A stretch of 64,000 nt of DNA from a virus: positions 18,287 through 82,286 of the IMG/VR virus record IMGVR_UViG_3300024999_000073; one strand, given 5' to 3'. Positions within the stretch are counted from its first letter, which is position 1, and every line of letters begins with the position of its first letter. Below the pieces are notes generated by a model. That model saw only the letters and a program-made list of their open reading frames with translations. It did no database searches and was not told the origin of the DNA. The position numbers were made by a program, and so were the translations under genes. Positions 1 to 64,000 of this stretch are shown here, piece by piece.

Positions 1-1
1 G

Positions 2-763
2 TATTGGCGCGGATTAATCACGGGGGATGCCTCTCTTGCTCCATATAACAACGACGAGTGGTCTGACAATATTCGCATTCTCCTGGAGGCGGATCGAACG
101 GTAGCGTCTATCATTGGGGGTTATCTAAATAATCTTCAAGTTTATTATGCCTCAGGAACGACCGTCTATCTCTTTTCAGGTGCAGCAATAGTCGATGGGA
201 AACTATATGTAAATACCGACAACATTTCATTTGCTATAACCGTTCCAGGTGCAGGGGTAAATACATATAGGATCGTTCTCAGAAAATCTTGGGCAGCGCA
301 GACGATTGTGGCTGCTAGGCTTGAACTATTAGGCGGCCCCGGATATCCTGTGTTAACTCAAAATGATGGCGTGATATGGGAAGTTCCGCTGGCGAATATT
401 ACAGTCGCCCCTGGACCTGTTGTCACATTAGTGGATGCCAGAAGATATTTGAACACCAGTCAGTATCGCGATCTCAGTTCGATGAATCTTACCAAAGATA
501 ACCGGCAAAAAATGCAGTGTGGGGTAGTGCGTTGGACTGGCGGTGCATCATCCAATGGCAATGTGACAGTCACATTCCCACAACCGTATGATATTGCCGA
601 TTCAATAGTAGTGGTCAGTCATCTCGGTAATTTCAACGTCAACCTAGTAACCAATAGTCCAAATACTACACAATTTACGATATATTGGGAGGATCGAGAT
701 GGAGCAACACACACTCAGGTAGATATAGCCTGGATAGTTATGGGGATGAAGGAGCAGCTATGA
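2..763 (+). CDS. Baseplate/minor tail protein (BppU-like N-terminus, H-type-lectin-like C-terminus), 5'-truncated by window edge
   Basis: Frame is open from position 2 (YWRGLITGDASLAPYN...IGGYLN...YRIVLR) and aligns by eye with the next gene; C-terminus GNVTVTFPQPY...IAWIVMG. Confidence 0.65.
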   Translation, partial: YWRGLITGDASLAPYNNDEWSDNIRILLEADRTVASIIGGYLNNLQVYYASGTTVYLFSGAAIVDGKLYVNTDNISFAITVPGAGVNTYRIVLRKSWAAQTIVAARLELLGGPGYPVLTQNDGVIWEVPLANITVAPGPVVTLVDARRYLNTSQYRDLSSMNLTKDNRQKMQCGVVRWTGGASSNGNVTVTFPQPYDIADSIVVVSHLGNFNVNLVTNSPNTTQFTIYWEDRDGATHTQVDIAWIVMGMKEQL

Positions 764-1587
764 CTCAGCTAAGCTATTTTTGGGATGGCAGTACGATTGG
801 CGACGCCGCTCTGGCCCCATACAATATAGAAGACATCCATGCCCTGTTAGATATATTGTTTATGTCAGATAATACGCGCGAGGGAGTAATCGGCGGGTAT
901 CTCAATATGTTGGCCGTCACCAACACAGGCGGCCTGAATATGCAAGTAGACACCGGTGCAGCTTTAATCAAAGGATATTTCTATACCAATGACGCTGCTA
1001 AAGCATCAGCAGTAGTCATGCCAGGTGCGGGCTATAATTATTATACTTATGTATTGCGTTTGGACGTTGCCGCCCAAACTATTAGAGCAGTGGCGCTGGG
1101 GCCGAGTGCAAGTGGGTATCCTACAGTGACACAAACCGCGGCTACATGGGAGATAGAACTTGCCAGGGTGCGAGTAGACAATATTGGAACTGTATCAGTC
1201 ACAGACCGACGTATCCTACAACGCTGCAATGGGTATCAAACGATAAAACTGAGAGCGCGACAAGGTGGTAGCTCTGAAACAGCATATCTGGGAGGGTCGA
1301 ACAATTATGAGCCAAGCAAAGGTTGGCTGCTGATGGGTCTCAGCTATTTCTACTTTGGAGGGCCTGGCGCGCAATCTGGTGGAACACCACTGTCACAATA
1401 TTACACCGGAGAGCTTCCGAGTGGAAGCCTCATCACTATTATCGGCCAGGCGCGTACTACAGATGACAATATCTGCACTTATATTGAACCTTTCTGGCAA
1501 TGGTTGATATGGGTTGACGCAACAGGCGCTCTGCATAATGGTTTCTATATGCACTGGATTTGTGTTGGCATTTCTTGGGGGTATTGA
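760..1587 (+). CDS. Baseplate/minor tail protein (BppU-like), paralog of upstream gene
   Basis: ATG 760 after AAGGAG; SYFWDG...GDAALAPY...VDTGAALIKGYFYTN...WEIELARVRV. Confidence 0.65.
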   Translation: MTQLSYFWDGSTIGDAALAPYNIEDIHALLDILFMSDNTREGVIGGYLNMLAVTNTGGLNMQVDTGAALIKGYFYTNDAAKASAVVMPGAGYNYYTYVLRLDVAAQTIRAVALGPSASGYPTVTQTAATWEIELARVRVDNIGTVSVTDRRILQRCNGYQTIKLRARQGGSSETAYLGGSNNYEPSKGWLLMGLSYFYFGGPGAQSGGTPLSQYYTGELPSGSLITIIGQARTTDDNICTYIEPFWQWLIWVDATGALHNGFYMHWICVGISWGY

Positions 1588-2735
1588 TGACTGCTTCAAT
1601 AGCCGCCAGATATAACTTTGTTCTCAAAGACCAGGCGGGCGCATCGCTTGCTTTGTTCGATAACTTTAGCAGCCTCAATTTCGTGCGCGCAGTCGATGAC
1701 ATCGGGCAATTCCAGATCGCATTTGCAGACAATAGCGACAGCAGATTTGACCTTTTTGCCAAAGATTGCCTGAGCGAGATATGGAGAACAGTCCCAGGAG
1801 TAGGTCTTGATTGGTATTGTGAGTTTCGGGGATTTGTAAGACGTATTCGCAGGGAAACCGAAGAAACAGGGCACAAAATATTCCAGGTATCTGGATATGA
1901 TTACAATCATCTTCTCCAAAGGAGACAAATAGCCTATCGCCAGGGAACGACAAGAGCAGAGAAGGACAACTATATCGAAGACATCATGAAACAATACGTC
2001 GACGAGAATTGTGGCCCTGGTGCTAACCACGCATCAAGGATCCGCAATGGCGTCTTTACCAATTTCTCAATAGAAGCAATCAGCGCCTTACATACACAGA
2101 CTGCCAACTGGAAGGGCGACAGATCATTTCAACAGGTATTGTCAATTCTACAAGAGCTATCAAAGTTCAGCTTAACAACTGTACCAGCTTCCAGGTCTAT
2201 GGATTTTGGAGTCGAAGATAACGGCGCAGGCGCTTTCATCTTCAGGACATATATAGACCAGATGGGCGACGATAGGACAGCAGACTCGCTCACTGCAACT
2301 CCAGCAATCTTCTCCGTAGAACTCGGCAACCTTGCCAATATCGAACATGACCAGGATGGCTCCAAAGAGGCCAATGCAATGATCGTATTAGGCAAAGGGG
2401 AAAGGTCAACACGTAAGGTAATCTGCCGGGAAGACGCAACCGCGGGTGCATTATCGCCGTGGAACGATATAGAGACCATTGTCTCGGCCTCGTTGAACGA
2501 GTTTGAATATCAGTTGAATAACGCAGGAGATGCCGCCCTGCAGGAGCATGGCGCAATTGACTTATTTGCCGGAAAACCATTGCAGACTCCATCGACTCTA
2601 TATGGATTACATTACTTCCTCGGAGACATCATCACTATCCAACACGCAGGGATAGTTAGAGACAAGAAAATCAACAAGGTTTCTATATCGCTGGATGAAA
2701 AGGGTGATAAGATAGACATAGATTTCGAGGATTAG
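1587..2735 (+). CDS. Siphovirus minor tail protein (ReqiPepy6 Gp37-like)
   Basis: Coupled start (TGATG); N-x-x-IVLGKGE and YGLHYFLGDIITI motifs; tail context. Confidence 0.7.
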   Translation: MTASIAARYNFVLKDQAGASLALFDNFSSLNFVRAVDDIGQFQIAFADNSDSRFDLFAKDCLSEIWRTVPGVGLDWYCEFRGFVRRIRRETEETGHKIFQVSGYDYNHLLQRRQIAYRQGTTRAEKDNYIEDIMKQYVDENCGPGANHASRIRNGVFTNFSIEAISALHTQTANWKGDRSFQQVLSILQELSKFSLTTVPASRSMDFGVEDNGAGAFIFRTYIDQMGDDRTADSLTATPAIFSVELGNLANIEHDQDGSKEANAMIVLGKGERSTRKVICREDATAGALSPWNDIETIVSASLNEFEYQLNNAGDAALQEHGAIDLFAGKPLQTPSTLYGLHYFLGDIITIQHAGIVRDKKINKVSISLDEKGDKIDIDFED

Positions 2736-2745
2736 CAGGCAGATT

Positions 2746-4464
2746 ATGACACCAATTAGCAGCGATATTATCGAAGAAGTTGCGCGAGCAATATCTCATC
2801 TTTCTGATCGGATCCGCAATCTGGAATCTCAACAGACGCTCACCCCGGTAAGATATACCGTTTGGGGAGAAGGCTGGCTCACGACTAACACAGCCATTGG
2901 TGTAACAACTGTAACACTTTCAACACTTCCTCAAGGAATGGAGGCGCGCACCTTTTATATTATGATCGATGTCGGAACAAACGATTGTGAAGTCAGGAAA
3001 GTAGAAACCATATCTGATACTACAGTAACATTCGAGGCTACATTACAATATACTCACCTGGAAGGGGACCCTGTTAAATTCATCGATGCCGCCTGGCTAA
3101 ATGTAAAAGATTTCGGCGCGGTCGGGAACTCCGCCGTAAATGATGCTACGCCATTCCAGCGCGCTCTAAATCAAGTCCAGTACATCGCCACCACGTCGAA
3201 CAATAACACCGCCGTAGTCTACATACCATCCGGCTTCTACAAAATAACAACAGAACTGGCTGTCTACAACAATACCTCCATTATAGGCGACGGTTATGGA
3301 GTGCCAATCATCAAGAACCAGGCCGCCAGTGGGTCATACTTATTCAACTTCGGGACGGCAGCAGGCACTAGAATTAATATTACCATCAGAAATTGCGCTC
3401 TACAGGGAAATGGCAATGGCAGTGGAACATACGGCATAAAAATGCGGAATAGCAGCGCCATCAATATTCGGGACTGCGTCTTCTCGGCATTCGACGGATA
3501 TGCAATTAATGCAAGTTTCGCAGGAAATTCAAAAGCGCTGGTGCGTTGTTGCGAGTTCACAGGTATCTTTGGGGCATACGTTATCTACACTTTTATTGAC
3601 AGGTTCACCTTTATTGATAATCATATTATCTCCAACAGCAGTACCAGTAGTGCAATGCGCGTCTTAGGAGGCTACCACGTCACTATAGCCAATAATCACT
3701 TCGACACCAATAGCAATGCAAATTACGATTTGTATATCGTTGACGCCTATTATGTATCGATAACAGGCAATGTGTTTGACTCTGCCATAAGCTACGCAGT
3801 TCATATTGACGGATGCGTTGGAGTTTCACTCGCTGGAAACACGTCAGTTAACCATACCGATTATGCCTATAGGATAATAACGACAACGGATGTAGTAATG
3901 GGAGGCAATTCTATCGCGGAGCCGCAGAAAATTATTAGAACTGCGACTCCGAATAACGGTTTTATCAATTCTAATCGATGGGACAAATTCTTTAGTCCAG
4001 ATGAATTTGGCAACGTAAGTGGCATCCCGATGCTTGTACAATGGCTAGATGGAGGCTATGCGTGGTTGATGCCTCCCCTCGTAGATAGCTGGGTAGAGTT
4101 GTCTTATGCAATTCCATTTCGATTCGGGGATTATATACCCTGGAATTGGTGGATTTATTTTGCAATGGGTACTGGCGTGGGCGGGAACGTCAGACTAGTG
4201 CTCACGTCCAAGTTTTATCAAGATGGAGACAACATAGCATTTGGCGGCGATGTAATTCGTTATGATACCGTCCCTATATGGCCGGCTACACAGCTAAAAA
4301 CTTTTCGTATGCAAATGACACAATACAGCAATACAACCAATGGAGGGGCGGCGCAAGAATTGCATAGACTCAGGTTTGGGCGTCTTGGGAGTGATCCTTT
4401 AGACACATGCAATGCCAATGATTTATATTTCCTGGGTATAAATATGACCAACCCTAACTCGTAA
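2746..4464 (+). CDS. Tail spike / receptor-binding protein with pectate-lyase-like beta-helix
   Basis: NVKDFGAVGNSAVNDATPFQRAL...VYIPSGFY followed by beta-helix repeats (ITIRNC, VTIANNHF, VSITGNVF). Confidence 0.8.
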   Translation: MTPISSDIIEEVARAISHLSDRIRNLESQQTLTPVRYTVWGEGWLTTNTAIGVTTVTLSTLPQGMEARTFYIMIDVGTNDCEVRKVETISDTTVTFEATLQYTHLEGDPVKFIDAAWLNVKDFGAVGNSAVNDATPFQRALNQVQYIATTSNNNTAVVYIPSGFYKITTELAVYNNTSIIGDGYGVPIIKNQAASGSYLFNFGTAAGTRINITIRNCALQGNGNGSGTYGIKMRNSSAINIRDCVFSAFDGYAINASFAGNSKALVRCCEFTGIFGAYVIYTFIDRFTFIDNHIISNSSTSSAMRVLGGYHVTIANNHFDTNSNANYDLYIVDAYYVSITGNVFDSAISYAVHIDGCVGVSLAGNTSVNHTDYAYRIITTTDVVMGGNSIAEPQKIIRTATPNNGFINSNRWDKFFSPDEFGNVSGIPMLVQWLDGGYAWLMPPLVDSWVELSYAIPFRFGDYIPWNWWIYFAMGTGVGGNVRLVLTSKFYQDGDNIAFGGDVIRYDTVPIWPATQLKTFRMQMTQYSNTTNGGAAQELHRLRFGRLGSDPLDTCNANDLYFLGINMTNPNS

Positions 4465-4516
4465 ATATTCACGGAATTGGAGTATAATAACCTTACAAGA
4501 GTGAAAGGAGATCAAA

Positions 4517-4831
4517 ATGAACGAAATTGTGACTACAATAACTGCGATTACGGGGGCTGTATTGACAGTGTTGGCGTTCTTCGTACCAAAGTACGTCGAC
4601 GCAGAGCCACGCGTCAAGGCGCTGGTTATGATCGGCGCCAATCTTCTGGTGTCCGCGGTGATCTTTGTCGCCGGTTGTTATGGGTTCTCCAAAGCTCTGG
4701 AATTGCCGGAAGTGGTCTGTTCTACCGAGGGCGCGCTGACACTGGTACGCATTTTCCTGACCATGATCGCTGCAAACCAGGTCACGTACGTGGCGACTCG
4801 AAAAGTCCTCGAAAAAAACAAAGTAACCTGA
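4517..4831 (+). CDS. Holin-like membrane protein
   Basis: 104 aa, three hydrophobic segments, basic C-terminus, strong RBS, follows tail genes. Confidence 0.55.
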   Translation: MNEIVTTITAITGAVLTVLAFFVPKYVDAEPRVKALVMIGANLLVSAVIFVAGCYGFSKALELPEVVCSTEGALTLVRIFLTMIAANQVTYVATRKVLEKNKVT

Positions 4832-4859
4832 TCTCATAACTAAATAGCTGGAGGGATGC

Positions 4860-5189
4860 ATGACGCCTACACAACCACCCTCAGATGGCAACGCCGTCGA
4901 CAATCCTGGTGATGGCAATGTAACCATTGCTGTGGTAAAGAATGATCTATCACATCTGATAAGGATAGTCGAAGGATTCATTGCTGAACAGAAGTCCATC
5001 AATAAGAACCTAAATGACTCCGCTCTAGATCATACAATAAAGATCGAAAGAATCAAGACCAGAGTTTCATTGGTGATCGGCGTAAGCGGATTCTTGTTTG
5101 CAGGCATCACCACGATTTTGTTAGGTTTCTTCTGGCAACTCCTCACAAATCAAATTGCAATAGGAGCATCTCCGTCTCTAATTCCGTGA
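4860..5189 (+). CDS. Membrane protein (coiled coil plus C-terminal TM; holin/XhlA-like)
   Basis: Single C-terminal TM; lysis-type context. Confidence 0.45.
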   Translation: MTPTQPPSDGNAVDNPGDGNVTIAVVKNDLSHLIRIVEGFIAEQKSINKNLNDSALDHTIKIERIKTRVSLVIGVSGFLFAGITTILLGFFWQLLTNQIAIGASPSLIP

Positions 5190-5222
5190 ACATTCGCAGC
5201 ATTCATACACTTCTCCTCGAAA

Positions 5223-5255
5223 AGAACCGCGGCCCCCACCCCTGGCCGCGGTTCT
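5223..5255. terminator. Hairpin between convergent genes
   Basis: AGAACCGCGGCC-N9-GGCCGCGGTTCT. Confidence 0.7.
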
Positions 5256-5276
5256 GATTCCTGCTGAAATATATCT

Positions 5277-5534
5277 TTATGGGGACGGGGCAGGGTAAGG
5301 AGTAGGATTGTGATTATATTCGGGCACGCTGATGAGCGGATCGCTTTCGGTTGGATACAAGAACGAGCATATAGCGGCGTTCTGTTCGGTCTTATGAGCG
5401 CAGAACAAAACGCCGAACTGATTCGCTCTTGAAGTTGTGGGGACTGTAGAGGCTGTATTCATAGCGTTGCTACAGGCAAGCCCAGCAATCAAGAGGATGA
5501 ACAAAGCGCGGACAAAGTAGTGATCGAATTTCAT
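5277..5534 (-). CDS. Small lipoprotein
   Basis: Signal peptide with lipobox IAGLA-C. Confidence 0.55.
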   Translation of the reverse strand: MKFDHYFVRALFILLIAGLACSNAMNTASTVPTTSRANQFGVLFCAHKTEQNAAICSFLYPTESDPLISVPEYNHNPTPYPAPSP

Positions 5535-5578
5535 TGTGTATATTCCTTTCTAAGGACAGATTATCTACTTCCTCTCGA

Positions 5579-6211
5579 CTACTTCTGGCGGAACACACGT
5601 TTGACGTTCTTATAAGGCTTTCCACTCGCGCCAACTTCTTCTTTCCACTCGACCATGATGCCAGCCACGGAAGGCCCTTCGATAAGCAGTGGGGATTTCA
5701 GCATAGCCTCAGTCACACCGAGGTCTGCATCAAAGAGCTTGACCACTATATCAGCCCCACGATGGTCTTTCAAAGGCCATTTGAAAGGGCCAATATAGAA
5801 CTCAACGATGCCATCGGGCTGAACTATCAGCTTCTTGAGAGGCATCGTACCGGCATCGCTGGCGTGAGAAGTCGCCTGCGGCTCATGGGGAGCTTCGCCT
5901 TCCGGGGCCGGGGGTTGAGTCGCAGCGAACGCGCTCGGTTCTCTCGGTGCGGCCGGGGGAGGCGTCTGCAATGCTGTGGTTGAGGGCTTGCCTTCGGACT
6001 TGACTGCAGTCATCTTGTATCGCTCGAAGGCGTACATGATCGTGCTTACCAGGGTATCAATGGCAGACTTAGGATTACTGCCCTGGATGCTGAATTTCAC
6101 CCAAGCGCCGTTAGGTGAGAATAGGACGGTACTAAGCCAGGTAATCTCAGGCGTAGCGGGCGCTGTCTGCGACTCTTCTTCGCTGGGATTATCAGGGGGA
6201 ATTCCAAACAT
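5579..6211 (-). CDS. Hypothetical protein (two domains joined by a Pro-rich linker)
   Basis: 210-aa ORF with AAAGGAGAA RBS. Confidence 0.6.
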   Translation of the reverse strand: MFGIPPDNPSEEESQTAPATPEITWLSTVLFSPNGAWVKFSIQGSNPKSAIDTLVSTIMYAFERYKMTAVKSEGKPSTTALQTPPPAAPREPSAFAATQPPAPEGEAPHEPQATSHASDAGTMPLKKLIVQPDGIVEFYIGPFKWPLKDHRGADIVVKLFDADLGVTEAMLKSPLLIEGPSVAGIMVEWKEEVGASGKPYKNVKRVFRQK

Positions 6212-6214
6212 GTT

Positions 6215-6391
6215 TTATTCTCCTTTCGAGGGATCAATGAGGCGCTTTTCGAGCGACTCCATATAAGAATACAGAGCCAGGCGGATCATGGCAGAAACGT
6301 TTAGGTTCAATTTCTGTGAAAGTTCACGCAATTTTAACACCTGCTCTTTGGTGATCGTGATCGAGATACGTTCATATACATTTTTATCCAT
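6215..6391 (-). CDS. Ribbon-helix-helix (CopG/Arc-like) regulator, 58 aa, absent from ORF track
   Basis: Manual translation MDKNVYERISITITKEQVLKLRELSQKLNLNVSAMIRLALYSYMESLEKRLIDPSKGE; AGGAG RBS. Confidence 0.7.
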   Translation of the reverse strand: MDKNVYERISITITKEQVLKLRELSQKLNLNVSAMIRLALYSYMESLEKRLIDPSKGE

Positions 6392-6409
6392 AGATTTTCT
6401 CCTGGCCCG

Positions 6410-6535
6410 ATTATATCATTTAGTATGAGTGGATAAGAAGCAATTTTAGGGGCTAGTTGTTATCTTGTGAACATTCGCATAATTGGAAACTGGCCCTTGC
6501 CCGGTTAAAAACTGCCCCTAAATCTGTGTTAGAAT
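6410..6535. promoter_or_regulatory. Symmetric divergent promoter pair centred on palindrome TGTGAACATTCGCA (6466-6479)
   Basis: TG-A-TATAAT on - (6415-6410) and TG-T-TAGAAT on + (6530-6535), each 64 nt from the palindrome start on its own strand. Confidence 0.75.
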
Positions 6536-6565
6536 TGAACATGAGTTCAGAGAGAGAAAATCCCT

Positions 6566-7480
6566 ATGCTTCATAGTTATCCTTCAGTATATGCAATCGG
6601 CCATAAAGCAATCGAGGAAATATTTCTCGGTCCCGTATTAATCGAGGAGAAGATCGACGGGAGTCAATTTTCCTGGGGAATTATTGATGATGAATTGCAA
6701 TGCCGTAGTAAGGGCAAGCAGTTTATTCTTGACGCGCCAGAGAAGATGTTCCAGCGTGCGGTTGACTTTGTACAGGAAATCGCACCAATGTTAAAACCTG
6801 ATTGGGTTTACCGTGCCGAGTATCTACAGAAACCCCACCATAATACACTTGTCTATGATCGGGTCCCTGCACATAACCTGATTATCTATGACATCAACAC
6901 TGGCCTGGAAGATTACATGCCCTGGGAGAAGAAACGCGATGAAGCTGCGCGGCTGGGTCTAGAATGTGTGCCGTTTTTCTATCATGGCATAGTTCAGAAC
7001 TTCGATATGTTCAAAGATTTTCTTGACCATGTTTCTTGCTTGGGTGGTACAAAGGTGGAAGGCATTGTAGTAAAAAATTATGCGCTTTTCACCGCCGAGA
7101 AGAAAGTCGCGATGGGGAAATACGTCTCCGAGTCTTTCAAAGAAATCCATACCGGGGAATGGCGCAAGGCCAACCCAACAAGCGGCGACATTGTAGATAC
7201 GCTGATCGTAGCCTATCGGACGCCTGCTCGTTGGCAAAAGGCCGTTCAACACTTGCGCGACGCTGGAAATCTGGAATGGTCTACACGCGATATTGGCAAT
7301 CTTATCAAAGCCGTACCAGAGGATGTTCTCAAAGAATGTGAGGATGAAATCAAACAGAGACTTTTTTCTCATTTCTGGCCTAAAATTAGACGCGGCATCA
7401 CCGCAGGCCTGGCAAACTGGTATAAAGACGAATTGGCAAAATCTGCATTTGAATCTCACGATGAAAGTCCGAAACCGTGA
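6566..7480 (+). CDS. RNA ligase (Rnl2-like nucleotidyltransferase)
   Basis: Motif I EEKIDGSQF, motif IV EGIVVK, motif V KYVSESFKE. Confidence 0.75.
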   Translation: MLHSYPSVYAIGHKAIEEIFLGPVLIEEKIDGSQFSWGIIDDELQCRSKGKQFILDAPEKMFQRAVDFVQEIAPMLKPDWVYRAEYLQKPHHNTLVYDRVPAHNLIIYDINTGLEDYMPWEKKRDEAARLGLECVPFFYHGIVQNFDMFKDFLDHVSCLGGTKVEGIVVKNYALFTAEKKVAMGKYVSESFKEIHTGEWRKANPTSGDIVDTLIVAYRTPARWQKAVQHLRDAGNLEWSTRDIGNLIKAVPEDVLKECEDEIKQRLFSHFWPKIRRGITAGLANWYKDELAKSAFESHDESPKP

Positions 7481-7492
7481 TATACTACCTCT

Positions 7493-7603
7493 GGTTGCCG
7501 CCCACAAAGAAAACAATACCATTACTGTAGGAATCAGCCTCGTCGGATGGTGTTGTTTTTCCTGGGTGGCAATCTAGGAACATTAACTTCTACCGATGAG
7601 GCT
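7493..7603 (+). ncRNA. Structured leader (long hairpin plus potential pseudoknot) upstream of the replication initiator
   Basis: 7493-7504/7563-7574 (12 bp), 7510-7522/7547-7559 (13 bp), loop 7536-7546 pairs with 7593-7603 (11 bp); TGnTATACT at 7478-7486. Confidence 0.55.
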
Positions 7604-7633
7604 TTTCCATTTCTGGAAGAAAGGTATATCACC

Positions 7634-8767
7634 ATGAAAGGCTACCCTATGAATAGCAACGCGGTCGTAGAAGCGTTCGGAAGAAGGTCAATCACAGGCA
7701 ATGTGATTCCTATAGAGTGGTTCAAACATCTAAAGATGGATAGTGGTAAGCCGGATGTCAACGGCATGATGATCTTAGCGGACTTGGTTTACTGGTATAG
7801 ACCCATCGAAGTCAGGGATGAAATCACGGGGGAAATATCCTGGCGCAAGAAATTTGCAGGGAAGATTCTACAACGAAATTATCCACAACTTCAAAAGTTT
7901 TTCGGGTTTACTCGCGATCAAATTTACTTTGCCTTACAGCGCCTCAGTAAATTGGGAGTGATAATGGTTTCTCTTGAGAACATTAAAGTCGACGGAAGAT
8001 TTCTTGGAAACGTTATGTATATCGAATTGAACCCCGAAAAGTTTGATGAAATCACTTATCCCCCCCCCTCTTCTAATGCACTAGAAGAGGGGTATGCTAG
8101 TGCATTAGAAGACCCTCTTCTACTCCAGTCGCATACATATACAGAGACTACTGTACAGAGACTCCAGGATACAGAGAATTCTATTAAAGAGCGCCCGCTT
8201 TTTCCAGAAAAAACAGAACCAACAGCGGAAGAAATTCTAGGCGTAGAGGCTAAGCCGGTCCCGCCTCAACGACCTCCGCGTACAGCCGATGAAATCAAAG
8301 CTGAGGTTCGCGCATCCGTTGAGAAATTTCAAGAGCGCAGTAACGGCAAGAGCGCATTAGAATGCCAGGTTCACGATTACAGCCAAACAATACCTGAGAA
8401 CCTTCGCAACTTATTCACCGCCTTCTGCCTGAAATTTGGGCGCTTGCCTCTCAAGAACGAAAAGATTTATTGGATCAATGAGCTGGGAAAGCAGAAGGCA
8501 ATTGGGATCACACCACAGTTGATCGAGGCTGCTTTCGAGCATTGTGATAAAGAGGGCATTTGCATAAAATCGCCAGCCAGTATCACCGCATTTGCAGAGA
8601 ACATAAAACGTGTAAATGTTCACGCTGATACTCCTTACGCTGGTAAAACCGCCGATCAAGTCAAACGAGAGGCTATCATACATTATGGCGGGACATGGTC
8701 TGCGAGCCAACACAGGCTTATTCCTATTGCAGAATTAAAGGCCATGGGTAAGTGGAAAGATGACTGA
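7634..8767 (+). CDS. Phage replication initiator
   Basis: ITGNVIPIEWF...ILADLVYWYRP N-terminal wHTH-type domain; immediately upstream of DnaC-like ATPase; start 7634 or 7649. Confidence 0.7.
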   Translation: MKGYPMNSNAVVEAFGRRSITGNVIPIEWFKHLKMDSGKPDVNGMMILADLVYWYRPIEVRDEITGEISWRKKFAGKILQRNYPQLQKFFGFTRDQIYFALQRLSKLGVIMVSLENIKVDGRFLGNVMYIELNPEKFDEITYPPPSSNALEEGYASALEDPLLLQSHTYTETTVQRLQDTENSIKERPLFPEKTEPTAEEILGVEAKPVPPQRPPRTADEIKAEVRASVEKFQERSNGKSALECQVHDYSQTIPENLRNLFTAFCLKFGRLPLKNEKIYWINELGKQKAIGITPQLIEAAFEHCDKEGICIKSPASITAFAENIKRVNVHADTPYAGKTADQVKREAIIHYGGTWSASQHRLIPIAELKAMGKWKDD

Positions 8768-9590
8768 AGAATTTATCTCTGAATTCATAGATTTCGACGA
8801 GCATGGCAGAGTAAGGGAGAAACCTGCACTCCGTCATAAGTTAGAGGGATTGTTGCCCGAAGAACTAGATGCTATAAAACGGCGGCGCATGGAAGTGAAA
8901 TCGGGCCAATGCAAACCCGAATGTAGTATTTGTAACGGTAGCGGCTATTACAGGTGTGACGTGCCCATTGAACATCCCGATTTCGGTAAACTGTTTATTT
9001 GCCCAAACGTAGACAGGTGGAAACTACCGGGCGCGGTGCGTTATGGCATCACCGAAGAAGAAACCAGAAATCTAAGATGGGATGACCTGGATACATCTAT
9101 AGTCGGAGTCGAGCAGGCAATCCATGACATACGAGCGGTAATGGATCGAGGCTTTGGATGGGTAATGCTAAGCGGAAGCTATGGATTAGGCAAGACCATG
9201 ATGCTCAAGATAGCCATTGGTGCATCTATTAATGCTGGTAAAGACGCCGCTTACGTGCGCATGGCCGAAATCCTGGATAATTTGCGCGAAGGTTTTGATG
9301 AGCGCACGGGAGTATCGGAAACAGCCCGACTTGACTGGTGGACTGACCTCAAAATCCTGGCGATAGACGAAATAGATCGCATTCGGGAAACCGAATATGG
9401 AACAGAAAGGCGGTTTGTGTTATTGGATCGCAGATACGAGCAGGCGTGTAGACAACAAAGCATCACCCTACTTGCCAGCAATATCGAGCCGGAAAAACTA
9501 CCAGGATATTTATCGGATCGCATACTCGATGGTCGTTTTGCAGTTGTCAGATTTGCAGGAAAAAGCAAACGTTCGTCTATGGAGTGGTAG
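8760..9590 (+). CDS. DnaC/IstB-like helicase-loader ATPase
   Basis: Zn motif CSICNGSG...C, Walker A GSYGLGKT, Walker B LAIDE, LASN, SDRI. Confidence 0.85.
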   Translation: MTEEFISEFIDFDEHGRVREKPALRHKLEGLLPEELDAIKRRRMEVKSGQCKPECSICNGSGYYRCDVPIEHPDFGKLFICPNVDRWKLPGAVRYGITEEETRNLRWDDLDTSIVGVEQAIHDIRAVMDRGFGWVMLSGSYGLGKTMMLKIAIGASINAGKDAAYVRMAEILDNLREGFDERTGVSETARLDWWTDLKILAIDEIDRIRETEYGTERRFVLLDRRYEQACRQQSITLLASNIEPEKLPGYLSDRILDGRFAVVRFAGKSKRSSMEW

Positions 9591-9805
9591 GTGTGCATTG
9601 CAGAAAAGCGCGCCGCTTATTTTTGTTATGGCACCTTGATAAAGGCCATAGAGCAGGCTATCTGGCGCACGTCAAAGCCTGTCCAGATTGCCAGGCAGAA
9701 TTAAATCGCTTGATGGAACAGGAACGAGCAAGATTGCCGCTAAATCCATATACATTGGAGCAAGAAGCGACGCTAGACGAAGAATTGAAAGGAAATGAGG
9801 TATGA
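9584..9805 (+). CDS. Small zf-HC2 (anti-sigma-type) zinc-finger protein
   Basis: C...HVKACPDC (HxxxCxxC). Confidence 0.5.
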   Translation: MVGVHCRKARRLFLLWHLDKGHRAGYLAHVKACPDCQAELNRLMEQERARLPLNPYTLEQEATLDEELKGNEV

Positions 9806-10056
9806 GTCCAAGAAAAGAATATGAAACTGGTATTGAAGCACGCAAGAATATAGTTGCATACATTCGCAGATTTACAGCCGTAAATGGCTACTCTCCGAAT
9901 TTGCGTGAAATCATGGATGCATGTGATTTATGCAGCACATCTCTAGTCAGCCATCATCTTATAAGATTACGAGAAGCAGGCGTGATTTCGTATAAAGACA
10001 AATTAACAAGAACACTACGCGTAATCGAACGAGAGGCAGAAATTGGACAAACCTGA
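9802..10056 (+). CDS. LexA-type winged-helix DNA-binding protein (no peptidase domain)
   Basis: NGYSPNLREIMDACDLCSTSLVSHHLIRLREAGVI...RTLRV. Confidence 0.8.
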   Translation: MSPRKEYETGIEARKNIVAYIRRFTAVNGYSPNLREIMDACDLCSTSLVSHHLIRLREAGVISYKDKLTRTLRVIEREAEIGQT

Positions 10057-10270
10057 GACGAAAAACGTTGGTGCAGATGGTAGCATGAGAGGGCTATTGA
10101 TGTTCATGCTATCGAGCTATTTAGAGTGGGCAACCGTGCTTATGCTTGCGGGAATATTTAAGTGGATCCAGGCTGAACCGCTGGCGATATTGTGCATAAC
10201 CCTACTTGGTGGCACAGTTCAGGTGATCGTGACATTCTACGTGATGATGAAAATGTTCGAGGTGAAATAG
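10043..10270 (+). CDS. Small membrane protein
   Basis: Two hydrophobic helices. Confidence 0.5.
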   Translation: MDKPETKNVGADGSMRGLLMFMLSSYLEWATVLMLAGIFKWIQAEPLAILCITLLGGTVQVIVTFYVMMKMFEVK

Positions 10271-10271
10271 C

Positions 10272-10601
10272 ATGAAGGCTGCTGCAGAAGTTCGAGAGCA
10301 TATTTGGAATAAATCGAGAGCCATCGAAACCGGTGTCGTTGAGCGCAGAATAACCTCACGTGGAGAGAAAGGCGCGATCATAGGCTGGCTGAACAAGACC
10401 TGTGGCGGCAGCGATAACAGGCATTTGCTTCTAGGATTCCTGTTCTACGGTGACAACAACATGAGCACCTATGAGTTGACAGATGCGGAGTGGCAAGTCC
10501 TTTATGAGTGGTGTGGCTTCTTTGAAGAAGACAACACCTGGCATGTGGCGCAAACGTTTCTCGATAATGTCAAAACCGTGATGGAGGCTATGAGAACATA
10601 A
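10272..10601 (+). CDS. Hypothetical protein
   Basis: GAGGTG RBS, operon packing. Confidence 0.55.
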   Translation: MKAAAEVREHIWNKSRAIETGVVERRITSRGEKGAIIGWLNKTCGGSDNRHLLLGFLFYGDNNMSTYELTDAEWQVLYEWCGFFEEDNTWHVAQTFLDNVKTVMEAMRT

Positions 10602-10618
10602 GAGGCAAGTAGGATGTC

Positions 10619-10918
10619 TTGAATCGATATGCAGCTAAAGTTGACGCCAACCAGGCCGAGATCGTTGAAGCTGTCCGAAAGATTGGAGTCAGCGTTCTAC
10701 TCTTGCATACTGTTGGTAAAGGATGTCCCGATAATCTCTGGGGCATAGACATAGACAGTGAATTTAGTGTGAATATTCTGGTGGAAATCAAAACCGAGAA
10801 AGGCAAGTTGACTCCTGACGAGGAGATATTCTTTGATACCTGGCGTGGGCAGGTATGCATTATCAGGAGCGTAGAAGAGGCAGTAGAATTAGTCAATCAG
10901 ATCAGAAATAAGAGGTAA
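10619..10918 (+). CDS. VRR-NUC nuclease
   Basis: AAKVDANQAEIV...GCPD...VEIK...GKLT. Confidence 0.8.
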   Translation: MNRYAAKVDANQAEIVEAVRKIGVSVLLLHTVGKGCPDNLWGIDIDSEFSVNILVEIKTEKGKLTPDEEIFFDTWRGQVCIIRSVEEAVELVNQIRNKR

Positions 10919-10922
10919 AGAG

Positions 10923-11162
10923 ATGGACAACAATAGTGAAAATAAAGTGGAAGTGAAAAACGAAATGTCAATAATAGTATCCAGAGGTTCTCCTTGTATG
11001 GAGATTTCCCTATCAAACCAAGGTAGCATGAAAAGCATTTGGATGCTCACAATGCGGAAATCAAGCTCATGGATTGTGTTAAATTGGGATCATTGGCCTA
11101 TTCTAGTAGGTATGGTTGAGCAGGCCATTCAAGCACGTGACGATATATTAGCGGAAAAGTGA
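10923..11162 (+). CDS. Hypothetical protein
   Basis: GAGGT RBS, operon packing. Confidence 0.5.
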   Translation: MDNNSENKVEVKNEMSIIVSRGSPCMEISLSNQGSMKSIWMLTMRKSSSWIVLNWDHWPILVGMVEQAIQARDDILAEK

Positions 11163-11243
11163 TGAAGAAGTATATCGAGAAGGTCAATAAATATATAAAC
11201 GAGAACATCTATACGCTCTCATTTTATGCGTTGTTAGTCGTGA

Positions 11244-11597
11244 TTGTGCTATGTACCCCTACAGGAGTTCGTGGTGGCTAAGTTCAAAATCCTACGGATT
11301 GATGAGACTTTCGAGGTCCCATCAGAGGTGGCGAAGTGCCCGATATGCGGGTCTAAGTTATTCGCGTCCTTTGAGGAATGGAATCATGGCGGCGACGGAT
11401 TACTTATCGGAGTCGATGTCCATCTGGATTGCGAAGCCGAACCTGATGACATAAACTCACAAGAGTGGAAAAGCTGGTTTGCTGGTCACTATCAGACACC
11501 GTATGTATATTGGTTGCCAGTATGTATTGCAGTTGAAAAATGGACAACTGCAAACTTTCGTTTCTGCAACGAGAAAACAGATGCAGAAAACTGGTAG
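11244..11597 (+). CDS. Hypothetical Zn-ribbon protein
   Basis: CPICG motif; start probably a GTG near 11271. Confidence 0.5.
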   Translation: MCYVPLQEFVVAKFKILRIDETFEVPSEVAKCPICGSKLFASFEEWNHGGDGLLIGVDVHLDCEAEPDDINSQEWKSWFAGHYQTPYVYWLPVCIAVEKWTTANFRFCNEKTDAENW

Positions 11598-11664
11598 CCT
11601 GGAAAGCATCGGTAGCGATAATGGCAGATGAAATCTGCGAACATTCGCAGGAATAGAGGCTGAA

Positions 11665-11949
11665 ATGGCGGAGAAATATAAGTATCATTGTACTCCAGTA
11701 CCAGGAACGTTGTGCAAAGAAGAAGCACAATGGCTGGTTTGGTTCGAGAAATGTGGTAATTTATACACATACATGTGTACTCATCATGCAACGGAAGCGA
11801 TGAAAAACGGTGTGGATGGCTACGCTGTGATTTGTGTTCGCTCTTTTGAAGATGCTGTGTGCCTGTGTATGCCTGACATTGAGAAGGCCATAGAAATATT
11901 CCTGAATTCAGTTGAGAGCGCCGTAGGATTTCAAAAGCATGGACGATAA
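11665..11949 (+). CDS. Hypothetical Cys-rich protein
   Basis: GAGG RBS; overlaps the methyltransferase start. Confidence 0.45.
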   Translation: MAEKYKYHCTPVPGTLCKEEAQWLVWFEKCGNLYTYMCTHHATEAMKNGVDGYAVICVRSFEDAVCLCMPDIEKAIEIFLNSVESAVGFQKHGR

Positions 11950-14560
11950 AATCTTGCAAGACTTTTTAGAGCAATTCAAAGCCGAGGATTGGTATGGCCT
12001 ATATCATGGAGGCTGGAAGAACGAAGTAATACCGGCGTCTCAAAGCCATCCCGCGAAATTCAGCCGTCGCTTGATTCGTCGTATCTACGAACATGCCTTT
12101 GCGGAAGGCTGGTTGAAAAAAGGATTGCGAGTGCTGGATATTTTCGGAGGCGTCGCACTTGGAAGTTTGGACGCCATGCAGATGGGATTGAATTGGGTGG
12201 GCGTAGAGATAGAGCCGCGCTGGGTTGCATGTGGGATGGGCGGCCATTGCGACGGCCAACCCATCGTAGTTGAGGCCAAACCTGGGATTCGAGGTTGGTA
12301 TGTGGTGTACAGAGATGGCGAGAACGGAAACTTCAGCGAGTTCTACATCGGAGTAAACGGAGAACCCAGTCAAGACGAGCCGGATGGCGAGGGTTTCAAG
12401 TCACGCAAAATCGCGCTTGCATTTGCGCATGAACTTGACATGGACGGCCTGGAGCTACGCAAGGTCAGGGAGGGTCAGACTTTCGCCAAAGCCTCTTTAT
12501 GTGGGAACAAAGAAAAGCACGAAGCGCACGAGATCAAAGGCAATATCCAGCTTTGGAACGATAAATATGCGGGAATGCCACATTGGGGAACTGCGGTCTT
12601 ATTGAAAGGCGACTCTCGCAAGCTCAGGAAAGTATTGGCCGAGAATGGGCATCTAGGGAGCCAGGACATGAGCGCGAGTAGCCCTCCATTCCAGGAGACT
12701 AATGCCGATGGAGGCTGGCAAATGTTGGGAAAGTACGCCCGCCAGGGCCGCTTGACGGTAGACCAGGTGAAAGGTAAATCGGACAAATCCTACCCTTCTT
12801 GGGAAGAAAGCAGAGATACAGGCCCCGGAGACGCAGCCGAGAACCTGTCAAATTTTGACAACGGCGATTACCAGGCGATAGTTAGCTCACCCCCTTATGC
12901 TGAGACCGGATTGCGCAACATTGACGACAAGGCGGAGATAATCAATCAAGGACGTAGAGAGCGCGGGGAAGTGCAAGGTGGGACGGGCAGAAGCGGGGTG
13001 TTAGGGCAATCGCTGATACAGGGAGACGGGTATGGATTGGCGCCCGAAAATCTAGGCAATCTACAGCCCGATGGCTTCGATGCCTGTCTTGCGTCACCTC
13101 CATACGCCCAGGCCAGGATAGAAGGGCAAGGCGACGAGGGAGCGTCGGGGTTACGCAACGAAGACGGAAGTTTTGTACGTGGGTCTGAGGGCTGGCAGAA
13201 GCGAGTAGAACTTGGCGACCGCTACGGCGAAACCCCCGGCCAACTTGGAAGTCTAGAAGCTGAGCATTTTGATTTTGAGGTAGGGAGTCCGCCATTCATA
13301 GCGCAGGGTGGGGGTGGGAATGTTACATCCACAGGAGGCCCATTAGCAGATGCAAGTATGATAAAGCGACATGGGGCAGGAAATTCTGCATCGATGGCTT
13401 ATGGGGAGGACTCAGCTAACCTGGCGGCGATGGATGGCGAGGGCTTTGATGATGCTGTGGAGAAATCTTGCGAACATTCGCAGGATAATGGGCAGCCGGA
13501 TTTAGCCCTTAGCTCTCCACCCTATGTTTCCGGTGGGCATCACCCAGATCAAACCGGGGCTTGGGGAGGGCGACTCAACGTTATTGATGAGAGCGAGGCT
13601 AGTTACGGCAAACAGATCGGGCAAATGGGGCAAATGGATGTTAAGGACTTTGATTTAGCCGCAGCCAGTCCGCCATTTAGTGAGAGTTTGAGCGGGGATA
13701 GGGTGATACCTGAAATAAGAGTAGCCAGAGCACGAGCAATGGGTCTTATAAGCGCGGCGGATGTATCCCCCATTGATTCAGAGAAATTTGGGGAACGTTC
13801 GCAAGAAATAGGCGGGGAGGCAGCCCAGCTTTCTCATATGGCAAATACCGAAGCAGATTTCGACCTCTCCGCGACTTCTCCTCCATACGCGGACTCGGTG
13901 AACTCTGAGAAATCGGGGATAGATTTCAGCAAAGGCCAGTTGGATTATCCGGGCCGGAAACTACACGAATCACGTATTACCATGCAAAAGCGGCACCACA
14001 ACGACCGCAATTATGGACAAGAGCCGGGCCAGCTTGGAGCTATGGAAGACAAAGCATTCGAGGGTTCGGTGTCAAGTCCTCCATTCGAGGCCAGCACCGG
14101 CGACCGTCCTAGTGCGAGCATACGCGCTACTTTCGATAGAGGCGAAACCGTGTTCGGGCCAGCGATGTTGAACGACAGCGGGTATGGTGCAGATAGTGGC
14201 AACATCGGTAATGACAGCGGCATGGACTTCTGGTCGGCGTCCAAGCAGATACTCCAGGAGCTTTTTTCCGTACTTCGTCCTGGGGCAAAAGCCATCTTCG
14301 TTTTAAAGCGATATATCAAGGATTCCAAGATTGTTCAGTTCCCGGCGCAATGGGCCTATCTAGCTGCTACAGTTGGGTTTATACCCCTGCATTGGCACAA
14401 GTGCTGGATGATCGAAGACAGAGGCACACAATATGACCTATTCGGCGGCAAAATAGAGAAGATCACAGCCAGGTACTCATTCTTCCGCAGACTGCACGCC
14501 AAGAAATACCCGCACCTGGAAATTCAATACGAAGATGTGATTTGTTTTCTTAGACCGTAG
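11939..14560 (+). CDS. DNA amino-methyltransferase (N4C/N6A type) with eight repeated SPP(Y/F) modules
   Basis: HPAKF, motif I LDIFGGV, GVEIE, GDSR, 8x SPPY/F, C-terminal VLRPGAKAIFVLK. Confidence 0.75.
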   Translation: MDDKILQDFLEQFKAEDWYGLYHGGWKNEVIPASQSHPAKFSRRLIRRIYEHAFAEGWLKKGLRVLDIFGGVALGSLDAMQMGLNWVGVEIEPRWVACGMGGHCDGQPIVVEAKPGIRGWYVVYRDGENGNFSEFYIGVNGEPSQDEPDGEGFKSRKIALAFAHELDMDGLELRKVREGQTFAKASLCGNKEKHEAHEIKGNIQLWNDKYAGMPHWGTAVLLKGDSRKLRKVLAENGHLGSQDMSASSPPFQETNADGGWQMLGKYARQGRLTVDQVKGKSDKSYPSWEESRDTGPGDAAENLSNFDNGDYQAIVSSPPYAETGLRNIDDKAEIINQGRRERGEVQGGTGRSGVLGQSLIQGDGYGLAPENLGNLQPDGFDACLASPPYAQARIEGQGDEGASGLRNEDGSFVRGSEGWQKRVELGDRYGETPGQLGSLEAEHFDFEVGSPPFIAQGGGGNVTSTGGPLADASMIKRHGAGNSASMAYGEDSANLAAMDGEGFDDAVEKSCEHSQDNGQPDLALSSPPYVSGGHHPDQTGAWGGRLNVIDESEASYGKQIGQMGQMDVKDFDLAAASPPFSESLSGDRVIPEIRVARARAMGLISAADVSPIDSEKFGERSQEIGGEAAQLSHMANTEADFDLSATSPPYADSVNSEKSGIDFSKGQLDYPGRKLHESRITMQKRHHNDRNYGQEPGQLGAMEDKAFEGSVSSPPFEASTGDRPSASIRATFDRGETVFGPAMLNDSGYGADSGNIGNDSGMDFWSASKQILQELFSVLRPGAKAIFVLKRYIKDSKIVQFPAQWAYLAATVGFIPLHWHKCWMIEDRGTQYDLFGGKIEKITARYSFFRRLHAKKYPHLEIQYEDVICFLRP

Positions 14561-14627
14561 GAGACAAAAATGGCGCATAAAATGAATATGCCTATTATCG
14601 AAATTGTATTAAGGGAGCGAAACCATA

Positions 14628-14873
14628 ATGAGATACAAACTGACTGATGAAATCCGACAGAGTATTGAACCAATTATGTGGGGGAAACGTGCGCTAAAGA
14701 ACCTTGACGGAGAATACATAGACCTATGTGTAGATTGTTACTTCGATGCTGGCTTTGACGATGAACACGGCGATCATCCCGATCTCATCACAGGCGAGGC
14801 TATCTACAATCCGCGCAATGACCATTGTGCGGTATGTGGGAAGCCGCTTTTTGAGATAGACAATAGTGACTAG
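14628..14873 (+). CDS. Small Cys-containing protein
   Basis: CVDC...CAVC; ends EIDNSD like the next gene. Confidence 0.5.
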   Translation: MRYKLTDEIRQSIEPIMWGKRALKNLDGEYIDLCVDCYFDAGFDDEHGDHPDLITGEAIYNPRNDHCAVCGKPLFEIDNSD

Positions 14874-14901
14874 TCATAAAGGATATTGAAAGGGTATTGA
14901 A

Positions 14902-15168
14902 ATGACTGACAATATAATGTTGATTGATATAATGGACGCTCATTACTATAGGAATACCGACCGATTCTGCCCAAGCTGTGGAGACAAGACAGTTATAGTC
15001 CTCCCAGAGATTCAGGAAGAAAATGCGGGCGATCAATATTTGTGCTATTCTTGTAGGTTTGGTGCTTTTGGTATTGGTTCTGATTATTCTGATTTAAATG
15101 ATGGCGAAAAGGAATCTATCATTGTTCAAGTGACAAAACGGCTTATAGAATTCGACAATAGCGACTAG
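14902..15168 (+). CDS. Small Zn-ribbon protein
   Basis: CPSCG...CYSC. Confidence 0.5.
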   Translation: MTDNIMLIDIMDAHYYRNTDRFCPSCGDKTVIVLPEIQEENAGDQYLCYSCRFGAFGIGSDYSDLNDGEKESIIVQVTKRLIEFDNSD

Positions 15169-15390
15169 GTGACAACAATGAAATGTATAATCGAACGTTA
15201 TGGATATAAAACAATGTGGGAATTTGGTGACAGGGAGAAGTTTGAAGAATATGAATTAGAACTTCCAACATCAGTTTTATTGATTGGAAACAAACTTAGA
15301 CTTCCAGATAACCGAATAGTAGAGATTTTTGATACTCTATATGATGTCAATATAGCTACTCAAATCGTGCGTGTTTTTGCTACATTTTAA
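15169..15390 (+). CDS. Hypothetical protein
   Basis: Abuts the upstream stop. Confidence 0.45.
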   Translation: MTTMKCIIERYGYKTMWEFGDREKFEEYELELPTSVLLIGNKLRLPDNRIVEIFDTLYDVNIATQIVRVFATF

Positions 15391-15401
15391 TATGGCAGGC
15401 A

Positions 15402-16137
15402 CCGCGGGAAAACGAAGCGCGTTTGAAAAAACGGGTTTTAAGGGGTAAAATTGAGGCCTCGACAGAGAGGCAGAATTGCGGATTTAGAACCGGAGGCGAA
15501 GAATGAAAATCTCACAGCAAAAGATAAACGTGTTCTCGCAGGGGGATAACGGCCTGGAAGAACTGACATCTATTTCAATGCCGTTGGAGAAAGCATCGTC
15601 AACGTTCTTAGAGCGAGTCCTGATAGAACATTTGCATAAAGGGGATCATGATTTTATAAGCGAAACATTCTCATCGAAAAGTCTTTCACTTAGCGAAGCT
15701 GAAATAATACGCCATATCCTCAGAAATATTCCCCCAGTATCTTCTTATCAAACCCTGAACGAGCTTATGGGCGGTGATATTACCAATGAGGATGAACTCA
15801 GGATAGCAGCGATTGGGAAGATCAGCCAGGAATATCCTGGGGTAATTATCCGCGTAATTGACGTAAGCGAATTGGCTGGCGAGATGCGGGTGCGCTTTTT
15901 CAAGGATGGTTTTTACCAGGAGGAAAAAATCTTCCTGGACTTTAACACTAGATTTGACCCCAAAAAGATCGAAAAACCAACGAAAATCAATAAATTTGAT
16001 GGCCTTAAAGATGCCATTACTTCAAATAAGTAATGAAAGCGCGAATTGAAGATCAGGTTATAAACGATGTGATTTGAGGCTCAGAAAAATGATGTGAGCT
16101 AGAAAATTTCCAAAAATGTCATGTGGTTTCAATGTGA
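15402..16137. repeat. Fixed-length module copy 1 (left motif 15402-15445; right motif ~16112-16137)
   Basis: CCGCGGGAAAA-N20-GGGTTTTAAGGGG ... AAAAATGTCATGTGGTTTCAATGTGA; spacing 718. Confidence 0.7.
15503..16033 (+). CDS. Hypothetical protein
   Basis: 176 aa, GGAGG RBS. Confidence 0.6.
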   Translation: MKISQQKINVFSQGDNGLEELTSISMPLEKASSTFLERVLIEHLHKGDHDFISETFSSKSLSLSEAEIIRHILRNIPPVSSYQTLNELMGGDITNEDELRIAAIGKISQEYPGVIIRVIDVSELAGEMRVRFFKDGFYQEEKIFLDFNTRFDPKKIEKPTKINKFDGLKDAITSNK

Positions 16138-16159
16138 TTTAGAAAGCGGAGGCAAAGCG

Positions 16160-16933
16160 ATGGAAGTCCAGGTAGGAAGTCCTAATATAGGCATAGCGTG
16201 GCCGAAACAAGACTACGCCGTCTACCGGCTTAGCGACGCCGATATTGTCGCCGACGAAGACCAGGCGGTCTTGATAGCGTTGCGAGACTCGATGACCGCG
16301 TGTGCGTTTGGGATAGGGGACATCGTCACCAAAACCGTGATTGCCAACGCTAGCAAGGGCTACCAGGTGACGTCAGACCGCATATTTAGAGCGATAGCCA
16401 GGTTTTGTGGGCGGTCGGCCAGGACAGTTCGCTACTATTTCGAGACCGCCAGTTTCTTTGGGCCGGAGACGCGGGAGGAATTCGGGATACTTAGTTTCTC
16501 TCATTTCGTCTTTGCCAGGTCTTGCGGCGACAAATGGCGCGAAGTATTGGAGTACGCGGCCATAAATCCAGGCGCGACCGTAGGCGAGCTTATAGTCTTG
16601 TTCCAAGACGAAGCCCCAGTAGATACAGAGGCAAATAACGAAATGCGTGAACGTTCGCAGATTTACACAGGGGAGGCGGAGGATCTGGGAGAAGCCGACG
16701 CCGAAGAAATGTGTGAACGTTCGCAGGATTACATAAGGCAGCATGAGGCATACGGGATGATCGTCGAGCTTGGGGAAGTGAAGGAGAGTTTGACGGCATT
16801 AGCCAGGATAGTAGGTGGAGTCGCAGACCGGGAATTGCAACACCGGGCAGAGCGAGCGATAAAAGAACTGGACAGAGTATTGGGGGAATTGGTCAGAATA
16901 GCTGAGCGGAAGATGACCGTAGAAACAGGATAG
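16160..16933 (+). CDS. Hypothetical HTH-containing protein
   Basis: IFRAIARFCGRSARTVRYY helix-turn-helix-like segment; GGAGG RBS before 16160. Confidence 0.5.
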   Translation: MEVQVGSPNIGIAWPKQDYAVYRLSDADIVADEDQAVLIALRDSMTACAFGIGDIVTKTVIANASKGYQVTSDRIFRAIARFCGRSARTVRYYFETASFFGPETREEFGILSFSHFVFARSCGDKWREVLEYAAINPGATVGELIVLFQDEAPVDTEANNEMRERSQIYTGEAEDLGEADAEEMCERSQDYIRQHEAYGMIVELGEVKESLTALARIVGGVADRELQHRAERAIKELDRVLGELVRIAERKMTVETG

Positions 16934-16978
16934 AACGTGGTATAATTTTCGAGCCTCTTATGATCCCCTCACGGGGAA

Positions 16979-17013
16979 ATAGTCGGACGTTCCGCACGTC
17001 CGACTATCGTTTT
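16979..17013 (+). terminator. Intrinsic terminator-like hairpin
   Basis: ATAGTCGGACGT/ACGTCCGACTAT followed by CGTTTT. Confidence 0.6.
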
Positions 17014-17153
17014 AGGGGTATTTGAAGCCACTGGGAGAGATTGAGGCAACGATACAAAGGATACCGTGGTACATACATGTTAAATGAAGGAACCAAGCAT
17101 CAAAACCCGCCTGGCTTAGCACATTTGTTCTAAGAATGGCCTTCATAGAGACT

Positions 17154-17184
17154 AAAAAAGCCCGCGTGGTTAGCGCGGGCTTTT
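17154..17184. terminator. Bidirectional intrinsic terminator
   Basis: AAAAAAGCCCGCG-TGGTTAG-CGCGGGCTTTT at the convergence of + and - blocks. Confidence 0.8.
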
Positions 17185-17201
17185 GGTCTTATTCAATTAT
17201 T

Positions 17202-17636
17202 CTACCCCCAGCTTGCGTCTTCCCAATCTGGAAGAGCGTGTACTATCTTTGCACTCAAGTCGTTACAGAACTTGCCAAGTTCTTTGAACAACTTCGTCTT
17301 TGGAACGATGCCTTCTGCACACTGATACTGCAGGCATTCCGCAGACTTGAGGACTTTGATCAAAGAGTCGCATGGTGTGATGAGATATACGTAGTCTAGA
17401 GGGCGGAATTTCGGAGCTTCGCCGACTCCATAGCGCTGCTCGATGGCGGCGACGTTCATTGCAAACAGAGCCTTACCAAGCGCCTCGGCTTCTTTCTGGG
17501 TTTCGACGCCGAAATGACCAGGGGAATGGCTATAGTAGGGCGTCATGTGCTGGCCCTTGCTAGACAGCAAGAATGCCAGGATACGATTGATAGTTACATC
17601 TTCGACTATAGAAGCACTCATTTTCGTTTTCTCCAT
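17202..17636 (-). CDS. Hypothetical phage protein
   Basis: LFAMNVAAIEQRY...CLQYQCAE...W motif seen in phage early genes. Confidence 0.55.
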   Translation of the reverse strand: MEKTKMSASIVEDVTINRILAFLLSSKGQHMTPYYSHSPGHFGVETQKEAEALGKALFAMNVAAIEQRYGVGEAPKFRPLDYVYLITPCDSLIKVLKSAECLQYQCAEGIVPKTKLFKELGKFCNDLSAKIVHALPDWEDASWG

Positions 17637-17735
17637 TTCTCGATAACGGTTGCAACAGTCATCATGCCAATGATGATGAGCAGGGCCACGCCCTGCATTG
17701 TATTATTGAACATAGCTACGTTAACGTTATTCATG

Positions 17736-18017
17736 TCAATATTCTCCAGGTAAAAGCAGAGTTGTTGCACTATGGTCGGCCTCGGTGATGATCCACAACT
17801 TGCCATTGTGGGTGTCATAGGCGCTGAGAATGCGCAGAAAGCCGCACTCATAGGCGAGGTCATTCTCCATCTTGTCCATCGGAGTCATATCCCCCCAATC
17901 ACAGGAGGCGTGACGCTGGAGATAGTCCCCCAGCTCAACTCCCAGCGCGAAAGCGCCGGGAGTCGCAACGATCTGGCCTAGCTCGAAATTAGTGACGATA
18001 GTAGGTATAGTGTTCAT
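17736..18017 (-). CDS. Small conserved plasmid/phage early-region protein
   Basis: LGQIVATPGA...RHASCDWGD...ILSAY...LWIITEAD...TTLLLPGEY. Confidence 0.65.
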   Translation of the reverse strand: MNTIPTIVTNFELGQIVATPGAFALGVELGDYLQRHASCDWGDMTPMDKMENDLAYECGFLRILSAYDTHNGKLWIITEADHSATTLLLPGEY

Positions 18018-18021
18018 GGCA

Positions 18022-18618
18022 TTACTCCATCAACCGGGCCACAGCCACTTCTGCGTAGTCTTTCTTGAGATGCCAGGCCAGGTTTTCCTGTGCATCATCC
18101 ATGAGACCGCTTTTCTGGTTATCGCTCCCGTAGTAACCCCAGCAGGAGTCCACAGACTCGCCGTTCTTATCCAGCAAGTCGTAACCGAACACATATCCGT
18201 TGACGTAATTCCCATAGACCGCGACATCAGCCTCCAGGCAGCCGATGGCACGTCTGCGTGTTTTTGCGCTGATGATCTTGCAACTGTACTCCTTCAAGAC
18301 TTCTTCGCGTTCCACGAAAATCACACCGACTTGCCCGCTGTCCCACGGATCCCTAAAGCCTGTTGTATTCAGAGCAATGCCAGAATGCTCGTACATATAC
18401 ACAGGCAGCCATATAGCGCCAGTGTCTTTGATATGCTCCATCACTTTATCTGCATTGCGAAAGTGGTGCTTATCCCCCAAGTCATAGCGGCTATGGAAAC
18501 AGACCAGAGTACCCAGGTTATCCCACTCCTCGCGTGGGTTGACCGGATTATCGTCCGTGTACACCTTGAGAATGTAACCGGACCCCATTTCAATCGTTTC
18601 GACCAAATTCTCGTCCAT
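18022..18618 (-). CDS. Conserved mobile-element hypothetical protein
   Basis: NPREEWDNLG, LPVYMYEHSG, WDSGQVG, SCWGYYG motifs; AAGGAGTCT RBS. Confidence 0.65.
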   Translation of the reverse strand: MDENLVETIEMGSGYILKVYTDDNPVNPREEWDNLGTLVCFHSRYDLGDKHHFRNADKVMEHIKDTGAIWLPVYMYEHSGIALNTTGFRDPWDSGQVGVIFVEREEVLKEYSCKIISAKTRRRAIGCLEADVAVYGNYVNGYVFGYDLLDKNGESVDSCWGYYGSDNQKSGLMDDAQENLAWHLKKDYAEVAVARLME

Positions 18619-18654
18619 TTCAGACTCCTTATTATCTTGCGAATATTCACGGAT

Positions 18655-18858
18655 TTAGTGCTGGCAGGGCACTATGGGAAGCAGTCGACCAGGAAAATAC
18701 TTGGAGACTGCATCTTGGACTTCAGATGTACGCTGGCTTGCTTTGACGCTCATCCACTTTAGGCCCTGCTCAGACCAGTCTTGAAGTTCGTAAAGAGGCA
18801 TTTCTCCATGCTCTTTGTGTACGACGATGCGTGCTTTCCGTTCTGGTTTTGGGTTCAT
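18655..18858 (-). CDS. Hypothetical protein
   Basis: AAGGAGTCT RBS. Confidence 0.5.
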   Translation of the reverse strand: MNPKPERKARIVVHKEHGEMPLYELQDWSEQGLKWMSVKASQRTSEVQDAVSKYFPGRLLPIVPCQH

Positions 18859-19127
18859 AGAGACTCCTTTCTTTCAAACTCGTATTCAATGACCAAAATC
18901 GTATCTTTGCGTGGGTACATCATGGTGCTGCCGCCAAAGCTACACTCGTATGAGACGTAGAAATAACGGAATCGTGGAGTCGTATCATTACTTTCGTAAA
19001 TGATACTTCCGACGACATCCACGTTTCTGTCTGAGAATAGTTTCAGAAGCTCGTCATTTGTAGCCACATGGTCAAACTCATAAAGAGTCCAACCTGATGG
19101 GTTTCCCAACAACACTCTGCTAAACAT
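18855..19127 (-). CDS. Hypothetical protein
   Basis: AAGGAGTCT RBS before ATG 19127. Confidence 0.5.
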   Translation of the reverse strand: MFSRVLLGNPSGWTLYEFDHVATNDELLKLFSDRNVDVVGSIIYESNDTTPRFRYFYVSYECSFGGSTMMYPRKDTILVIEYEFERKESL

Positions 19128-19138
19128 AAGACTCCTTT

Positions 19139-20662
19139 CTACTTCCAACCTGAGAATGCGTGTTCGGCTATCATTCGAGAGAGTTGAGCGGTCAGCTCAG
19201 CCGGGTTAGTGATACCGGAGTCGAAGGCGATAAAGGCATCAGCGAGAGACTGCATACGCTCATTGTTATAGCGCCCCAATTGCACGTACATAAGGCGCGC
19301 GCCTGACTCCTTCTTGGTTTTCTCGAAGGCATCCATAACCTGAGGCGACGGGTTACAGATACCATCACTAATCATCATAATGTCGATAGCCTTATCTCCA
19401 TGTGACCATTCTTTGATCCTGGCAATGGCATGAGTGAGGACAGCGTCAAAGTTAGTGCCGCCGCCCCTGGAGTAACTCGCCCACTTGCAATGGGCTTTCC
19501 AGTCATCCTTGTCCGTAACGTGGTGATCGTCATCGACATCGGACTCAAAGGTATAGAGTTCATAACTCCTATCCTTCAAGTCTTCCATCGTAGCCTTAGC
19601 GACGCCCATGGCCACGCCCTTAGCCGCAACCGCATTACTGCCCTGGCCCCATCCCATGCTACCGGAGTCGTCGACGTAAGCAGCGAAGTTACCGCCTATC
19701 ACGCTTGACTCCAGGGGTTGCCAGCCTGGTAGACCGTCGCTCGCGAACCTCTGGATTCTCTTGGCGCGTACAGCCACGTGAACAGATGGGTGCATGAGCG
19801 CGATTTCGTGAGGAAAGATATGAGACACATCCTTTGTATTCTCCACCTTGGCGGCGGGTCCGAACTTACTGCGCTTGCAGTCCCGTATCGTCTGTTTTGC
19901 AATCCCCTTAGCGCGCCCTAACTGTAGAGCCAGCATAGAGAAATCGCTATCATTTGCCATCTCCAGAATTTCGGAGATGTCGTCAAGCTCTGTGGTAAGG
20001 CCGGGGTCGATCCCCCAGCCGCGCATAAACGCATTGACCTTATTTGCAGCTTGCCCTGCTTCATAAACAGCAGAGGCAACTACCTGGCCTTTGACCGGAT
20101 CCTGCCTAATCTTCTCAATACCTTCGACAGCTTCCCTGGCGACTTCAGTGGCCATTTGACGGATTTGTTCGGCGTTCTCGAACTTCTGAGTAGCGGCATT
20201 ACTCACCATTTCCTGACCGAGTTGATCCTCAGGCGCACTCTGTAGAGTCTCAGCGGCCTCCTGTTCCTCTTTCTTAGCGCGCTTTTCCAAGTCATCAGCC
20301 TGTCGCTGGCGATTTAGCGCATTCTGGATAGAGTCGTCGGTTCTCAGCGACTCCCAGAGCAGAGACGAAGCGGCTAAACTGGCCGGGATATTCCCTGCTG
20401 TGGACTGGACTGACTCCTTGAAGTCCTTATCGCAAAGAGTCCAATCCATAATAGCCTGGTTGACCTTGCGTTCAGGAGGCGCGTCGTCGATAACCTGAGC
20501 GCCGGACTTATAGAGGCCCAGGAAAGAGTCGCTGAGAAGATCATGTTCGCCGTCGTTGGACGGTGCAGAGTCTACCGTAGTCTGGAGAACACGGGTGATA
20601 GCTTTCTCACCCGTGCTCACCCTGACCGTATTGATCTTAGCTTTGAGAGGTATTTTTTGCAT
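19139..20662 (-). CDS. von Willebrand factor A (vWA) domain protein
   Basis: MIDAS VDDSGSM, GGGTNF, MISDG; N-terminal coiled coil. Confidence 0.85.
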   Translation of the reverse strand: MQKIPLKAKINTVRVSTGEKAITRVLQTTVDSAPSNDGEHDLLSDSFLGLYKSGAQVIDDAPPERKVNQAIMDWTLCDKDFKESVQSTAGNIPASLAASSLLWESLRTDDSIQNALNRQRQADDLEKRAKKEEQEAAETLQSAPEDQLGQEMVSNAATQKFENAEQIRQMATEVAREAVEGIEKIRQDPVKGQVVASAVYEAGQAANKVNAFMRGWGIDPGLTTELDDISEILEMANDSDFSMLALQLGRAKGIAKQTIRDCKRSKFGPAAKVENTKDVSHIFPHEIALMHPSVHVAVRAKRIQRFASDGLPGWQPLESSVIGGNFAAYVDDSGSMGWGQGSNAVAAKGVAMGVAKATMEDLKDRSYELYTFESDVDDDHHVTDKDDWKAHCKWASYSRGGGTNFDAVLTHAIARIKEWSHGDKAIDIMMISDGICNPSPQVMDAFEKTKKESGARLMYVQLGRYNNERMQSLADAFIAFDSGITNPAELTAQLSRMIAEHAFSGWK

Positions 20663-20671
20663 GGCAACCTC

Positions 20672-21844
20672 CTAGAACGGCGGCGGCTCGTCATCGTGTT
20701 GAGGCTGAGGGCCGCGCACGAACTCAGACAGAGACCGCAAAAGCGCGTTATGAGCTTCGAGATAACGCTCATCTTTATCATCGCCGCCGACCAAAGCCAG
20801 GATATTAGGAACTTCTTGGTTCAAGACCTTACCAAGCTCAATCGAAGCCAGGCGGCGGTCAGTTATAGAGGCGGCCAGTTGTTTCATCTTAGCGTAAGCA
20901 TACTTCATTGCAGTCTCGATAGCAGCGGTAACGGGGTCGAGCAGAGAAGCGCCGACCAACTCCGCCCAATCGCGAGCTTCTTCCGGAGTCTTTGTGGCCC
21001 AGGCGTATTTAATCATATCCATGGCTTCAGGACTGACCCGATTGAAGTCCTCGGCGTCCTGATAGAACGCAGACAGTCTATAGAGCATCCAGTTCCAGAT
21101 CGTCATACGGCGAGGGTTAGGATGTCCAAAAGCGCGGACAATCTTACCGTCAGAACCCTTGAGTCCCTCGCAGGCGGTGTTAGCTATGTCTCTACCAGCC
21201 TCCGAGACGCATTTTACGGCATTAGGTCCCGGATTGAAGTGGCGCACCCTATAAATCACGGCGGCGTCTGGAACTCCATCGACGACCATTTCAGAGTTCA
21301 TGGCAGCGAGGGCGTTTACGCCTACTGCGATAGGATCGAGTTTGACGTCAGGAACGTGGTAGTAGAGACCGATACGATCCAGCAGCGCCTCAGTTCTTGC
21401 GCTATCGGGTAAAGAGTTGGCTGTGCATATAGTCGAGGGAACATCTTGAAGTGGTATATCGAGTCTATCCATAACATCCATGAGAATGTCATAGACAGCA
21501 TCAGAAGGGCGACCGAATTCATCTGCGATATAAGCGCCAATGCTCTTTTGATATGGAGTACCGGCGACGATCATATTCCACTCACTCTTAGTCGTGAAAG
21601 CTGGCACATCCAGATAGCCCGTCATTTTTTCTGTGGGCGTAGTTGGGTTGAACCTGGTCATGACATAATTGTCGCCGAAGGCAGCTTTAGTGACTGCTCT
21701 TGCCATGCGAGTTTTACCCAGGCCAGGTCCACCAACCATGACGACATGCACGCCAGCCAAGAAACCGGCGATGCAGACCTGTTTCATTTCCTCGGCATAT
21801 GCGCCGACGAAATGACCGAAACCGTTATTACTTGGTGTGTTCAT
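20672..21844 (-). CDS. MoxR/RavA-like AAA+ ATPase
   Basis: GGPGLGKT, IADEFGR, TAN, ALLDR, NPRR. Confidence 0.85.
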   Translation of the reverse strand: MNTPSNNGFGHFVGAYAEEMKQVCIAGFLAGVHVVMVGGPGLGKTRMARAVTKAAFGDNYVMTRFNPTTPTEKMTGYLDVPAFTTKSEWNMIVAGTPYQKSIGAYIADEFGRPSDAVYDILMDVMDRLDIPLQDVPSTICTANSLPDSARTEALLDRIGLYYHVPDVKLDPIAVGVNALAAMNSEMVVDGVPDAAVIYRVRHFNPGPNAVKCVSEAGRDIANTACEGLKGSDGKIVRAFGHPNPRRMTIWNWMLYRLSAFYQDAEDFNRVSPEAMDMIKYAWATKTPEEARDWAELVGASLLDPVTAAIETAMKYAYAKMKQLAASITDRRLASIELGKVLNQEVPNILALVGGDDKDERYLEAHNALLRSLSEFVRGPQPQHDDEPPPF

Positions 21845-21856
21845 TGATAGACTCCT

Positions 21857-22381
21857 TTAGTTGAGCTTGTCTTTATCTTCTTCGCGCCGAACGACGTCAT
21901 TGGCGTGTTTGAGAGTATTGGCGAGGTTGAGAATCTTGTCCTTGTTCTCGACGAAAAACTGCATTCCACCAACCATTTCCTCGACAAGGAGGCGTCGGGC
22001 TTCGTCTTCGTCTTTGATGCCTTCTTCCCGCATAAAGCGGGCGACATCTTCGTCTGCTCTACGTTGTTCGGCCTCTACGATTCTTTTTCCCTCTTTGCCG
22101 AAAACATTCGCGAACATCTGGTCGCGTTTCTTGATGGGGATGCCATTGAGATTATCATCGTACCAGACAATGGAAAACGCAGATTCTATCAAATCAGCCT
22201 GCACAGCCGCAGCCGCGGGTCTGTGCGCGTACTCAGGCGAGGCGTCGAACCATGCTTTCAGTTCGACGAGCATTTTGCGGTGGGCATTTTCAATGCCGAC
22301 CTCGGCGATAGCCTCGCGATAATTATCTTTGGAGGCGACTGCCGATGGATAGCCATTGACGATCTTCACGATCTTGTTCAT
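21857..22381 (-). CDS. Hypothetical protein
   Basis: AAGGAGTCT RBS before ATG 22381. Confidence 0.6.
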   Translation of the reverse strand: MNKIVKIVNGYPSAVASKDNYREAIAEVGIENAHRKMLVELKAWFDASPEYAHRPAAAAVQADLIESAFSIVWYDDNLNGIPIKKRDQMFANVFGKEGKRIVEAEQRRADEDVARFMREEGIKDEDEARRLLVEEMVGGMQFFVENKDKILNLANTLKHANDVVRREEDKDKLN

Positions 22382-22397
22382 TGATAGACTCCTTTCT

Positions 22398-22604
22398 TTA
22401 TCCAATATCAGCCAATTGTTGCAGGCGTTCTTCTATCCAACGTCTGCGCAGTGGCAGAACATTATCTCGCGTCAAAGCCGCGAGTTCATTAGTCAGGAAG
22501 AACTTTTCCGAGACCAGGGACATGTGCAGTAATTCCATGTATGCGGACTGGTATTTTTCTGCAAAGTCCGACCATTGTTGTGGGGTGACATAGTGAACTT
22601 GCAT
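22398..22604 (-). CDS. Hypothetical protein
   Basis: AAGGAGTCT RBS. Confidence 0.55.
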   Translation of the reverse strand: MQVHYVTPQQWSDFAEKYQSAYMELLHMSLVSEKFFLTNELAALTRDNVLPLRRRWIEERLQQLADIG

Positions 22605-22605
22605 A

Positions 22606-23547
22606 TCAGACTCCTTTACTTCTGCAATATTGCAGCCACATAGCCGCCACCTTTGGCGTCTCTATCGAGGCTGCATCTAAGAGGTCAACGCGATCGCGTT
22701 TCTCCATAAAGCTGATTTCAGTCGGCTCCACGTTATTAGCGTAGAGATCGACGCATACGCGCATTCTTGCCTCCCTCAGGGCGTCGGCTGATAGATACGT
22801 TCTACTTGCAAAGACCGCATCGAGAATAGCGCAGGCAGTCTTACGGCGCATATTCTTGAGGACAGCGAGGAAGTCGGGGCTATTCTCGATAGTCCTGACA
22901 GTTTCGGCTTCTTTCATATCGGCGAGCAAAGCCGTAGCAGGTGGTGAGTTCTCGCCGTCGACAGGCACCTCGAACAGACCTGAGGCAAAGCGATTGCGTT
23001 TCCAGGCTTCGACGACGTCGCCATCTGGCAGAGCCAGGGGCGAAAGTTCACCGGGTCTAGAGCGGATTTTAGGGCAGCCGCAGGACGGGCAAGAGACAAC
23101 GTGATAAGCCTCTTCCACTTGAGAGCTAATTGCCTCCTCCAAACAAGTGCAGACCCAGGTTTCCTTAGGGCCAGCGGGTCTACCGCGTCGCCCCAATTTA
23201 TCCTCAATAGCATCGTGGATATGTTGATCTTCAGCAGACAGCTTGAACTCTTTAGGTTCGGCGTGATACAATTCTACAGTCTGCGCGCCTTCGCCAAGAG
23301 CTATCTGATAGACCTCATGAGCGAGTTGTTCGGACTTGCACAAAAACACACCTTCCTGAAAGACGACGCGGTCGGTTGAGACCGTATTACGTCCGGCGAG
23401 ATTGACACGGCGTTGGAGAGGACTGTCCTCGAAGCTGGTTGAATCCTTACGCCGTTTACCGACGTGAAAGCCAGCGATGCGCTTCACGCGGTTATAGAAA
23501 GTCGTGGGCGGCTTCCTGCCGTCCCATTCTATTAGGACTTGCCACAT
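22606..23547 (-). CDS. Hypothetical protein, possible Cas2/VapD-like N-terminus plus Zn finger
   Basis: MWQVLIEWDG...FQEGVF resembles Cas2 (YD...QxSVF); CTC...CPSCG. Confidence 0.4.
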   Translation of the reverse strand: MWQVLIEWDGRKPPTTFYNRVKRIAGFHVGKRRKDSTSFEDSPLQRRVNLAGRNTVSTDRVVFQEGVFLCKSEQLAHEVYQIALGEGAQTVELYHAEPKEFKLSAEDQHIHDAIEDKLGRRGRPAGPKETWVCTCLEEAISSQVEEAYHVVSCPSCGCPKIRSRPGELSPLALPDGDVVEAWKRNRFASGLFEVPVDGENSPPATALLADMKEAETVRTIENSPDFLAVLKNMRRKTACAILDAVFASRTYLSADALREARMRVCVDLYANNVEPTEISFMEKRDRVDLLDAASIETPKVAAMWLQYCRSKGV

Positions 23548-23549
23548 AG

Positions 23550-23909
23550 TTAGACTCCTTCATCGTTTTTGATACGTTCCAATTCATATTGAGCCGTAGT
23601 CTTGAGCGGGATGCCGCGCGCCTGCAAGCCCAGTTGCCAGGCGTCGACAAAGTCTTGTAGGCTTTTTCCAGACTGTTTAGGCATAGCGGGGGCGAACTTA
23701 TGAGCGTCGGTACGTTTAGGTCGGATAGCCACGTAGGTAGCGTCATCGATCAAAACCGTAACCAAAGTATAGAGATAGTCATCGATAACCAGCACGCCGG
23801 GGCTGAAATCATGGGCGTCGACGAATTCGCGCACACGTTCAACGGCGTCGATAGAGGCTATCAAAAAAAGATTGCCATGTTTCTTGAGACCATCCAAGAT
23901 TTCGCTCAT
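23550..23909 (-). CDS. Hypothetical protein
   Basis: Operon packing. Confidence 0.55.
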   Translation of the reverse strand: MSEILDGLKKHGNLFLIASIDAVERVREFVDAHDFSPGVLVIDDYLYTLVTVLIDDATYVAIRPKRTDAHKFAPAMPKQSGKSLQDFVDAWQLGLQARGIPLKTTAQYELERIKNDEGV

Positions 23910-24139
23910 GGCATCTCCGGCATAGAAATCCAGGGGTGTTGATCGTCGTATGTATACGACACAACTTCGAGAGAGATTTTACGACAATTCGGTAGCCACA
24001 AACCCGCTATTCTGTCGAACTGATTGCAGATAGCGATACTTCTATTCGTAAAATCAACAGTTGTTATTGTGATTTCCACAATTTTGACGACACTGCCATC
24101 TTTCAGGAAGCAAACGGGGTGTTGACTGTAGTCGATCAT
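23906..24139 (-). CDS. Hypothetical protein
   Basis: AAGGAGTCT RBS. Confidence 0.5.
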   Translation of the reverse strand: MIDYSQHPVCFLKDGSVVKIVEITITTVDFTNRSIAICNQFDRIAGLWLPNCRKISLEVVSYTYDDQHPWISMPEMP

Positions 24140-24367
24140 AGCAGACTCCTTTCGTTGAACGTTGATTGAATTGACACCTTGAGTCTATGGCAGATATACG
24201 ATCTGTCGTAGACGCCAGGGGGCGAGTCGCGTGTAAAGCGGCTCGCCCATTGCAGTTTACGTCGATTCGCGATTGATCGATTCGTCGTCCTGCGGTTCAT
24301 CCACGTTTCTTCAAAGCTGACAGCAAGAACAAAATGAACAGCAGGAGTTCCACAGTCTACCTCCTTT

Positions 24368-24619
24368 CTATCTTTTCATTAACTCTTCTACATCCTTCGC
24401 CAGGGCGACGTAAGTGCGGCCAAGGCGTTTATGGCCTACTTTTGTAAAGAAGGCTTTATGGAAGGTCAGGATGAGGGTAAAATTTGCGTCTGGATTAGCT
24501 TGGATAGCATCTCGCAGAGCTTGTTCGGCCTTATCGCCATTGCTGTCGAAATCAGCGCTTTCGACCGGGCGGGGCAAAGTAGCGGCCAAAGCTACAAATG
24601 TCACTTCGGTATCATTCAT
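24368..24619 (-). CDS. Hypothetical protein
   Basis: GGAGG RBS, coupled to upstream gene. Confidence 0.55.
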   Translation of the reverse strand: MNDTEVTFVALAATLPRPVESADFDSNGDKAEQALRDAIQANPDANFTLILTFHKAFFTKVGHKRLGRTYVALAKDVEELMKR

Positions 24620-25215
24620 TTAGAACCTCCGTAGAATAGTTTCATAATTTCACCGAATCTATGTTCGTCTTCTTCGGTGATGGGAGTACAAGGTACTTCA
24701 GGTGTGGCGTCCGTGTTGTTCTGTTGTTCTGTCGCTGATCGAGCGAAAGTATTGGCGATCCCACGCAAAGCGCGCTGTTCTAGAGCTTGCATGACGACGC
24801 TGATAGACTCGACGGCAGATGCGGATTGATTATCCGGGCACAACAGAGCCGTTAGAAGTGCAGCCACTGCCCTGACAGCATCTCCTGCACGTGTTTCGTC
24901 TTTGGCGACGCCGATAGTGACGATAGCCATCGTGCCATGCTCATTGGATGGCACCGTAGCCGCGAAAGAAAGCTCGACTTGTTCCGAGGTAAAGGTTTCA
25001 AGGCGAGTGACATTCTTGTTGTGGATATGGGCGGCGCACAGGAGCTTAATCAGAATGGCTTCCTTGCGTCCATCGGAGTTGCCGGTAAGCACAGCGAAAA
25101 GAGCGTCGATAGTTTCAGCAAAGACACGTGTTTGCTCCTTTTCTTTACTGTTACTACAGTCGCTCACGATTTTGAGGACGCTATCTGAGGTGTCGTACGA
25201 GAGATTGATCTTCAT
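24616..25215 (-). CDS. Hypothetical protein
   Basis: AAGGAGTCT RBS before ATG 25215. Confidence 0.6.
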   Translation of the reverse strand: MKINLSYDTSDSVLKIVSDCSNSKEKEQTRVFAETIDALFAVLTGNSDGRKEAILIKLLCAAHIHNKNVTRLETFTSEQVELSFAATVPSNEHGTMAIVTIGVAKDETRAGDAVRAVAALLTALLCPDNQSASAVESISVVMQALEQRALRGIANTFARSATEQQNNTDATPEVPCTPITEEDEHRFGEIMKLFYGGSK

Positions 25216-25240
25216 AGCAGACTCCTTTCTATGGTAGGTA

Positions 25241-25966
25241 CCGCGGGAAAATGCGGGCGTTATTAAAAAAGGGGTTTTAAGGGGGCATTTTGTCAATTTT
25301 TGACTCATGCTCCCTCACATATTATTAGGCGTCGACTACTTTTACGCCAGGGAAGGCTTCGGCGTACGAGACCTCGTGTTCGGACAGACAGGTCTCGAAC
25401 AAGTCAATAGCCTCATCCTGAGAGACAGGGATGAGCGTGTCCTGTTCGCCCTGCCAGCAGGTGAGATTGACTATGAAGTAATTGCCGTTTGGGGTGCGGT
25501 ACAGGAATTCATTGCGCCCGTGACGCTCGAAGTTATGACCGTCCCAGTATGCGTCATGGGCGATCAAAGTCGCCGTTTGGACGCTATAGCGTTTGCGGTC
25601 GATTATTCTTACAAAAGACTTAGGTGCGTGCATTACAACATCCTTTCGTTAGTTTGGTCTATGCCTGAATTGGACTGTGCCACTGGATTGAGTATATATC
25701 GCTACCGCCAGTTCGATAGCAGCGACAAGAAGTCGAAAGCATATTTTTGTATTAATCCATAAGCGCCTCCATATTCCAGTATCCGCATGGTGTTATTGTA
25801 TCACATTTACGAGAGGTTGTCAATTTATTGCCAGGTCTGGTTTTGCGGCATAAGCCAGGGGCAGAGGCAAACCACGGATCACGCAGATTACACAGATTTT
25901 TCTATTGATGTAGGTTCAATGTGATGTGGTCTCGAAAGCATGTGCGCCAAAAAATTTCATGTGGTT
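25241..25966. repeat. Fixed-length module copy 2
   Basis: Left motif 25241-25284; AAAAATTTCATGTGGTT at 25950-25966; spacing 717. Confidence 0.7.
25325..25633 (-). CDS. Conserved phage hypothetical protein
   Basis: IIDRKRYS...LYRTPNGNYF motif; AAAGGA RBS. Confidence 0.6.
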   Translation of the reverse strand: MHAPKSFVRIIDRKRYSVQTATLIAHDAYWDGHNFERHGRNEFLYRTPNGNYFIVNLTCWQGEQDTLIPVSQDEAIDLFETCLSEHEVSYAEAFPGVKVVDA

Positions 25967-26186
25967 GATGCTTCTATTAAAGCGAAAAGCCGCCAGGGGT
26001 AAAACTGGCGGCTTTACGTTCCATACGCGAGGCATTTCCCCTGATTTTTGAGACAAAAAAACCGCCGAACCCGTGACCGTGTGGTCTTGGGATCGGCGGC
26101 TTTTCGCAAAAGCACGCAAAAGCGTCTTACAGCCCCAGTTGGGGCCAAGAGTCGGGCAGGTCCCGACTAGATTACCAGTTAGTCTC

Positions 26187-26546
26187 CTACAGTCCGGCTC
26201 CGCGAAGCCTGTCAACAATCTCGGCTAACTGCCAGAGGTAATTGTCGGCTTTGAGTGTGGCGCTCATACGTTTGATGGTCTGGAAAGGGACCTGCTTTTT
26301 GAGGAATTTATCAAGCAGGTATGTGACCATAGCTCGAATAGCCACAGAGTCTGTGGCTAGAGTAGCTTTGCGGTTGACCAGCCATTCCTCGCCCCTGGCG
26401 AGGATTACGGTATAGTTCTCGTCCGCCTTCTCATCGAAGGCAACGAAAACGTCGCCGCTTGGGACTTCGCCAACCTGGAAGAAGTCATTCTCGTCAAGGT
26501 GCAGCATGGCGAGGATGTTGGAGAAGTAGACCGGAGTGGCGTTCAT
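26187..26546 (-). CDS. Hypothetical protein
   Basis: GAGGAG RBS before MNATPVYF. Confidence 0.55.
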   Translation of the reverse strand: MNATPVYFSNILAMLHLDENDFFQVGEVPSGDVFVAFDEKADENYTVILARGEEWLVNRKATLATDSVAIRAMVTYLLDKFLKKQVPFQTIKRMSATLKADNYLWQLAEIVDRLRGAGL

Positions 26547-26800
26547 CGTCTCCTCTCCACTGCCAGGGTTCCACCGCCCCTGGCGGCTCGATTCCAAGTT
26601 TCAGCGCGCATCATAGTCAGCGCCCATTGTCGCTCGGACGCAGGTCTGATGACCAAGTTCCAGTGCCCCTCGCAAGAGGGAAGCACAGAACCGTCACCAT
26701 CTACACACCATTCCACAGATCCTTCGATCCGCGAAATGGCGACGCCGAGGTACCCCGCCCATCGGCGTTTTCCGAAACCGGTTAGGTTCTCAGTTATCAT
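26543..26800 (-). CDS. Hypothetical protein
   Basis: AAGGAGTCT RBS. Confidence 0.5.
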   Translation of the reverse strand: MITENLTGFGKRRWAGYLGVAISRIEGSVEWCVDGDGSVLPSCEGHWNLVIRPASERQWALTMMRAETWNRAARGGGTLAVERRR

Positions 26801-26964
26801 TAGACTCCTTTTGCCCGTATAGGGCGAATGGGTGCGGCTGGAGTCGGCCAGCCCCGATGAGTAGATTGTCTACCCATGTGCGCCCTGGAGTTTACTGCGG
26901 TCACTCCAGCTACTCCACGTTTGATGACGCAGTGGGATAGCGCATGTCGGTATACAATCGAGAT

Positions 26965-27700
26965 CCGCGGGAAAATGAATCACGACACGAAAAAGGGGTT
27001 TTAAGGGGCCTTTTGAAGGATGAGGGATGAAGGATGAAGGACGACAGGGGAGTCTTAGCGTAGTGCCATTCTTAGAACGATTGTGCTAAGAACGGAGGGA
27101 TGGAAAGGACAAACATATTATATGAAGGACAATACGCTTGGAGGCGTACAGAATCGGGTATCCTGGGGTAACTGGGGGATTCTGGCGGATACCTGGCGTG
27201 ATACCGGTATTCTGGCGGATAATGCCAAATGAGGGAAAAAAGCGCGTCTGTAGAAACTGAGACGACAAAAAGCCTATGATTGGGCTGTTTTATTTGTGCT
27301 ATAACTCCCGACCCCTCGCAACGAAGCGCCGGTGTTGCAGGTTCACCATACGTCTATAGAGGATACGACTCGGCTGATATAGCGCAGTGGGCAAGTGCGT
27401 GGGCTTGTCTTGCACGCTACGCGTGCAGTTTCAAGCCATTAGCCTTGTGCATAAGCAAATATCAGTCATGGTTGTTGAGACAAAGCGGCAATCTGTGGCC
27501 GGTGTGCGCCACGCTGCTATGCGTGTATGATGGTATGTCTCAACAGAGTCGCAGGCAAAGCTAAGACTGTTTTCCTGGGTTCAAGTTCACCAAGCAGGAG
27601 TTGGTCGAGGTTGGGAGCGCCGATGTTAAAGATCGTCTCACGGATGTGAGATCGAGCGATTTCGTCATCTCGGAAAAATTTCATGTGGTTTCAAGTGTGA
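26965..27700. repeat. Fixed-length module copy 3
   Basis: Left motif 26965-27008; AAAAATTTCATGTGGTTTCAAGTGTGA at 27674-27700; spacing 717. Confidence 0.7.
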
Positions 27701-27862
27701 GTCGCCACACGTGAGGGCCGGTGAGACCAGGTGGTCTCATAAGCCCTCACGCGAGGCGTCTTGCTTTTCTTAGAACGCCCGTTCTAGTCTGCCCTGGCGG
27801 GCTGTAGGCTATCCTTGGCGGGCTATTGAGTCAGTGGTAAGGTACAAAAATGAGCTTTAAAC

Positions 27863-27899
27863 CGTTACCCCCTGCGGGTTGGGACCGCAGGGGGTAACG
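27863..27899 (-). terminator. Strong hairpin downstream of the 27926-28588 gene
   Basis: CGTTACCCCCTGCGG/CCGCAGGGGGTAACG 15-bp stem. Confidence 0.65.
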
Positions 27900-27925
27900 T
27901 TGCTATGCAGTTGTAGAGTCTGGTA

Positions 27926-28588
27926 TTAGCTGGTTGCGGGTGCCAGGCTTGCGCGGATATCCTCAGGCAACGCCAGGACAAACGCCGCGCGCATGGCCTC
28001 AGGCAATGCAGCGATGGCGGTCTGCATGGCGGAGAGCGTTTCTTCTGCCTTGCTCAGTTTTTCGCTGAGCATGGCTTTCGTCTCGCCCTGCGGAGCATGC
28101 TCCGCAGGATACCAGTCGCGTACCACATGGCTAATCGCCTGGCTAAAAGCCAGGCCAACATTGTGTACCTTGCCTACTTTGGTGACTTGCAGCCCTCCAA
28201 TGCCCCAGGGTACGGCGGGCACGTCATTGCCGTTTGCCTTGCTGAGAATCTGCAAAGTTGACTCCTCGATGCCGGGTTCGGTTTTTTTCCAACCCTCATC
28301 GGGGGTGATAAGGGTGAGGCTTGCGTTATGCGCGCCTGAGTCAATGTTGATCTTGCTGATTGACTCAAACCCGTGTGCTGCTTGGCGGAGGCATTCACGC
28401 TTGTATGCCTCCACGCGTGGAAGGGAAAAGTTGATTGTGGGTGAAACAGTCACTTTCGCCCATGTGCACTTGCCGGTGAGGGTAATCAGGATTGACTCCG
28501 CTACGATCGCGGAGGGTTGTACCTCGGTGGAGGGTCGCGCCTCAATGGGCGCGGGTACGGTTGTCGGGGTAGTGCTTTTTGTGGACAT
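27926..28588 (-). CDS. Hypothetical protein (first large gene of the leftward early block)
   Basis: AAGGAGTCT RBS before ATG 28588. Confidence 0.6.
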   Translation of the reverse strand: MSTKSTTPTTVPAPIEARPSTEVQPSAIVAESILITLTGKCTWAKVTVSPTINFSLPRVEAYKRECLRQAAHGFESISKINIDSGAHNASLTLITPDEGWKKTEPGIEESTLQILSKANGNDVPAVPWGIGGLQVTKVGKVHNVGLAFSQAISHVVRDWYPAEHAPQGETKAMLSEKLSKAEETLSAMQTAIAALPEAMRAAFVLALPEDIRASLAPATS

Positions 28589-28649
28589 TGTTAGACTCCT
28601 TTGGGTTATTGGGTATGGGTTGCGATAGGGTGAGAGGCTTGACTCAGTG

Positions 28650-28715
28650 CTACTTTGCGAGTAGCACGGACAGGCCAAACAAGATAAAAAATCCGATCAA
28701 AATTAGGTAAATCAT
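28650..28715 (-). CDS. 21-aa hydrophobic peptide
   Basis: MIYLILIGFFILFGLSVLLAK with AAAAGGAGTC RBS. Confidence 0.4.
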   Translation of the reverse strand: MIYLILIGFFILFGLSVLLAK

Positions 28716-29542
28716 TTTCGACTCCTTTTGAAATGGGAATGGGTAAGCGCACGCGTAGAGTCTCAATCCACGCGTACATGCTTGCCAATAGGGTGAAAAA
28801 ATACAACATGGTACAATTTTACCCTGTTTGAATTTGTGCCCTTTAAGCGTGAATGATACCCCAACCTGTAGCCAAAATCTGCTTTAATTTGCTATTACCC
28901 CCCATCTATGGGGTACTGTGCCTTGCCCTATGTTAATGTATTCATGTATTTTATAGATCACTATATGAGTTTTACTCATATAGTGCTACCAGGTGATACT
29001 TGGTGATACTGTTTTTCTCCAATACTCTAATCTTTCGTTCTATGGATTATACGTAGTTTGGCATATCACACCCGTTTTCTTTAACAATCACGCTTTTCTC
29101 GATCTTGTGGCTGTTTGACTCTCGTGTGTGCCTGTGTGCCTGGTACGTCGGCCCTGTGTGCTCCCCTCTTCTGTGTATGCTTGTGACCCTGTGACTCACC
29201 GAAACCCGTGAACGTTCGCACATATCGAACGAGTCATGCCACTATGGTGGCATTGACGCCGCACGCACAGCGCCCGCGCCCGTGCAGACAAGGGAGTCGG
29301 AGGCTAGGCCGCCCATGCGCATAGCACGAGTTAAAAACCAGGTCGAGAAAGCAAGCAAAGACCCTATAGAACGCCCTTGCGCATAGCGTGAGTCAATTTG
29401 GGGGTCAAAAAGCCAGAAGCGGGTATCACAGATCGCCCTTGTGCGTAGCGTGGATCGATTCTAGCATCAGAAAGGGGAAAGCACAACCTACAGTCGCCCA
29501 GAGAAGCAATCGCGGTAGAAAAGTGAGAGCAAGTCGGGTATA

Positions 29543-30295
29543 ATGAGAGTAGAGGAAGAGAGAATGGCGCAAAGAATAGGTCACGAGGTAAAGGAAGACG
29601 GGACACCCGTGTACTTAGCGAGCAACGGGAGACCCATCTTACAACCGCAGAAATATAAAGTAGGGAGAGGGGAGTTCAAACGGTCAAAAGCAGATCAAGA
29701 GAGAGATCGGGGGAGGATAGAGGAGCTATATTTAGAGGGAAAGTCACACCAGGAGATAGCGGATATACTTAGTTCAGAGAGAGAATATCCTGTTAGTCGA
29801 GCAATCATATCGAACGAGACACAGGCGTTACTAAAATATTGGAGAGAGAGAGCAGTCACAGCGACAGAGCAGAAAGTAGCGTTAGAGCTTGCGAAGCTAG
29901 ACAACCTAGAGAAAGTGTATTGGGAGGCGTGGGAGAGGTCATTACAGGTACAGAGCATCATAGAGAAGACAGAGCATGATGACAGCGAGGACAGGAGTTT
30001 AGGAGAGGAGGAAAAGGAGGATGGGAGATACAGGAAGGGGAAGAAAAAGCGAGAGAAGCGAGGCGTCAAGACAACCCTACTTACAACCGTAGGAGAGCCA
30101 AAGTTCCTGGCTGGAGTAGAGCGGTGCATACTTTTGCGATTGAAGATATTTGGAGTAGGAGAGACCAAGACCATTACAATCAACTGGAAGAAACAAGCTG
30201 AGGATGTGGGCTTGGATCCAGGAGAGTTGAAACAAGTTTTGATCGGGCATTTCGTAGAAAGTGGAAGGAAAGAATTAGAATCAGGAGAGGAATAA
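29543..30295 (+). CDS. terS: Terminase small subunit (HTH)
   Basis: ELYLEGKSHQEIADIL...SRAIISNE HTH; shortly upstream of TerL. Confidence 0.65.
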   Translation: MRVEEERMAQRIGHEVKEDGTPVYLASNGRPILQPQKYKVGRGEFKRSKADQERDRGRIEELYLEGKSHQEIADILSSEREYPVSRAIISNETQALLKYWRERAVTATEQKVALELAKLDNLEKVYWEAWERSLQVQSIIEKTEHDDSEDRSLGEEEKEDGRYRKGKKKREKRGVKTTLLTTVGEPKFLAGVERCILLRLKIFGVGETKTITINWKKQAEDVGLDPGELKQVLIGHFVESGRKELESGEE

Positions 30296-30448
30296 CATGG
30301 GAATACCGATGTATCCTGACGGAGAAGGCTACGAGCTATACCAGTTGAGAAAGTACAGGAAGCGTTGGTGGATCATACTCCTGATTGGTATCGTCCTTAG
30401 TATACCAATCGGCTTATTCATATTTACATTATTTTAGAGGTCACGTCA

Positions 30449-32164
30449 ATGAGCAACATCGCAGTACCTGCCGATGAGCAGACCCTGACCATAGTAAGGG
30501 AGAAATTAGGATTAAGTTCTAATGATTTAGAGCAGATCATGGAACAACCCTGGTTTGGGGCTGCGGTAAAGGAAGCCTGGCGTGAGAGTCAAAAAATTGC
30601 AAAGGTGGAGAGGATTAGTTCCAATCTCAGTAAATATATTCATAATCCTATCGGATTCTGCACAGATTATCTAGGAGTAACCTTTACCGATGACATCTTG
30701 AAACTTATCGAAGCCGTACAGAAGTCTCCAGTTGTAATCGCGAAATCCGGGAACGCCGTTGGCAAGAGCCACTCGGCAGCCAGAATAGCGGTCTGGTATT
30801 ATCTTGTGCATAAGGATGCCAAAGTGTTCATGACCGCAGCGCCGCCACTAGAGAACCTGATGAAAATCTTATGGGCGCAGGTTATGGGCATCTCCCGCAG
30901 ACATCCAGAGTTATTCATAGGTCATCGTATCAGGGCTATGGACATTCGTAGACACGACGAGAGCTTTATGACCGCAGTCGCAATACCAATCACAGGCGAT
31001 AGCCACGAAAGAGAAAGTAAATTTAGTGGCAAGCACTCCGGACATCTGATGTTTGTGGTAGACGAAGGCGATGCCGTCCCAGATGAGGTCTACAAAGGCA
31101 TCGAAAGTTGTATGTCTGGAGGCGACACAAAACTATTGATTATGTTCAATCCCAGGGCTAAGTCTGGTGCAGTCTATATCAAAGAAACCAGTGGAGAAGC
31201 TCATATCGTCGAGATTTCTGCCATAAATCATCCTAATGTGATTACAGGTGCAGATGTCATCCCTGGCGCTGTTAGCCGGGAAACCGTGATAAGAAGGATC
31301 AACCAGTGGTCTAGACCACTGCACAGGGACGAAAAACCAGATGAGAACTGCTTTGAAATGCCTGAATTCCTGGTCGGGATATCGGCTGTGGGTCAGGATG
31401 GTAGAGAGTACCCGCCATTGCAAGCGGGATGGAGAAAGGTTACTCAAGCCGAGCTTTGGTATATGGTCTTTGGCAGGTATCCCGCTCAGTCCGAACAACA
31501 CCTGATCTCAGAAGCCTGGATTACGTTGGCGAGAGCGAGATGGGATCAATACGTCGCCGATCACGGAGAATTGCCTCCACCTGGTAAACGTCCAATCGCT
31601 GGTTTGGATTTAGCTGAGTTCGGCGGCGATTATAACTTTCTTGCGCTGAGATATGGGGGCTGGGTGCCTAATATGGAATTCTGGGCTGGTATGGACACTG
31701 ACGCCAGCGCAGATAAAGCATTAGAGATGTGCCTGAAAAAGAACGTAGACATTTGTAACGTCGACGGCAATGGCATCGGTAGCGGAGTCGCTCCCGCTAT
31801 GGCAAGAAGGAAAGGCATCGACGACGATCTTATCACAGTCGCAGTCAAAACCAGCGAGAAACCTTCGCCTATTTATAGAGTAGACGAAGGTGAGTTCGGG
31901 ATTTTGAGGGATCAACTGGCATGGAGACTCAGAGACTGGTTAAAGGATGATCCTCAGGCTATGCTGCCTCCAGATCAGATGCTATTGGAGGAGCTTAGGA
32001 TAGCGAAGTACCACCCCCAAACTAAGACCAGGAAAATCACACTCATGGATAAGGATATGATGCGTAAACTCCTAAAAAGAAGCCCGGATAGATTCGACGC
32101 ACTTTGCCTTACCTTTAATTTCTATACTCGCCCTACCTGGAGCTTCGTCGACGAAACTAAGTGA
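30449..32164 (+). CDS. terL: Terminase large subunit
   Basis: Walker A SGNAVGKS, Walker B VVDE, nuclease GLDLA...D, SPDRFDAL. Confidence 0.9.
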   Translation: MSNIAVPADEQTLTIVREKLGLSSNDLEQIMEQPWFGAAVKEAWRESQKIAKVERISSNLSKYIHNPIGFCTDYLGVTFTDDILKLIEAVQKSPVVIAKSGNAVGKSHSAARIAVWYYLVHKDAKVFMTAAPPLENLMKILWAQVMGISRRHPELFIGHRIRAMDIRRHDESFMTAVAIPITGDSHERESKFSGKHSGHLMFVVDEGDAVPDEVYKGIESCMSGGDTKLLIMFNPRAKSGAVYIKETSGEAHIVEISAINHPNVITGADVIPGAVSRETVIRRINQWSRPLHRDEKPDENCFEMPEFLVGISAVGQDGREYPPLQAGWRKVTQAELWYMVFGRYPAQSEQHLISEAWITLARARWDQYVADHGELPPPGKRPIAGLDLAEFGGDYNFLALRYGGWVPNMEFWAGMDTDASADKALEMCLKKNVDICNVDGNGIGSGVAPAMARRKGIDDDLITVAVKTSEKPSPIYRVDEGEFGILRDQLAWRLRDWLKDDPQAMLPPDQMLLEELRIAKYHPQTKTRKITLMDKDMMRKLLKRSPDRFDALCLTFNFYTRPTWSFVDETK

Positions 32165-32220
32165 GATTATTATGGATGAGCGCAGCGGAATCCCAATGTC
32201 CGAGCGTAGTGAGGTGAAAT

Positions 32221-33978
32221 ATGGATGAGCGAACTGTTGCTACTATCGCCCGCAGCCGCGTTCTCAGCGTGGAAGTCACCGATAAACCTGTTGAAGGCGC
32301 CGGCAATGTCTTTCTCGTGTCATGGCTGGCTAAGGGCGAAACTACTATTCCAATGTGGTGGAGTCCGAGCCGGGATATTAGACTCAGGTGGTTCTGGAAG
32401 GAAAGCAACCACCTTTCCGGCGCCATCTATACTATGCAGTCGAAACTCACCGCTATCCCGGTTAGAGTCGAAGCCAGAAACATGGGCAGTAAACAGTCCG
32501 TCGCCGACGCCTATTGGTACACGGATTTAATTAACAGACTCGCTGGCTATGGCCGCGGCTGGGCATCTGAATATGGTAAGTTCGTAGAAGACCTCTTGTG
32601 CACCGATAATGGCGGATTCTTGCAGGTGATCGGAGAAGGCGACGTCACCGGCCCTATCAAGGGCATGGCGATTTCATTCTCGCACCTGGATTCGTGCCGA
32701 TGTCAACGTACAGGTAATGCTATCTATCCCGTGATCTATACCGACGAGCATGGAAAACGTTGGAAGTTGCACTTTACCCGTATCATGGAGTCGTCGCAGA
32801 TGCCTTCAACAGCGGCAGAAATGAACGGCGTTGGTTTCTGTAGTATTTCGCGCTGCGCTCAAGTAGCACAAACTCTGATCGATATTCTCACTTATAAACA
32901 GGAGAAACTAGGGTCTAGACCCCATCGTGAGCTTATCATTACCAGGGGAGGTTTGGATCCGAAAGATATAGCAGCCGCTTTTGGCCTGGCCGAACAAAAA
33001 CAGGATCAGGTAGGCTTGACCAGGTACTCGAAAATAGTAGTCGGCGGTAGCGCGGCTCTACCTGAAGCCGATATAAGAGAGGTCAAACTCTCGGAACTCC
33101 CCGATGGATTTGATGAAGAAAGTAGCACGACTCTGGGCATGGCTGTCATCGCTATGGCCCTCGGTACCGATCCACGCGAGCTTTTCCCGGCTCTAACATC
33201 AGGAGCTACTCGCGCCGATGCTCTATTACAACATTTGAAGCAAAGAGGTAAGGGACCTGGACAGATTTTACAGGCTACTGAGGTCATGTTCAATTTCAAG
33301 TTTTTGCCCGCTCATCTTAGATTCGCCTCTGACTTCCAGGACGATGCCCAGGATCGTCAGTCCGCGGAAATAAAGATGGTCAGGGTTAATAAGAGAGTCC
33401 AGGATTTAGCCAGCGGCGTCATGGATGATCGCGTTCAGCACGAGCAAATGCTCAACGACGGCGACATCGATCAAGCTCAATTCGATAGACTTGAGTTGTC
33501 GGATGGGCGACTCCCGGAAGGCATTCCTGTGATCGCTCTTTTCTTCTCGAAGGAGAAGAATGTCAGACAATACCTGGATATGGGTGTAGAGAACCCATTG
33601 GACGTCAATAAGAATAATCCTGAGCTAATGCTGGCTAAGATTACAGATAAAAGACAGAGTGTGTACACCGCGCTCGCCAATACCAATAATCCAGATGAAC
33701 GTTGGTTGGCTTATAAGGCCGATTCCGCTCTCAATCAGTTGGAAGTCTTGTATCTGCCTACTCAAGTCCAGGTTGAGGAAGGAATGCCCAAGACCAGCGT
33801 GCCCGGCAAGAATGGCAATGGAACCAAACCCGCACCCCCTAATAAAGGCGATCTCAGAAGCGTAGCCGGGAGTGATTATATCGATCCCAGAAATAGGAGA
33901 GTTGATCTTACGCAACCTTCTCATGCCGAAACTAGCTATGGTGAGGCTATGGATGCAGCCTCAGGAGGCGAGTCTTGA
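32221..33978 (+). CDS. Portal protein
   Basis: 585 aa directly after TerL; EDLL...DNGGF and IAMALG features. Confidence 0.75.
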   Translation: MDERTVATIARSRVLSVEVTDKPVEGAGNVFLVSWLAKGETTIPMWWSPSRDIRLRWFWKESNHLSGAIYTMQSKLTAIPVRVEARNMGSKQSVADAYWYTDLINRLAGYGRGWASEYGKFVEDLLCTDNGGFLQVIGEGDVTGPIKGMAISFSHLDSCRCQRTGNAIYPVIYTDEHGKRWKLHFTRIMESSQMPSTAAEMNGVGFCSISRCAQVAQTLIDILTYKQEKLGSRPHRELIITRGGLDPKDIAAAFGLAEQKQDQVGLTRYSKIVVGGSAALPEADIREVKLSELPDGFDEESSTTLGMAVIAMALGTDPRELFPALTSGATRADALLQHLKQRGKGPGQILQATEVMFNFKFLPAHLRFASDFQDDAQDRQSAEIKMVRVNKRVQDLASGVMDDRVQHEQMLNDGDIDQAQFDRLELSDGRLPEGIPVIALFFSKEKNVRQYLDMGVENPLDVNKNNPELMLAKITDKRQSVYTALANTNNPDERWLAYKADSALNQLEVLYLPTQVQVEEGMPKTSVPGKNGNGTKPAPPNKGDLRSVAGSDYIDPRNRRVDLTQPSHAETSYGEAMDAASGGES

Positions 33979-33992
33979 AGGTAACACAAATG

Positions 33993-34088
33993 CAACCACG
34001 GATTTCACGAATTACACAGATTTCTTTATTATAAAAACAAATCCGTGAAATCTGTGAAAGTCGAGCAAAGCTCGACAATCCGTGGTTG
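33993..34088. repeat. REP-like palindromic element built from 9-nt (CACGGATTT-like) units
   Basis: CAACCACGGATT...AATCCGTGGTTG inverted ends; half-copies at 25870-25899 and 35514-35533. Confidence 0.65.
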
Positions 34089-34105
34089 TTCTTTAGGAGA
34101 TTGCT

Positions 34106-34426
34106 ATGATTAAGGAAATGGGCTTGCCCAGAGGCACGAAGGGCGAAAAGCGCCCACGAATAAAAGAAAAGAAAGATAAATCAGGCGTCATCGCAAAGAT
34201 CATAAAAGCGATCACTCCTAGAACTGAGTATGATTACGCATACGCTTATTGCGAAGCCTGGAAGTGGCACATATTCTGGTGCAATGCTTATCTGTCTTAT
34301 CTTATACAACGTAGTAAAATCACCGCAGAAGAAGCCGAAGATATTGCCCAAAAAGTCGGTATAATCAGGAGCAAAGACAGTTACGATGTGGTCTACAGGA
34401 AAGCAAGCGATGCTGTCAAAAATTGA
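34106..34426 (+). CDS. Hypothetical basic protein
   Basis: AGGAG RBS. Confidence 0.45.
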   Translation: MIKEMGLPRGTKGEKRPRIKEKKDKSGVIAKIIKAITPRTEYDYAYAYCEAWKWHIFWCNAYLSYLIQRSKITAEEAEDIAQKVGIIRSKDSYDVVYRKASDAVKN

Positions 34427-35027
34427 CATGGATTTCAAACAGGGATATGAGGCTGATTTCGGCGTCAATGTCCGCAACTGCGTGCGCAGCCTTTGGGCTG
34501 AGCTTTCGGATTCGTTCACGTTTGTAAATGATATGGCCGGTATCATTCGCAGAGGCTATGTCAATGCCTGGCGTGAAGGCGCGACCGCCTGCGGCATCCA
34601 ACAATCCGAGTTTACCGACGAAGAACGCTTTGCCATCGAAGATGCTATCAATAGCGAACTCGTGTATCTGCCCGGTTTCGCCAGCGACGTTGCCAAAGGC
34701 ACGAAATCAAGTGGCGCTAAACTAGGTCACTGGCTTAGACGCGCTGAGATGTGGACTAATAGATACTCTGCGATCAAAAGCCAGGCTATGACAATGGCCT
34801 GTAAGGATCGCAAGCTGATGTGGTCTATAGACTCCGTAGGCTGTATCGAGCATTGTCGAGATTGCCTGCGACTCAATAACAGAGTCTATCGAGCTAGTAC
34901 ATGGAGGCGTTATAATATTTTCCCGAGAATGTGGGCGCTTGCCTGCAAAGGCCGAAATTGCTGCTGCAGTTTTTCGCCTACCACCGCACCCGCGACCAAA
35001 GGCCGCCCTCCGAGTATAGGCAGGTGA
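34410..35027 (+). CDS. Head morphogenesis (MuF/gp7-like) protein
   Basis: W...EHCRDCLRLNNRV...C...NCCC motif after portal. Confidence 0.65.
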   Translation: MLSKIDMDFKQGYEADFGVNVRNCVRSLWAELSDSFTFVNDMAGIIRRGYVNAWREGATACGIQQSEFTDEERFAIEDAINSELVYLPGFASDVAKGTKSSGAKLGHWLRRAEMWTNRYSAIKSQAMTMACKDRKLMWSIDSVGCIEHCRDCLRLNNRVYRASTWRRYNIFPRMWALACKGRNCCCSFSPTTAPATKGRPPSIGR

Positions 35028-35030
35028 AAC

Positions 35031-35513
35031 GTGGCAAGACATATCACCGCCGCCGAAGCTGACCGCATCCTTAGAAAAGTTCTCAAGGATGTGGCGAAGT
35101 TGGCTAAGAAAAGAATGCTACAACCAACATCCACCTGGAAACATAGCGTTGATTTCAATGTCTCAGAGCCAGCGGTTGTCGCCGGTGATTTGAAAACCGA
35201 GGTTATTACTCATGATCCCCCTTATTATTTTCTAGACGAAGGCACAAAGACTCCTCGTCATGCTGCAATGACAGAAGACTTCTCACCTAAAACTAGCGTA
35301 AGATCGTTCAAGGCAAGTGCGGGATCGGGAGGTCTTTTATTCGTTCATAGGAAAATTCAAAAACCTGGCATCGAAGCTCGTAAATGGACGGAGATGACTG
35401 CTCTTGAGTATGGCCCGATCCTGCAATCGGCTATAGATCAGGCTATCGCCGGTATCGCCCATAAAGGGCTGTTTGGCCTCGCCAGGCAACGCCGTGGTGT
35501 TATTGGTGAATAA
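35031..35513 (+). CDS. Virion morphogenesis protein (HK97 gp10-like)
   Basis: YYFLDEGT...PG...R motif. Confidence 0.5.
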   Translation: MARHITAAEADRILRKVLKDVAKLAKKRMLQPTSTWKHSVDFNVSEPAVVAGDLKTEVITHDPPYYFLDEGTKTPRHAAMTEDFSPKTSVRSFKASAGSGGLLFVHRKIQKPGIEARKWTEMTALEYGPILQSAIDQAIAGIAHKGLFGLARQRRGVIGE

Positions 35514-35639
35514 AAATCTGTGAAATCGTGGTTAAAACCCGTGAATGTTCGCAGATTTCACTCTTGTCGCTTGCGCTTTTAGACTATTCTTGTTACAATC
35601 ATACACAGACGTGGCGCGCCCACGGAAAGGTTGACTCCT

Positions 35640-37322
35640 ATGCCTTATAGAATGCGTAAGCAAGGCGATAAGAAATACTGCATCTTCAACTCAGAGACAG
35701 GGGAAAATAAGGGTTGTAGCGACACCGAGAAGATGGCCGCCGCTCACATGCGTGCTCTTTACTCTCATAGTGACGATAAGAAAGAGCTTGCGGAGATCGA
35801 AACTGAGTTCCTTTCTGCTATCGCAGACTATGAAAAGGAGTCTGAAACTCCTTTCGATCCTGTAGTTCTCAAAGAAATCATCGACGCCAGTCCCGAAGAC
35901 CTGGAGAAGATGTCTCTTTTAGCTGACGCTTATATACCCTGGGCCCCGGCTAAGTCCTACTCTGAACTTGAGGAACAGGAGTCAGCTAGAGAACGTCTCT
36001 CTAAAGCCCTTAAACTCATTGCCCAGTTTCCTGATATGGCCCGCGAGCTTATTTTTGATCCCGAAACCCCGCAGAAGGCCGCCGCTATCGAAGACCTGGC
36101 CTCCCAACTCGCAGACCGTCTGGATAAACTCGAAACTCAACCAGCCGCTATAGAAGAGGATGGTTATGGGGAAAACAAGGAAACTCCGAGAAAGAAACAC
36201 AAATCCATCCAAGAGAATCTCGAAGAAGCTGTTATTGCTGTTTTGAAATCCGTGGGGTTGTACAAAGAAGCCCCTGCAGATGGCCTGATGGTCTGGAAAG
36301 ATACAGACTCCGGCCAATATCGTTGGTTCGCCCGCTATTCAACTAATTTTCGCGACAACGATAACCCTCCTGAGATTATTTCCGAACAGAGTCATCGCCT
36401 GTTCGTAGATAAAGTTGAAAAGGGACTCGCTCCCTTCCCCGAACTGTGGATTTGGCATGGTAAGTCACTTCGCATTGGCCGCTCTGCCTGGGTCGGTTAT
36501 GACGACGCTGGTTTTGCTATGTCCGCAGGAGCTTTCCTTCCGGGTTGCGAGGATGCCGCCGATTTCCTGGCGCATCAAAAGGATGTCGCTCTCAGTCATG
36601 GGATGCCCGTATCTACGATTAGGAGAGACCCATCCGATCCTACCATCATCATCGAGCACGAGACCAGGGAAATAAGCGTACTTCCGCGTTACGCTGCGGC
36701 CAATAAGCTCACAAGTTTTCACGCCTTGAAAGAGGAGGCAAACATGGCAATTCCTACTGAGCAAAGAAAAAAGCTAATCAACTGGGGTCTTCCTGAGGAT
36801 GTGATCGCGAAGGTCGAAGGTGTTAATCTCACCATCGCCGACAAGGCTGTCGAAGCTGGCGTCGAGCATAAAGAGAATAAGGACGCTGTTCCTCCAGACG
36901 CTGTCGCTGCACCCGTGGTTACAGAGACTATCGAAACTACGGGGTCTATAGACCACATCATTCCTGAGGCTGAGACTGTCCCCGATGAACTTCCGCCTTC
37001 TCGCAGGGAAGTCGCTGAAACTCTGGCGACTATCCTGACCGAGCAGACGAAAGTAATCGAGGCTCTGGCTATTCAAACCAAAGAGATGAATGCGCGTGTT
37101 GAGGCCCTGGAGATCTCCAATAAGGAGGCTGCGAGCAATCGCTTTACTCCATTGGCGTCTATTATGACCTCGCTCGGCCTGGATAAGCAATCTCCAATCG
37201 GCGCGGCTGGTGCAGAAGTAAAACCTGACGACCCACTCGCAAATCAGAAACCGAAGGAAGCCGCAGATGGGAACGCCGGTAAAATCGGCATCCCATTCAT
37301 TGACCAAATGTTGGTGGGGTAG
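35640..37322 (+). CDS. Prohead protease / scaffold
   Basis: N-terminal MPY...CSDT domain; WH...G, LSHG, EISVLP...AAN protease motifs; precedes MCP. Confidence 0.7.
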   Translation: MPYRMRKQGDKKYCIFNSETGENKGCSDTEKMAAAHMRALYSHSDDKKELAEIETEFLSAIADYEKESETPFDPVVLKEIIDASPEDLEKMSLLADAYIPWAPAKSYSELEEQESARERLSKALKLIAQFPDMARELIFDPETPQKAAAIEDLASQLADRLDKLETQPAAIEEDGYGENKETPRKKHKSIQENLEEAVIAVLKSVGLYKEAPADGLMVWKDTDSGQYRWFARYSTNFRDNDNPPEIISEQSHRLFVDKVEKGLAPFPELWIWHGKSLRIGRSAWVGYDDAGFAMSAGAFLPGCEDAADFLAHQKDVALSHGMPVSTIRRDPSDPTIIIEHETREISVLPRYAAANKLTSFHALKEEANMAIPTEQRKKLINWGLPEDVIAKVEGVNLTIADKAVEAGVEHKENKDAVPPDAVAAPVVTETIETTGSIDHIIPEAETVPDELPPSRREVAETLATILTEQTKVIEALAIQTKEMNARVEALEISNKEAASNRFTPLASIMTSLGLDKQSPIGAAGAEVKPDDPLANQKPKEAADGNAGKIGIPFIDQMLVG

Positions 37323-37356
37323 TAATACGCTCGTACCAACAGAAGGAAGGTTTTAC

Positions 37357-38805
37357 ATGGACGAACAATTGCTTCAAGTTCTGCAAAATCAACAGGCTTT
37401 GCTTGAGGCCCTGGCGGAGAAGTCGGCTGGCGTCCAGTTGAATGCCGGTTATCACCAGAAAGTCCCGGCTCAATTCCGCACGGCCAACCCTCTCCACGGT
37501 AGCAGCGGTCTGTTCAGCACTCCTGGCCTGGAGCGCGATATCATCACCGCCCATATCCGCCCCTACGGTATTGGCGCCAGTCTGCCTTTGATCCCCAGTG
37601 TCTACCAAGACCCTCGCTTTGGCAGTATCACTGGCTTTACCGCACCCGTTGGCAATCAACCTGTTCATGCCTGCGACGACGCCCCCTATGCTTACATGAA
37701 AGGGTGTAATCTCACCGCGCGCTTTGGCCGCATCCGCTATGACACTAACACTATCGACATCAACGAAGTCATGCTGAAATTGCACCGCGGCGATTTCACC
37801 GATCTGCGCTTGCGCGGGCAACTCCTGGGTATGACTGACATCGGCCCCAAAAATATCGATCAGGGCCAGGTTCTCAATGTGATGACCGCCGCAGAAATGG
37901 TGACGGTTGGCGTATTGTTCGAACGCGAACTCAGCCGCCAAATCTGGCAGGGGTCTTTCTTGATCGCCAATGAGTTCCCCGGCCTCGACGTTCAAATCGC
38001 AACCGGCCAGCGCGATGCCGACACTAACGCGCTTTGCACCGCTCTCGATTCTGACGTCAAGAACTTCAACTACCGCATGATCGAGACTAACTGCAATCTC
38101 ATGGTCACGTATCTGAGTATGCTCGAAGCCTATCTGCATACCAACGCCGAACGCATGGGTCTCATGCCCGTGCAGTGGATCATAGCCATACGCCCCGAAC
38201 TCTGGGAGCAACTCACGGCTTGCTGGCCGTGCGCTTATAACACCAATAAGTGCGCGAGTCAGTCTGAAACTGGCGCTACGACTGTGATCGATGGCCGTGA
38301 GATGGTAACTTTACGCGATGCTATGCGTAATGGCCTGTTCATCGACATCAATGGCCGCCGCTATCCTGTGATAAAGGATGTGGGCATCTTCGAGCACAAT
38401 AACGTCAATAACGAACACTTGCTCCCCGGCCAGTACGCATCCTCGATCTATATGGTCCCGCTCACTATCATCGGCGGAATGCAGGTGGCGTACCGCGAGC
38501 ACGTGGACTACCGCGAAGCTCAGCCCGATATCGCATTCATGCGCGGTATGGAAGGTTTCTGGACTGACGGCGGCGCCTATAACTGGGCGCTTGAGCAGAT
38601 CAAGTGGTGCTATAAGTTCGCCGCTAAGACTGAACAACGTGTGGTCTTGCGCACCCCGCAACTCGCGGGCCGCATCGACGCCGTTGGCTATCAGCCGCTG
38701 CAGCACTTCCGCGACAGCGATCCCACCTCAGCTTACCACTTCGATGGAGGCGTAAGTGTACGACCTGGTATGAGTACACCATACGCTATCTGGTCTGGGA
38801 GGTAA
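37357..38805 (+). CDS. Major capsid protein
   Basis: 482 aa after protease; C-ending codon bias of a highly expressed gene; EFPGLD...I and R...LAGRI motifs; followed by terminator. Confidence 0.8.
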   Translation: MDEQLLQVLQNQQALLEALAEKSAGVQLNAGYHQKVPAQFRTANPLHGSSGLFSTPGLERDIITAHIRPYGIGASLPLIPSVYQDPRFGSITGFTAPVGNQPVHACDDAPYAYMKGCNLTARFGRIRYDTNTIDINEVMLKLHRGDFTDLRLRGQLLGMTDIGPKNIDQGQVLNVMTAAEMVTVGVLFERELSRQIWQGSFLIANEFPGLDVQIATGQRDADTNALCTALDSDVKNFNYRMIETNCNLMVTYLSMLEAYLHTNAERMGLMPVQWIIAIRPELWEQLTACWPCAYNTNKCASQSETGATTVIDGREMVTLRDAMRNGLFIDINGRRYPVIKDVGIFEHNNVNNEHLLPGQYASSIYMVPLTIIGGMQVAYREHVDYREAQPDIAFMRGMEGFWTDGGAYNWALEQIKWCYKFAAKTEQRVVLRTPQLAGRIDAVGYQPLQHFRDSDPTSAYHFDGGVSVRPGMSTPYAIWSGR

Positions 38806-38854
38806 TTTACTCAAATAGTCCGATTTACACTGTAATAGTAATGACGACTGCAAT

Positions 38855-38949
38855 AAAGAGGGCCTGGAAAACCAGGCCCTCTTTTTCTGTTATTCTATTT
38901 CTATCACAGATCAGTTCTAAAAGAGCCTGGATTTCTCCAGGCTCTTTTT
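38855..38949. terminator. Two tandem bidirectional terminators
   Basis: AAAGAGGGCCTGG/CCAGGCCCTCTTTTT and AAAAGAGCCTGGA/TCCAGGCTCTTTT. Confidence 0.8.
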
Positions 38950-39421
38950 ATTCTGCGAATGTTCCCGCTATACTTGCAAAGAACAAAAAAATCGCTACGC
39001 CGCCTAAACCGAAACACACGCTTGCGCCCACGATCAGCAATATCCCAGGTATCTTGTCTCGAAAACGGCATAAGTGTTCGAGTTCGTGTCTCCCAAAAAG
39101 CCATAGAGAAAATCCATTGACTAGTAACGCTAACCCAGAAAACAAGAATGCTATTATCATTGCGCCTCCATATTCGGGTACGCTCTCACCAGCTTGCGTG
39201 CCTTTTTCATAACCTCCGCGCCGAATGGCCCGTTCTCGTCGTCGCTAGCTTTGGTGGTGAACGCAAAGAAGATCAGACATGATAGGCAACTACAACTATA
39301 TAAGTGATCGGCGGCGGTGAATGTTGCGTCTCTGAGAAGTTGACTGGAAGATATACCGTTTTTACGACAAGTCTTTAGTAAGCCTTCCAGTTCCTCGATG
39401 TATTCACGTGTCCAACCAGAG

Positions 39422-40015
39422 TTAGACGGAGGGGTTATTGAGAACATTTTTGACCTCCTCTGACTTCGGTTCGAACTCCGTGGCCTTCTTGTAGGGCAGG
39501 AACGGGTCCTTGTCCTCATAGTTCATCGGCATGATGAGCGCAAAGCAGCGCGCTCCCGGAATTCCACCACCAGCATCGATGCGCCCAACGATCTCTATAG
39601 GGGATTCTTTTGTGAAAACCCTCAGCAACACTGGGCCTGTCATGCCAGATATGGTCTCCCTGAGAAACTTGACGTCCACGGCGACGACGATCGGTTCTTC
39701 TTTCCGCTGCGCTATCCTGGCAATGTTCGGGTATTCCATACTATACATGCTGTAATCATAGGTCTCCAAGTACCTGCCTATGCAAAGAACCCTTTGTGTA
39801 CCGTTCTGGAGAAGCGATGGGGGTAGTAATGCCTTCGTCTCGACAGCGTGGACGAAAAATCCATTCGTTGACTCTGCGATACCTTTCTCGCAATTTATGT
39901 TCACGCATTCCAAACGTGGACGGTAATGATCTTTTGATGTTGCTTTCAATAGCCAGCGCATAATACGCGCCGCTACCGGACTTAGCTTTACAATACTCTT
40001 GAGTTCGTGTTCCAT
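39422..40015 (-). CDS. DNA polymerase III beta-clamp-like protein
   Basis: RPRLECV...STNGF...YPNIARI...VDVKFL...ALIMPM. Confidence 0.55.
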   Translation of the reverse strand: MEHELKSIVKLSPVAARIMRWLLKATSKDHYRPRLECVNINCEKGIAESTNGFFVHAVETKALLPPSLLQNGTQRVLCIGRYLETYDYSMYSMEYPNIARIAQRKEEPIVVAVDVKFLRETISGMTGPVLLRVFTKESPIEIVGRIDAGGGIPGARCFALIMPMNYEDKDPFLPYKKATEFEPKSEEVKNVLNNPSV

Positions 40016-40051
40016 TTTTGTTTGCCTCTTATCTTGCGAATGTTCCCGCAT

Positions 40052-40492
40052 TTAGTGGATTGGTTCGTACCTGCACCAGATTACATCTGGGCATAATTTC
40101 TCTATGATCGGGTGCAGCACTTCCCAATTGCCGCCGCCTAATCCACAACCGATTTTCCACGGCGCGTAGACCTCAAGCTCGCTTATCATGGCATATTCCG
40201 CAACTTTCGGCCACACCATCTTGTGAGCCTGGTAGTTTGTGTATCTGCGTTGCCATCCAACGTCGCGCTGGCAAAACAGATTTGCTACTACAATCGATGG
40301 AAATATCTGAACAAATTGCACATCTCCGAGATGAAACGTCCCAAAATACTCCTGATATGCCCAGTACACAGAAGGCCATTTATTCTTGATTTGCAAGGCT
40401 AGACCAGCACCCATTACCCCATCCATGTTTACCTGGTGCGCGATCAAGCCAATTTCTATGGTGAGAATGTCTTTCTTGATTACTTGTGCCAT
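40052..40492 (-). CDS. Macro-domain (ADP-ribose hydrolase-like) protein
   Basis: IAHQVN..GVMGAGLALQI, PWKIGCGLGGGNW. Confidence 0.85.
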   Translation of the reverse strand: MAQVIKKDILTIEIGLIAHQVNMDGVMGAGLALQIKNKWPSVYWAYQEYFGTFHLGDVQFVQIFPSIVVANLFCQRDVGWQRRYTNYQAHKMVWPKVAEYAMISELEVYAPWKIGCGLGGGNWEVLHPIIEKLCPDVIWCRYEPIH

Positions 40493-40493
40493 A

Positions 40494-40814
40494 TCAATCT
40501 GTTACACGACGTGGTGCAGCTGGGGTATATTCGCGTTGGCGCACAACCCAATACTCGCCAGGCACAATTTCAACAGCATTATGCTCCTGATGATCGACTG
40601 TGGTTGGTTCTGCAACCACTAACAGCATACGCTCATCAACTTGAAAAAGCTGAGCGCAAGCAGCGTCGATGCTGTGGTGGTGTCCTGTGGCCTCGCCACG
40701 CGCCAGGATTAGCCGGGCGTTTTCTGGTGCAATGACTTTCATGTTTCCACGTTGTTCTTTCCTCGTCCTCACGGAGATAAGTAGAACATCGCCTTGCCTT
40801 AGTTGTTTCTTCAT
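40494..40814 (-). CDS. His-rich cupin-like partner of DUF6745 protein
   Basis: RQGDV, GEATGHHH, HQEH, PG.Y...RQREY. Confidence 0.7.
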   Translation of the reverse strand: MKKQLRQGDVLLISVRTRKEQRGNMKVIAPENARLILARGEATGHHHSIDAACAQLFQVDERMLLVVAEPTTVDHQEHNAVEIVPGEYWVVRQREYTPAAPRRVTD

Positions 40815-40828
40815 TTCGATCTCCTTTT

Positions 40829-42316
40829 CTATGACTGAACTTCTGGCTTATACTCATGTTCTTGTAAGCCGAACGTCCAGGCAATCGCTTGCCTGGGAGT
40901 CGCCATATCAGGTGGGACACGTAAATAATAATTCTTGTACGTTCCATCTTGTTCGGGCGTTGAATTCTTAACCTCAACAATGACGATTAGCTCATCATTA
41001 GCTACTTCGCGCCGAAAGAGTGTACCAAAATCATCTTCGATGTATATTTTTGATCCAGAAGCGAAAAGATAATTCTCTGCACCAATCTGATCTATCATCA
41101 CACGCCTGATCTCAACATTAGTCTCGGCGTCAATCTTTGACACAGTGATCTCTTGTGGTCTCTCAATCACGTATTCTGGCACCATAACGCCATGCACGGC
41201 ATAGATTTTCCACCCATCTGAGAATGTGACTGCGGGTCCAGAATCGTTGTGCATTCGCCAACGATCATCCATACCAATGAATATTGGTCTATCGCAAACA
41301 AAGCATACATTCTCGAATGGATACCACCAAAATGAATTCTCTGCCAGATTTTTCCAATGATTCAAAATTATCATCTGGTCATCGGTGTGCATTGGGCGTA
41401 ATTTTTCATGGGGATAAAGGTAAAATGAAATCCAATTTGAATCTAAACTTCCCCATAAACTTGTTGGGATAAATTCTATTTTGCTGTTATCCCGCAGGTT
41501 ATCCCCCAGGTTAGCCCACAGGTTATTCTCCAGGTTCTCCCCCAGGTTAGCCCCCAGGTTATCCCACAGGTTATCCCGCAGGTTATCCCCCAGGTTAGCC
41601 CGCAGGTTATCCCCCAGGTTAGCCCGCAGGTTATCCCCCAGGTTAGCCCCCAGGTTAGCCCACAGGTTATTCTCCAGGTTCTCCCCCAGGTTATCCCCCA
41701 GGTTATCCCCCAGGTTCTCCCCCAGGTTATCCCGCAGGTTATCCCACAGGTTAGCCCGCAGGTTATCCCGCAGGTTAGCCCCCAGGTTAGCCCACAGGTT
41801 AGCCCGCAGGTTATCCCCCAGGTTCTCCCACAGGTTAGCCCGCAGGTTATCCCGCAGGTTAGCCCGCAGGTTATCCCGCAGGTTAGCCCCCAGGTTAGCC
41901 CACAGGTTAGCCCGCAGGTTATCCCCCAGGTTATCCCACAGGTTAGCCCCCAGGTTAGCCCGCAGGTTCTCCCCCAGGTTATCCCACAGGTTAGCCCGCA
42001 GGTTATCCTCCAGGTTATCCCCCAGGTTATCCCACAGGTTATTCTCCAGGTTCTCCCCCAGGTTATCCCCCAGGTTAGCCCACAGGTTATCCCACAGGTT
42101 AGCCCACAGATTGATGACTACAACAGCAGTCAATGGACTTTTACAATGCCATATAATCGGCGGCTTTTTATTTATCGTCATGTAGAATTTGTCTATCGTT
42201 GGCCTGATCGCTCTCAGATTGGCTGGACCCGTAGATAAGCCGATCTTTCGCCATTTCTCTCGGAAGGCGATCATTTCAAGTTCTTGTTCAGGCGTTAATG
42301 ATTGTATTTTGCTCAT
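40829..42316 (-). CDS. DUF6745-like protein with tetrapeptide repeat tract
   Basis: WWYPFENVCFVCDRP, H...GPAV.FSDGW, N.EIRRVMI, YYLRVPP, AIAWTF. Confidence 0.75.
   Translation of the reverse strand: MSKIQSLTPEQELEMIAFREKWRKIGLSTGPANLRAIRPTIDKFYMTINKKPPIIWHCKSPLTAVVVINLWANLWDNLWANLGDNLGENLENNLWDNLGDNLEDNLRANLWDNLGENLRANLGANLWDNLGDNLRANLWANLGANLRDNLRANLRDNLRANLWENLGDNLRANLWANLGANLRDNLRANLWDNLRDNLGENLGDNLGDNLGENLENNLWANLGANLGDNLRANLGDNLRANLGDNLRDNLWDNLGANLGENLENNLWANLGDNLRDNSKIEFIPTSLWGSLDSNWISFYLYPHEKLRPMHTDDQMIILNHWKNLAENSFWWYPFENVCFVCDRPIFIGMDDRWRMHNDSGPAVTFSDGWKIYAVHGVMVPEYVIERPQEITVSKIDAETNVEIRRVMIDQIGAENYLFASGSKIYIEDDFGTLFRREVANDELIVIVEVKNSTPEQDGTYKNYYLRVPPDMATPRQAIAWTFGLQEHEYKPEVQS
41490..42110 (-). 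repeat. ~50 tandem 12-bp repeats encoding NL(W/G/R/E)(A/D/E/N)
   Basis: CAGGTTATCCCC-type unit repeated in frame. Confidence 0.95.
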
Positions 42317-42317
42317 C

Positions 42318-42572
42318 TTAGGTCTCTTCTTTATAGTGGTAGAAAGTCTCCGCTACTAGGTGGAAATAGGCCAGTACCTTGACGGGAATTGTGGGGATGC
42401 GCCCTCTGACATAATCGTTGAGGAACTGGACGCTCATCCCGCAGGCTTTGGCAAACTTGCGCTGAGACCCCATCTTTTCGATCTCAAGCCAAACCATAGC
42501 AGCGACATCGACAGTGGACAGAATAACGTCAACAAGTACCTTTTCTTCAGCTTCGGTATGTGTATGCGCCAT
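42318..42572 (-). CDS. XRE-like HTH protein
   Basis: SQRKFAKACGMSVQFLNDYVRGR. Confidence 0.65.
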   Translation of the reverse strand: MAHTHTEAEEKVLVDVILSTVDVAAMVWLEIEKMGSQRKFAKACGMSVQFLNDYVRGRIPTIPVKVLAYFHLVAETFYHYKEET

Positions 42573-42578
42573 ATTACC

Positions 42579-43043
42579 TCACTCGTCATCGTTGGCTATG
42601 ATCTGGCAGGCGAAGTTCAAAGCCCGCCCAAGAGCAATTTCACGGCCAATCTTGCAATTGTAACTATCCTTAACAGAGCAGACCGCGGTTCCGCCATACA
42701 CATATTGGCCTTGATTTCCAACAATGATCGAGACTTCAGTCAAGCCGCCTCTGGTTTGCAAAGTGCCACTATTGTCGTGTTTTGTCTTTTTGCAGCGCAT
42801 CTGGCGCTGAAGCATAAAGACTGGACGCCCTTTGGTATCCACTCCAATGCCATATCGCCGGTAATGTTCGACAGTAATATTCCAGATCACGCAGTCCGAT
42901 GGAATTCGTCTCAACAGGCGTGTCTCTTGGGTATACAGCGGAATGACTCTACGCAGCATTTGGTGTCCATCGAATGTTACGATTTCATTCTTGTCTTTCT
43001 TTACTAGCTCAGGTTGCTCGTCCACTTCTTTCTCCTTTATCAA
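42579..43043 (-). CDS. Hypothetical phage protein
   Basis: GTAVCSVKDSYNCKIGREIALGRA motif. Confidence 0.55.
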   Translation of the reverse strand: MIKEKEVDEQPELVKKDKNEIVTFDGHQMLRRVIPLYTQETRLLRRIPSDCVIWNITVEHYRRYGIGVDTKGRPVFMLQRQMRCKKTKHDNSGTLQTRGGLTEVSIIVGNQGQYVYGGTAVCSVKDSYNCKIGREIALGRALNFACQIIANDDE

Positions 43044-43333
43044 CTGTCTCCATACTCTTGAGGATGTCCTGGATGCCCTTCGATTCTTTCACTCAAATCT
43101 TCACTCTGATTGTCTTGCGAAGCCTTGATGAGTGTTCGAGTCCATTCGATCTTTCGAGACGCCTCGAAGTTTCCACATTTGTCGCAGAACATCATGAACG
43201 TCTTTGGCGGCACAAAGCCATATACGCTGACATGTTCTCTCGAATGCCCATACGGGCATCCTGGAAGATAATAGAGATAATGATCTCCCAAGTATTGCTT
43301 TATCAGGGTGTCCAATTCACTAAAATAGCCCAT
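43040..43333 (-). CDS. Hypothetical Zn-binding protein
   Basis: CPYGH...CDKC. Confidence 0.5.
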   Translation of the reverse strand: MGYFSELDTLIKQYLGDHYLYYLPGCPYGHSREHVSVYGFVPPKTFMMFCDKCGNFEASRKIEWTRTLIKASQDNQSEDLSERIEGHPGHPQEYGDS

Positions 43334-43384
43334 AGCTCACCTAATTTAATTATGCGAATGTTCGCATATTATCATTCGAGATGC

Positions 43385-43639
43385 TCACTCCAGCGTCGCT
43401 TCTTCGTCGGCGTTTTTGAGTTGCTCTCCGCTCAACTCTCGCTCGCGCCAGACTTTCAGGGTTTGGATATCAATCATGGCGGCCTGGATGTCCAGGTTCC
43501 GTGCGTTGATGAGCGCGGTTTTATGCTCGATCATGCGAGTAATAGCAGACTCTAGAGACTCGAAATACTCGAACTCATCTTTCTTGAGGATAGACCGGTA
43601 TGTTAGGCCATCTCCAAAGAGACACTTCTCGTGTTTCAT
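43385..43639 (-). CDS. Hypothetical coiled-coil protein
   Basis: Operon packing. Confidence 0.45.
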   Translation of the reverse strand: MKHEKCLFGDGLTYRSILKKDEFEYFESLESAITRMIEHKTALINARNLDIQAAMIDIQTLKVWRERELSGEQLKNADEEATLE

Positions 43640-44114
43640 GATTGTTCATCCGGCTTTGTCAGGTACGCACTCAGGTCTGATGCGATCTGCGCGCGCATCT
43701 CTGTTTTCTTGACCACGAATGGCAACTCCAAGACTTTTGCAGCCTTCCCAAAAGCAGACTTGTTGAGGGTCAATGCCGATGGGCAGTTCTGAGATGCCCA
43801 CCATTCTGCCCTAAGCGCCCCGTCCCCGAATGGCATTAATGCCACGAAGGGTCGGCCATGTTGGATAGAGGGTCGCACTATCCCCAATGAACGTTTGACA
43901 TGGCGAATTTCAGTTCATTGGTAGAGCATCGACCTTGTCCAGCGGGCGCATTGGGCAAAGCAGAATCCCCACGCCAGTCTGCCATACGGAGGACAATCAA
44001 TGTCCGACCCGTGCCAGTTATACCCATTTTAGCCTGGGTTATAGGCCCGTCACCCATAGGTCGCACGGCGCATGTTGGCAGGTGATTCTGCGAACGTCTT
44101 AGGTTATAAAGGTG

Positions 44115-44357
44115 CTATCCGTCTCTAGATTCTCGTACATAAGCTGGTTGTCGTGTAACTTCCATAGCGAGTTTCACACGCGGGCACGTCATCCGGTCTT
44201 GCTTGAAGCCTAACTTCTTGTAGATCGCACTCATGTGGTTCTTGACTGTGCCAGGCTGGATATTCAATATCTCAGCGATTGCATTGTTGGAATATCCATA
44301 AGCTACCAGGCCCGCAATCTGGTGCTCGCGCTTAGATAAATCGGTGAAGTCGCTCAT
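44115..44357 (-). CDS. LuxR/GerE-type HTH protein
   Basis: LSKREHQIAGLVAYGYSNNAIAEILNIQPGTVKNHMSAIYKKLG. Confidence 0.85.
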   Translation of the reverse strand: MSDFTDLSKREHQIAGLVAYGYSNNAIAEILNIQPGTVKNHMSAIYKKLGFKQDRMTCPRVKLAMEVTRQPAYVRESRDG

Positions 44358-44476
44358 TATAGCTTGGCGACGATATACTTCAGGGTGTCGATCAACTCGC
44401 GGAGATCGTTGACCTGGCTCCGCTGTTGAGTTCGACTGCAACAGAAAGTATTGGTTTCAGTTTTAGTTCTGCCATC

Positions 44477-44686
44477 TTATGATCTTTTAGACTTAATTCC
44501 AGGGCGATAAAAGAATATTGACGATAAAAGCAATAGCCCGAAAGCCTGCCAGAAATCGATTAATGGCAGACCAAAGATATCAGGGCATAACGCATTCCAA
44601 AGTAACATGGTTATCCATGATGTCAGTGCAGCTAGACCTATTGCCGCGGCTATTATTACTACAAAATCAAAGAGTACGATTTTCAT
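44477..44686 (-). CDS. Small membrane protein
   Basis: LWNAL.P.IFGLP.I.FWQAFGL motif; AGGAG RBS. Confidence 0.6.
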   Translation of the reverse strand: MKIVLFDFVVIIAAAIGLAALTSWITMLLWNALCPDIFGLPLIDFWQAFGLLLLSSIFFYRPGIKSKRS

Positions 44687-44712
44687 CTTATAATCTCCTG
44701 TGTATGCTATCT

Positions 44713-44782
44713 ATCATATCACAATAACAGGCGGGTTTCAGGCCAGTTTCTGATCTCCCGCACAATCTTGCGAATGTTCACC
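44713..44782 (-). promoter_or_regulatory. Palindrome-associated promoter
   Basis: Palindrome 44769-44782; TG-A-TATGAT starting at 44718 on - (offset 64). Confidence 0.65.
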
Positions 44783-45195
44783 GATTACATCTCCGGCTGT
44801 AAGTTGTGGCAAGTCCGCATCCCGCCAGGTGCCATCGATGATATTCATGGCTTCATCCATCGCAGCCAGAACCGCTTTCATTGTTGCTGTTTTTCCACAT
44901 GCGCGTTCATAAACTACGTGAATGCGAATGTTCACGGGTTTGTTCTCCGGCTGATAGCTGGGGCACATCCGCATCTCTACATGTGCCTTCAATGATAACA
45001 AATGTGTCTTCAATGATAACAAAACCTTCCCGTATTGCAGCTCCTACCGGCGATACTCCCCATCGAATATGAAGATCGGGTTGCTGATCCCATCGATATA
45101 TAGTCGGATCATCTGTATCTGGTACAGCCCAAAATTTTTCAAAGAAATATGAGGGAATGCCGAAAGAACGGGCAATGAGTTCTCTGCAAATTTCA

Positions 45196-46002
45196 TCAAA
45201 ATCCATTGGGGAACTCCTGTACGCGCAAATCCTCAGGCCATTCAGCGGGATCGGTGCGCTGATCCGGCCAGCCCCCAAGCTGTTTAACGTATGCTTTGAC
45301 TTGCGCCTCCCTACATTGGTTAAGGATACTCCGCGCCCAATCCAAGTTCATCGGACGCGCGCCAGGGCCACTCTCTCCGCCAATAAGAATCCAGTCTATC
45401 GAGGCATCGGGATCAGAGACGAAACTTTGAAATGTCATCGTCATTGGCCCGTTGTTCTCAAAACCGTCTGGCTGGATGTATGACCAGTTCTCTGGAAGTT
45501 TTACCAGCCCCAACATCGGCTCGACGCTCACGAACCTAACCAATGCTGGGGTTTGTAGCAACAATGGTATGCGCTCATCTGCCCGTTTTTGATTCTCTGC
45601 GGTAACTCCTAACCAAACATTAGGCTGACCATTACTCCAATCAGGAGGCAAACAAGTATCCATACGCTCTGGCCTCTTGGTGAGAATGAGGAACAAATGT
45701 TGTGAACATTCACGGATTATGTCCCAGGCCTCTTCCCGCCAGGGATCAGCCTCTTCGATAAAGAAATCGCTCCAAGAGCACACAAACCAGCTATGCGGTT
45801 CCTTTGTTCGTAAGGGTAAATTGAATGTGGCAGGCTTCGAGCGCACTACCACCGATGGGTCTTGCCCATAACGTTTCTTCTCGCGATACATGTAACATTT
45901 TTCACAGGCAGGGCTGATTGGATGACAACCCTGCCAGCAATTCCAAGTGCCGCCGATATAACCCGGTACGTTTGCCCATCCGATACTGGTCACTTTACCC
46001 AT
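45196..46002 (-). CDS. DUF5131 (phage Gp37/Gp68, radical-SAM-like) protein
   Basis: GCHPISPACEKCY, ILTKRPER, WLGVTAENQ, SVEP, GGESG, KQLG. Confidence 0.85.
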   Translation of the reverse strand: MGKVTSIGWANVPGYIGGTWNCWQGCHPISPACEKCYMYREKKRYGQDPSVVVRSKPATFNLPLRTKEPHSWFVCSWSDFFIEEADPWREEAWDIIRECSQHLFLILTKRPERMDTCLPPDWSNGQPNVWLGVTAENQKRADERIPLLLQTPALVRFVSVEPMLGLVKLPENWSYIQPDGFENNGPMTMTFQSFVSDPDASIDWILIGGESGPGARPMNLDWARSILNQCREAQVKAYVKQLGGWPDQRTDPAEWPEDLRVQEFPNGF

Positions 46003-46153
46003 TATAGCCTCGATATCCACACGCAGCAGGCAGCAGGTAAGATTATTAACACTGCCAGTCCAACCAGGATGGAGAAACAACCGTATAGAAAACGGCCAAC
46101 GGGTTCAGCCAGGTTTAGCAACGCTATGTCAAATTCGGTATAGTCGCGGTTCT

Positions 46154-46717
46154 TCATTGCTGGACACCTTTAGAAGGCGCGTCTGGGAATAGCCCCGCCG
46201 GGACCAGGATCACCGAACACCAACTCACACCAGCCGTAGCCAATTGAGTCGCTCCTGCCGCGATAGCGCGCACCATGTTCACGAAATCGGATGGCAATTG
46301 ATCTTTCGTCACTACCTTCCAGCCAGCTTCTCTCAGGCCATTTTCGAGATATGCCATACTCTGAGAGTCAGTAAGCATAGCCTTACCGTTAGATGCGTAG
46401 CGCCACACACCGACGGGATCCGCAGCATTGATCTTCATGCCAGTCATGCCATAACCTTGTCCCTGTTGCCACCAGTAGAACAGTACGTTCCGGCCATCAC
46501 TGAGCATCTTCCCACATTGACAGCTTTCCAGGGCTTTCATGATGCCTAGCACGGTTGTACCAGGATGTAGCTCCAGGACATCACCGATCAGGCGCGCCGG
46601 TTGTTCGACGGTGATTGGCTGGCCGACGCAGCCGACCAAAATTGCGATCATGAGCAGGCCGTACATGAAATGCAAATAGGCTTCGTTCAAGAAATGACTT
46701 GCAAATTTGGTTTTCAT
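46154..46717 (-). CDS. Putative lipoprotein
   Basis: Hydrophobic segment ending ILVG-C. Confidence 0.5.
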   Translation of the reverse strand: MKTKFASHFLNEAYLHFMYGLLMIAILVGCVGQPITVEQPARLIGDVLELHPGTTVLGIMKALESCQCGKMLSDGRNVLFYWWQQGQGYGMTGMKINAADPVGVWRYASNGKAMLTDSQSMAYLENGLREAGWKVVTKDQLPSDFVNMVRAIAAGATQLATAGVSWCSVILVPAGLFPDAPSKGVQQ

Positions 46718-47112
46718 TAGAGCCTCCGTTCTCCTTTCAATATTTCTTCTTTCTTTTGTTACTGTTGTATATCTAATTTCTCGGTTGTTTCAGGAGTCCC
46801 AAGATATTCATCCGGGTTCATTTCACGCCAATATTTATCGGCTCCATTTGCAGCTAGTTCGATGATCCACTGTTTATGACAATCCGGGCATTCCCAGACC
46901 GTACCAGCATAATATCTCCCGGTGCTTGGTTTGTGACATTTATGGGGTATTCTGCGAATCCTCAAGAATGGCATTGTTACTCCGTCAATTTTTGACATAC
47001 GAACGCGAACACCAGAATTATCAGGGCCACGCACAGTCTAACTACTACGGCGCCGCCCTCTGACGAGAACCAACATCTTAGCGGAGAGTTGACTTAGCCA
47101 ATGGCTCCCGTC

Positions 47113-47355
47113 TCATTTGGGGGACTCCGCGGTTGCTGTAACCTTCGCGACTGCGGTCTGCATTATGTGGAATTGCTCAGCGCCGAAAGCGGCTGTCGCG
47201 TTCGCTGCTTGAGTGGCGCTAATAGTCTGGCAATCACAAGGGCATGATTGTGTATTCCAGAAAACGATAGTCATAATTAGGCCAATAAACACAAGTAATA
47301 TCAAGATAAGCAATGCCAGATCAACAGTATATTTGAATAAGCTGAACCTGGTCAT
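47113..47355 (-). CDS. Small membrane protein
   Basis: TM LALLILILLVFIGLIMTIVF; GAGG RBS. Confidence 0.45.
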   Translation of the reverse strand: MTRFSLFKYTVDLALLILILLVFIGLIMTIVFWNTQSCPCDCQTISATQAANATAAFGAEQFHIMQTAVAKVTATAESPK

Positions 47356-47545
47356 CGCCGCCTCACTCTGATCTGCCCCAAAATATAGCCATAGATTGCC
47401 AGGCATACGAAAATGAATATAGCAATTAAAAAGACTGCTACTGACGCCATAATATCCTCCGCAGTGAACCTGACTTGATCGCAAACTGTCACCATTGTAA
47501 TAAATGCCAGGAATGCTGTAATGCCGTAGACGAATCCTCTATATC

Positions 47546-47809
47546 TCATTGCCTATCTCCATATTCATCAAAGTTATAATCATAAGCAGCCGCGCCTGGA
47601 GTCTCTTTCTCCTCCAATTCGCCGCTCTTGAATGCTTCTACGGCCCGGACGTAATCCGGGAAGATCGAACGCAGTAGCTCTTTATTGCCTTTATCGGCAT
47701 ACAGAATTGCGCGAATGATATGCTCGAAGAAACCGCCAGGCATAAAACCGCGTGGAACACCTATAACATATAATACGTTACGTTCTACCATCGATAGAAT
47801 TTTCGGCAT
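47546..47809 (-). CDS. Hypothetical phage protein
   Basis: GGFF..II.A...AD..N motif; GGAGG RBS. Confidence 0.55.
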   Translation of the reverse strand: MPKILSMVERNVLYVIGVPRGFMPGGFFEHIIRAILYADKGNKELLRSIFPDYVRAVEAFKSGELEEKETPGAAAYDYNFDEYGDRQ

Positions 47810-47964
47810 AGGGCCTCCTATTCATTCTGCCTCTCTTTGATTGATTTCCGCACTCCCTCTGGCTCGGCGGCATTATGTACGCTCTCATTTAGTTTGCACG
47901 GCTATTTGGAGGTTCGCCGCCGAGCCATCACCAAAGGAGTCTATCCGATTGCTCGGACAGTGGC

Positions 47965-48090
47965 ATTATAGCCGAAAAGTACGGCGATTTTCAGATGAAT
48001 TTCCACGAGTTTTTCAATTCTGCGAATATTCCCACAATTATAAAATTACCCCAGATTTCCTCTTTTGATGTTCGCTTTCTCCTGTATAAT
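47965..48090. promoter_or_regulatory. Symmetric divergent promoter pair centred on TGCGAATATTCCCA (48021-48034)
   Basis: TATAAT on - at 47970-47965 and on + at 48085-48090, both offset 64. Confidence 0.75.
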
Positions 48091-48097
48091 AGCCGCT

Positions 48098-48805
48098 ATG
48101 AGCGGATTAATGGTTTATGTGGAGGTTTCAGAAAAATACAATTGGGCATTATTGCCTTTCTCTTATTTGTTCAATATTTTCTGGGGCGAACTGCAAGAAG
48201 TAATTATCATTGGTTTCACTCCTCCATCATTCCGGTTGCCCTCGAATTTTTATTTCTATTCTGTGGCTCCAAGCAATTGGCCGCCTGAAAAATGGTCGGA
48301 TGCTATGATTCAATTTTTCTCAGAGCAGCCAGAGGAGCATTTTGTGTTCCTGCTATGTGATTATTGGTTATCGCGCCTGGTAGACGTGCGCGGAGTCGCA
48401 GCTTGCTATGATTATATTCGCAACAGGCCAGAAGTGCTGAGAATAGACCTTACCACGGATCGTTTATACGCCGGTGGAATGTTCGACGTAGAAGCCTGGG
48501 GCTGTTATGACGTCATCGAAACCCCTCATGGGACGCCTTACCAGATGAGCATTCAAGCCGCGATCTGGAACCGCAAATTATTTCTATCGCTTCTGCAACC
48601 AGGAAAATCTCCGTGGGAAGTGGAGACGCATATCCAACCACCAGAAACTATGCGGGTGCTCGGAACTCGTCAATGCCCGATCAGATATGCCAATGCGATC
48701 TTGAAAGGTAAACTAGACTTTCCGCAAATTCGCACACTTCCCTCTCCTCACAAAGAGCGGGTTTTCGATATGATACCATCCGAATATTTGCAGGAGCAAT
48801 CATGA
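48098..48805 (+). CDS. Putative glycosyltransferase (GT-A-like), possibly leaderless
   Basis: LLCDYWL, SIQAAIWN, SPWEVE motifs; ATG 7 nt after TATAAT. Confidence 0.5.
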   Translation: MSGLMVYVEVSEKYNWALLPFSYLFNIFWGELQEVIIIGFTPPSFRLPSNFYFYSVAPSNWPPEKWSDAMIQFFSEQPEEHFVFLLCDYWLSRLVDVRGVAACYDYIRNRPEVLRIDLTTDRLYAGGMFDVEAWGCYDVIETPHGTPYQMSIQAAIWNRKLFLSLLQPGKSPWEVETHIQPPETMRVLGTRQCPIRYANAILKGKLDFPQIRTLPSPHKERVFDMIPSEYLQEQS

Positions 48806-48866
48806 CACAACACATTCAAGTTCCTGAGTTGATGGATTCGTAAAGATGGAATAATAGGAGTCGGAT

Positions 48867-49415
48867 TTGACTACAGTCGCTCATGATATAGGTCACGCGT
48901 TTGGATATCTTACCCAGGCTGAGATTACTTGTTTGCAAGGCTTAGCGGAGTCATTGCCCAAAGATGCAATTGTTATAAATATTGGGGCCGGGGCTGGAAC
49001 GAGCGGTCTTGCATTTGCTTGTGCACGTTCTGATATTCATATCATCACAATTGACATATCTTCAGGAGGCTCGCTTGGCGGTCTTGAGAATGAGCGCAAC
49101 GCGTTCGATGGTAAAGGATTTCAACTTCCCGAACAAATACTTGGAGATAGTGTAAAAATCGGAAAGGCTTGGAAACGTGGAAAAGTCAATATTGTTTTCA
49201 TAGATGGAGATCACACTGAGAATGGTGTGCGTCGCGATATCGAAGCCTGGATAGATCATATTCTGCCGGGAGGAATCATCATTTTTCATGATTATGATTC
49301 GGTTTATTGGGGCGCCATTAAAGATGTCGTGGACGTTATCTTTCAAAAAGATAAAGCCATCGCATTGATAGATACTTTGATTGCATTTCGAGTCAATGAG
49401 GCGACAAAAAAATGA
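48867..49415 (+). CDS. Class I SAM methyltransferase (Methyltransf_24-like)
   Basis: NIGAGAGTS, FIDGDH, FHDY. Confidence 0.8.
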   Translation: MTTVAHDIGHAFGYLTQAEITCLQGLAESLPKDAIVINIGAGAGTSGLAFACARSDIHIITIDISSGGSLGGLENERNAFDGKGFQLPEQILGDSVKIGKAWKRGKVNIVFIDGDHTENGVRRDIEAWIDHILPGGIIIFHDYDSVYWGAIKDVVDVIFQKDKAIALIDTLIAFRVNEATKK

Positions 49416-49738
49416 CAGAACAGATACCGATCAAACAACTCGCGAAGCTGATGAAAAAGATGCGCATTGACAATAACACCCTCGTCGCCATAAAATCTGG
49501 CACAGCATTAGCCGAGATGGGCACGCTTGCAGACATCAAGTTTATTATCGAAAAGTTGAAACTACAGAAAATCGCGTTTATCGTCGTCGATAATCTTGAT
49601 GACATTCGCACATTCCCGGAGGCTGATCTACAACGTGCGGGGTATTTTCGGGCATCGTTTATGCAACGTCTGACCGACAAGCGCGAGACAAATGTTCCGT
49701 CTCTTCATCCACCTATGTCAACGCCAGAACCACAATGA
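49412..49738 (+). CDS. Hypothetical protein
   Basis: Coupled ORF. Confidence 0.5.
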   Translation: MTEQIPIKQLAKLMKKMRIDNNTLVAIKSGTALAEMGTLADIKFIIEKLKLQKIAFIVVDNLDDIRTFPEADLQRAGYFRASFMQRLTDKRETNVPSLHPPMSTPEPQ

Positions 49739-50364
49739 AACACACAAGGATAGTTTTCGACGTTGGCGCTCACATCGGCGAGGGCATTGATTGGTATCTG
49801 GGGCATGGATTCTCGCATGTGGTAGCAATAGAACCGCTTCCATCGGCATTGGAAGAATTACACCACAAGTATGACGGTAATGAGCGCGTTATCATTGTTC
49901 CCAAAGCTGTTTCGGATGCGGTGGGTAAGGTTGTATTGCATTACGGGTTCAATACTTCTCTCTCGACTATTGAGACTCATTGGATGCAAGGACGTTTCAA
50001 GGGTTTTTCTTGGCCGAATTCGATAGGAGTAGAAGCAACGACTCTAGATTTACTCATCGCCGAGTTTGGTATTCCTGATCTGATTAAAGTTGACGTGGAA
50101 GGGCATGAGCTATTTGTATTCGCTGGTCTGAGCACTCCTGTCGAGTATATCATGTTCGAATATGTAGGAGAGTTTATCGATGACTCATTGGAAGTTGTGG
50201 AGGTGATCGCGGAACTGGGTTCGTATGAGTTCTGTCTTTATTTAGGAGAAAATGCGCGTATGGTAATCGACTACTTGCCATTCTCTAAGTTCGTTGAGGA
50301 ATTACGGAAATGGACAGGTGACAATTACGGCATGATTCATGCAAGATTAAAGGAAAAATCATGA
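49735..50364 (+). CDS. FkbM-family methyltransferase
   Basis: FDVGAHIG, IEP, TTLD, IKVDVEGHE. Confidence 0.85.
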   Translation: MKHTRIVFDVGAHIGEGIDWYLGHGFSHVVAIEPLPSALEELHHKYDGNERVIIVPKAVSDAVGKVVLHYGFNTSLSTIETHWMQGRFKGFSWPNSIGVEATTLDLLIAEFGIPDLIKVDVEGHELFVFAGLSTPVEYIMFEYVGEFIDDSLEVVEVIAELGSYEFCLYLGENARMVIDYLPFSKFVEELRKWTGDNYGMIHARLKEKS

Positions 50365-51248
50365 GAGACATAGGATTGTTCGACGGCACGTTTATGCACC
50401 AGGTTTCCTGCGGATTGGGCGGGGACTTAAATGGCGAAGGTTCACGCAATATAAGATGGATGCGCGGCCAGCATTTACCGATCACTTTTTACACCGATAC
50501 CAATCTCGAATTGGCGATTGATAAGCCTTCTGATGAACGCTCCATTGCATGGCTTTTAGAACCGCGCTGTTTCTCCGAAACCCATTACGAAAATGCCGAA
50601 AGAATGTTGGAGCATGGTTACTTTCAGTATGTTATTACCCATGAATACTATTTGGCTATGAATTTTCCTGGTTTTTTGTGGTGCCCAGTAGGTGGAGCAT
50701 GGGTTTACTCCGATCCTCTGGTAGTGAAATCTGAGAATATCTCTATGATTATTTCTGAGAAGGTTCGCACAGAAGGACATAAGCTGCGCCTGGAAATCAA
50801 GAAAGCTATTGAAGAGGTTGGATTGCCAGTTGATTTTTGGGGTCGTGGCGTGAAGCCCATGAAGTCCAAAGATGAGGCGCTCAAACCATATCGCTTCTCA
50901 ATTGTAGTAGAATCTTGTAAAATAGATGGTTATTTCACTGAAAAGCTAATAGATTGTTTTTTAAGTAGAACAGTTCCGCTATATTGGGGCGATAATACTA
51001 TTTCACAAATCTTCAATCCAGGGGGTATGTTTGAGCTTAGCGCCGACTTTGAATTTCACTCTATAAATGAATTGTTAGAGTTAATTCGAATATTGGACAC
51101 TCACAACCCCATAGCCAGAGAAGCTCATGATTATTTCTATCGTCGGGCACATCCAAGTCTTCTCGAAAACGCGATCATCGCACAAGATTATATGTGCCCA
51201 GAAGACTGGATGTGGAAGAACTTGCCGCAGGTATTTGACCATGATTGA
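50361..51248 (+). CDS. GT10 (alpha-1,3-fucosyltransferase-like) glycosyltransferase
   Basis: YRFSIVVES...YFTEKLIDCF...VPLYWG. Confidence 0.75.
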   Translation: MRDIGLFDGTFMHQVSCGLGGDLNGEGSRNIRWMRGQHLPITFYTDTNLELAIDKPSDERSIAWLLEPRCFSETHYENAERMLEHGYFQYVITHEYYLAMNFPGFLWCPVGGAWVYSDPLVVKSENISMIISEKVRTEGHKLRLEIKKAIEEVGLPVDFWGRGVKPMKSKDEALKPYRFSIVVESCKIDGYFTEKLIDCFLSRTVPLYWGDNTISQIFNPGGMFELSADFEFHSINELLELIRILDTHNPIAREAHDYFYRRAHPSLLENAIIAQDYMCPEDWMWKNLPQVFDHD

Positions 51249-51453
51249 AAACCGATACGCGGAAAAGGCGAATTATTGGGATACTACTGTACATCCCTCG
51301 AAGTCTCAGGCCGAAATCGTGGAGATGTTAGAGGAATTCGGTGCAGACTCCATCATGATCGCACAAGGACAGTCTAATCCGAACTAGATGTGTCTGTCTT
51401 CCAAGATGCCACACCTTTGCTTCCTCCTTTTATAGAGGGCAACTATGATTGAA
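51241..51453 (+). pseudogene. Probable internally deleted or frameshifted small gene
   Basis: MIENRY...KSQAEIVEMLEEFGA stops at 51387; an out-of-frame tail ELDVSVFQDATPLLPPFIEGNYD couples to the next ATG. Confidence 0.35.
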
Positions 51454-52227
51454 ATCTCTCCTGACCGCGCTGTTGTAGTGGTAGGTTATCCACGCTCTGG
51501 AAATACCTACCTGACTCGCATCCTCGGAGACGTTTTGAATTCTCCCATTGTTCCTTATAGAAACGCGAAGCCATTATCTACAGAAGGCGCAGATAGGCGT
51601 GGCCTTTTCAGAGTAATGCAACTTCACCTTCGCCCGATGATGGAAAAGGCCGACACTGGCCTGGTAGATGGTTGGACGTTCAGTATCCCCGCTGCGTCAG
51701 GTGAGCGTATTATTTCGATCATACGCGACCCACGTGACATAGCGGTTTCGAGCATGTTTTATTGGGATTTATCATCTATTGAAGCTACGATAATTGCTAT
51801 GAGAGATGGAACACCCCCGCTCAATGGCGTCGGCCCGTGGCATAAGTTTGTGGAGAGTTGGTTATCTGATGAAGTCTATAAAGCCACTAATTTCAGACAT
51901 GTTTCTGTTTGCTTTGAGACTCTCTTGCAAAGTCCATCTTTTACTATTCAGATCATTCTTAATCAACTGGATTTATCTTATGCACATGATAGACTTCCAG
52001 GTGTGATTGCGCGCCAGGCATTCTCAAACAGGCGCGCCGCCATCGAGAAGAACGGCGACTCTTTGGTATACGGAAAGTCTATACAACTAAAGGCAATGCG
52101 CAAGGGCGTCATTGGCGACTGGAAGAACTACTTTACGCCGAAAGACCACGATTTGATGGTAACTGCCTTTGGTGAAACTATGCAATGGCTTGGATATGAT
52201 AATTGGGAAGGATTGAAAGAGGCATGA
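51445..52227 (+). CDS. PAPS-dependent sulfotransferase
   Basis: 5'-PSB GYPRSGNT, 3'-PB RDPRDIAVS, RKGVIGDWKNYF. Confidence 0.9.
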   Translation: MIEISPDRAVVVVGYPRSGNTYLTRILGDVLNSPIVPYRNAKPLSTEGADRRGLFRVMQLHLRPMMEKADTGLVDGWTFSIPAASGERIISIIRDPRDIAVSSMFYWDLSSIEATIIAMRDGTPPLNGVGPWHKFVESWLSDEVYKATNFRHVSVCFETLLQSPSFTIQIILNQLDLSYAHDRLPGVIARQAFSNRRAAIEKNGDSLVYGKSIQLKAMRKGVIGDWKNYFTPKDHDLMVTAFGETMQWLGYDNWEGLKEA

Positions 52228-52671
52228 AATGGACGACAAACAAGGATGGACAAAGATCGGATTCACAGTCGACCTTCCGGCATTATTCGAGGAAATCTCC
52301 ATGAATGACCCGATAAGGTCTAATCGTGGAGCTCTTATGGGACTGAACCAAATCAAAGTAAAGCTGGATAAGATTGCAAAAAGAGCTATCGAAATCAACG
52401 ACTTCTATATTCTAGAACAGTTAGAGGCAATCGGAGTCGTCAATAGAGAGAAAGAACCGAAGGATGGTTAGAATGGAAATCCACACCAGGGACGGCATCA
52501 CAGTCCAATGGTATCTTGATCGTAGCTGGCACGTATGCGAAGAAGTCTTCGACATGGTGCCAGGTGCCATAGCAGAATTTGAGAAACTGCAAAAACAAGG
52601 CAATGTCGTTCGCACTGCTTATGTCGAAAAGAAGTTCCGAGTATTTTATATGAGTCACGAGGAGTATAAAA

Positions 52672-53223
52672 ATGTCACTAAAGGCATATCAGTTGGCCGG
52701 GCCGAATCCGTGCCCGATGACAATAGCAGAAGTTGATGCTCTGGCAGAGATCGCCAAGAAACTACCGCCATGGCCAGTCATCATAAATATTGGTGCAGAC
52801 GTAGGGTGCTCTACACTTACCCTGTTGGAAACCTGCCCGGACGCCACGATCTTCTCAATCGATGTGCGCCCATGCGAAGCCGAGAAAAGAAACATTTCTT
52901 TGGCAGGATTACCTGAAAGTCAAGTTATCCGAATTCTTGGTAAAAGCGAGTCCACTGGTTTCCTTTGGGAGAATGTCTGTAAAGTTAACCTTGTTTTTGT
53001 CGACGGCGATCACAGCAAGGAAGGTGTTCTCGCAGATATAAGAGCCTGGTGGGATCATATCAAAAAGGGTGGATACCTGGTATTCCATGACTACATTCCC
53101 GAACCTATTCCTCCTGAAATATTAGGACGTGTGGTCTATGCTGTCGACGATAATCCTATCTTGGAGCAGAACTTCAAAGAGGTATTATGGGTAGAAAGAC
53201 TCAAGGCGTTTCAAAAGAAATAG
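52672..53223 (+). CDS. Class I SAM methyltransferase (Methyltransf_24-like)
   Basis: NIGADVGCS, FVDGDHS, FHDY. Confidence 0.8.
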   Translation: MSLKAYQLAGPNPCPMTIAEVDALAEIAKKLPPWPVIINIGADVGCSTLTLLETCPDATIFSIDVRPCEAEKRNISLAGLPESQVIRILGKSESTGFLWENVCKVNLVFVDGDHSKEGVLADIRAWWDHIKKGGYLVFHDYIPEPIPPEILGRVVYAVDDNPILEQNFKEVLWVERLKAFQKK

Positions 53224-53822
53224 ACGCCATTATCCAGGCTGATAAGGGTTTCCAGAGAGTTCTAACGGCGCTCCGCCCATTCGATGAACTCCCGCTTCCG
53301 CGCGTACACAAGCTCTGGTCGTTCTATACTCTTGCTAAGATTGCATATCACAGAGGTGTTATCGTAGAGTTAGGCACATGGCGCGCCTTTGGTCTGGTTG
53401 CTTTATCCTACGGTAGCTTGGCTGGAAGTGAAGTCCAGGTCTTCTCTGTGGATAATTACAATATGAAAGATTGGGCAGGCGTTGAATATACCAATGCTGA
53501 CTATGAGATTGCACAAAAGGTTCTGCTGAGTGCAGGTATAGAAGATGATAGGATTTTCCGCGGAGATTTCATACAAATCGCTGAGAGATGGAAAGCGCCT
53601 GTGAGTTTACTTGTGTGGGACGGAGGTAATCACAATATTTTTGCAGAGATAATGGCCTGGGAACATTTTGTAATTCCTGGCGGTATCATAGCCTTGCACG
53701 ATACCTATGCTAATGATCTGGATAGCCGTTCGATTTCGCTCCACCTCGTAGACAAACATGGTTATATCTGTGATCCAGAACCAATGTCGGGCTGTGTGAT
53801 TATACTGGAAAAATGCCAATGA
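53187..53822 (+). CDS. Class I SAM methyltransferase (Methyltransf_24-like)
   Basis: VELGTW, LVWDG, PGGIIALHD. Confidence 0.75.
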   Translation: MGRKTQGVSKEIDAIIQADKGFQRVLTALRPFDELPLPRVHKLWSFYTLAKIAYHRGVIVELGTWRAFGLVALSYGSLAGSEVQVFSVDNYNMKDWAGVEYTNADYEIAQKVLLSAGIEDDRIFRGDFIQIAERWKAPVSLLVWDGGNHNIFAEIMAWEHFVIPGGIIALHDTYANDLDSRSISLHLVDKHGYICDPEPMSGCVIILEKCQ

Positions 53823-54565
53823 GAGCCATCATTTATATTGCAGACAAAGACCGTTATTATGCTCAGGCGGCGTGCTCCGCTGAAAGTGTGCGAAAGTTCA
53901 CGCCTAATGTGAAAATTTTCTTGTTCACGCCTAAAGCGCATATCGACTCGCCCCATTTCGGAAAGTTTGATAAGGTGATACCGGTTGCTTTTCAAGGCCA
54001 GGATCGCCATAATTGGTATTATAAACAGACCGTTTACACCATCATTGCCTGCCAGGATTTGATAGCAATGGGGATCGAGCGGGCATTGTATCTGGATTGT
54101 GATACTTATGCGTGTGCACCTATAGCCGATCTGTTCAACCTGACTACAATGTTCAACTTTGCAGGTGCGCAAGCCCCGCGCAGGTTCACAGCTAAGACCG
54201 CTGATGTGGTCCCGGACTGGTTTCCAGAGTTCAACATCGGTGTAAACCCCATGCGCATCGATGCGGCTATGGTGGACTTCTGGAGCGCAGTAGCAGAGGA
54301 GTATGATAAGAACGAAGAACGTTATGGCGCAGACGATCAACATGCTTTGCGGGTAACGCTCTGGAATTATGCCTGTAGTAAACCAGAATTCAGGGTTCAC
54401 ACCTTACCGGATGAATATAATTGCCGGTTCTGCTTCCCGGTCTCTGTTGGGAAAGAAGTGAAAATATTGCACGGCATACCCGCAGAAACTAATTACGAGA
54501 ACATTCGCAGCATTATCAACGAACATCCTGGAGCTATTCGTGGATGGGCGGAGGGATTAAAGTGA
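53813..54565 (+). CDS. GT8-like glycosyltransferase
   Basis: YLDCD (DxD), FNIGV, DQHALR, LPDEYN. Confidence 0.75.
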   Translation: MPMRAIIYIADKDRYYAQAACSAESVRKFTPNVKIFLFTPKAHIDSPHFGKFDKVIPVAFQGQDRHNWYYKQTVYTIIACQDLIAMGIERALYLDCDTYACAPIADLFNLTTMFNFAGAQAPRRFTAKTADVVPDWFPEFNIGVNPMRIDAAMVDFWSAVAEEYDKNEERYGADDQHALRVTLWNYACSKPEFRVHTLPDEYNCRFCFPVSVGKEVKILHGIPAETNYENIRSIINEHPGAIRGWAEGLK

Positions 54566-55032
54566 GCGAATACGAAACTGCGAGTGAGATCGAAATCGCA
54601 ATTGCACGTCATTTTGGCATTCCCTCACATCTGTCTATACCTAATGTGAGTTGGGGTTTCTTTATCCATGAATGTGACGTCGCTGTTGTGACTCCATCAC
54701 ACTATTTTTATGAAGTAGAAATTAAGATATCAAAACAAGACCTGATTAGGGATAAAGAGAAACATCATGGGCATGAAGATGAAAGGATAAAGCAACTTTG
54801 GTTTGCAATTCCAGAAAAGTTACTGCCTTATATCGAACACATCCCCGACCATGCAGGCATTCTTATGGTTTCAAAGAAAGGTTACATCAAACGCATTAAG
54901 CCTGCCAGAATCAATAAATATGTGCAACCTCTGACAGAGAAAGACTGCTATAGACTTGCAAGGCTTGGAGCTATGCGCATTTGGAGTTTGAAGGAACGTA
55001 TTAAGGAACTAGAAACGAGAGTGAACAAATGA
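54562..55032 (+). CDS. PD-(D/E)XK nuclease-like (MmcB-related) protein
   Basis: HECDV...YEVEIKISKQDL. Confidence 0.6.
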   Translation: MSEYETASEIEIAIARHFGIPSHLSIPNVSWGFFIHECDVAVVTPSHYFYEVEIKISKQDLIRDKEKHHGHEDERIKQLWFAIPEKLLPYIEHIPDHAGILMVSKKGYIKRIKPARINKYVQPLTEKDCYRLARLGAMRIWSLKERIKELETRVNK

Positions 55033-55313
55033 CCATCAAACCGCAGGGAAACATCGAAAGATATAACAAGCCTCGGCCAGGAACAATGTATGCAATTGAG
55101 CCAGTCATTGAGATTGCATCTTGGTGTCGTGATAAAGAGGCCAAATTACCGCCAGAACAACTGCACTTGATTATGCATGTTGATTTTCTTGAACATCCAA
55201 TCCTGGCTAGATTCAAGTCTCCCGACACCTTAGGTTTTATGATTGAAGAACTCACTCGATATCGCCGTGAAATATGGCCTGATTCAGACTTGATAACGGG
55301 AGAAAAGCCATGA
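55029..55313 (+). CDS. Hypothetical protein
   Basis: Coupled ORF. Confidence 0.5.
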   Translation: MTIKPQGNIERYNKPRPGTMYAIEPVIEIASWCRDKEAKLPPEQLHLIMHVDFLEHPILARFKSPDTLGFMIEELTRYRREIWPDSDLITGEKP

Positions 55314-55717
55314 GTCAAATATTGACAATCGAAACGCATGTTGATGAGCGCGGCAAGCTCGGCGTGGTTGAGGATTTCAATATCTTCCCGATCAAGCGCG
55401 TGTTCTGGGTGTATGGCATGAAAGGGACTCCGCAGCGTGGAAAGCATTTGCATAAATCTTGCAGTCAATTCTTGGTGTGTTTGCAGGGATGGGTGCGTGT
55501 GAACATCTCCATAGACCCACCCCTCACCCCCCATCTTTTTTCTACGCATCACGTTCTTGAAGCCGATAAGAACAAAGGTCTATTGCTAACGCCTGGGGAA
55601 TTCCTGGAATATACTCTAAGCGAAGACGGGATTTTGCTGGTGTTAGCATCCGAATATTATATGCCTGAAGAATGCGTTTCCTACGCCCAAGAAGATATTG
55701 TGTATTCCATTAATTGA
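55310..55717 (+). CDS. fdtA: dTDP-sugar 3,4-ketoisomerase (FdtA/QdtA cupin)
   Basis: DERGKL, IKRVFWVY, RGKHLHK, LLVLASEYY. Confidence 0.8.
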   Translation: MSQILTIETHVDERGKLGVVEDFNIFPIKRVFWVYGMKGTPQRGKHLHKSCSQFLVCLQGWVRVNISIDPPLTPHLFSTHHVLEADKNKGLLLTPGEFLEYTLSEDGILLVLASEYYMPEECVSYAQEDIVYSIN

Positions 55718-55726
55718 GAGGCTACT

Positions 55727-56842
55727 ATGAGAGTAAAAATGCACGATCTGACCTTGTTAGAGAAGGACATTAACGAGGAGTTTCTCTCCACGATTGCGGC
55801 TGAGAGGACTTGTAACGTCATCAAGAACGGCGTTTACTTGAAAGGCCCGCAGAACGCGGCTTTCGAGCAAGAGTTCCTACAAACCATCCTCGACTTCAAT
55901 GGGACCGGGATTTCTGCTATGGGCGTAGGCAATGGTTTCGATGGCCTGCAGATCGCCTTGCGTTCGCTTGGAATCGGGCGCGGCGACGACGTACTCGTGC
56001 CCTGGAATGCGCCGCTGCCTGTATGGATGGCGGTGACGATCACCGGCGCTCGTCTTATTCCATTGTACGCAAACGTTTGGGGCGTAATTGATGAAGATAG
56101 CATTCAGAAGATTACCCAACGTGTTCAAGCGATCATCGTTGTTCACATGTATGGTTATCCCGCGGATGTAGATACTATTCGATCTGTTTTACCAAAAGAG
56201 GTAACAATCATCGAAGATTGTAGCCATGCTCATGGGGCTGAGATCAACGGTAAAAAGGTGGGAACATTCGGAGATATTGCTGTGTTCTCATGCTATCCCA
56301 CAAAGCCATTAGGCGCGCTCGGAGACGCGGGAGTGATCGTTGCTCCCACCAAGCAGATTGAAACTATGCGAATGATCGCAGAATATGGTGGCGGCTATTT
56401 CAGGGGCATTAACTCACGCCTGGATGAACTACAGGCGGTCTATCTGCGCCTCAAGCTCCCCTATGTTGAGAAGTGGAATGCAATGCGCGCTCATAACGCC
56501 GAATTCTACTGGGGACGTCTGAAAGACCTTTACAATTCCATCAGCATGATTTTGCCAGCAAAACACCCCGGCCACGTATGGCACCAATTTGTGATACTTC
56601 ATGAGAAGCGTGATGAGTTGAGGCGGTTCCTGTCCGAGCGCGGTATTGAGACAGGAATCCATTACGATCCGTTCCCGCCTAACACGCCTGTTTACCGGCA
56701 TTCTGTATCAGCCAATGTAAAGAAAGATGCAGCATTCCTGTCATCTAAGGTACTCAGCCTTCCCGTAGGCCAGCATCTTGATGATGAGGATTTAGAATAC
56801 GTTTGCCAGGCGATTCTAGACTTCGAGGCGAAAGGCCACTAA
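55727..56842 (+). CDS. fdtB: DegT/DnrJ/EryC1/StrS aminotransferase (FdtB-like)
   Basis: GVGNG, EDCSHAHGA, SCYPTKPLGALGDAG, NSRLDELQA. Confidence 0.85.
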   Translation: MRVKMHDLTLLEKDINEEFLSTIAAERTCNVIKNGVYLKGPQNAAFEQEFLQTILDFNGTGISAMGVGNGFDGLQIALRSLGIGRGDDVLVPWNAPLPVWMAVTITGARLIPLYANVWGVIDEDSIQKITQRVQAIIVVHMYGYPADVDTIRSVLPKEVTIIEDCSHAHGAEINGKKVGTFGDIAVFSCYPTKPLGALGDAGVIVAPTKQIETMRMIAEYGGGYFRGINSRLDELQAVYLRLKLPYVEKWNAMRAHNAEFYWGRLKDLYNSISMILPAKHPGHVWHQFVILHEKRDELRRFLSERGIETGIHYDPFPPNTPVYRHSVSANVKKDAAFLSSKVLSLPVGQHLDDEDLEYVCQAILDFEAKGH

Positions 56843-57786
56843 TGGAAAATCTACGTGTACTCATGTTGCCACAGTTAGCCAGATTTGCGGGAGATGAATC
56901 TGGGATCAAAAGAGTTGTAGAGCATTACCACGCTCTTTCCCATGAGTTCTCTATCGAGTTCGTTGATATTCCTGTGGAAGAGGAAGAAAACTATGATGTG
57001 ATGGCTGTCCACGCCGGTTCTACGGACAGATGGCCCAAACACAAGCCTTTACTTTCGATCTGTCACGGCTTGTACTGGGATGCAGATTCTACAGCGGCGT
57101 GGCAATTCGACGCCAATGTGAATGTGATAGAATGTCTCCGCAGGGCTACGGTTATAACCGTGCCTAGCAATTGGGTTGCTGAAACGCTCAGGCGCGAACT
57201 GCGTGTGCAGCCTGTGATTCTTCCTCATGGCATAGACTGGGAGGCCTGGCAGCACTCAGAACCTAATGACGGCTACGTGCTCTGGAATAAAAACCGGCCT
57301 GGGGATGTGTGTGATCCAAAACCAGTGGCTGAATTGGCGGGAATGTTCACGGATTTACGCTTTATCACTACTTTTGCTCCAGAAGGAACTGAGTTGCCAA
57401 ACCTGGTAATCACGGGCGTGATCGGCCATGCGGTAATGAGAACGATGATACAACGCGCTGGAGTTTACCTGTCATCCACGAAAGAAACTTTTGGTATCGG
57501 TATCCTTGAAGCAATGGCCGCCGGAATTCCAGTATTAGGGTACGCATGGGGTGGTAATCTAGACCTGGTGAAACATGGGATCACGGGTTATCTGGCGGCT
57601 CCCAACAACCCGGATGATCTCGCTCAGGGGTTGCGGTTCTGCCTGAAACATCGGGGAATCTTGGGGCATAATGCCAGAATTGATGCCAAGAACTTCACCT
57701 GGCGCAACTCCATGACCATCTTGCGCTCAGCCCTCGATCAGTGTATGGCTATTTACCGAGACTATCAGCGCCCGATGTTCCTTTAG
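56842..57786 (+). CDS. GT4 glycosyltransferase
   Basis: ETFGIGILEAMAAGIPV. Confidence 0.85.
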   Translation: MENLRVLMLPQLARFAGDESGIKRVVEHYHALSHEFSIEFVDIPVEEEENYDVMAVHAGSTDRWPKHKPLLSICHGLYWDADSTAAWQFDANVNVIECLRRATVITVPSNWVAETLRRELRVQPVILPHGIDWEAWQHSEPNDGYVLWNKNRPGDVCDPKPVAELAGMFTDLRFITTFAPEGTELPNLVITGVIGHAVMRTMIQRAGVYLSSTKETFGIGILEAMAAGIPVLGYAWGGNLDLVKHGITGYLAAPNNPDDLAQGLRFCLKHRGILGHNARIDAKNFTWRNSMTILRSALDQCMAIYRDYQRPMFL

Positions 57787-58492
57787 AGCAAATATCAAAG
57801 AGGGGTTGTAGGTCGCTTTCGTCAAGCGAACGCCTGAACTCAATATCAAACTCGATCGCAGACGCTCTCGCAGACGCTCTACGAATGCTAAGCCACGCCT
57901 CGAACAACTGTCTGAGAAGTGCGCCGCCTATCCTTACGTTCGTGAATATGGTGTCGATGCCCATCATAGACATCTGATCCCCGAAGGTCTTGAGTTCCAT
58001 AATTTCTGTGTTCTCGATAAAGCTGCCAACGTCGAAGGCCACGCAGTCGATAAGTCCAGCCCTTATCAGAGTCCCGATCCTGGCGCTGATTGCCATCGTA
58101 ATATGGCTGGTAGAGTAGACAATCTTGATACAATCATTTGGGCAAAACCCGTTTGCAATATTACCTGCCGATGTGTAGGCATGGTCTAGGTAGCTATCTC
58201 CAATGGTGTAAGACCACAGGCACGGCACCAATAGGCCATCGCAGTCGTGGGCATCATGGGTAACGATCATGTATTGCGGCTGTTTTCGGACTTCTCTAAC
58301 AAGCATCTCAAGAGTCCAAGCAACATATTTGTTTACTACCTTATCGCCATCGGCCTTACGCTCCTTGCGCCATTCCCGGATTTTTGCCTGAGTTGGGTAA
58401 CGATCAAACTCAGATAGAGGCACACGCCCGATCCTGGGCTTGCAGGTGCGCCCGATCTCCTGTAGTTTTGTATCCAGATCATCAATATTCAT
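57749..58492 (-). CDS. Hypothetical protein inserted antisense in the glycosylation cluster
   Basis: 247 aa, GGAGG RBS, own promoter at 58516. Confidence 0.6.
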   Translation of the reverse strand: MNIDDLDTKLQEIGRTCKPRIGRVPLSEFDRYPTQAKIREWRKERKADGDKVVNKYVAWTLEMLVREVRKQPQYMIVTHDAHDCDGLLVPCLWSYTIGDSYLDHAYTSAGNIANGFCPNDCIKIVYSTSHITMAISARIGTLIRAGLIDCVAFDVGSFIENTEIMELKTFGDQMSMMGIDTIFTNVRIGGALLRQLFEAWLSIRRASARASAIEFDIEFRRSLDESDLQPLFDICSKGTSGADSLGK

Positions 58493-58510
58493 ACGAAGCC
58501 TCCGCCAGAG

Positions 58511-58636
58511 ATTATACAGGCAATCGGGAGATAAAAAGAGTGGGTTTTTGGGCTGTTTACTAATCCTGCGAATATTCCCACAATTAGAAGATTGCCTGTC
58601 TTAGCAGATAAAATTCATGCCTCAACCGAGTATAAT
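58511..58636. promoter_or_regulatory. Symmetric divergent promoter pair centred on TGCGAATATTCCCA (58567-58580)
   Basis: TATAAT on - at 58516-58511 and on + at 58631-58636, both offset 64; 21 nt identical to the 48020-48040 site. Confidence 0.75.
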
Positions 58637-58652
58637 GTGGGTGGAGGACATC

Positions 58653-60752
58653 ATGCCCGACGTCAAACCTATTGTAGCAGTTGTAGTGCCGTTATTCAAT
58701 TACAAGGATAAGATCGAAAGAGCGATCAATTCCGTAAAGGCTCAAACCCTGACTAACTTTTCTTGCATCATCGTAGATGATGGATCAACCGACGACCCCA
58801 AAGAAACCGTGGAGGCGCTCATAGCCGGTGATGACCGTTTTCGGTTCATCCAAAAGCCGAATGGGGGGGTAGCAACTGCTCGCAATCTCGGAGTATTCAC
58901 CAGCACAACGCCATACGTGTGTTGTCTGGATGCTGACGATGCCATTGCTCCTGAATTTTTAGAAGCCTGTGTGCGTGCTCTCGAAGAAGACCCAAGTCTC
59001 GCCATCGCCTATACCGGTCTATGGTATATCAGGAAAGATGGGCAAGAGGGGCTATCGGAATGGCCCGGTCAGTGGAATTTCGATGCGCAGTTGAGAGTCG
59101 AGAATCAAATCTCGACATGCAATGTTGCTCGGAGAGAAGCTTGGGAACGATTAGGCGGCCAGCGCCAGCGTTTTTGTCCCGAAGGCGCGGGGGAGGAAGA
59201 CGCTGAGTTATGGCTGAGAGCTGGAGCTTATGGTTTCAAAGCCAGGAAAGTAACCGACGCCGGTCTATTCTTGTATTCATTTCTCAGTGGACGCGTAAGC
59301 GGAGATCGAATGCACAGACCCACAGATTACATGGCCTGGCATCCGTGGGTAAAAGATGGGAAGCATCCGTTTGCATCCTACGCGACTCCCAAGCGCGCCT
59401 CTCATCCTGTCAGACAATATGACCGGCCCCTGATAAGCGTCATCATCCCTGTTTCTGATGCTCACGCTCGCAATCGTATGTACATCAATGCTCTGGATAG
59501 CCTGGACGCGCAAACGTTTCGCAATTGGGAAGCCATTGTAGTGTTTGACACCGATTACAAAGATGAACGCCTGATGATCGAATATTCTTACGCGCGCCTG
59601 TCAAAGATTGACAAGTCTCCAAAAGGAGCAGGCATGGCGCGTAATCAAGGCGCTGAACTTGCTCGCGGCAAATTCTTGATATTTCTAGATGCCGACGATT
59701 GGCTGATGCCACACGCGCTTGAAATGATGTTGAGGGGCTGGGCTAATGAGGAAGCGATTATCTACACAGATTACGTGAGCAAGTCTGTCATCGATGAGAA
59801 TATGGCAGATGAGCTGAAGCTTTCCAATAAGCTCCTGGATTACGACGAAAAGACTGGCATGGCGGCCATCGACAGCCACACATTGAACTATGAGTATGAG
59901 CGTGCGATCAAACAACCACATCCTGATCTTTATATTTGGAATCTGGTAACGTGTTTGGTGCCGAAAGCCTGGCACAATGCCATTGGAGGTTTTGACGAAA
60001 ACATGCCATCCTGGGAAGATTGGGATTACTACATACGCATGGCGCGTGCAGGTTATTGTTTCAGGCGCGTGCCTATGCGTTTAGTCATCTACCGGTTTTA
60101 TTCGGGCGAACGCAGGGAGAAAGGCATACAGGAGCATAAGTCCCTGATAGAATATATGCTAAACAAGTACGCGAAAGAAGGTGTCAAGATGTGTGAATGT
60201 TCACAAAGTTCGCCCACAATAAACATTCCGCAGAATGTAGAGCGATCTGAGCAAATGAAAGGAGCGCAAGTACAGGCTATGAGCGATGACAATTTTGTAA
60301 TGATCGTGTACCAGCCCATGAACACTGGTATGCACAGAGTAGTCGGCCAGGCTTCGGGCTACGATTATGGCTATCGAGGCAGTGGAGAACCATTCTTGGT
60401 GGACGCTCGTGACGCCGCTTTATATCCAGAAGTGTTTATAATCATGGAAGCGCCGAAGACAGAAACGCCTCCAGAGAACAGCGTTCCACAGGCTGTTCAG
60501 CCAGAGCCGCCAACGCCGGTGAAGATTGACGAAGAACTTAAAGAACTCAAGGAGATTATTCCAGAACCAGAGAACTTCCTGGATAGCGTTTCTGGACTTA
60601 CCCCGGCATCGAAGTCGGCGCTGATCGAACATGGCGTGACCACAGCATCCAAAGTGCGCGCAGTTGGAGTCGCGGGTTTACGTCAGATTAAAGGCATCGG
60701 TCCCAAACGGGCGCTTGAAATCTACGGTAGGGCAGTTTCTTATGTGGGATGA
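58653..60752 (+). CDS. Tandem GT2-GT2 glycosyltransferase with C-terminal unknown domain and HhH motif
   Basis: IVDDGSTD/LDADD; second VIIP...FLDADD...WEDWD; C-terminal LRQIKGIGPKRA. Confidence 0.85.
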   Translation: MPDVKPIVAVVVPLFNYKDKIERAINSVKAQTLTNFSCIIVDDGSTDDPKETVEALIAGDDRFRFIQKPNGGVATARNLGVFTSTTPYVCCLDADDAIAPEFLEACVRALEEDPSLAIAYTGLWYIRKDGQEGLSEWPGQWNFDAQLRVENQISTCNVARREAWERLGGQRQRFCPEGAGEEDAELWLRAGAYGFKARKVTDAGLFLYSFLSGRVSGDRMHRPTDYMAWHPWVKDGKHPFASYATPKRASHPVRQYDRPLISVIIPVSDAHARNRMYINALDSLDAQTFRNWEAIVVFDTDYKDERLMIEYSYARLSKIDKSPKGAGMARNQGAELARGKFLIFLDADDWLMPHALEMMLRGWANEEAIIYTDYVSKSVIDENMADELKLSNKLLDYDEKTGMAAIDSHTLNYEYERAIKQPHPDLYIWNLVTCLVPKAWHNAIGGFDENMPSWEDWDYYIRMARAGYCFRRVPMRLVIYRFYSGERREKGIQEHKSLIEYMLNKYAKEGVKMCECSQSSPTINIPQNVERSEQMKGAQVQAMSDDNFVMIVYQPMNTGMHRVVGQASGYDYGYRGSGEPFLVDARDAALYPEVFIIMEAPKTETPPENSVPQAVQPEPPTPVKIDEELKELKEIIPEPENFLDSVSGLTPASKSALIEHGVTTASKVRAVGVAGLRQIKGIGPKRALEIYGRAVSYVG

Positions 60753-61077
60753 AATTAGAGAAACGATCACGCTCACTCTGGTGGTGTGGCGGTTGACCTC
60801 ACTTTTGGTGAGGGAGGATGGGCCATTCGACGTATTTGCCAAACTCAGAATGTTCCTGGGAGTGCGGTTCAACCAGGCATCGCAAATGTATGGCGTCAAC
60901 GTACTTTCGCGGGGCATAATTTGTTTCTGGTGTTGCTCGATGTGGGTGAGCCTGGCAGTAGCTCTATTCGCCAGTTATTCTGTGAACATTCACACATTTA
61001 TAGCTGCTGTCCTGGTTCTTAGCAGCCTTGCAATCTTGTTAGATAATCTGATTGCTTTTCTTGGGAGAGCGAAATGA
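60742..61077 (+). CDS. DUF1360-like membrane protein
   Basis: WRLT.L...DGPF, CFWCCSMW. Confidence 0.7.
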   Translation: MWDEIRETITLTLVVWRLTSLLVREDGPFDVFAKLRMFLGVRFNQASQMYGVNVLSRGIICFWCCSMWVSLAVALFASYSVNIHTFIAAVLVLSSLAILLDNLIAFLGRAK

Positions 61078-61349
61078 TTAATGCAGACGATTATCTATTG
61101 ATTGATTTCGGAATATTGCAGGAGGGGGAATTCGACGCCAATGGCGGAATCAATGGCTGGAAAATAGAAGGTGGCACAATAAGCAAATATCTGCCTATAT
61201 TCTGTCGGAATGAACCTGTAATTCATCTTGATCCTGCTCCTGGATATGAGGTGTATCTGCACGGTCTTTACAGCGAGCGATTATCCAAAAAAGGAGAAAA
61301 GCTGTTTATAGTCACATGTCAGGCAAAGTGGATTAGAATTGTAATATAA
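61074..61349 (+). CDS. Hypothetical protein
   Basis: Coupled ORF. Confidence 0.45.
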   Translation: MINADDYLLIDFGILQEGEFDANGGINGWKIEGGTISKYLPIFCRNEPVIHLDPAPGYEVYLHGLYSERLSKKGEKLFIVTCQAKWIRIVI

Positions 61350-61403
61350 TCATAGTGAGTGCGAATTCCATCTAAAGTTCCACCACTGTGATATAATCAT
61401 ATT

Positions 61404-61505
61404 AATTCGCCTGGTAGAGATTGTGTTAACCAGCGTAAATCAGGCGAAGGTGGGTAGACCGTGAGGACTACCGGAAAAAGCCCTGTTCCACTCAGGGCTT
61501 TTTTT
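61404..61505 (+). ncRNA. Putative ~100-nt small structured RNA
   Basis: TG-A-TATAAT 61389-61397, two hairpins, then terminator AAAAGCCCTG/CAGGGCTTTTTTT. Confidence 0.45.
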
Positions 61506-61602
61506 GTCTACTCAGCCTACCATGACGTTGATTACAACCTGGTTTTGTGATAAACTCTATAGTACACCCAGCGCGTTCCGCTCGGTGGTCTCGGAGGCAA
61601 TC

Positions 61603-62292
61603 ATGGGTGAGTCAGAGGTTTTTGGGCTAACCTGGGTTTTAGACCCGTCTCTGCTTTGTCAGGGATGGAATAAAAATCCAAAACAATATCCAATTTGGGG
61701 AGGACATAAAGGGTACGACTTTTTATTGACTTATCAGCCAGTCCCTAATTTTTGCCGTGGAAAGGTAAAGACTGTTGCTACATCTAAATCATGGGGGAAG
61801 TACATCATCGTAGCCTTCGATGCTAAGCATGAGATCATCTATGCTCACTTGAGCGAGTTCAAAGTCAAAGTTGGGCAGGTTGTAGAAGTCAGAGACATTC
61901 TTGGCATTTCAGGAGCGACGGGTTCGACATGGCGTGCCGATGGCAGTAAAGAACCGTTCCCACATCTCCACGTAGGAGTAATGGTCAATGGCGTGTGGGT
62001 GGATCCAGGGCCGTTGTTTGTTGCCCGGGTCCCAACTATTGTCGTACAACCTATCGTTGCTCTCACGCCAGGACAGGGGCGTATCATTGCCCGTGATGGA
62101 TTGAAGATTAAGAGTGTACCTGAAAAGTTAGCCAAGGAATTCGGCGTCCTAAACTTTGGAGCAATAGTGACGATCAAGCCCGAAACCAAGATAGATGGTG
62201 GCATAAAATATCGCCGTGTGCTAGTCGAAGGTTGGATGGGTGAGAGCCAAGATGGTGAAGTATTTCTGGAGATGAACGATGAGAATCGTTGA
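61603..62292 (+). CDS. M23 peptidase (endolysin-like) with SH3-like C-terminus
   Basis: HKGYD, YAHL, SGATG, PHLH; GGAGG RBS before 61603. Confidence 0.8.
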   Translation: MGESEVFGLTWVLDPSLLCQGWNKNPKQYPIWGGHKGYDFLLTYQPVPNFCRGKVKTVATSKSWGKYIIVAFDAKHEIIYAHLSEFKVKVGQVVEVRDILGISGATGSTWRADGSKEPFPHLHVGVMVNGVWVDPGPLFVARVPTIVVQPIVALTPGQGRIIARDGLKIKSVPEKLAKEFGVLNFGAIVTIKPETKIDGGIKYRRVLVEGWMGESQDGEVFLEMNDENR

Positions 62293-62459
62293 AGTTGCAG
62301 AACTTCCAGATGGGTTCGACGCTACTGTGGACGGCGACGGCGGTAGGCGTGTTTTACATTTCCTGAATAGCGAGCCTAGTGAAAAGGAAATTGAACAGAT
62401 GTATTTGATTGTTACTGCTCCAGTCATTGTTGAATCGCCGTATGAAATCGAGGCCGAAA

Positions 62460-62666
62460 ATGGCAAAATTGTCTAAAGAATGTAGATCACTCAAGCTCAC
62501 GCCCGGAAAGGTTACTCAACTGACAAAGGCACTGGATGACATCGAGTCACATGTTGGTAAAGTGGCCGATATTTGGCGGTCTTTACCACAAACACAACGC
62601 GATGAAGTTTTGGCAAACAGCCCGATATTTGCCAAGTTTTTAGAGATTGCCAAGAGGTTTTTCTAA
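62460..62666 (+). CDS. Hypothetical protein
   Basis: GAGG RBS before MAKLSK. Confidence 0.4.
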   Translation: MAKLSKECRSLKLTPGKVTQLTKALDDIESHVGKVADIWRSLPQTQRDEVLANSPIFAKFLEIAKRFF

Positions 62667-62872
62667 TGAACAGACCTGATTATATTTGTTGTGTTTTACA
62701 TACCAGCGCAGAGCGAAAAGACCAAACTTGGTGCGGTCGAGATTTGAGTGGGACATTCGAATTTGCCTTTACGAATATAGATCATGCTGCCTATGCCAGT
62801 ATCAGTGGGGATCGTCTAAGAATATGTCCTAAGTGCCTACGAGTCATAAAGGAAGCATTTAATGGCAGTTAG
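62666..62872 (+). CDS. Small Zn-binding protein
   Basis: H...TWCG...CPKC. Confidence 0.45.
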   Translation: MNRPDYICCVLHTSAERKDQTWCGRDLSGTFEFAFTNIDHAAYASISGDRLRICPKCLRVIKEAFNGS

Positions 62873-64000
62873 AACCTTTGCCACTGCTGGTATAAATAAT
62901 CTCTGGTCGAATGCCGCCAATTGGGATACCGGCGTCCCTGTTAATAATGATAGTGCAATAATTCCTGCTGGACAAACATGTGAGTTCGATGCAAATCAAT
63001 CGGCATGGGCAAACGGTCTAGTGGGACTAACGCTAAACGGAGAACTTTATGCCAGTTTGACGCCTGGTTCGTATTATCTCAAACTGGCGGGGAGCATCAC
63101 CGCTACTGTCACTGGCGGCATCTTACGTGCAGGATCCAGTGGGGCAAGGTATCCAAGCAATTGTGTTTTTACAATTTACTCCACTGGCAACTATCAGATC
63201 GACAATAATATTAGTAGTTACATAACCGACCAATTCTGGTGTTACGCACCCGTGGTGCAGTATGCTCAGGCGATCTCAGCCACAGCAAAGGCAATCACAT
63301 CAGTTACAGTTGGAGCAACTACGACTATCGGCTGTACCGGGCATGGCTATGTGGCAGGTAACGCGATCTATTTGGCGAATGTTGGGGGGTTTACGGATGC
63401 ACAGCTCAATAATCGCATTTTCGAGGTGGAGACTGTACCAAATGTGGATAGTTTCACAATCCGTTATCCTGATCCTGATACAACCGTTGTTTCGACGGGA
63501 TGGGGGCCTTATACAGGGGGTGGGCTGGTCTGCCCATCGCAGGCAGAGGCAGCAGGTGCTACAGTTATTGAAATAGATCAGGATGCGTCTACTGATCCCG
63601 AATGGCTACGTGCAGGAGCGATGGTACGGATCGACAATATCAATCGGAATGTCCAAAGTGAAGTGCGAATAATAGCAAGTGTGGCTGCAGGGTCGATCAC
63701 CATCACGGCGGGATTGACATCGGCGAAACTCAGTGGATCAAAAGTAATCCTGGTCACCAGAAATGTAAAACTCAACTCAAGTGCAACTGCAATCTCTAAT
63801 GGCATGATCCGCTATGGCACCGGACATCAACTAGACGCGGAGATCAGGCCTGGTTCGACATCTACAAGTGGAGTACAAGATGCCACAAATTCTGTGTTCA
63901 GCGGAGGCGTGATCTCCGGGTGCACCTACGGCGTCAACTCCGGCAGCGGGCATACGTTCAGCGGGGGTGCGATCTCCGGGTGCACCTACGGCGTCTACTC
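62862..64000 (+). CDS. Large virion spike/fibre protein (G8-like N-terminus, beta-helix), 3'-truncated, absent from ORF track
   Basis: Frame open from ATG 62862 to the window end: MAVRTF...WSNAANWDTGVP...HGYVAGNAI...; 60-nt repeats FSGGxISGCTYGV at the end. Confidence 0.75.
   Translation, partial: MAVRTFATAGINNLWSNAANWDTGVPVNNDSAIIPAGQTCEFDANQSAWANGLVGLTLNGELYASLTPGSYYLKLAGSITATVTGGILRAGSSGARYPSNCVFTIYSTGNYQIDNNISSYITDQFWCYAPVVQYAQAISATAKAITSVTVGATTTIGCTGHGYVAGNAIYLANVGGFTDAQLNNRIFEVETVPNVDSFTIRYPDPDTTVVSTGWGPYTGGGLVCPSQAEAAGATVIEIDQDASTDPEWLRAGAMVRIDNINRNVQSEVRIIASVAAGSITITAGLTSAKLSGSKVILVTRNVKLNSSATAISNGMIRYGTGHQLDAEIRPGSTSTSGVQDATNSVFSGGVISGCTYGVNSGSGHTFSGGAISGCTYGVY

Follow-up and report, generated by a model that had tools for sequence, protein, structure and literature searches.

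Cis-acting elements of bacteria and phages are normally defined by their sequence, and distances of hundreds of base pairs between sites usually drift freely. Distinct left and right boxes that lie at a set distance and are joined by an oligomeric DNA-binding protein are found in SPP1-type pac sites, where TerS binds pacL-pacC-pacR, and in looping operators such as lambda OL-OR and phage 186 FL/FR; these are single-copy loci with a conserved intervening sequence or with spacing that varies among relatives. In T4-type phages, promoter-early stem-loop (PeSL) regulatory cassettes repeat one element many times at variable distances (Arbiol et al. 2010, PMC2839356). Silencing by KorB-KorA on RK2 couples two different sites over hundreds of base pairs through a ParB-family protein, and does so over variable rather than fixed distances (PMC11790492). 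Finally, the localized single-strand interruptions of T5, phiKMV-like phages and tf occur in few copies on one strand with a sharp, partly bipartite consensus, and their function is unknown even in these model phages (PMC3517423).

The window analysed here is a 64,000-nt stretch (bases 18287-82286) of the 82,286-bp genome of an uncultivated groundwater phage. It holds three units, each opening with a left motif L (CCGCGGGAAAA-N20-GGGTTTTAAGGGG) and closing with a right motif R (AAAAATKTCATGTGGTT). Exact matching reproduced the L positions listed by the sequence-only reading (15402, 25241 and 26965) and placed R at 16112, 25950 and 27674. The CATG within R falls at 16120, 25958 and 27682, giving L-start-to-CATG distances of 718, 717 and 717 bp for units 1, 2 and 3, just as that reading had stated. 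Measured start to start the motifs are about 709-710 bp apart, with 665-666 bp (226 nm) of DNA between them and 727 bp (247 nm) when both motifs are included. Each motif occurs three times in the entire genome, always paired and on the + strand (3/3 copies of each, none on the - strand), confirming that the units are alike in orientation regardless of gene direction. No degenerate copies were found genome-wide for L at up to four mismatches or for R at up to three, and 100 shuffles of the sequence yielded no match to L with up to three mismatches allowed. If the first pair is taken to set the distance, a simple estimate puts the chance of two further same-strand pairs falling within 1 bp of it at about 7e-10.

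L consists of two blocks held 20 bp apart by sequence that is free to vary, an architecture typical of sites recognised by proteins. Substitutions have saturated this gap but indels are absent from it, a sign that it is both old and under constraint. Units 2 and 3 share four anchors (L-a, L-b, R and anchor 4) on one exact diagonal with an offset of 1724; anchor 4 (ACGCGAGGC / CCnnACGCGAGGCnTnT) lies in the same register in both, extending the frame to 800 bp. A genome-wide scan for two seeds sharing a diagonal with nothing between them returned only the L/R triple and ordinary gene duplications.

Table 1. Coordinates of the three units and the neighbouring gene in the window
Feature	Position	Strand	Description
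L copy 1	15402..15445	+	bipartite: CCGCGGGAAAAYG, 13-14 bp free spacer, AAAAASGGGTTTTAAGGGG; + gene ATG 58 nt downstream
Unit 1 interior	15503..16033	+	176-aa ORFan gene, GGAGG ribosome-binding site
R end copy 1	16066..16139	+	17-bp box 16112-16128, ending 32 nt before gene 16160
257-aa protein gene	16160..16933	+	ParB/Spo0J/Noc/KorB-type DNA-binding domain fold; starts 32 nt after right motif 1
L copy 2	25241..25284	+	between two - strand genes; 16 nt from start of next - gene
Unit 2 interior	25325..25633	-	102-aa gene of a widespread family (336 representatives)
R end copy 2	25950..26037	+	box 25950-25966; GC hairpin 25989-26012 then TTT; anchor 4 26021-26037
L copy 3	26965..27008	+	within 1.1-kb non-coding gap flanked by - strand genes
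Unit 3 interior, first half	27009..27296	+	GGA-rich (15 GGA vs 1 TCC); terminator at end
Unit 3 interior, second half	27305..27617	+	non-coding; folds moderately well, z -2.2 on +, -2.7 on -
R end copy 3	27674..27775	+	box 27674-27690; nested hairpin 27711-27750; anchor 4 27745-27761

The three interiors are unrelated, as had been claimed, by each of four tests: MAFFT alignment found no similarity, ungapped in-register identity was 24-28% against a background of 25%, and both blastn with word size 7 and six-frame tblastn gave only chance matches on both strands. Unit 1 holds a + gene, unit 2 a - gene and unit 3 non-coding DNA. The codon score of the unit 1 ORFan gene (0.147) lies inside the range of the phage's confident genes, and the unit 2 gene has its own sigma-70-type promoter (25823-25795, TTGACA-17-TACAAT, 11/12). 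That the interiors comprise an ORFan, a gene of a widespread family and non-coding DNA argues that they are not diverged copies of one another; we reject diverged segmental duplication because register identity equals background, blastn and tblastn matches are at chance level, and the interior genes lie on opposite strands with different histories. The core inference thus stands: the units keep their length but not their content, and this is not explained by common descent. This triplication around unrelated DNA is unlike SPP1-type pac sites and the looping operators. A single protein family encoded under an alternative genetic code is likewise rejected, since no single stop reassignment opens a frame in any unit and nearly every frame of the three units contains at least two kinds of stop codon.

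Strain variants were seen as assembled contigs of public runs (X5 and X7). One X7 contig matches the reference as far as 25282, in the last bases of L2, and diverges from there; a second X7 contig returns to the reference at 26046, 9 bp beyond anchor 4. In the X5 assembly there is a break at 15445/15452, where L1 ends on its right side, and the region 26.1-27.9 kb is in fragments. A diverged strain retains R as AAAAAATCATGTGGTTTG inside about 130 bp at roughly 20% divergence, and its indels of +2, -1, -1 and -1 (net -1) compensate one another, keeping R at 716 bp. The proposal of a ruler mechanism is partly supported, in so far as length is kept without content and indels are compensated, but the ruler itself is neither proven nor refuted. 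Searches found L and R in no other phage or genome, and no analogous motif pairs near relatives of TerL or of the 257-aa protein.

The units keep their orientation whether they run sense, as unit 1 does in a + gene block, or antisense, as units 2 and 3 do in a - block (by codon scores), so they either work at the DNA level or give rise to + strand RNA of their own. L looks like a start of rightward transcription. Intrinsic + strand terminators follow R2 and R3 (the latter at 27751-27764 plus TTTTCTT) inside the - strand gene block, the genome's densest ANGGA cluster (z ~8; GGA:TCC 15:1) begins directly after L3 and stops at a + terminator, and in the X7 variant a GGAGGA sequence resembling a ribosome-binding site lies about 20 nt downstream of L2; together with the + gene downstream of L1, these features point to + transcription from L. 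The first half of unit 3 is a candidate Csr/Rsm-type sponge sRNA started at L3. Because of its intrinsic terminator (27271-27286 plus a T-run to 27296, 285 nt after L3), L and R are unlikely to be joined by an RNA, and coupling at the DNA level is what is left. L contains no conserved sigma-70 hexamers; only copy 1 scores 10/12, and it does so through its free spacer. Placement of the units in the 18.7-29.2 kb stretch, which is free of the genome-wide 14-bp palindrome regulon, fits a separate control circuit.

In several respects the units resemble PeSL cassettes: short conserved regulatory modules surround unrelated, often ORFan, accessory genes, strain differences appear to begin and end at the modules, and promoter and terminator functions, putative ones here, sit at the boundaries. 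Unlike PeSLs, they consist of two different motifs 717 ± 1 bp apart in three copies, their orientation is independent of the flanking genes, and L has no conserved sigma-70 promoter. The PeSL pattern of one element, a conserved sigma-70 promoter with its terminator stem-loop, repeated on either side is thus not seen, terminators following only R2 and R3.

The gene beside R1 encodes a 257-aa protein with the DNA-binding fold at residues 22-154 and a C-terminal helical hairpin. VIA Z scores were 8.2-9.6 to the Spo0J, ParB and Noc DNA-binding domains over 95-112 aligned residues and 7.0 to that of KorB, values that are middling for an all-helical domain; Foldseek gave a probability of 0.99 to 6s6h, and the ESM Atlas gave leads to ParB HTH. 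The R1 box sits in the genome's only cluster of four ATGTGR boxes, and we infer that this protein is a candidate binder of R. The likeness to KorB-KorA silencing (PMC11790492) thus extends from two different sites hundreds of base pairs apart, here putatively coupled by a ParB-family protein, to a KorB-type fold encoded next to one of them. Unlike KorB, the phage protein has no N-terminal CTPase clamp domain, and there is no palindromic OB/parS site and no ParA: the genome has no match to PF02195, PF13614 or PF01656 and no parS at up to three mismatches, and R is not palindromic, in contrast to classical ParB/KorB sites. A ParABS partition system is thus not supported, although an HTH-type domain is present.

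Our preferred reading, at a probability of roughly 0.3, is that the units represent one DNA module in three copies, with paired docking sites for proteins and a spacing under selection. Such a module would be two-ended, strand-oriented and cis-acting, and would be read by proteins on duplex DNA. L would serve as a bipartite start site of rightward transcription, either a non-sigma-70 promoter or an activator site, from which unit 1 would produce an mRNA, unit 2 an antisense RNA and unit 3 a small RNA rich in GGA. R, a 17-bp box in a loose ATGTGR cluster, would most likely be the operator of the ParB-fold HTH/coiled-coil protein, and the two ends would work together, a protein bridge between them closing off a defined DNA domain. 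What is selected would then be distance and orientation, not content, leaving the interior free to be swapped between strains. The motifs and their exact pairing, the unrelated interiors, the fold of the neighbouring protein and the strain breakpoints at L are observations; transcription from L, binding of R by the 257-aa protein, bridging and selection on spacing are inferred. Among the options that the sequence-only reading had listed, a looping or paired-site unit appears to fit best. Several points count against the docking module. L lacks conserved sigma-70 hexamers, R is not palindromic, and the Z of the ParB-like fold match is middling. A loop of 0.7 kb can gain or lose whole helical turns, so that simple looping does not call for a spacing exact to ±1 bp. 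There are three copies in one genome, and the searches met the motifs in no other phage or genome.

The alternative that survives best, which we nonetheless consider fairly unlikely, is that L and R are independent regulatory elements, L being a special promoter and R, along with the hairpin and anchor 4, an operator/terminator, and that their equal spacing is a relic of one duplicated module of about 0.8 kb, kept by chance or weak constraint while the interiors were replaced. The adjacency of units 2 and 3 and their exact 1724-bp offset over four anchors are what a tandem duplication would leave, and the terminators after R2 and R3 and the evidence for transcription from L serve this explanation equally well. 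Against it, the interiors retain no similarity, in register or otherwise, and the gene in unit 2 is an import from a widespread family, lying with its promoter on the opposite strand. Replacement that restored the length to ±1 bp by chance would, on our estimate, occur about once in 100-300 cases, and the substitution-saturated spacer of L has stayed free of indels.

We also think it unlikely that the units are exchangeable cassette slots, with L and R (or anchor 4) as recombination boundaries for swaps among co-infecting relatives, possibly via small circles. The breakpoints of X7 (25282 and 26046) and X5 (15445/15452) are what such slots predict, as are interiors made up of an ORFan, a horizontally spread gene and non-coding DNA, and PeSL-mediated shuffling and mini-circles are documented (PMC2839356). 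The exchangeable-cassette option raised earlier thus gains partial support, from strain variants that diverge exactly at the L edge. Homologous exchange, however, needs the same sequence on both sides, whereas L and R differ, and nothing in it fixes length. No Phage_integrase, Resolvase, HNH or RVT_1 match was detected in the genome, and the variant contigs, which show joints and circles poorly, contained neither.

Quite improbable, in our view, is that L and/or R are strand-specific enzymatic sites, whether nick sites or sites where replication or packaging initiates or terminates, defining a single strand of about 0.72 kb. The motifs do share with nick sites a sharp, all-or-none consensus in few copies, all on one strand and with no weaker copies, and L is bipartite like the phiKMV nick consensus CGACxxxxxCCTA/CTCCGG (PMC3517423). 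The T5, phiKMV and tf sites are single motifs, however, not pairs at a fixed distance; Pfam scans recognised no nickase, HNH or RCR gene. Packaging fares no better. The suggestion that copies 2 and 3 lie near terS is right only loosely, since 1.85 kb with - strand genes separates R3 from the terS-like gene downstream of it (29543), and the three units lie 1.85, 3.6 and 13.4 kb upstream of that gene; this spread argues against a pac/cos site or a terminal-repeat boundary, and three pac/cos sites would cut the genome into pieces. The IMG/VR record has no end repeats. The terminal-repeat or packaging option and that of promoter-plus-iteron origins both went without support.

A very improbable but concrete possibility is that a rigid physical ruler measures the distance from L to R. 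The most concrete candidate is the neck-plus-tail channel of the phage itself: L and R would be engaged simultaneously at its two ends, and the units would serve as checkpoints, encoded in the sequence, of a DNA ejection that proceeds in steps. The 1444-aa tape measure protein predicts a tail of about 217 nm, as against 226 nm between the motifs and 247 nm between their outer edges. The three units share one orientation and, should packaging begin at terS, would lie in the arm that enters first. A more general version would be a content-independent, length-measuring DNA element.

Least probable is a fixed-length + strand RNA of about 0.77-0.8 kb whose length is functional and whose 5' (L) and 3' (R-hairpin-anchor 4) ends are conserved: units 2 and 3 do have such ends with + strand terminators, and pairing of R with anchor 4 is possible on the + strand alone, since it includes G-U pairs, but unit 3 has a good terminator 285 nt after L3, unit 1 has neither anchor 4 nor a terminator and runs into the next gene, the R/anchor-4 stem is weak (-2.8 kcal/mol) and without covariation, and there was no Rfam match.

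Known structured RNA families were not supported either, the Rfam 15 covariance-model search giving no match at E <=1 apart from two chance-level ones outside the motifs. Transposon, MITE or IS ends were not supported, L and R having no direct or inverted similarity and the genome no match to the recombinase families searched (Phage_integrase, Resolvase, HNH and RVT_1), and integron-type cassettes found no support.

Two different sites thus seem to be held at a distance exact to one base pair while the DNA between them is replaced, and no known mechanism accounts for this. If the spacing is truly kept, some process in the phage measures about 0.7 kb of DNA, which would amount to a new design principle for gene regulation, DNA entry or genome organisation and would provide a natural 'slot' of defined size for accessory genes. 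Even on an ordinary reading, the units would form a small regulon separate from the phage's palindrome regulon, with a candidate ParB-fold regulator and a candidate phage-encoded Csr/Rsm-type sponge RNA.

The left motif (L) reads CCGCGGGAAAA-N20-GGGTTTTAAGGGG and the right motif (R) AAAAATKTCATGTGGTT, and all six copies lie on the + strand. From the start of L to the CATG of R we measured 718, 717 and 717 bp, reproducing the distances of the sequence-only reading. Each motif occurs three times and no more in the whole 82,286-bp genome, where allowing 3–4 mismatches revealed no degenerate extra copies of either. Given the first pair, we estimate p ~7e-10 for two further same-strand pairs within 1 bp, and a genome-wide scan for pairs of separate seeds that share a diagonal, with no match in between, returned only the L/R triple and ordinary gene duplications. 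Our sample of these L-to-R units is three copies from one genome. We tentatively favor, with a probability of roughly 0.3, the view that the units are a paired module for protein docking, with a geometry that is under selection.

Positions in the window of the motif copies and of the main features within and beside the units
Feature	Position	Strand	Remarks
L1	start 15402	+	
R1	start 16112	+	
Gene of the 257-aa protein	16160-16933	+	starts 32 nt past R1
L2	start 25241	+	
102-aa gene, unit 2 interior	25325-25633	-	widespread family, 336 representatives at 50% clustering
R2	start 25950	+	
L3	start 26965	+	
GGA-rich stretch, ~285 nt	27009-27296	+	GGA:TCC 15:1, repeats such as GAAGGATGA
R3	start 27674	+	

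L is bipartite: DNA that is free in sequence and devoid of indels separates a block of 13 bp (CCGCGGGAAAAYG) from one of 19 bp (AAAAASGGGTTTTAAGGGG); immediately 5′ of L, copies 1 and 2 also share TATGGYAGGYA. R is a 17-bp box inside a loose cluster of ATGTGR boxes, and within the whole genome a four-box cluster is found only at R1. Past R2 and R3 lies a fourth conserved block, CCnnACGCGAGGCnTnT (anchor 4), exactly aligned with the other three anchors on a single diagonal (offset 1724), so that the conserved frame of copies 2 and 3 extends to 800 bp. The interval from R to anchor 4 holds a hairpin in each of these copies, different in sequence but contained in the same 54 nt; copy 1 lacks anchor 4 because a gene begins there at 16160. 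We rejected inverted-repeat or MITE ends for the units, as well as L as a lone restriction target, since the genome shows no avoidance of CCGCGG (23 observed versus 19 expected). The sequence TTCTTAGAACG occurs twice, ~700 bp apart (27068-27095 and 27766-27790), and its second copy forms TAGAACG-CCC-GTTCTA, a GAAC-N4-GTTC (Cheo/LexA-like) palindrome just past the R3 terminator.

The interiors had been described as having no visible similarity, and MAFFT likewise finds nothing in common among them. In-register ungapped identity is 24–28% against a background of 25%, and 7-mer blastn and six-frame tblastn, each covering both strands, returned chance matches only, which together rule out an origin of the interiors as diverged duplicates of one segment. 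Unit 1 encloses a + strand gene for a 176-aa ORFan with a GGAGG ribosome-binding site; its database search matched only itself, and its codon score of 0.147 is typical of the phage’s genes (0.10–0.24). The unit 2 gene has its own promoter (TTGACA-17-TACAAT), and at least this unit contains imported DNA. Its product has no Pfam domain and belongs to a large, uncharacterised family whose members are usually ~100 aa; giant proteins, such as one of 3748 aa, contain up to 19 copies of the same domain. Codon scoring finds no coding frame in unit 3, in line with its description as mostly non-coding. No L-to-R frame opens with a reassigned stop codon, which led us to reject a long ORF common to the units under recoding, and a wrapping signal was likewise rejected, as no 10–11 bp A/T periodicity is common to the interiors (87th–95th percentile only). 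Because the interiors are unrelated, their equal length cannot be the leftover of slow divergence. We rank the model in which equal spacing is a historical relic below the docking module.

Logan contigs from public metagenome runs revealed strain variants of the units. In run X7, where the reference form is also present, one contig departs from the reference after 25282, at the last bases of L2, and continues into unrelated sequence bearing a ribosome-binding-site-like GGAGGA, and another rejoins the reference at 26046, 9 bp past anchor 4. In X5 there is an assembly break at L1's right edge (15445/15452). In runs X5 and X11 the right part of unit 3 has a variant form that is identical to the reference to 27600 and then ~20% diverged, yet retains the R box as AAAAAATCATGTGGTTTG; its indels (+2, -1, -1, -1) give a distance of 716. 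These contigs point to a mosaic joint at L, to selection acting on R and to a tolerance of ±1 bp, and hint at, without proving, indel compensation. A model of units as slots for exchangeable cassettes would fit the joint at L and the imported DNA of unit 2, and it also ranks below the docking module, as cassette boundaries explain parts of the anatomy but not a 1-bp spacing around replaced content. Promoter-plus-operator, nick-site, origin and pac models likewise account for parts of the anatomy but not for such a spacing. A model in which L and R are enzymatic sites is placed below the docking module too. No integrase, resolvase, HNH nuclease or reverse transcriptase was found in the genome.

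Judging from sequence, L appears to be where rightward transcription begins. A + strand gene starts 58 nt past L1, and directly past L3 lies the genome’s densest A-N-GGA cluster (10 per 250 nt versus 0.95 ± 1.08). This GGA-rich stretch is weakly folded, ends in a + strand intrinsic terminator (27271-27296) and has no Rfam match, and its composition makes it a candidate phage-encoded sponge sRNA for a Csr/Rsm-type protein. Further + strand intrinsic terminators follow R2 and R3, within a - strand block. L lacks conserved sigma-70 hexamers and thus, if it is a promoter, would be one of a special class. Sigma-70 region 2 was not found in the genome, and region-4-like matches were limited to the 44115-44441 LuxR-type protein and weak ones. 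A model in which L and R delimit an RNA of fixed length could draw on the terminators past R2 and R3, but with a terminator inside unit 3 one transcript running from L to R is unlikely and a coupling of L and R on the DNA more likely, and this model too stands below the docking module.

The protein encoded just past R1 has an AlphaFold model with a mean pLDDT of 71.6, with residues 22–154 at ~74–92 by 10-residue block. This segment matches the DNA-binding domains of ParB, Spo0J and Noc (Z 8.2–9.6 over 95–112 residues) and of KorB (Z 7.0), Foldseek gives a probability of 0.99 to 6s6h, and the ESM Atlas yields leads to ParB-HTH. A helical hairpin is modeled C-terminal to the DNA-binding domain, and the CTPase N-domain is absent. 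As the gene of a DNA-binding protein adjoins the box cluster, this arrangement suggests that the 257-aa protein may autoregulate at R1 and act at R2 and R3. R as a parS site was rejected; neither a ParB N-domain nor ParA was found in the genome. Environmental phage contigs encode eight homologues of the protein, including one of 41% identity on the 83-kb contig that also carries the closest TerL relative, and its gene contains two copies (16646, 16712) of a 14-bp palindrome.

At ≤1 mismatch the window contains 26 sites of this palindrome, TGCGAAYRTTCGCA (4460-60994), against 0.56 expected, and a small 108-aa LuxR/GerE-type HTH protein (44115-44441, -) is a candidate regulator of its regulon. 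None of the sites falls between 18651 and 29207, the - strand block around units 2 and 3, which places these units in a differently controlled stretch. At 27926-28678, codon usage identifies the - strand 250-aa frame as the real gene rather than the overlapping + strand 211-aa frame, and the - strand block therefore spans 19.1 to ~29.2 kb; near the C-terminus of the 250-aa protein lies a weak match resembling sigma-70 region 4 (E 0.014). Unit 1 thus lies sense within a + strand block and units 2 and 3 antisense within the - strand block. An 820-bp non-coding region upstream of the terS-like gene (28720-29540) holds a GGTGATAC direct repeat (28990-29010), a run of CTGTGTGC / TGTGAC boxes (29110-29200) and a palindrome site (29207), and is a candidate divergent control region, or pac or ori region.

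The phage is siphovirus-like, with a 1444-aa tape measure protein, and comes from groundwater metagenomes; CheckV puts the single IMG/VR record, of which the window covers bases 18287-82286, at 95% completeness. Both contig ends (1-957 of the whole-genome record; 62862-63998 of the window) lie in a gene of 60-bp tandem repeats and have the same sequence. The assembly probably broke in this repeat, which suggests a possibly circular or circularly permuted genome. Many palindromes of 6 bp are strongly avoided genome-wide (observed versus expected: AGTACT 0 vs 7.6, TGATCA 1 vs 35, CTCGAG 1 vs 16.5, CGGCCG 1 vs 15.7, GCATGC 1 vs 14), which points to heavy restriction pressure, and a large multi-module DNA methyltransferase gene lies at 11939-14560.

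With a best TerL match of 57% identity the phage has no close relative, and neither GenBank phages, in near and distant mode, nor IMG/VR contain anything resembling it at the DNA level. A motif search of IMG/VR for relatives gave no real match, and two junction sequences from strain variants gave no result there. A metagenome scan recovered nothing but this phage itself, at 99.7% identity (L015, L016), and a scan of GTDB genomes gave one chance match, in a Moraniibacteriota MAG, with neither CCGCGG nor R. Paired L/R-like architecture was absent from 80 TerL-relative loci, five whole IMG/VR records and one locus of a 257-aa protein homologue, a comparison that says little, as these share only TerL with the phage.

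Among the closest known systems are the PeSL regulatory cassettes of T4-type phages (PMC2839356), long-range regulation by the ParB-family protein KorB with KorA (PMC11790492), the localized nick sites of T5, phiKMV and tf phages (PMC3517423), and two-box pac or looping loci. The units lack defining features of each, and differ from all four in that two different motifs are coupled at a fixed distance, in three copies.

The boldest reading is that the L-R distance is set by a rigid ruler, perhaps the tail channel, for which the DNA between the motifs (226–247 nm) and the predicted tail (~217 nm plus neck) offer a numerical coincidence only. A simple loop of 0.7 kb would tolerate length changes of whole helical turns. 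If the units are a docking module, L and R would be coupled on the DNA through docked proteins, such that their spacing is kept and the content between them is replaceable.
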